Positions 1 to 20,000 of a DNA stretch of 20,000 nt are shown here, piece by piece. The stretch's first letter is position 1. Every line of letters begins with the position of its first letter. The stretch is from IMG/VR virus record IMGVR_UViG_3300034013_000894; one strand, written 5' to 3'. The translations under genes were made by a program, and so were the position numbers. Under the pieces are notes generated by a model, which was not told the origin of the DNA, ran no database searches, and saw only the letters and a list, made by a program, of their open reading frames with translations. This stretch comes from an uncultured virus (IMG/VR IMGVR_UViG_3300034013_000894) (Duplodnaviria; Heunggongvirae; Uroviricota; Caudoviricetes).

Positions 1-2
1 AA

Positions 3-629
3 CGCCGCTTTGCCGTGAGTGAGGTCAATACCAAGTTCCGAGGCAACAAGGCATTCTTTGCAGCCCTCCACGAGCAGCTTGAGAATGGTGGATTGCAGGG
101 CTTGCTCTTTGATTTGAAACGTCGCAAGCTCGCCGGCTTCCACCCGCGTGCACGTATCCCGCAGACCTCCGCCCTTGCCAAGCAGAAGCTGCAGAGCCTG
201 GACAACCTCGATGCCTGGTGGTATGAAAGCCTGAGCCGTGGTAACCTTGGTGATGTGGACCCTGCTGTCGGTGAGTGGGACAGCAAGGACGGCACGGGCA
301 TTTGCGTGTTCTTCACTGAAGACCTGCAACGTGGTCTGGAAGAATATCTCCGCAAGCTCGGTGACCGCCACCTGGCTCGCCGTTCGACCCAAACGGTCAT
401 TGGTGATCGCTTGAAGAAGCGTCTCGGGTCGAGTGTCCGGCATGTCCGCCTGGCTGTGCCGTCCGATAGGATGGACATCAAGGCGGATAGCTCCGGCCGG
501 GCTTATGGCTACAAGATACCGAGCCTGCAAGAATGCCGCGCCATGTTCGAAAGCCAGCTGGGCTCGAAGCTTCCTTGGACCATAGATGCGGAGGACATTG
601 ACCCCGTGCTGGACGTGGAGGAACTCTGA
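3..629 (+). CDS. Primase-helicase (SF3/D5-type, NrS-1-like helicase), C-terminal part; 5' end outside window
   Basis: Frame open from base 3: RRFAVSEV (arginine-finger-like RRF), then KAFFAALHEQLENGGLQGLLFDL...IPQTSALAKQKLQSL...WW, the tail typical of phage primase-helicases. Confidence 0.75.
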   Translation, partial: RRFAVSEVNTKFRGNKAFFAALHEQLENGGLQGLLFDLKRRKLAGFHPRARIPQTSALAKQKLQSLDNLDAWWYESLSRGNLGDVDPAVGEWDSKDGTGICVFFTEDLQRGLEEYLRKLGDRHLARRSTQTVIGDRLKKRLGSSVRHVRLAVPSDRMDIKADSSGRAYGYKIPSLQECRAMFESQLGSKLPWTIDAEDIDPVLDVEEL

Positions 630-682
630 TGCGCTGGCTATGGCGAGTGTTCTGGCGCTGCATGGGCCACGGCGAATGGTGA
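629..682 (+). CDS. Possible 17-aa micro-ORF MRWLWRVFWRCMGHGEW
   Basis: ATG overlaps the helicase stop (TGATG 627-631); its TGA (680-682) overlaps the start of the next gene (ATG 676). Confidence 0.3.
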   Translation: MRWLWRVFWRCMGHGEW

Positions 683-1035
683 AGCATGGCTGCTTCCCCT
701 ATCTGGAGTGCAGCAGCCGAGGAGACACCCGCTTCAGTCCATTCTTTGCAAGGATCAAGGCCCGCGGAGATGCCTCAATTGAGGAGCTCTATCAGGGCGC
801 CAAGGTCTTTAAGGGCGGGGCGACAGGTCAACACTGGCGCAAAGCCAAGGGACGACGCGCCATCAACCAGGATGAGTGTGACGTGCTTTACCGTCAGCTG
901 TGGGATGAATACATAGCTGAGAACCCTGAGCTGCTCAAGGTTCTGCTTGCGGCTACTGGCGTGTCTGATGGATTTGGTAAGCCTGGTGATAACTGCCAGG
1001 CTAATGAGCTGTGGGCTATAAGGGCATTGGCATGA
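676..1035 (+). CDS. Phage protein, putative NADAR-like (ADP-ribosylhydrolase fold), 119 aa
   Basis: LECSSRGDTRFSPF...SIEELYQGAKVF resembles the NADAR-type S(V/I)E-x-x-(Y/F)Q-x-x-K motif; start moved to ATG 676; ATGA overlap with next gene. Confidence 0.45.
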   Translation: MVKHGCFPYLECSSRGDTRFSPFFARIKARGDASIEELYQGAKVFKGGATGQHWRKAKGRRAINQDECDVLYRQLWDEYIAENPELLKVLLAATGVSDGFGKPGDNCQANELWAIRALA

Positions 1036-1556
1036 AAGCGACGATCATTGTTGGAGAGCCCTGCACGGGCAAGAGCACTCTCATGAAGGCTTTCCTAGCC
1101 TCGGGTGATTTCCACTATCGCAATGACCAGCGCTTGCCTCGTCACGAGGACCCTCTCGACGGAGTTGTGGTATTCGGTCGCTATGACGAGGAGCACCAGT
1201 TCCCCGGCACCGATCGATTGTCCATGAGCATCAAGCCCATAGCCATGGAACATGCCTGGGTCTACGGCCACAAAGGGTGGCATGTTGTGTGGGAGGGTGC
1301 CCGGCTTGGCCATGGCAAGACCATCCGCGAAATGCAAGATATGGGCTTTGATGTGCGCCTAGGGGTCACCATAACGGATGGCCCGGAGCTTATGACCCGA
1401 CGCGCACTCGAGCGGTCTCAGCCCGAGGCGATGTTAAAGCGCCAAGGAACAGCTGTGAAGAACCTGGTAGAGCAATTTGCCTCTATCGTGACGCTGCTCC
1501 GGTGCGATACTTTGGACGATATTGCTCGTAATGTGGAGTGGATGCGTGGCACGTGA
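1032..1556 (+). CDS. P-loop nucleotide kinase resembling the Ploopntkinase3 clade of phage DNA base-modification kinases
   Basis: N-terminal Walker A IIVGEPCTGKST, then GRY...FPGTDRLSMS, WEGARL and a C-terminal R-x3-R lid-like motif; ATG 1032 in an ATGA overlap. Confidence 0.7.
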   Translation: MKATIIVGEPCTGKSTLMKAFLASGDFHYRNDQRLPRHEDPLDGVVVFGRYDEEHQFPGTDRLSMSIKPIAMEHAWVYGHKGWHVVWEGARLGHGKTIREMQDMGFDVRLGVTITDGPELMTRRALERSQPEAMLKRQGTAVKNLVEQFASIVTLLRCDTLDDIARNVEWMRGT

Positions 1557-1959
1557 TCTTGAAGCGGCCCGCATAGCTTGTCGTAAGTGGCGGGCCAACA
1601 ACCCTGATACTGCTAAAGCCGCTTCTCGCAAAGGAGATAAGCGTTGGCGAGCTAATAATCCAGTAAAGAGCTTATATCGGGGCCTCGTTTCAAGTTCAAG
1701 GAAGCGGGGTCATATACTATTGCTGACTTTGGATCAACTCACCGAACTAGTTGCACCCATGCGTTGCGCCATGACGGATCGCTCGCTTATCTGGGGCGCT
1801 GGTGATTGGGCTCCTTCGATAGACCGCATAGATAACTCAAAGGGTTACGAGCTCGGTAATGTCCGGCTAGTAGCCTGGATCATCAACCGAGCTCGCAATG
1901 ACGGAACTGATGAGGCCCTGCTTGATATGGCTAGGGCCTTAGTAGCCAAGCACGGCTAG
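1546..1959 (+). CDS. HNH-like (His-Me finger) endonuclease, homing-endonuclease type
   Basis: PSIDRIDNSKGYELGNVRLVAWIIN motif; basic N-terminus with repeated (K/R)WRANNP; GGAG at 1535-1538 ahead of GTG 1546. Confidence 0.7.
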   Translation: MARDLEAARIACRKWRANNPDTAKAASRKGDKRWRANNPVKSLYRGLVSSSRKRGHILLLTLDQLTELVAPMRCAMTDRSLIWGAGDWAPSIDRIDNSKGYELGNVRLVAWIINRARNDGTDEALLDMARALVAKHG

Positions 1960-3113
1960 TCTGTCCTTCCGTCTTTGCCATGCCAATCAATAGCCACGGC
2001 TACCCGCGGCACGGCCCCTTCGGGTGGAGGCATGTAACGCACAGTGGCGCTTTCATACTCGCACTCGCCGAGAACCCAATCGTCGAAAAGCTTCTTGCAG
2101 AACCCGTCGCGATCGCCACGAAGACCTGAGCCGAACTCGCGGCCATCATGCCACTCGAACACGATGCGCTTGGCCCTGCCCTTCCAGTCGCCTTCGCCTT
2201 CTTCGATCCGCTTGATGCGGAACTCCGCAGTCTCGAACTGCTTGCGCTTGAGCAGGTCCCACGGCCGTTTGCCGTATTGGTAGAGGGCTGACTTGCGTCG
2301 ATACATCATCCCCTCATACCCTTCCTGCAGCCAGCGCTCATAGAGCTCGTCTGCCCGCTCCTCGCTCGAGCAGTCCCAGGTATCCACATAGAAGAGCAAG
2401 GGATGGACCTCATGGACCAGCTCTACCAGCTCACGTGCCCGCTCGTCTTGTTCTCCGGGATGGCTCGGCATGTCATAGACGTGATACTGCATGACAGAGT
2501 GCGCCATGGACAGTTCCTCGACTGTCGGAGGGGTCTTGGCATTCATCCCCTTCCGGATCAGCCCCGAGAGCTCATTGAACCGATCGTGGAACTCATGGTT
2601 GTAGAGCTCGCCGTCGAGCACCAGGTCCGGGTTGGCCTCGAACAGGGAGCGCAAAGCTTCCTCAATCGGGCCGGTGGTCAGGAACTTCTCCCCGCTGCGG
2701 GAGAAGCATCCGTCGGCCTTGGCCAAGCATCGAATGCCATCGAGCTTGGGCTGGAGTATCCATTCCCACGGCATGCCGAACTTCTTGCCAATCTTGTCCC
2801 ACCCCTTGGCAAGCATGGGCTCAAGGTGCCGAGGTCCGGCCATGGCCTCGACCTGGCTGTCGAAATAGTCCGTCTTGAGCTTGTGCTTGTAGAGGGCTTC
2901 AACCTCGGAGGCGCATTGCTCTGAAGGGGACCGCAAGGTGTTGCCCTGCACATTCACCCACCCGGTTGTGACGGTCGCGCCGCCAAGAACCCCGTGATGC
3001 ACACGATAGCGGGCGTTGACGCATTCGCGCTCCACCTGCCAAGTCCGCATGCTTCCGTTCGCGTCCTTTTTGAAGAGGACCTTCATCATGGCCACTGTCA
3101 TGTCTTCCATCAT
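1956..3113 (-). CDS. ATP-dependent DNA ligase
   Basis: Nucleotidyltransferase motifs QPKLDGIR (I), LDGELY (III), YHVYD (IIIa), YEGMMYR (IV), LLKRK (V), plus OB-fold tail; start coupled to the rtcB stop (ATGATG). Confidence 0.95.
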   Translation of the reverse strand: MMEDMTVAMMKVLFKKDANGSMRTWQVERECVNARYRVHHGVLGGATVTTGWVNVQGNTLRSPSEQCASEVEALYKHKLKTDYFDSQVEAMAGPRHLEPMLAKGWDKIGKKFGMPWEWILQPKLDGIRCLAKADGCFSRSGEKFLTTGPIEEALRSLFEANPDLVLDGELYNHEFHDRFNELSGLIRKGMNAKTPPTVEELSMAHSVMQYHVYDMPSHPGEQDERARELVELVHEVHPLLFYVDTWDCSSEERADELYERWLQEGYEGMMYRRKSALYQYGKRPWDLLKRKQFETAEFRIKRIEEGEGDWKGRAKRIVFEWHDGREFGSGLRGDRDGFCKKLFDDWVLGECEYESATVRYMPPPEGAVPRVAVAIDWHGKDGRTD

Positions 3114-4339
3114 CCTTTCACGCATACAACCTGGCGGAGCTCATAGACCACCTCGACGAGGTCAGCCTGTGCAGCCATAACGGCGTCGATCGACTTGTAG
3201 GCTGCGGGCGTCTCATCGATGACGTCCTCATCCTTGCGGCACTCGACCCCTTCAGTGGCCGCAATATGGTCTTCCAGCGTGAACCGCTTGCGCGCTTCAT
3301 TGCGGGACATTGCTCGGCCTGCACCATGGGAGCACGAGCAGAAGCTCTCACGGTTGCCCTTGCCGCGGACGATGAAGGATCGAGCGCCCATGCTGCCGGG
3401 TATGATGCCAAGCTCGCCCTCCTTTGCGGACACCGCACCCTTGCGCGTCACAAGCACATCTGCTCCGAAGTGCCGCTCGTGAGACACGTAGTTGTGGTGA
3501 CAGTTCACCGCTTCCTCGTCAACGGAGAAGGGCTTGGGCACGGCCTTGGCCAAGGCACTCATGGCCGCCCGCATCATGACTTCACGATTGGTGCGGGCAA
3601 AGCGTTGTGCCCACGCTACCGCCTCCATGTAGTCGGCAAAGTGCTCAGTGCCTTCAGGCAGGTAGGCCAGGTCAGCGTCGGGCAGGTTCACAAACCACTT
3701 GCGCATATCCTGCTTCGCCAGTTCGATGAAGTAGGACCCAATGCGGTTGCCAATACCGCGCGAACCAGAGTGCAGCATTATCCACACACGATCCTGCTTA
3801 TCCAGGCATACCTCGACGAAGTGATTGCCCGTGCCAAGGGTGCCGAGATGGTGGACCGCTCGGTCCGCCGCCCGCTCGATCTTGGGATGCTTGTCGACAA
3901 TCCGTCGAAGGCCAGAGTGGAGGCTGGGGACACCACCAGTGAAGAGCCAGTTGCTTTCAGCCGGAAGCTCGCCCCAAGCCCCCCGGTCATTTCGCCCACC
4001 ATTGTCAGTCCGACCATGCGGAATGGCCTCCTCGATTGCCGTCCGCAAGCCGGACAGGTTGTCAGGGAGGTCCGAGGCCGTGAGACTGGTGCGATGAGCC
4101 ATCATGCCGCAGCCAATATCGACGCCAACGGCTGCCGGGATGATCGCCCCTTTGGTGGGGATAACCGAGCCGACCGTAGCACCCATACCCCAATGCACAT
4201 CAGGCATGATGGCCACGTGCTTGTGGATAAAGGGCATGCTCGCGATATTGTCAAGCTGCTGCCGAGCCTGGTCTTCAACGGGCACTCCGTCGACCCAGGC
4301 CTTTATGAGCCCACCCTGGGCCCCTTCAAATACTTGCAT
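3110..4339 (-). CDS. rtcB: RtcB family RNA ligase (3'-phosphate/5'-OH)
   Basis: MPDVH, VGVDIGCG, GTLGTGNHF, LHSGSRG, NCHHNY, TRKGA, IPGSMG, SHGAGR, DETPAAYK motifs all intact; GGAG RBS. Confidence 0.98.
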   Translation of the reverse strand: MQVFEGAQGGLIKAWVDGVPVEDQARQQLDNIASMPFIHKHVAIMPDVHWGMGATVGSVIPTKGAIIPAAVGVDIGCGMMAHRTSLTASDLPDNLSGLRTAIEEAIPHGRTDNGGRNDRGAWGELPAESNWLFTGGVPSLHSGLRRIVDKHPKIERAADRAVHHLGTLGTGNHFVEVCLDKQDRVWIMLHSGSRGIGNRIGSYFIELAKQDMRKWFVNLPDADLAYLPEGTEHFADYMEAVAWAQRFARTNREVMMRAAMSALAKAVPKPFSVDEEAVNCHHNYVSHERHFGADVLVTRKGAVSAKEGELGIIPGSMGARSFIVRGKGNRESFCSCSHGAGRAMSRNEARKRFTLEDHIAATEGVECRKDEDVIDETPAAYKSIDAVMAAQADLVEVVYELRQVVCVKG

Positions 4340-4353
4340 TGTCTCGTCTCCTT

Positions 4354-4893
4354 TCAGTTGCTCAAGGCCCAGCCCGGAGGCGAAGCAGGGAAAGCCCAGC
4401 GCGGACGCAAATGCACACGCGGGTCACGTTGCTGGATTTCCCAGCGAGTGGTGAGGTAGAGGCGGTAAGCCAGATGTGGGTCAGCAATATGGCGGAAGTC
4501 AACATTGTCACGTTGCTGGCGAGTAGCATTGACGAAGTCAGTTGCAAGGGTATAGTCACCGCCAAGCAGACCAGAGATGCGACGACAATTGGCCAGCACA
4601 TCGCGGGTGCGGATAAACTTGCCGACGGACAGCTCACGCCGATCGAGTTCAGTTTCAAGTGCCAAGCCGTGCTGGCAAAGCCAGGCAAAGGCATCAGGCT
4701 GCATGGCCCACGTCCAGAGCGCACGGCCTTGGTTGACGCTTTTGTAAAGATCGCAAACGCTGTCATCAAGGCCTAAAGCCCGGGCTGCTGTGGAAAGTAG
4801 CTGTGCCGTTTCGGTCAGCATTTTGCGGACACGAGCATCATCAAGGATGCGTGCGCATTCAGCAGGGTCGGTGTTGGTGGCAAATATCTGCAT
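4354..4893 (-). CDS. Pyrimidine-dimer DNA glycosylase (T4 endonuclease V/DenV)-like protein
   Basis: N-terminus MQIFATNTDPAECARILDDARVRKMLTETAQLLST matches the MNIF...DP...A..LDD..V.KM..E.AQLLST pattern; C-terminal AYRLY...W; GGGAG RBS before ATG 4893. Confidence 0.65.
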   Translation of the reverse strand: MQIFATNTDPAECARILDDARVRKMLTETAQLLSTAARALGLDDSVCDLYKSVNQGRALWTWAMQPDAFAWLCQHGLALETELDRRELSVGKFIRTRDVLANCRRISGLLGGDYTLATDFVNATRQQRDNVDFRHIADPHLAYRLYLTTRWEIQQRDPRVHLRPRWAFPASPPGWALSN

Positions 4894-4928
4894 GTGTTGG
4901 AGGCTCCCGTCTCGCTTCAAGATAGTTC

Positions 4929-4957
4929 ATTATACCATCCTTTCAAACAAAAGTAAA
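4929..4957 (-). promoter_or_regulatory. Sigma70-type promoter for the glycosylase-rtcB-ligase operon
   Basis: Minus strand TTTACT-N17-TATAAT with extended -10 TGg. Confidence 0.8.
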
Positions 4958-4988
4958 TGGCCCTTGGTCAAAAACCAAGAGCCATTTT
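4948..4988 (-). terminator. Intrinsic terminator whose U-tract overlaps the -35 of the next promoter
   Basis: Minus strand TGGCTCTTGGT-TTTTG-ACCAAGGGCCA (one G:U pair) followed by TTTACTTTT. Confidence 0.7.
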
Positions 4989-5016
4989 GACGGGTTGAAT
5001 TATTTTGTTGGTCTGT

Positions 5017-5379
5017 TCAGCCAGACAGCTCAGGCGGCTCGTCCCGAAGGGCCGCAACCTGTTCTGTCGACATGGCCACCCAGGCGCCGGTCAGATGCTG
5101 CTTGGTATCAGGCCGGTTCAGGAGGTGCACGCCTTCACCCAGGTTTTCGTGATAAAGGTATCGCTCCCCATCATCAGAGACCTTCTTGTCTCCCTTGATC
5201 CAGGCATGCCGCAAGAAGGTGGGGTCATCCACAGTGTAGAAGTCCACATAGCTTGCATCCTCGGTGTCATAATCAAAGCCGATTGGCTCAATGGCGTAGG
5301 TGCCATCACCCCGCAGGCCTGTAACCCGCGCTGTCACGGCGACCACATCGCCGATCCTGATTTCTTGTTTGTTGTCCAT
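5017..5379 (-). CDS. Hypothetical protein, 120 aa
   Basis: TAATG coupling to upstream gene; acidic ORF in a coupled chain. Confidence 0.75.
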   Translation of the reverse strand: MDNKQEIRIGDVVAVTARVTGLRGDGTYAIEPIGFDYDTEDASYVDFYTVDDPTFLRHAWIKGDKKVSDDGERYLYHENLGEGVHLLNRPDTKQHLTGAWVAMSTEQVAALRDEPPELSG

Positions 5380-5717
5380 TATCCCACCTTTCTATACTCT
5401 GCCGGGTAACCGGGTTGCTTGCGCTTCTCCAGTTCACCCATACTCGCCAGTCGGCTTAAACAGGCGGCCGCATTGCGAACATTGCGGCCTGACCTCTCGG
5501 CCAAGGCCTGGGCACTTACCCAGTCCTCTGCCATATCGCGGGCCACGGCAGTAATCCCGCCGTCTGCACCTGGCCGCCAATTACCTGTTGGAGTGCCGGG
5601 CTCTTCGCCTAAGGCAATGGCTGCTTCCAGGTTGTCCGCTCTGTCAAGCATGGCCTGACCTTTGGCCATCAGCCTGCGACCTTCGCGGCGCAGCCATTGG
5701 GGATCATGCTCGCTCAT
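5379..5717 (-). CDS. Hypothetical protein with probable C-terminal winged-helix DNA-binding domain
   Basis: VSAQALAERSGRNVRNAAACLSRLASMGELEK...AEYRK is wHTH-like; start moved to ATG 5717 (ATGA overlap). Confidence 0.6.
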   Translation of the reverse strand: MSEHDPQWLRREGRRLMAKGQAMLDRADNLEAAIALGEEPGTPTGNWRPGADGGITAVARDMAEDWVSAQALAERSGRNVRNAAACLSRLASMGELEKRKQPGYPAEYRKVG

Positions 5718-5848
5718 GCAGGCGCCAGTCCCGCCGTGCACTGTGCAAGGCTCAAGACCTGCATTGCCACGATCAACCACATAAACACCCTCTCTCCCCA
5801 CGACATGGGTAAAGCTGGCATTCGGTCTTCAAAATCGATCATCGCCAT
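5714..5848 (-). CDS. Small hydrophobic protein, 44 aa (not in ORF track)
   Basis: MAMIDFEDRMPALPMSWGERVFMWLIVAMQVLSLAQCTAGLAPA; AAGGAG RBS; stop overlaps next ATG. Confidence 0.55.
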   Translation of the reverse strand: MAMIDFEDRMPALPMSWGERVFMWLIVAMQVLSLAQCTAGLAPA

Positions 5849-5982
5849 GCTCTTCTCTCCTTCCGACCTTGTCGGGTTGCGGCGCAAGCCTTGCTAATCC
5901 GGGCGAGGCGCCTTTGTTCGTCCCACGCTGCGATGTGCGCAAAGTGGTATCCATCGAAGTATGACGCCTCGCTGTAGATCAT
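5839..5982 (-). CDS. Small basic protein, 47 aa (not in ORF track)
   Basis: MIYSEASYFDGYHFAHIAAWDEQRRLARISKACAATRQGRKERRAWR; ATGA overlaps at both ends. Confidence 0.55.
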   Translation of the reverse strand: MIYSEASYFDGYHFAHIAAWDEQRRLARISKACAATRQGRKERRAWR

Positions 5983-6386
5983 GCAGCCATTCTCCGGCCA
6001 AGGCGCTCGGCCGTTCCAGGACCAGGCACCACGCCCTTCTGCCGCAGGTGATCCATGACCGCTTGGAAGGTCATTGTCTTGTCCCAGCCGGCCCGCTTCA
6101 CCGCTTCGCCTTGCAGACGAATTGCTTCGCGGCGTAGGGCTTCGGCCTTGTCGACCGCATCCTGATGCGCATCATAGGCATCCTGCGCAAGCTTGATGAC
6201 TGACTGAGCATCCTCAAGTGTGCGGAAAGCATGAACCATATCATCCGCGCGGCGGTGGGTAGGGTTGCCATGAACAGCATCCCGCCCGTAGAGCTGACCA
6301 CCCTTGACCGACGTCACGGCCATCAGGCTGTCCAAGGTGGGCCGGCCATATCGCCGGCCAAGGACATAGAACAGTGCGGGCTTCAT
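5979..6386 (-). CDS. Hypothetical protein, 135 aa
   Basis: ATGA-coupled, GAGG-containing RBS. Confidence 0.75.
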   Translation of the reverse strand: MKPALFYVLGRRYGRPTLDSLMAVTSVKGGQLYGRDAVHGNPTHRRADDMVHAFRTLEDAQSVIKLAQDAYDAHQDAVDKAEALRREAIRLQGEAVKRAGWDKTMTFQAVMDHLRQKGVVPGPGTAERLGRRMAA

Positions 6387-6652
6387 GCGTCTTCCTCCTT
6401 GCCGAAGAGCATCTCCAGGATGACCTGCATTTGCTGGGCTGTATTGTCAGCATGCTCCTGCGTGATGCCTTCAAAGGCCTGGTCCATATCTTCCTGGCTT
6501 TCGTAGGTGAAGGCCATAATTCCCAGCTGTTCGCGGTAGTCTTCACCCTGCGCTATTAGCACCCACTGGTCGTCATACTCATCGCTCATACCCTCGCGGG
6601 TGATGAGCAGCTGCCCATGCGGCGTGGTGAACAACTTGGCAAACTCGGTCAT
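6383..6652 (-). CDS. Hypothetical acidic protein, 89 aa
   Basis: ATGA-coupled, GGGAGG RBS. Confidence 0.75.
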   Translation of the reverse strand: MTEFAKLFTTPHGQLLITREGMSDEYDDQWVLIAQGEDYREQLGIMAFTYESQEDMDQAFEGITQEHADNTAQQMQVILEMLFGKEEDA

Positions 6653-6918
6653 TGCAAGGCCTCCCTTCTTTTGCGTCCGAGCTCCGTGAGGTGGGCGCGG
6701 AACAGTCCATCATACTCGTCGATCCACACGCGAACCAGACCGGCTTTTTGGGCATCCGCCAAGGTGCCATAGGCTCGCATTGGGTTCTGATCAAAGTCCG
6801 CCATGGCATTGCATGGCCGGCCTTCGAAGTGAGGGCCTTTCCATCCCACAACCAGGGCATCAAGCCGGGCTGCTCGGGCGGTGTGGGCACTCAGGTCAAA
6901 CTTGGGCATATTGTTCAT
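6649..6918 (-). CDS. Hypothetical protein, 89 aa
   Basis: ATGA-coupled, GGAG RBS. Confidence 0.7.
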   Translation of the reverse strand: MNNMPKFDLSAHTARAARLDALVVGWKGPHFEGRPCNAMADFDQNPMRAYGTLADAQKAGLVRVWIDEYDGLFRAHLTELGRKRREALQ

Positions 6919-7319
6919 CGATCAAACTCCGTGCAGAGGACGACCGCTGGCTGCTTACCGCCCTTCATTTTCACGGCTCGGACAGGAAGCTCAGTCCCAT
7001 CTTTGAGCCGCACCATTACTGCTACCCCTCGAGGCTTGCCCAGCATATTGTGGGCAGTTTGCATGGCTTGCAATGTTTCGTTAATTCCCATGGGTTTTCT
7101 TTCTAAGGTTGGTATTGGAGCCAACATAGCATTGACCCAGGCAATATCTTCTTCAGTAGCTTCGCGGACTCGATTGACTGTCTCAATACGGCCAATGTCT
7201 TGTTGAGCTTCTGCTTTAGCCCCTTCTGCGGTAATCGCTGTATAAAGCGCGCACCCACGAGAAGTATCGACATAAAAGGTTTTGAGCATGCCTTCAAGTT
7301 GTTGTCTACGAACACCCAT
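6915..7319 (-). CDS. Hypothetical protein (start uncertain; possible internal start at 7091)
   Basis: ATG 7319 directly follows the ATPase stop; 3' end ATGA-coupled to the next gene. Confidence 0.6.
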   Translation of the reverse strand: MGVRRQQLEGMLKTFYVDTSRGCALYTAITAEGAKAEAQQDIGRIETVNRVREATEEDIAWVNAMLAPIPTLERKPMGINETLQAMQTAHNMLGKPRGVAVMVRLKDGTELPVRAVKMKGGKQPAVVLCTEFDR

Positions 7320-7320
7320 A

Positions 7321-8535
7321 TCAGTAGGTTTTCGTCTTGGTGGCAATCACGTCTTCCTGCCACTCATTGTCATCGACCGAGGCGATGCGACGATTGCCAG
7401 TAGGTTCGCCATCTTCATCCAGCATGGCATCACGCAAAGGGTCTTCAGGCTTCCAATAAGGTTCACCACCAAACATGGGAACATACTCAGTTTCCCACAC
7501 GCATGCGTCTTTGTAGACGTCGCAGACCTGGCCAACAAGGCGGAGGCTGAGGTTGTAAAACTTGTGGCGATTGCAGTCGATCCAGTCAAGAACCTTGTCG
7601 CCATGCTCGGGAGGTAGACCAAACTGCTTTTCAATCATGCCGCCTGTGCCACCCGCAACCTGGCGGATGCGGATCATGAAGTCACGCTCACTGCGCAAGG
7701 TAAGGCACAGATAGTTGCTGCGATCGATGAGAGCCTTAAAGTGCTCAGCATCTTTTGTGCCACGGGCAATAACCCCTTCAAAGTCAATGTTGGTCAAGAA
7801 AATTACACTGCCTTGGAACAGAAAGGATCGTGCTATACCATAGTCTTCAAGCCACCGGGCTTCTTTGCGCCAACTAATGCGGCGATGGTCAAGCTCAGTG
7901 TCAAGAGCAGCTTTAAGGAGGTTCAGCGCATCAGGATCGTGGAAAACTGCATCACAATCATCTAGCACCAATACTCCGCCTTTGCGCATATACCAGAGAG
8001 CCTGGTAAAGGCCAACAGCTGTAATGCTACCAGAGATGCTGTCGTAAACTCCGGATATGCCTGCAGACTTGCAGTATTCAATAGGGTCATCCCCGAACCC
8101 TTGCCTGGCTTCAATTTCCACAAAGTTTGTCCGACCACTTTCTTCAAGATCGCGACGAACTTGGTAGGACTTGCCAAGGCCAGGAGGACCAGAGCAGATG
8201 AGACCGGCCGTGCCGCCTTTGAGAATAACCTTACGGCTATGGCGGGCATAAGCGGAGTAACGAACCGTGATGCGGGTCGCAGCTTCTTCATCTGTTTCTT
8301 CGGGGAGGTCAGGTGGCAGGTTCGCCAAGAGGAAGCTGGTTGGAGCATGCCCGCGGGCTGAGGCTTGGCTTAAAGAGCCTGTGCCATTTTTGAGCCGCGA
8401 CAATACACTGCTAACGCTGGCCGCAGAGGTGCTTGCCCCAGGAACAGTGCGACATACAAACTCCGCAATTTCTTGGTTATTGGCATTGGGGTTCTTCGAC
8501 TTATAGTCGATGATTGCTTGGGTAACTGGACTCAT
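7321..8535 (-). CDS. Phage AAA+ ATPase with N-terminal helical (HTH-like) domain
   Basis: Walker A GPPGLGKS, Walker B VLVLDDCD, sensor IFLTN, arginine finger ALIDRS; AAGGAGG RBS; N-terminal ~50 aa similar to domains in 9554-10174 and 13493-13789. Confidence 0.88.
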   Translation of the reverse strand: MSPVTQAIIDYKSKNPNANNQEIAEFVCRTVPGASTSAASVSSVLSRLKNGTGSLSQASARGHAPTSFLLANLPPDLPEETDEEAATRITVRYSAYARHSRKVILKGGTAGLICSGPPGLGKSYQVRRDLEESGRTNFVEIEARQGFGDDPIEYCKSAGISGVYDSISGSITAVGLYQALWYMRKGGVLVLDDCDAVFHDPDALNLLKAALDTELDHRRISWRKEARWLEDYGIARSFLFQGSVIFLTNIDFEGVIARGTKDAEHFKALIDRSNYLCLTLRSERDFMIRIRQVAGGTGGMIEKQFGLPPEHGDKVLDWIDCNRHKFYNLSLRLVGQVCDVYKDACVWETEYVPMFGGEPYWKPEDPLRDAMLDEDGEPTGNRRIASVDDNEWQEDVIATKTKTY

Positions 8536-8580
8536 AACTTGCCTCCTTATCTGGTATCAGATTTCCCGTCTGATGTAATC

Positions 8581-8609
8581 ATTATGGCTTAGGCCAATTC
8601 CATTGTAAA
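8581..8609 (-). promoter_or_regulatory. Sigma70-type early promoter upstream of the AAA+ ATPase
   Basis: Minus strand gTTTACA-N17-CATAAT, A-rich tract upstream. Confidence 0.75.
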
Positions 8610-8630
8610 CGCCAAACTGGCGGATTATTT

Positions 8631-8804
8631 TCAGCGATCGATAAGGACTTGTTCAGTCCGTGTCACACTGACCAGCACCAGACCACGCTCCTTGGCAAAG
8701 TCTTCAGCTCGTTCCCGCATTGTGTGGCCGAACGCCATGACAGTGCGCCCACTGCGTGCCCGCGCTTCATAGGACACGTCCCGCTTCTTTGCAGTGGCTG
8801 CCAT
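8631..8804 (-). CDS. Small protein, 57 aa (not in ORF track)
   Basis: MAATAKKRDVSYEARARSGRTVMAFGHTMRERAEDFAKERGLVLVSVTRTEQVLIDR; TGATG-coupled. Confidence 0.65.
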   Translation of the reverse strand: MAATAKKRDVSYEARARSGRTVMAFGHTMRERAEDFAKERGLVLVSVTRTEQVLIDR

Positions 8805-9052
8805 CAGCTGCGCCCCCGAACTTTGCTGACATCATAGCCGGCCTGCTTCAGTGCTTCGATGCGGTCTTTTGCCGGAACCCAGTCGATACCGACATGGCCC
8901 TCACGACGCTCCGCAATGTTGCGGCGCTGAGCTTCTGCTTCGGCTTCAACCTCAGTCAAGCCTTTGGCATCTTCATCAAAGAGGCTGCCGTTGTTGCGGA
9001 TCGGATCGATCTTGGCGATCACGGTCCACACAGGGTTAGGATCAGTGGGCAT
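8804..9052 (-). CDS. Hypothetical protein, 82 aa
   Basis: TAAGGAG RBS before ATG 9052 (MPTDPNPVW...). Confidence 0.75.
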   Translation of the reverse strand: MPTDPNPVWTVIAKIDPIRNNGSLFDEDAKGLTEVEAEAEAQRRNIAERREGHVGIDWVPAKDRIEALKQAGYDVSKVRGRS

Positions 9053-9072
9053 CGTATTGCTCCTTAATTGCA

Positions 9073-9127
9073 TGGCACTTCATCCTTGGGGTGGACCCGT
9101 AAAGGCCCACCCTCTGGGGAAGCGTCA
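9073..9127 (-). repeat. 55-bp intergenic hairpin repeat, copy 1
   Basis: Identical to 9496-9550 except one base (9087 T vs 9510 C); core stem GGGTGGGCCT-TTAC-GGGTCCACCC on the minus strand. Confidence 0.95.
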
Positions 9128-9475
9128 GGCTTCTTCCTGCTGTTTGGCCGCTTCGTATGCAATCGCTTCAGCGATCAGATCATCCAGGCCTGCAAGAACA
9201 GCCTTGTGCTGAGCTTCGACGTTCTTCTCGGTGCAGCGATCCGCACTTCGTGCAGCCAGCTTGTGGAAGTCACGGAAGATGGCCGACCGAACAAACCCGC
9301 CACCGACTGTGCAGGCTCCGACATAGGTGGTCAGCCCGCCATTGCTGGACTTCGATGTGGTGATCCGCAGCTGACGCTTGGTGCCTTCTTCCTGGTCACC
9401 CCCATTATCCGCGAGGTCGACGAAGGTCTCAGCCTTCCAGCCGTTCAGGCCTTTACGCATGCTTGTCTCAGTCAT
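9125..9475 (-). CDS. Phage hypothetical protein, 116 aa
   Basis: AAGGAG RBS; sits exactly between the two 55-bp repeats. Confidence 0.8.
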   Translation of the reverse strand: MTETSMRKGLNGWKAETFVDLADNGGDQEEGTKRQLRITTSKSSNGGLTTYVGACTVGGGFVRSAIFRDFHKLAARSADRCTEKNVEAQHKAVLAGLDDLIAEAIAYEAAKQQEEA

Positions 9476-9495
9476 TATCAGTCTCCTTGTTTGGT

Positions 9496-9550
9496 TGGCA
9501 CTTCATCCTCGGGGTGGACCCGTAAAGGCCCACCCTCTGGGGAAGCGTCA
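9496..9550 (-). repeat. 55-bp intergenic hairpin repeat, copy 2
   Basis: Matches 9073-9127 at 54/55 positions; lies between a stop codon and the next RBS. Confidence 0.95.
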
Positions 9551-9553
9551 AGC

Positions 9554-10174
9554 TTAGGCGGCAGCCGCAGCTTCAGGCGCTGGCTTTTCAGCCTTGGCCG
9601 GGCGACGCATCGGGACGTTCTTGCCCTTGCGGCGCATCCCAGCCGCCACACTGGCGATCGACCGTGCCGAAGTGTTGGCCTTCGGAAACTCCTTGATGAC
9701 CGCGTTGATGATGTCCAAGTAGGACAGCGCGGGGTCCATCAGGAGGCTCTCGACCAGGCGGGTCAGACCGCCGCGGGCCTCGCCACTGCCCGTGTCCTTG
9801 GCCTTTTTGACCTTGGCAGCCGCACGTTCCTGAGCTTCGCCGTCCGTCGAAGGTGCTTCGGCCTGTTCGGTCGGCTCGTCGGAGGCATCACCGGTCGGTT
9901 CCGTTGTGCCGTCGGCTTCCTCGGAGGCTTCCGGCTCGGGGTTATCGGCCGGAGCCTTTTCGAGAGCCTCGTCGGCCTCATCCATATCGGCCAGCGCGGG
10001 CAGCGTTTCCTTCAGCTCGGTGACCTGCTCGACTTCGAGGCCGAGCTTGCTCCAGCCAATCTTCAGCGCCTTACGGGCTTCATCAGCCTGCTCGAATGCT
10101 TGAAGGCGTTCACGACCGCCACGATCTTCGTCGGTGGCAATTTTAACCAGTTCCTTGACTTGTTCGATATTCAT
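9554..10174 (-). CDS. 206-aa protein: N-terminal helical region, acidic low-complexity linker, C-terminal basic HTH-like domain
   Basis: GGAAGGA RBS before ATG 10174; E/A/P/T-rich linker; C-terminal LSYLDIINAVIKEFPKANTSARSIASV domain shared with two other ORFs. Confidence 0.8.
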   Translation of the reverse strand: MNIEQVKELVKIATDEDRGGRERLQAFEQADEARKALKIGWSKLGLEVEQVTELKETLPALADMDEADEALEKAPADNPEPEASEEADGTTEPTGDASDEPTEQAEAPSTDGEAQERAAAKVKKAKDTGSGEARGGLTRLVESLLMDPALSYLDIINAVIKEFPKANTSARSIASVAAGMRRKGKNVPMRRPAKAEKPAPEAAAAA

Positions 10175-10228
10175 AGTTTGGGTTCCTTCCATTGTCCTGA
10201 CTTGCACCATTGCTCGTCTTGATACCCT

Positions 10229-10257
10229 ATTTTAAGCTTGAGGTGAAGCTTTGTAAA
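10229..10257 (-). promoter_or_regulatory. Sigma70-type early promoter
   Basis: Minus strand TTTACA(AAGC)-N17-TAAAAT. Confidence 0.75.
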
Positions 10258-10303
10258 TACTAAACGGGGAGAAAATCTTTACGCCCGCCAGTTTTTGTGA
10301 GGC

Positions 10304-10753
10304 TCAGCTTTCTTCCTCATCGTCATTGCTGGGATTGGTGTTGATGACCACGTGGCCAAAGGTCAGTCGACCTCCTGCATAGTCCCAAGGTATTCCTGCG
10401 CGTATACCGCAATCCGAGCTGCATTCAAACTCCTGCTCAAACTCAACTTTGGCCCCGAGGTGCTTAATACCACCGCCGGCTGTGAGCTTGTCCTGGTCAA
10501 CCGCTTCCCAAGGGATAGCTGAGATGCATCCTGCGTCGACCGAAAAGTCCACGCCGATCGAGCTGGGATAAATGCCGTCACCCCACAACGTGCTCAGCAC
10601 GCAAATGCGATGATTATTGGGCAGAACAAATGCGCCTTGCAGGCAACTGTCGCCAGCGATGCACTGCTTAAGAAAGACGTCGTAATCTTCCTGCTTTAGG
10701 GCGTAGCACGGGTCGCCCACATAATACGTGCCGGGCTTCATGGTCGTGGTCAT
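10304..10753 (-). CDS. Phage hypothetical protein (YYVGDPCY / WGDGIY / VDAG motif family)
   Basis: AAGGAG RBS; motif set commonly seen in phage proteins; acidic tail. Confidence 0.75.
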   Translation of the reverse strand: MTTTMKPGTYYVGDPCYALKQEDYDVFLKQCIAGDSCLQGAFVLPNNHRICVLSTLWGDGIYPSSIGVDFSVDAGCISAIPWEAVDQDKLTAGGGIKHLGAKVEFEQEFECSSDCGIRAGIPWDYAGGRLTFGHVVINTNPSNDDEEES

Positions 10754-10761
10754 CAATTTAC

Positions 10762-10789
10762 TCCTTTTCTCTCAACGGACTGGATGGCC
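10762..10789. repeat. 28-bp direct repeat, copy 1 (partner 11052-11079)
   Basis: tccttttctctcaacggactggatggcc vs tcctttcctctcaacggactggatggcc, 1 mismatch; includes the AAGGA RBS on the minus strand. Confidence 0.9.
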
Positions 10790-10794
10790 AGTCT

Positions 10795-11040
10795 TCATTT
10801 ATGCTCTGGAATCTCCACAATAACTAGCGCTCCCTTGCGTCTTGCATTGTGCCCGATAGCCAACATCAAAGCCGATGAATAAAAAGCGGATGATGCTATA
10901 AACTCATCGCAGAACCGCGCCACATAGCGAGGCTTTTCATGGCCGCAATATTCTGGGCTAATGCGATAGCGAAGATCGATTGCGCCGTTATCGTGGCTAA
11001 TTGGGTTAGGATTATGTTCCATTGTATTGGGATCACTCAT
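10795..11040 (-). CDS. Hypothetical protein, 81 aa
   Basis: TGATG-coupled; bracketed by the 28-bp direct repeats. Confidence 0.65.
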   Translation of the reverse strand: MSDPNTMEHNPNPISHDNGAIDLRYRISPEYCGHEKPRYVARFCDEFIASSAFYSSALMLAIGHNARRKGALVIVEIPEHK

Positions 11041-11270
11041 CAGTTGCTCATTCCTTTCCTCTCAACGGACTGGATGGCCCAGGTCCGCACCATATCCAAG
11101 ACCGCATCAGCAGCCGTCTCGAAGGGGCCGACGGTGTCGCCGAGCAGGACTTCGCCAGACTCTTCATCCACCATGCGCTGCCGATCGACCTCGCCCCAGT
11201 AGTAGCCAGGCTCGCAGCCAAACCACTCGTCAGAGGAGTGCCACTTGACGCACCAGTCTTTGACCTCCAT
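11040..11270 (-). CDS. Hypothetical acidic, Trp-rich protein, 76 aa
   Basis: TGATG-coupled at both ends. Confidence 0.7.
   Translation of the reverse strand: MEVKDWCVKWHSSDEWFGCEPGYYWGEVDRQRMVDEESGEVLLGDTVGPFETAADAVLDMVRTWAIQSVERKGMSN
11052..11079. repeat. 28-bp direct repeat, copy 2
   Basis: Matches 10762-10789; here it encodes the C-terminal AIQSVERKG of 11040-11270. Confidence 0.9.
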
Positions 11271-11392
11271 CAGCCGAGCTCCGCTGAGGCTTGAACGCGC
11301 CAGTATTTAGCCTGTGCGGCTGTCATAGTGCGCTGGTATTCAGCTCGTGCTTCTTCTTCTTCTTTGGTAATAGGTGCGGCAATATTTTCCAT
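11270..11392 (-). CDS. Small protein, 40 aa (not in ORF track)
   Basis: MENIAAPITKEEEEARAEYQRTMTAAQAKYWRVQASAELG; GGAG RBS; TGATG overlap. Confidence 0.6.
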   Translation of the reverse strand: MENIAAPITKEEEEARAEYQRTMTAAQAKYWRVQASAELG

Positions 11393-11437
11393 TTTCAGTC
11401 TCCATGTTGGCGCGGATGCGTTGGAATGTGGCTGGGT

Positions 11438-11617
11438 TCATATTGAAAAAGCGTGAGGATTGCTGCTTTTAGTATCCAGCCCGCGCACTTCGTAATGACT
11501 ATCTTCCTCCCATTTTTCTTCGATCATGCCTATGGCATATGTTTCTGCATCTAAATCAGTCCTCAAGACTGGAGCGATTTGAGCGATGATAGCTGCGACT
11601 TGTTCTTCGTGGGTCAT
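11438..11617 (-). CDS. Small acidic protein, 59 aa (not in ORF track)
   Basis: MTHEEQVAAIIAQIAPVLRTDLDAETYAIGMIEEKWEEDSHYEVRGLDTKSSNPHAFSI; AAGGA RBS. Confidence 0.6.
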   Translation of the reverse strand: MTHEEQVAAIIAQIAPVLRTDLDAETYAIGMIEEKWEEDSHYEVRGLDTKSSNPHAFSI

Positions 11618-11746
11618 TTCAAAAATCCTTTTTGTGTTTCTGTTTTTGCAATATTAGCAGCATTGGCGGGGAATGTCCCCTTGCTGTAAAACCCTGATAG
11701 GGCCGTTGGTCATGTAGCTCATTACGTGGATCATGGGTTAATCTCC

Positions 11747-12082
11747 TTACTTGCTTTCTTGTTGGATGCGGATTGAGTAGCGGGTGCCCTCGATGGTGAC
11801 GTAGCGAGTGGATGACTGCCGTCCGTCAATCTGAGTGTTCCATGACTCCGCAGTCAGCATTGCATCTTGCGTGCCGTTGAGGTGGTCGAATGCGGGGCAA
11901 CCTTCAAGACCAACCTCGAGACTGGCGAACAGACTGCTGATGACCTCGTCTTGGGTCATTGTCTTGTGGAGGAATGGGGCGGGTGTGTCCGTGATCGCGT
12001 CCTGGCAATCAGTGCAGATTGCGGTATCGATCATGCGGGTCATATAATCGCAGTGTTTGCATGCAGTGCGAGGGGTGGTCAT
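11747..12082 (-). CDS. Hypothetical protein with N-terminal CxxC...CxxC (possible zinc ribbon), 111 aa
   Basis: AAGGAG RBS before ATG 12082; CKHC and CTDC; first gene after promoter 12112-12140. Confidence 0.7.
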   Translation of the reverse strand: MTTPRTACKHCDYMTRMIDTAICTDCQDAITDTPAPFLHKTMTQDEVISSLFASLEVGLEGCPAFDHLNGTQDAMLTAESWNTQIDGRQSSTRYVTIEGTRYSIRIQQESK

Positions 12083-12111
12083 TGGTAGTCTCCTTCGTTG
12101 CTTGTGTAAAC

Positions 12112-12140
12112 AGTATGTCTTGGGTTGTTTGCTTTGTAAA
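12112..12140 (-). promoter_or_regulatory. Sigma70-type early promoter
   Basis: Minus strand gTTTACA(AAGC)-N17-CATACT. Confidence 0.7.
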
Positions 12141-12210
12141 CCCTTTGCGAGGTAATTATTCTTTGCAGTGCAGCGATTGCTACCCAGAAGTGCAGCAAAC
12201 CGGGCTTTGA

Positions 12211-12488
12211 GCAGCATCCGTCCGACCTGTCCGGAGCCTGTCCGACCTTGTAAACGGTAGGTCGGACGGAGAAAAGTGTTTCGGATCAGTAGCTTATGGG
12301 TCGGTTTTCGTCTCCGTCCGACCTGTCCGACCTATTTTTAGCTCAGCGTATGTGCGTGGCGCACGAGCGTGCGTATACGTAAGGAAATAGGTCGGACAGG
12401 TCGGACGGTCGGACGAATATAATAAAAACAACTACTTATGAGCTTCGGTAGGTCGGACGTGCAGCGGACGCTGTCGGACGGATGCTGC
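12211..12488. repeat. 278-bp nested inverted-repeat array of GTCCGAC/GTCGGAC; candidate replication origin
   Basis: 16-bp perfect outer IR (12211-12226/12473-12488), 24-bp perfect inner IR (12314-12337/12385-12408), 12-bp IR (12217-12228/12259-12270), ten GTCCGAC copies, two IHF-consensus-like sites. Confidence 0.9.
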
Positions 12489-12586
12489 GCAACTTGATAG
12501 CGATTGCTGAGTTGTGTGCCAGTCCGAGCGGATTGCTTGTCTGGTTCCTAGGACTGCGGGCAGGGGATCGACCAGCAGTAAGGAAG

Positions 12587-12802
12587 CTAGCTTGGGGTCC
12601 AATACCCTTGTTTGTCCCCAAAAGTGTCACCCGCTTCCAAGGCGTGGGCGCGCGAGTTCCAGGCTCCCGATCGCAGGTTAGCGATTGCTGCATCAGGTCC
12701 CCATGCGAGCTCTGCGAGCCTCCGGGCTTGGCGCTTGACCGAGGCGCGGGCTACTTGGTCACGGAAGTCCTGGTCAGGGCTCCGGCGATAGGTGCGGCTC
12801 AT
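12587..12802 (-). CDS. Small basic hypothetical protein, 71 aa
   Basis: GGAGG RBS; MSRTYRR start. Confidence 0.6.
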   Translation of the reverse strand: MSRTYRRSPDQDFRDQVARASVKRQARRLAELAWGPDAAIANLRSGAWNSRAHALEAGDTFGDKQGYWTPS

Positions 12803-12805
12803 GGC

Positions 12806-13162
12806 TCAGGCCTCCTTTTCGTCTGCGAGGATCGCTTGGTGGACGTCCTTGGCCCAGGCGTCGTTCCGAGGTGCGGGCTGCTCACCGAAGTCAAGCCACT
12901 GTGCGGGCTGCTCACCGAAGTCAAGCCACTCCCAAAGACCCATCAGGGGGCCCCAAGTGAACGTTCCCCATGACCAATCAGCTGCTCGCCGGAACGGTTT
13001 CATCCCATTTGGGATTTTCGCAGCATCGAAGGTCTTAGTGACCAAATCCCGCGTCTCGTCTTCCGGGTCATCCGGCGACCAGGTAGGAACCTGCATCACA
13101 CCTATGAGCGCACCAGTGAAAATGTTGCGCAGCGCTATATGGCAGTGGGTAATGGGTAACAT
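12806..13162 (-). CDS. Hypothetical protein, 118 aa, with an internal 10-aa duplication
   Basis: TAAGGAG RBS before ATG 13162; WLDFGEQPA occurs twice. Confidence 0.6.
   Translation of the reverse strand: MLPITHCHIALRNIFTGALIGVMQVPTWSPDDPEDETRDLVTKTFDAAKIPNGMKPFRRAADWSWGTFTWGPLMGLWEWLDFGEQPAQWLDFGEQPAPRNDAWAKDVHQAILADEKEA
12871..12930. repeat. Perfect 30-bp tandem duplication (in frame)
   Basis: gtgcgggctgctcaccgaagtcaagccact x2. Confidence 0.97.
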
Positions 13163-13202
13163 ATCAGTTCTCCTTATGCAAAGCATATCAGTTTTCCTAT
13201 GT

Positions 13203-13222
13203 GGGGTGGGCGAACCCACCCC
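13203..13222 (-). other. Intergenic GC hairpin with UUCG loop
   Basis: Minus strand GGGGTGGG-TTCG-CCCACCCC with no U-tract. Confidence 0.7.
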
Positions 13223-13229
13223 TATACTC

Positions 13230-13439
13230 CTATACATAATTTAGAACTTCAACGACGTCTTGGCGTTCCAAGAGTATGACGTCTTCGCTATCTGCAATTC
13301 CTGCTCGAATGACTGCGTATATTGCTGCAAGCATTTGACCGTCATCGTTGAATTGATGGGAGTTGATTGCTGCGATGACGTCGAAGTCACCGTCCTTTCG
13401 CAGTTTGCCGATTGTGGCGTATTGGGCCGGAATGTTCAT
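13230..13439 (-). CDS. Hypothetical protein, 69 aa
   Basis: GAAAGGA RBS; clean ORF. Confidence 0.7.
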   Translation of the reverse strand: MNIPAQYATIGKLRKDGDFDVIAAINSHQFNDDGQMLAAIYAVIRAGIADSEDVILLERQDVVEVLNYV

Positions 13440-13492
13440 TTTGAGTGTTTCCTTTCGTTAGGTGGGTGGGACCAAGAACCCCTATATGGGCA

Positions 13493-13789
13493 TCAGCCAA
13501 CCATGTTGAGCTTCAAACGCAGTGGCACATTGACACCTTTCTTGCGCATGACGCAAGCTACACTGGCCACAGACTTGGTTGACGTGTTGGCGGATGGGAA
13601 CTCTTCGCGCACTTTGGCAACAATGTCAGCATAGGACATGGTAGTATCGCGCACCAGGTGTTCGACCATTCGGCTCAGCCTACCATCTGTCTTGGGCAGG
13701 TCAGAGGTGAGGCGGATGAGGCCTGCAGACAGGGCATCAGCGACAGTCATGCTCATGACGTCGACGTCAGCAATGTTATTCTCAGTCAT
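13493..13789 (-). CDS. 98-aa protein consisting mainly of the shared HTH-like domain
   Basis: MSYADIVAKVREEFPSANTSTKSVASVACVMRKKGVNVPLR, a clear paralogue of the 9554-10174 C-terminus; AAAGGA RBS. Confidence 0.8.
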   Translation of the reverse strand: MTENNIADVDVMSMTVADALSAGLIRLTSDLPKTDGRLSRMVEHLVRDTTMSYADIVAKVREEFPSANTSTKSVASVACVMRKKGVNVPLRLKLNMVG

Positions 13790-13836
13790 AATAATATCCT
13801 TTTATTTGCTAGAATTAGTAAGTGTTTACAAAACAG

Positions 13837-13986
13837 TCAGCTGCGCACAAACTCGATTTTTACGTCGACGTCCTCCGGCTCCTCTTCGCGGAGCATGCAA
13901 GCCATGTCTATTGCGGCTTGAGCACAGTCACCCTCATAGGGCACAGTGGACCAATCGCCGCTACGGACTACTACTTTATATATCAT
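13837..13986 (-). CDS. Small acidic protein, 49 aa, first ORF of the leftward block (not in ORF track)
   Basis: MIYKVVVRSGDWSTVPYEGDCAQAAIDMACMLREEEPEDVDVKIEFVRS; GAAAGG RBS. Confidence 0.6.
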   Translation of the reverse strand: MIYKVVVRSGDWSTVPYEGDCAQAAIDMACMLREEEPEDVDVKIEFVRS

Positions 13987-14018
13987 TTGCTTGCCTTTCT
14001 GCAGCATTAGTTAGTTGC

Positions 14019-14096
14019 TTGAAACGAAGTTAGTCAGATTAGAGCAGTTTCAAGACATGTCTTGCAGTCGCTCAAGTGTTCGTTTGTTCGTTTCAA
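14019..14096 (-). other. 78-nt symmetric imperfect palindrome (candidate structured leader RNA/sRNA or operator)
   Basis: TTGAAACGAA/TTCGTTTCAA, GAGC/GCTC and central CAAGACATGTCTTG share one symmetry axis (14057.5). Confidence 0.6.
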
Positions 14097-14103
14097 TACA
14101 TAC

Positions 14104-14132
14104 TTTATAGCTCAAAACGCAGGCTTTGTAAA
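14104..14132 (-). promoter_or_regulatory. First leftward sigma70-type promoter
   Basis: Minus strand gTTTACA(AAGC)-N17-TATAAA with upstream A-tract. Confidence 0.7.
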
Positions 14133-14348
14133 CTTCTTTTTTCAAGCTATTTTCGAAGCTTTGTTTCAATAGCTATACAACTTTTGTTGTATTGTTTCAG
14201 CGTAGCATAACAATACTTCGCTCGCTCGAAGTATTATTGCTTTGAGTTCGTAGCCGCTCGAAGTTTTATTTCAAGCAATCGAAGCTATGCTTCCTCCCGC
14301 CGGCGCTTTGCTTCTTGCGCCCTCCCAAAAACGAATACGGGCAGTTTT

Positions 14349-14450
14349 CAAAGTGAAGAGTCCCCAAGCAAAAATAAAAAAGTCCGTGCAAAGTGAAGAG
14401 TCCCCAAGCAAAAATAAGAAAAGTCCGTGCAAGTCAAAGAGCTCCCAAAC
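14349..14450. repeat. 40/41-bp tandem repeat, 2 copies plus a degenerate partial third
   Basis: caaagtgaagagtccccaagcaaaaataa(g)aaaagtccgtg at 14349-14388 and 14389-14429, then caagtcaaagagctcccaaac. Confidence 0.92.
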
Positions 14451-14520
14451 AAACAATGGAACCTCCCTCCCAAACAAAATGGTAAAATGCTCTCATAACC
14501 CAATCAGGAGCAATCAATCA

Positions 14521-14652
14521 ATGTGGGACGATGAGACAGCCGCGCGCAAAACCGAGAATGCCTATTCAGGCTGCAAGCTTGTAGCAATCTGGGCCGGGTT
14601 ACTGGTCATTTGCGCGCTCGTGTGGGCGGCAGTTGTAGCAGTGTTTGCTTGA
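14521..14652 (+). CDS. Small membrane protein, 43 aa
   Basis: AGGAG RBS; MWDDETAARK...LVAIWAGLLVICALVWAAVVAVFA, one predicted TM helix. Confidence 0.65.
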   Translation: MWDDETAARKTENAYSGCKLVAIWAGLLVICALVWAAVVAVFA

Positions 14653-15158
14653 TGCGCTACGGGTATGGGAGCGGGGCTCGCAACGTGGCATCTGGCAATG
14701 ACTCAAGCGTTTTGGACGAAAGCCCGAAGCTCAAAAGCCAGGTGCTCAACCTTCTGGTGGGGGAGAAGATAGGCGAGGGCGCCTTCCGACGGGTTTATGC
14801 CTTGCGGCATGATCCGAGCATAGTCATCAAGGTTGACTATGACGGCAGCCTGAGCAATGCGCAGGAATGGCTTATCTGGTGTGACCTCGAGAACAGTGAG
14901 TGGCGCAAATGGTTGGCCCCGTGCGTGGCCATTGACGAGTTCACGGGTGCCCTGCTTCAGAAGCGTTGCCGCCCACTCACCGACGCGGAATGGGAAGCCT
15001 TCACCGAAGTGCCTGCTTTTCTCAACGACACATTGAAGCGGTCGAATTGGGGCTGGTATGAAGAAGGCGATGAGCCCGGCAGGCCGGTGATGGTCGACTA
15101 TGCAATCAATAACCTGTCACGCCGCGGCTTGGCGCGCATGAGGATGGTGAAGCGATGA
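14652..15158 (+). CDS. Minimal protein-kinase-like (Ser/Thr kinase fold) protein
   Basis: Gly-rich loop IGEGAFRRVY, VIK lysine, helix-C NAQE, D..KRSNWG catalytic loop, VMVDY (DFG equivalent); TGATG-coupled. Confidence 0.7.
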   Translation: MRYGYGSGARNVASGNDSSVLDESPKLKSQVLNLLVGEKIGEGAFRRVYALRHDPSIVIKVDYDGSLSNAQEWLIWCDLENSEWRKWLAPCVAIDEFTGALLQKRCRPLTDAEWEAFTEVPAFLNDTLKRSNWGWYEEGDEPGRPVMVDYAINNLSRRGLARMRMVKR

Positions 15159-15406
15159 TTGCAATCCTAGCTAAGCGGCTTCAAGACGGCCATGACTTTG
15201 TCCGCACCCTTGGGGTCGAGAAGGTCACTGGTGAAGATAGCGGGCTCTTGACCAACGGGCACAAGTTCCGCATCATCACGCGGGAGGAGCAGCTGCGCGG
15301 CTTGGAACTCCACGACTTCTTCATCGCTTGGCCGCAGCAAGGTGGATGGAACCACCTACCTTTGATGCAACGAGCCATGACCAGACTTCGCAATGGCAAA
15401 ACGTGA
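15155..15406 (+). CDS. Hypothetical protein, 83 aa
   Basis: ATGA-coupled. Confidence 0.7.
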   Translation: MIAILAKRLQDGHDFVRTLGVEKVTGEDSGLLTNGHKFRIITREEQLRGLELHDFFIAWPQQGGWNHLPLMQRAMTRLRNGKT

Positions 15407-15638
15407 ACCCAATATCCCACGCATGATATGGCGTGACAAGCAATTTGGGTTGAACGATGAATGCCCAGGTTGCGGCTGCATCATGCATGTGGGCGGCAAA
15501 AATGACGCCACGCTATGCACCGTGGATCACATCATACCTCTGGTGGAGGGCGGCGTGGACGAGGAGTGGAACTGGTCCCTCCTTTGTAAGGGCTGTAACA
15601 ATGCCAAAGGTGACTACATGGAGGACGATCGAGCATGA
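15393..15638 (+). CDS. HNH endonuclease
   Basis: CPGCG...TVDHIIPLVEGG...NWSLLCKGCNNAKG, canonical zinc-binding HNH pattern. Confidence 0.9.
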   Translation: MAKREPNIPRMIWRDKQFGLNDECPGCGCIMHVGGKNDATLCTVDHIIPLVEGGVDEEWNWSLLCKGCNNAKGDYMEDDRA

Positions 15639-15798
15639 AAACCATCCGCGGCAGCGCGAAGGAGCGCATAAGCGCTTCTTCTGGCTAGCTAAGAAGCGTC
15701 TCGGGCCACGGTGGTGGGACATGCCCGAGCGCGAAGTCGCCCGATTGCTCCGTAGGTGGTCCCATTGACGCGTTTTCTAACTTGAAAGGAGACTTAAC

Positions 15799-16416
15799 TT
15801 GCTCATTTCGTTCCCGAAGCTCACCCGGTTCAGTCATGATTGGACCATTACCGAGAAGATTGATGGCACAAACGCCCAAGTCATCATTGTTCCAACCTCC
15901 GATGAGGCCGCAGTAGGGCATCATATGTCTTCATTGGCCTGTGTGGATGACTACTTGGTCTTTGCAGGGTCTCGCACTCGCATCATCACTCCCGACGCGG
16001 ACAACCATGGCTTTGCCAAGTGGGTTCAGCGTGAAGCCAATGATCTTGTGCAGGCTTTAGGTGAAGGCCGGCACTTCGGCGAATGGTGCGGACTGGGCAT
16101 TCAGCGCAATTACGGGCTCAAGGAGAAGGTCTTCGCCCTCTTCAACACTCATCGTTGGACTGGCGTCGACCTGCCTGACAGGGTGCGGGTTGTTCCGATC
16201 CTGGCTCAAGGCTATATGGAGGACGTCGGCTCCGAGGCGTTGCGCCAGATGGAGACGCTCAAGCAGGACGGGTCGCGGTTTGCCGAAGGCTTTGGCAACC
16301 CGGAAGGTGTGGTCATGCGTCATGGGCCGAGTGGCACCTTGCTCAAGAAGACCTATGACTATGACGAGCTTGGGAAGTGGGCGGAGAACCAGGCCCGCAA
16401 GGTAGGGGAGGCATAA
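15799..16416 (+). CDS. ATP-dependent RNA ligase, Rnl2-like adenylyltransferase domain
   Basis: FPK N-terminus, TEKIDGTN (I), GSR (Ia), FGEW (III), FALF (IIIa), EGVV (IV), LKK (V); no OB domain; AAAGGAG RBS before TTG. Confidence 0.85.
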   Translation: MLISFPKLTRFSHDWTITEKIDGTNAQVIIVPTSDEAAVGHHMSSLACVDDYLVFAGSRTRIITPDADNHGFAKWVQREANDLVQALGEGRHFGEWCGLGIQRNYGLKEKVFALFNTHRWTGVDLPDRVRVVPILAQGYMEDVGSEALRQMETLKQDGSRFAEGFGNPEGVVMRHGPSGTLLKKTYDYDELGKWAENQARKVGEA

Positions 16417-16496
16417 CTCCTTCTTGCGGGCGCGGCTCCCGCAGGGACAGCGCGCACACGCAGCGCTTAAGCGACCCAGCCCCGTGTGCGAGGCGG

Positions 16497-16531
16497 AAGG
16501 CCCGTTGGAGTTATTCTCCAGCGGGCCTTTT
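16497..16531 (+). terminator. Probable intrinsic terminator
   Basis: AAGGCCCGTTGGAG-TTATT-CTCCAGCGGGCCTT(TT), 14-bp stem with a G:U pair only on the + strand; U-tract is short. Confidence 0.6.
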
Positions 16532-16582
16532 CCGTAGGTGCTGGTCCGCGCGGGCCCCTCACGCGTGATAGTTCGTCTCCCC

Positions 16583-17278
16583 ATGGCCAACAACAGTATC
16601 CCGTATGGTCACCCGCACAGGAAAACACTGCGCAACACAGACCTGGAGTTCCCCATGGGCGACGACGACTTTGAAATCATGGCTGATGCCGCCCTAGGTC
16701 CCGAGCCAGAGCAGGATGGCGATGCTGCCCTGCGTCTGCCTAGTGACCAGAGCTCCGGTGCTGTGCACAAGCAGTATATCCAAGATCGTTTGCGGGGAGC
16801 CCGGCTTCTCACGATGCCCACGTTGCAGGACGCTTTGTCCGCGCGGCGCAAGCGCATGTTCCTCGTTGCCCTGGCCGAGACCGGGATCATCTCGCAGGCC
16901 TGTGCCCGTGCAGGCTGGACGCCTCATGTGGCAAAGAGTGTGCGGGCAGCGGATCAGGACTTTGCGGCTCGGTGGGATGATGCTCTCGAGTTCGCGGCCG
17001 ACGCAGCGGAAGCTGAAGCTTTCCGTCGCGGCATGCATGGATACGAAAAGGACGTCTACTTCAAGGGTGAAAAGGTCGGCAAGGAGGTCATCTATTCGGA
17101 CCGCCTGCTCGAGCTGACGCTCAGGGCTCGTCGTCCTGACAAGTTCCGTGACAGCCACAAGATGGAGCTTGAGACCAAGGGCGGCGTGCTGGTTGTTCCG
17201 GCTACTCCCAATGAGGGTGACTGGGAAGCACAAAGCATGGCAGGACAGGCCAAGTATCGGGAAGCCCCCGAAGACTAA
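16583..17278 (+). CDS. Probable terminase small subunit (start 16583 or 16655)
   Basis: FLVALAETGIISQACARAG HTH, then DQDFAARWDDALE...EAEAFRRG..GYEKDVYFKGEKVG...YSDRLLELTLRARRPDKFRD, a pattern characteristic of this TerS family; sits between HNH and virion genes. Confidence 0.75.
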   Translation: MANNSIPYGHPHRKTLRNTDLEFPMGDDDFEIMADAALGPEPEQDGDAALRLPSDQSSGAVHKQYIQDRLRGARLLTMPTLQDALSARRKRMFLVALAETGIISQACARAGWTPHVAKSVRAADQDFAARWDDALEFAADAAEAEAFRRGMHGYEKDVYFKGEKVGKEVIYSDRLLELTLRARRPDKFRDSHKMELETKGGVLVVPATPNEGDWEAQSMAGQAKYREAPED

Positions 17279-17288
17279 GGAGACTCCT

Positions 17289-17456
17289 ATGGACTGGCCC
17301 GCCGCTGCAGTGCTTATTGCAGGCATTCTTGGCATCACTCTCTACCTGCGCGCAAAAGTGCTAGCTGAGAGTGATGTCAACATCGAACAGATTTGTGCAG
17401 ATCATGAGCTGGCCCTGGCTAGGTTGGCACTCATTGATGGCAATACGGTGCACTGA
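17289..17456 (+). CDS. Small protein with N-terminal TM helix, 55 aa
   Basis: TAAGGAG RBS; MDWPAAAVLIAGILGITLYL. Confidence 0.7.
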   Translation: MDWPAAAVLIAGILGITLYLRAKVLAESDVNIEQICADHELALARLALIDGNTVH

Positions 17457-17887
17457 TGGCAGGCTATGTTGAAATGCCCCTCTCCGGGGTCACGGATGGC
17501 ATAAAACGCCAGGCTCTTGAAGAGGCAATGAAGGCCGCATCCCTTCAATCAGCCCAGCAACGGCTGCTTGGATCAAACAATCGGACAGCCGTTCGGCCCA
17601 AGACGGCTGAAGAAGCAGGTCTTCGCCGGGTTGATGCCCGTGTCGAAGTGCGTCCGGAGGTTGATCCCAAGACCGGTGATGTCTGCATCGAGGTTGCGGT
17701 CTACTCGCTGATGAAGCCCGGCGCCTTCAAGCGGGTTCTTGTGAGCCGCTATGCACCCACGGCAGAGGTCCAGATTGCCGCAGGAGCCTGCGCTGAAGAG
17801 TGCTGCGATATGTTTGGTGATCCTTTTGATCCCGCGCAGGCTGCGCAGGAAGCCACAGAAAAGCTGCAAAGGCTGCGAGACTCGTAA
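17456..17887 (+). CDS. Hypothetical protein, 143 aa
   Basis: TGATG-coupled; clean ORF. Confidence 0.75.
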   Translation: MAGYVEMPLSGVTDGIKRQALEEAMKAASLQSAQQRLLGSNNRTAVRPKTAEEAGLRRVDARVEVRPEVDPKTGDVCIEVAVYSLMKPGAFKRVLVSRYAPTAEVQIAAGACAEECCDMFGDPFDPAQAAQEATEKLQRLRDS

Positions 17888-18109
17888 ACAACGACTCAAA
17901 GCCCCCAAAATATATGCCCATGGCGGGTCGCAGCCAGCTAAGAGGCCCTCATGGGGCCACTTATCCGCATGTCTTTAGGGACATGATAGCGTAACTTGTC
18001 TTCTCTAATAATATCTCTTGATGCCTGCCTTTTAGGTGGGGTAACGCCGGCTCACGTAACGTCAGAGCCTTGATACATGCGGCGATATTCTAAAAGAGGA
18101 CCCACTTAA

Positions 18110-18727
18110 ATGGTCGATCGCACCTTCAATCCCGGTGAGCCCATCTCGGCGGAAAACCGTAAGCCCGTTGATCTGTCAAATGAGGACATTGTGCAACTTG
18201 CAGCGGCAATTGCCGGAGGCGGCGGAAACGGCGGGGGCGGTGGCGGCGCCTCGAATACGACCGAAGCCACCCAACTGCTTGTGCTGGCAGAACTACAGAA
18301 CCTCGACACGGACGTTGGCGCGCCGGCTGATGCCGCAGCAGCAGCCGATGGCACCGGGAGCTATTCGGTCATTGCCGGGATTAAGCGTGGCCTGCTAAAT
18401 TGGGTCACTCTGCTCGCACGCACTCCTACGCTGGATCAGAAGAACATGGCGGGATCGTCCCCTGTGGTCATCGCTTCGGATCAGAGCACGCTGCCCACTG
18501 GTGATCGCAACGGACAGGGCGCTGTGCGCTACACCACCGATACCACGCCAGTCTCGGGAGGCAGCTTTTCCCAGATCATGTGCCTGACCGCCACAACCTT
18601 TTCGGCGCTGGCCCGGACGGGTGCCTCGGGCTCTCTGGTGGGTGTATCGCTGCCTGCGGGGACGCTGCTGGTGGGGCCGTTCACGGCCTACACTCTGACC
18701 TCCGGCGCTGTGGCAGCTTACGCCTAA
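18110..18727 (+). CDS. Probable virion structural/accessory protein, 205 aa
   Basis: GAGGA RBS; poly-Gly linker, G/A/S/T-rich, SSPVVIASDQS motif, beta-rich C-terminus. Confidence 0.6.
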   Translation: MVDRTFNPGEPISAENRKPVDLSNEDIVQLAAAIAGGGGNGGGGGGASNTTEATQLLVLAELQNLDTDVGAPADAAAAADGTGSYSVIAGIKRGLLNWVTLLARTPTLDQKNMAGSSPVVIASDQSTLPTGDRNGQGAVRYTTDTTPVSGGSFSQIMCLTATTFSALARTGASGSLVGVSLPAGTLLVGPFTAYTLTSGAVAAYA

Positions 18728-20000
18728 TGCGGACCCTGACGCAGGCCCTCACGCTCAACAGCATCGCAACGGCGATGCATGAAACGCTTGTTGTCAGCAC
18801 TCCGCCGGTCAACACCGTGCTTCCCGTAATTTCGCAGACGGGTTCGGTGCTATCGGTAACGACTGGCACATGGACGGGCACTGCGCCGATAACCTATGCG
18901 TATCAGTTCACGCGCAACGGAACGCCTGTTGGTGCTCCGTCGGCATCGCAGAATTACACCATTCCGGATGCTGACTTGAACGCCTTGTTTGGCTGTATTG
19001 TCACTGCGACAAATTCTGCGGGCAATGCCAGCGCGGCGGCGGCGCTTCTTTATGTTGGCGTGATGGATGTATTGTCCGTGCAGCCAGCGGTCAATTATGA
19101 GTTGCGTCGTGAAAGGCGCAGTTACACTGGCCTCAATAAACGTGTGCGTCGGTCGAGTGACAATGCGGAAGCCAATTTCGGCTTTGCTACGGCAGCGCAA
19201 ACACGCACTAACCTTGCGGCGATACCGATTAACAATAATGGTGGGTCTACTGCGCCCGGCGTGACCATGACTGTCACGGGGACCGGAACCGAGTTTGGAC
19301 AGCCCTACGTAGATGTGCGCTGGCAAGGGACGGCATCTGCTGCTGATTTTCTGCAATTTAATCACAGCGCAGTGGGTGCTTTTAATCCAACCATTCACGC
19401 TCCTGTGACCCCCGGCCTTACTTATACAATATCAATAGGTTTTATGCTTGTTTCTGGCACTGCGCCAAGCGGGGCTTTATTTGTCCGTGGAAAGCAATGT
19501 AATAATGTTGGCAGTTTTATAGGAGGGACTGGAGTTAGTTTAGGATCCGTGACTTCTACGTTGCAGCGCGGCGCGGTTATTGGGGTAGCGCTAGCTAACG
19601 CCGCTTTTATTCAGCCTAACATCTACATGTCCGTCAATAATGGCGAGGTGGTTGATGTAACCATCCGCTTTTACGCCGCCAATGTCGAACTTGGTGTTGG
19701 TAATGCTCGCCCGCTTTTGCAGCGCAATGTTCCGGAAACGGTTGCCGATATTGGTGAACTTGACGCCGAGGCGCTGCTTAATTTTGTCGGTAATGGCAAC
19801 GGCTTTGTCACCATTTTGCATGACAAAAGCGGCAATGGTCGCAATGCCGCGCAGACAACGCCGGGTAGTCAGCCGCAGATTGTTAGCAACGGTGCGATAC
19901 AGACGCAAAACGGACGCCCCATGCCGCGCTTTAACGGGTCAAATACGTTTTTCAGTGGTGTATCCCTTCCACTTTCCCAGTTTACCTTAATATCTGTGTT
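18727..20000 (+). CDS. Probable virion adhesin/tail-fibre-like protein: Ig-like domain + ConA/arabinofuranosidase-B-like domain with an insertion; 3' end outside window (not in ORF track)
   Basis: TAATG coupling; frame open to window end; PVNTVLPVIS...VTTGTWTGTAPITYAYQF (Ig-like), YELRR...RVRRSSDNAEANFGF and GELDAEALLNFVGNGNGFVTILHDKSGNGRNAAQ...QPQIV. Confidence 0.8.
   Translation, partial: MRTLTQALTLNSIATAMHETLVVSTPPVNTVLPVISQTGSVLSVTTGTWTGTAPITYAYQFTRNGTPVGAPSASQNYTIPDADLNALFGCIVTATNSAGNASAAAALLYVGVMDVLSVQPAVNYELRRERRSYTGLNKRVRRSSDNAEANFGFATAAQTRTNLAAIPINNNGGSTAPGVTMTVTGTGTEFGQPYVDVRWQGTASAADFLQFNHSAVGAFNPTIHAPVTPGLTYTISIGFMLVSGTAPSGALFVRGKQCNNVGSFIGGTGVSLGSVTSTLQRGAVIGVALANAAFIQPNIYMSVNNGEVVDVTIRFYAANVELGVGNARPLLQRNVPETVADIGELDAEALLNFVGNGNGFVTILHDKSGNGRNAAQTTPGSQPQIVSNGAIQTQNGRPMPRFNGSNTFFSGVSLPLSQFTLISV

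Follow-up and report, generated by a model that had tools for sequence, protein, structure and literature searches.

A basic helix-turn-helix-type domain carried by three early-region phage proteins, one of them a NrdC.10-type AAA+ ATPase, is a putative portable DNA tether

The stretch of DNA analyzed here (the window) comprises 20,000 nucleotides of an uncultured Caudoviricetes virus. Its early region contains three genes of interest, all on the minus strand, and the coordinates given for them in an earlier note were confirmed. The gene at 13493..13789 codes for a stand-alone protein of 98 aa in which the domain under study spans residues ~36-91 (nt 13517-13684); the N-terminal part is variable, and 50 homologues (85-116 aa) are conserved from G36 to the C-terminus. 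The gene at 9554..10174 codes for a protein with an N-terminal helical part, followed by an acidic, D/E/T/P-rich linker and by a C-terminal copy of the domain (nt 9605-9772), an architecture also found in RcSimone-Hastad gp58 and RcRudolph gp84. This frame is open up to 10210, and the start previously placed at 10174 is supported since the ATG at that position has a GGAAGGA ribosome-binding site ahead of it. The third gene (7321..8535) codes for an AAA+ ATPase of 404 aa with the domain at residues 1-52 (nt 8380-8535), followed in the predicted model by a low-confidence linker (~53-80) and a NrdC.10-type AAA+ core (88-404).

Promoter-like sequences were found on the same strand. TTTACA-N17-TAAAAT (10229..10257; 10 of 12 consensus matches) lies ahead of the acidic-linker gene, and TTTACA-N17-CATAAT (8581..8609), followed by a ribosome-binding site AAGGAGG, ahead of the ATPase gene; both came from a consensus scan that as a whole did not rise above shuffled sequences (8 sites found vs. 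5.8 expected). A third site, TTTACA-N17-TATAAA (14104..14132), was recognized by eye and is missing from the scan because the scan rule needs a T ending the second hexamer. It is followed by a 56-aa ORF (13837-14007, minus strand) and then by the gene for the 98-aa protein. On these three sites, therefore, two of the domain genes come first after a TTTACA promoter and that of the 98-aa protein comes second, which bears out the gene order proposed before.

Ten GTCCGAC (AGGTCGGAC) sites, facing both ways, form an array at 12207..12492, a putative replication origin. There are 12 such sites in the window vs. 1.95 expected, a number reached by none of 200 shuffles, and ten of the 12 lie at 12220-12479. 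A TTTACA hexamer occurs within the array (12249-12254). On the plus strand, a gene cut by the window edge (3..629) codes for the C-terminal 208 aa of a primase-polymerase/helicase, a candidate binder of the array, and its product shares 47% identity with the C-terminal end of RcSimone-Hastad gp42 (Prim-Pol, PriCT_2, DUF5906).

A motif common to the three proteins had been taken as a sign of a shared domain. BLASTP related the 98-aa protein to the C-terminus of the acidic-linker protein (32 of 56 residues identical, 57%, E 2e-20). Pairwise BLASTP of the ATPase N-terminus against these two proteins gave nothing (best E 22 and 2.6), so the motif alone would not carry the claim for the ATPase. Comparison with hhalign of a 9-sequence profile of the ATPase N-terminus and a 51-sequence profile of the stand-alone protein aligned them over 45 columns with no gap (probability 91.5, P 8.8e-7). 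An HMM built from stand-alone proteins only matched ATPase homologues at their N-termini, and did so in register; with filters off, 114 of 120 scored E<=10, 23 of the 120 fell below 1e-4, the best at 1.5e-8, and the window's ATPase reached only 0.012. Intermediate ATPases such as P0100, P0129 and P0131 scored 1.5e-8 to 5.7e-8, also in register, and retain even the G-x-x-V-P tail. A joint domain HMM retrieved just these three ORFs from the six frames of the window at E<=0.01, a circular count, since the model was built with all three. That the ATPase resemblance is due to chance or convergence, with only the two small proteins related, would suit the null pairwise BLASTP and the E of 0.012, but is scarcely credible given the ungapped profile alignment, the in-register intermediates with their tail, and the identical helix pattern of the small protein and ATPase models. 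These results showed that each of the three proteins has a paralogous copy of a single ~55-residue domain.

In AlphaFold2 models the 98-aa protein forms helices at 37-48, 53-63 and 71-83 (pLDDT 87-90 over the domain), and the ATPase forms helices of matching length and spacing at 3-14, 20-30 and 38-50 (pLDDT of the model 91.3). The top structural matches were DNA-binding helix-turn-helix (HTH) domains: the small terminase of phage G20C, whose N-domain aligned over 51 residues (rmsd 2.3 A, Z 6.2), the HTHs of SETMAR, Tc3 and mariner, and the winged helices of Fur, ArgR, TrpR and Orc1 (Z ~5), with PqqD-type peptide-binding winged helices also present (Z 5.5); scores of Z 5-6 are within reach of any small three-helix bundle, and Foldseek gave nothing better than E 0.12. 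The domain resembles HTH_24, AsnC, MarR and transposase or terminase HTHs in its three helices, the turn before helix 3, the basic C-terminal end of that helix and the glycine after it, and differs from them in having no predicted beta wing and, in single-copy members, reaching the cut-off of no Pfam HTH model. Below threshold, three of the 27 members matched Pfam HTH_24 (best E 1.6e-4), and AsnC-type and Tc3 HTHs were matched as well. The HTH_24 cut-off was exceeded by tandem-repeat relatives, and among single-copy members none of 131 representatives matched any Pfam HTH model (HTH_24, MarR and others) at E<=0.01. The signature of the family, P-x-A-x-T-[TS]-x-[RKA]-S-[VI]-[AS]-S, runs through the turn into helix 3 and is followed by [LM]-[RK]-[KR]-x-G-x-x-V-P-x-R-R. 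Helix 3 is its most conserved part (T 98%, S 96%, A 88%, S 93%), and this near-invariant, Ser/Thr/Ala-rich helix sets the domain apart from sequence-specific regulators; such conservation is unusual for a sequence-specific HTH, and fits a fixed protein partner and backbone contacts equally. Over 152 domain segments the median net charge is +3 and the median pI 10.0, with a pI >9 in 81%. The domain is thus basic, with three helices of the helix-turn-helix type, and the HTH-like fold anticipated in the earlier note extends to the ATPase-fused copy.

The domain belongs to a large, phage-restricted family for which there is no Pfam model. A profile search retrieved 536 cluster representatives at E<=1e-3, of which 118 remained at E<=1e-10. 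Among 142 inspected representatives its position is C-terminal in 95, N-terminal in 14 and internal in seven, with 19 multicopy proteins and seven in which it stands alone. MuF, M48 and ADP-ribosyltransferase domains are fused to it in P0185, P0221, P0274 and P0320, proteins that hold two or three copies of its relatives; P0257 combines it with M48 and ADP-ribosyltransferase and has no MuF match. Other partners are Schlafen AlbA_2 (P0184), HNH (P0291; sub-threshold in Pfam, E 8.4e-4, 19.9 bits vs. a cut-off of 21.4) and ribosome modulation factor (two of 131 relatives, best E 1.4e-7). PaMx28, Xp12 and A1432 have five to six matches each, two of which share an open frame (1107-1197 aa); that of PaMx28 is the "morphogenesis protein" adjoining the portal gene, and a further PaMx28 match lies directly after the helicase gene. 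In phages infecting Rhodobacter, Roseobacter, Achromobacter, Pseudomonas and Xanthomonas alike, helix 3 and the [RK][KR]-x-G-x-x-V-P-x-R-R tail hardly vary.

The ATPase core corresponds to phrog_1250 (E 7.4e-72) and is 35% identical to T4 NrdC.10 over 272 aa (BLASTP, E 3e-48; homologous core ~80-350). The passages of an earlier study drawn on here report only a weak AAA motif match for NrdC.10 (PMC1524935). In an alignment of 113 sequences, Walker A (GPPGLGKS, 116-123), D192/D193, N249 and R272 do not vary, and Walker A, Walker B and sensor residues are conserved in NrdC.10 as in the window's ATPase. Near its C-terminus (~345-387) the window's protein also carries a beta-hairpin insertion not present in the proteins of the Rhodobacter and Roseobacter phages. 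In structure, the MoxR-type proteins NorQ and CbbQ come slightly nearer to the core (Z 12.2-12.7; VIA Z 12.7 to NorQ), and the cores of DnaA domain III, Hda, Orc1/Cdc6 and sigma-54 activators align at Z 10.7-11.2. No GAFTGA loop was found in its sequence, and it was matched by no sequence model of these families. DnaA, Orc1/Cdc6 and sigma-54 activators likewise join an AAA+ motor and a small HTH in one chain, and MuB is an AAA+ protein bearing its own DNA-binding HTH. In DnaA, Orc1 and sigma-54 activators the HTH is C-terminal, whereas that of the window's ATPase is N-terminal and separated by a disordered linker of ~30 residues. Unlike the window's ATPase, most viral-contig members of the phrog_1250/NrdC.10 family have no HTH domain: in 78 of 80 IMG/VR loci with the ATPase the N-domain is absent and matches begin at residue 54-80, and although the core occurs in 1304 phage records, at least 80% of the query is covered in just seven. 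Residues 1-69 of T4 NrdC.10 are unrelated to the domain and appear strand-prone by eye.

The fused ATPase and free copies of the domain occur together in seven relatives (RcSimone-Hastad, RcRudolph, RDJL Phi 1, RDJL6, L006/G002, L007/G003 and L174), with a weak extra domain copy in G002 (E 1.7e-4). The expected co-occurrence thus held in these relatives. The module is not specific to this ATPase, however: in Achromobacter phages the domain is present without an ATPase of this kind, and most ATPase loci lack the domain.

Our best explanation, held with middling confidence, is that the domain is a putative portable tether holding proteins on nucleic acid, with double-stranded DNA as the likeliest kind. 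Its sequence preference would be low or merely at the level of subfamilies. We infer this from the HTH structural matches, the basic charge, the portability of the domain, the variable N-terminus of the ATPase family and an array tied to a primase-helicase. Against it stand the nonspecific structural scores, the Foldseek result and the missing wing, together with the conserved helix 3, the ribosome modulation factor fusions, which point to RNA or the ribosome, and the restriction of one subfamily of free copies to array phages (see below).

An unlikely alternative is that the domain is an HTH in looks only and acts as a protein-protein adaptor, by which phage proteins, injected effectors included, would dock on a conserved host machine (RNA polymerase, replisome or nucleoid) for takeover. 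The near-invariant helix 3 and tail across phages of five host genera would suit a fixed partner, and the PqqD-type matches also speak for an adaptor. The virion-packaged MuF proteins with ADP-ribosyltransferase and peptidase also suit it: the class corresponds to polyvalent proteins, described as effectors injected into the host and in which "other HTH domains" are rare DNA-binding modules, the consulted parts of that paper neither naming nor describing this particular domain (Iyer et al. 2017, PMC5512222). Polyvalent proteins are virion proteins, unlike the three of the window, which belong to the early region. No partner is known, and the strong positive charge and the HNH and Schlafen/AlbA fusions suit nucleic acid better; since the hosts are alpha-, beta- and gamma-proteobacteria, a partner would need very high conservation.

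The GTCCGAC array had been singled out as the obvious target of the domain. Under this reading, which we consider improbable, the domain, or the free-copy subfamily T-[ST]-x-[KR]-S-x-A-S-V-A, would bind the iterons, and the three proteins would meet there, the array being an origin, operator or genome-organizing site onto which the ATPase is loaded. The array is real and co-conserved with free copies in five phages (the window, RcSimone-Hastad, RcRudolph, L094 and L174), with a domain gene 5 bp to 3.7 kb away. All five phages in which free copies with [KR]-S-x-A-S-V-A turned up bear the array, and no such array was found in RDJL Phi 1, Steinhofvirus 83-24 or PaMx28, whose inspected copies belong to other subfamilies. 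When 22 proteins from the window's early region were compared by tblastn with the RcSimone-Hastad and RcRudolph loci, homologues came up for the three domain proteins alone; apart from them, the array motif is the only thing common to the three early regions. The TTTACA hexamer inside the array also counts for this reading. However, the five phages represent two or three lineages, and all of them whose DNA reaches far enough also have the primase-helicase. At the [KR] position, and again across the second half of helix 3, the ATPase copies depart from the free ones. Of the array-bearing IMG/VR loci, 11 of 12 have no domain copy at E<=1e-3 within 6-12 kb each, and in four of these 11 (L123, L134, L149 and L157) a DUF5906 primase-helicase gene is found 16-354 bp away from the array. 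The primase-polymerase of the window's phage group is a homologue of these DUF5906 proteins, and the homology extends to the C-terminal region; the 3..629 product is 31% identical over 199 aa to the array-adjoining protein of L134 (E 5e-17).

The claim for the array as target is thus weakened: it is more likely a putative iteron origin of a P4-alpha-like primase-helicase than a dedicated site of the domain, a role that is possible but not favored. P4 alpha-type primase-helicases work with an iteron origin (P4 ori/crr). The resemblance lies in the short iterons in both orientations and in the DUF5906 gene adjoining the array in four viral contigs; the window's group differs in that its array is 4-12 kb from the primase-helicase gene, in the early region beside the domain genes. 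Binding of the domain to RNA or the ribosome, with the early proteins acting on translation or RNA processing, is very improbable: the ribosome modulation factor fusions, the RtcB and RNA-ligase-like genes of the window and the basic charge would agree with it, but those fusions concern two relatives, every other informative fusion or neighbor is a DNA enzyme (helicase, HNH, primase), and the structural matches are DNA-binding domains.

If the domain is a DNA tether, phages would join it to whatever needs holding on DNA. Its cargo would include variable small N-terminal parts, the acidic linker protein, HNH, Schlafen/AlbA, the AAA+ motor and virion-packaged MuF-peptidase-ADP-ribosyltransferase proteins. 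The N-terminal part is the usual target-recognition place of AAA+ proteins. NrdC.10-family motors combine a constant ATPase core with a varying N-terminal part, and here the tether would fill that place, so that the motor's target would be one bound to DNA. The free copies would bring other cargo to sites of this kind, or contend for them.

The early region extends over approximately 4900-14130 on the minus strand and contains some 22 small genes, nearly all of them without a family in a PHROG scan. Three open reading frames of this region had been claimed in the earlier note to share a helical domain of about 50 aa, and all three were found as described there: a 98-aa stand-alone protein (13493-13789), a protein carrying the domain at its C-terminus behind an acidic linker (9554-10174), and a 404-aa AAA+ ATPase carrying it at its N-terminus (7321-8535). 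In BLASTP the acidic-linker protein matched the 98-aa protein through its C-terminus, with 32 identities in 56 residues (E 2e-20), which makes these two clear paralogues. The N-terminus of the ATPase was not detected by BLASTP against the two small proteins, and it was therefore tested with profiles, constructed from 50 homologues of the 98-aa protein and from the ATPase N-termini of four homologues (P0059-P0062) and four named phages. Comparison of both profiles with hhalign gave a probability of 91.5 (P 8.8e-7) over 45 gapless columns. An HMM derived from the stand-alone proteins only was run with filters off on 120 ATPase homologues (that of the window, P0059-P0062, and the matches listed of 443 at E<=1e-5), and it matched the N-terminus in 114 of them at E<=10, 23 of the 120 being below 1e-4. 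The best matches were in register at the N-terminus with one exception (P0170, at 197-218, E 1.1), and the top scorers (P0100, P0129 and P0131; E 1.5e-8 to 5.7e-8) also retained the G-x-x-V-P tail that is seen in the free copies, that is, in domain proteins without the ATPase core. Since the window's own ATPase scored only E 0.012, the homology link is carried by these intermediates. A joint MAFFT alignment of 37 segments was almost gapless across the three helices, and AlphaFold2 models based on family alignments placed these at 37-48, 53-63 and 71-83 in the 98-aa protein and at 3-14, 20-30 and 38-50 in the ATPase. The hhalign result, the intermediates and the common three-helix pattern confirmed that the ATPase N-terminus shares the fold; the relationship is real, and wider than had been seen at first.

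In both models three helices form the core, the second and third being joined by a tight turn, as is characteristic of helix-turn-helix (HTH) domains. For the 98-aa protein, pLDDT was 87-90 over the domain and fell to 54 in the final ten residues, and no strand that could form a beta-hairpin wing was predicted past residue 83. Scans of the three proteins with Pfam, NCBIfam and PADLOC gave no model matching the domain. Single members produced sub-threshold Pfam matches to DUF7669 (7 of 27), DUF5354 (5 of 27) and HTH_24 (3 of 27), and also to Tc3 and AsnC-type HTHs; no curated HTH model was matched above its cut-off, the best E for HTH_24 (1.6e-4) lying below the gathering score. None of 131 domain representatives matched a Pfam HTH model at E<=0.01, and the only relatives exceeding Pfam HTH cut-offs were multi-repeat proteins, through their summed score. 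The PHROG families holding the domain (34102, 35736, 17205, 17767 and 37268) are all annotated as of unknown function. Foldseek searches of the PDB with the domain gave nothing below E 0.12, the weak matches being Fur/PerR, DeoR and MarR winged helices, and a PDB sequence search with the domain profile matched no solved structure (best E 0.1). A wide VIA search recovered 11 chains at Z>=5, the best being HTH DNA-binding domains (Z 5.0-6.2) headed by the small terminase HTH of phage G20C (Z 6.2, rmsd 2.3 Å over 51 residues); SETMAR, Tc3 and mariner HTHs came later, and then Fur-family, ArgR, TrpR, PadR and the Orc1 winged helix. Small helical bundles commonly reach Z values of this size, so that they indicate an HTH-like fold but not a family. 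Across 171 domain instances the most conserved residues were P (92%), A (86%), T (98%), S (96%), A (88%), S (93%), G (95%) and R (96%), and over 152 segments the net charge had a median of +3 and the pI one of 10.0. Helix 3 differs between subfamilies, reading S-V-S-S-V in the ATPase type, S-I-[AN]-W-Y-R-N in copies adjacent to helicase genes and S-I-A-S-Y-K-S in the MuF type. What was found is an unnamed HTH family, together with an AAA+ motor bearing an N-terminal HTH, and not a new kind of system.

The distribution of the domain was determined with a domain-only profile of 27 sequences (A3), searched against 1.84 billion representatives, which retrieved 536 cluster representatives (50% identity) at E<=1e-3 and 118 at E<=1e-10. 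Architectures were read for 142 of the best 150 of the 536, the other 8 being proteins already collected. The domain was C-terminal on small proteins of 69-250 aa in 95 of the 142, present in several copies in 19, N-terminal in 14, internal in 7 and accompanied by little else in another 7; some relatives consist of six or seven HTH repeats. Pfam analysis of larger representatives revealed fusions of a MuF head protein, an M48 peptidase and an ADP-ribosyltransferase with two or three domain copies (P0185, P0221, P0274 and P0320), MuF proteins without the ADP-ribosyltransferase (P0182 and P0298), a fusion to Schlafen AlbA_2 (P0184) and a combination with HNH (P0291), in which the HNH match is under the Pfam cut-off (E 8.4e-4). 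The copies in MuF proteins have the full motif (E-F-P-D-A-x-T-T-x-x-S-I-A-S-x-K-S-x-L-K-K-A-G). A profile search with alignment A2 gave nothing in viral contigs and five loci in metagenome contigs, one of them longer than 2 kb, and the ESM Atlas yielded only viral AAA clusters and unnamed viral clusters.

Whole-record searches with A3 showed three strong matches in Rhodobacter phage RcSimone-Hastad (E 4.6e-22 to 4.3e-12), corresponding to the ATPase, the acidic-linker protein gp58 and gp61 (78 aa, on the opposite strand), and three equivalent ones in RcRudolph. Roseobacter phages RDJL Phi 1, RDJL6 and RDJL Phi 2 (G003) contained the ATPase and a gp21-type copy (E ~1e-6), and genome record G002 the ATPase and a weak copy (E 1.7e-4). 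PaMx28, Xp12 and A1432 gave 5, 6 and 5 matches, two of which, in each phage, share one open frame of 1107-1197 aa; in PaMx28 this double-copy frame is the "morphogenesis protein" adjoining the portal gene, and gp56, whose gene follows that of the helicase, has a further match. Two Achromobacter phages, 83-24 and vB_Ade_ART, carry a gp21-type copy right after the helicase gene and no ATPase core, which ruled out that free copies need the ATPase. The co-occurrence of copies and ATPase expected in the earlier note stood in one direction: in the records examined the fused ATPase was always accompanied by free copies, but the domain is independent of the ATPase. Members of the S-I-[AN]-W-Y-R-N subfamily lie directly after the helicase gene in Roseobacter, Achromobacter and Pseudomonas phages (RDJL Phi 1 gp21, L004 16170-16472; Achromobacter 83-24, L086 4941-5297; PaMx28 gp56, L100 6992-7471), an arrangement that points to a conserved helicase-linked role for this subfamily.

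The ATPase contains a Walker A motif (GPPGLGKS, residues 116-123), in which G116, P117, P118, G119 and K122 were invariant across 113 aligned homologues, and a Walker B motif (VLVLDD, 188-193) with D192 and D193 invariant in the same sequences. Invariant were also N249, at the end of strand 243-248, and R272, by position the putative sensor 1 and arginine finger, respectively. The model (pLDDT 91.3, pTM 0.79) shows an alpha-beta-alpha core and a helical lid, with pLDDT of 90-98 over residues 1-40, then a low-confidence linker and then the AAA+ body. All 199 PDB chains retrieved by Foldseek at E<=0.001 were AAA+, and VIA with the core gave Z 10.3-12.7 over about 200-230 residues. The protein matched phrog_1250 (E 7.4e-72, profile positions 31-319 of 327) and the core matched T4 NrdC.10 by BLASTP (E 3e-48); judged by sequence, the core is a homologue of T4 NrdC.10 and a member of phrog_1250. 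It was found in 1304 phage records including T4, mostly from T4-like and large phages, 7 of them covering at least 80% of the query. Residues 1-69 of T4 NrdC.10 form an unrelated N-terminal part, and still another type of N-terminus is seen in P0151 and P0170, two relatives from metagenomes. Among IMG/VR ATPase loci (best 80 of 596), only L006 and L007 matched from residue 1, and the other 78 had no domain at E<=0.01 within 4-21 kb. Since none of these 78 short-form loci gave a match at that threshold, the possibility was rejected that a neighboring gene of its own encodes the domain there. Near its C-terminus (approximately 345-387; window 7321-7500), ahead of the conserved last helix, the window's ATPase carries an inserted beta-hairpin of about 40 residues, which is missing from the RcSimone-Hastad, RcRudolph and RDJL ATPases. 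The passage on nrdC.10 in PMC1524935 describes a weak AAA motif and gives no function. This was the sole paper mentioning nrdC.10 found in the literature search, which returned no functional study of the NrdC.10 family and no paper describing the domain, the fused ATPase or the GTCCGAC array.

Structural comparison placed MoxR-type NorQ and CbbQ closest to the ATPase core (Z 12.2-12.7, rmsd 3.4-3.7 Å, 202-211 residues), with DnaA domain III, sigma-54 activators, RuvB and Hda at Z 10.8-11.2 and Orc1/Cdc6 also within about 1.5 Z units of the top; since the top matches span only this range, the ATPase was assigned to no AAA+ clade. A Pfam scan at E<=1 returned AAA_22, AAA, AAA_16 and NTP_transf_3 alone, all under their cut-offs and with no MoxR model among them, and a PDB sequence search gave nothing significant (best E 0.75). 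In DnaA and Orc1/Cdc6 the AAA+ module is followed by a C-terminal HTH or winged helix that reads origin repeats, whereas in the ATPase this order is reversed (HTH 1-52, AAA+ 88-404); there were no Pfam, NCBIfam or PDB sequence matches to these initiators, and the structural likeness of the core to them is generic. A sigma-54 activator is disfavored, since the GAFTGA loop with which enhancer-binding proteins contact sigma-54, or a near variant of it, is absent from the 404 aa and no Sigma54_activat match appeared in Pfam.

The early region had no nucleotide-level matches in phage records. Its nearest named relatives at the protein level are the ATPases of RcRudolph and RcSimone-Hastad (50-52% identical) and of the RDJL phages (42-46%), and the IMG/VR contig L003 (G001), a 71%-complete fragment, is 99% identical over the ATPase. 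The region is flanked by genes for an RtcB-type RNA ligase (3110-4339, minus strand; phrog_1075, E 2.8e-152) and an ATP-dependent DNA ligase (1956-3125, minus strand). Positions 3-629 (plus strand) encode the C-terminal end of a primase-polymerase/helicase, and 15799-16416 (plus strand) an RNA-ligase-like protein (phrog_548); the two ligases and this last protein suggest that cleaved tRNAs or other RNAs are repaired in the infected cell. The diverging plus-strand block includes a small terminase ORF (16538-17278; phrog_4044, E 8.3e-40), and a second small-terminase PHROG match was obtained for the plus-strand ORF 1011-1556 (phrog_800, E 3.6e-11). The latter is distinct from the former and adjoins the primase-helicase and an endonuclease VII-like gene (1522-1959). 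Promoter-like TTTACA sites are present as previously described, and the consensus scan overall, with 8 sites where 5.8 were expected, did not exceed shuffles. A 73-nt direct repeat, 92% identical, occupies two successive minus-strand intergenic gaps (9060-9132 and 9483-9555). Each copy folds as a GC-rich hairpin without a T-run (-30.4 and -31.7 kcal/mol; z -2.5 and -3.5) and terminates with the ribosome-binding site belonging to the gene that follows (9125-9475 and 8804-9073). The repeat had no Rfam match, nor did a scan of the whole window give any Rfam family; the repeat may serve in the stabilization or processing of RNA. A perfect 30-nt tandem duplication (12871-12930) in the 143-aa ORF 12806-13237 (minus strand) would repeat ten residues in frame.

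The GTCCGAC array, which the earlier note regarded as an obvious candidate target of the domain, is real: ten sites, oriented both ways, lie at 12220-12479 (260 bp) and include a perfect inverted repeat of 24 nt. The AGGTCGGAC motif was also found arrayed in four other places. In RcSimone-Hastad the array starts 5 bp after the gp58 stop, with more sites within gp58, and RcRudolph has the same arrangement; in the metagenome contig L094 it lies 729 bp from a stand-alone domain copy, and in the IMG/VR locus L174 it is placed between the genes for the ATPase and for a protein of the acidic-linker type. When 22 early proteins of the window were compared by tblastn with the loci of six relatives, only the three domain proteins had homologues, all three being matched in RcSimone-Hastad and RcRudolph and the ATPase only in the RDJL-type loci L004-L007. 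Conservation of only the domain proteins beside the array made the idea attractive. An inverted GTCCGAC pair inside the acidic-linker coding sequence of RcSimone-Hastad gp58 (L001 5566-5615) encodes S-D-L-S-D-V-E-G and is kept at the equivalent place in RcRudolph gp84. A TTTACA hexamer (12249-12254) lies in the array just upstream of ORF 11747-12217, with no good second hexamer 17 nt downstream, and the array could double as an operator.

A reverse search of IMG/VR with an exact 16-mer of the array matched 95 stretches, and 78 loci were examined. At least six GTCCGAC sites within 600 bp were present in 12 of the 78; the domain was found in L174 only, the other 11 having none at E<=1e-3 in the 6-12 kb of DNA available. 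Four of these 11 (L123, L134, L149 and L157, of which three are related in their DNA) have the array at a distance of 16-354 bp from a gene of 548-579 aa with a DUF5906 domain (E ~1e-21). The product of this gene is homologous to the helicase and C-terminal portion of the RcSimone-Hastad primase-polymerase gp42 (32% over 419 residues, E 1e-58) and to the product of window 3-629 (31% over 199 residues, E 5e-17). The repeats are clustered and bidirectional, as in iteron origins, and a homologous DUF5906 protein is encoded in 8 of the 16 array loci examined, including every array phage of the window's group with DNA reaching far enough (the window, L001, L002 and L174). Seven of the 16 have no DUF5906 gene in the available DNA, some of these resembling 9-bp tandem repeats rather than origins, and the DNA of L094 is too short to show it. 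PaMx28, Xp12, A1432 and RDJL Phi 1, with more distant primase-helicase homologues, have no such array. In P4, an iteron origin is read by the C-terminal part of the primase-helicase. By analogy, the array is probably an iteron origin read by the C-terminal part of the DUF5906 primase-helicase, and on this simplest reading it happens to sit among early genes in the window's group. The free-copy subfamily may still have a specific role at the array, as the free copies of the five array phages share T-[ST]-x-[KR]-S-x-A-S-V-A. With 11 of 12 array loci lacking the domain, and four adjoining the DUF5906 gene, the array was re-assigned from the domain to a probable primase-helicase origin.

With regard to function, we infer that the domain would bind DNA with little sequence preference and act as a tether. 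In the ATPase it would replace the target-recognition domain, and the free copies would share, or compete for, the same sites. Two observations stand against a DNA tether: helix 3 is near-invariant, which would suit a fixed protein partner too, and 2 of 131 relatives are fused to ribosome modulation factor (best E 1.4e-7, among P0183-P0323). A bolder extension of the DNA tether, which we consider improbable, is that the domain is a phage "self-DNA address tag", reading a general feature of the phage's own genome and gathering onto it the injected MuF-peptidase-ADP-ribosyltransferase proteins and early proteins, including the NrdC.10-type AAA+ remodeller. That feature might be a base modification; several domain-bearing phages encode thymidylate-synthase-like, dCMP-deaminase and nucleotide-pyrophosphatase genes.

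These results define a sizeable phage domain family of 536 representatives, for which Pfam has no model and to which sequence searches linked no solved structure. One phage can encode several proteins of this family (3 copies in the window and 5-6 matches each in PaMx28, Xp12 and A1432). Through the domain, three otherwise unlinked groups are connected: ORFans of the early region, effector proteins packaged in the virion, and the ATPases of the NrdC.10 family. If the address tag were true, it would provide the first functional handle on the widespread NrdC.10 ATPases of T4-like and jumbo phages; and should the domain prove to be a DNA tether, the ATPases fused to it in Rhodobacter and Roseobacter phages, of which RcSimone-Hastad and the RDJL phages can be propagated on laboratory strains, would be the most tractable entry to the function of NrdC.10-type motors.
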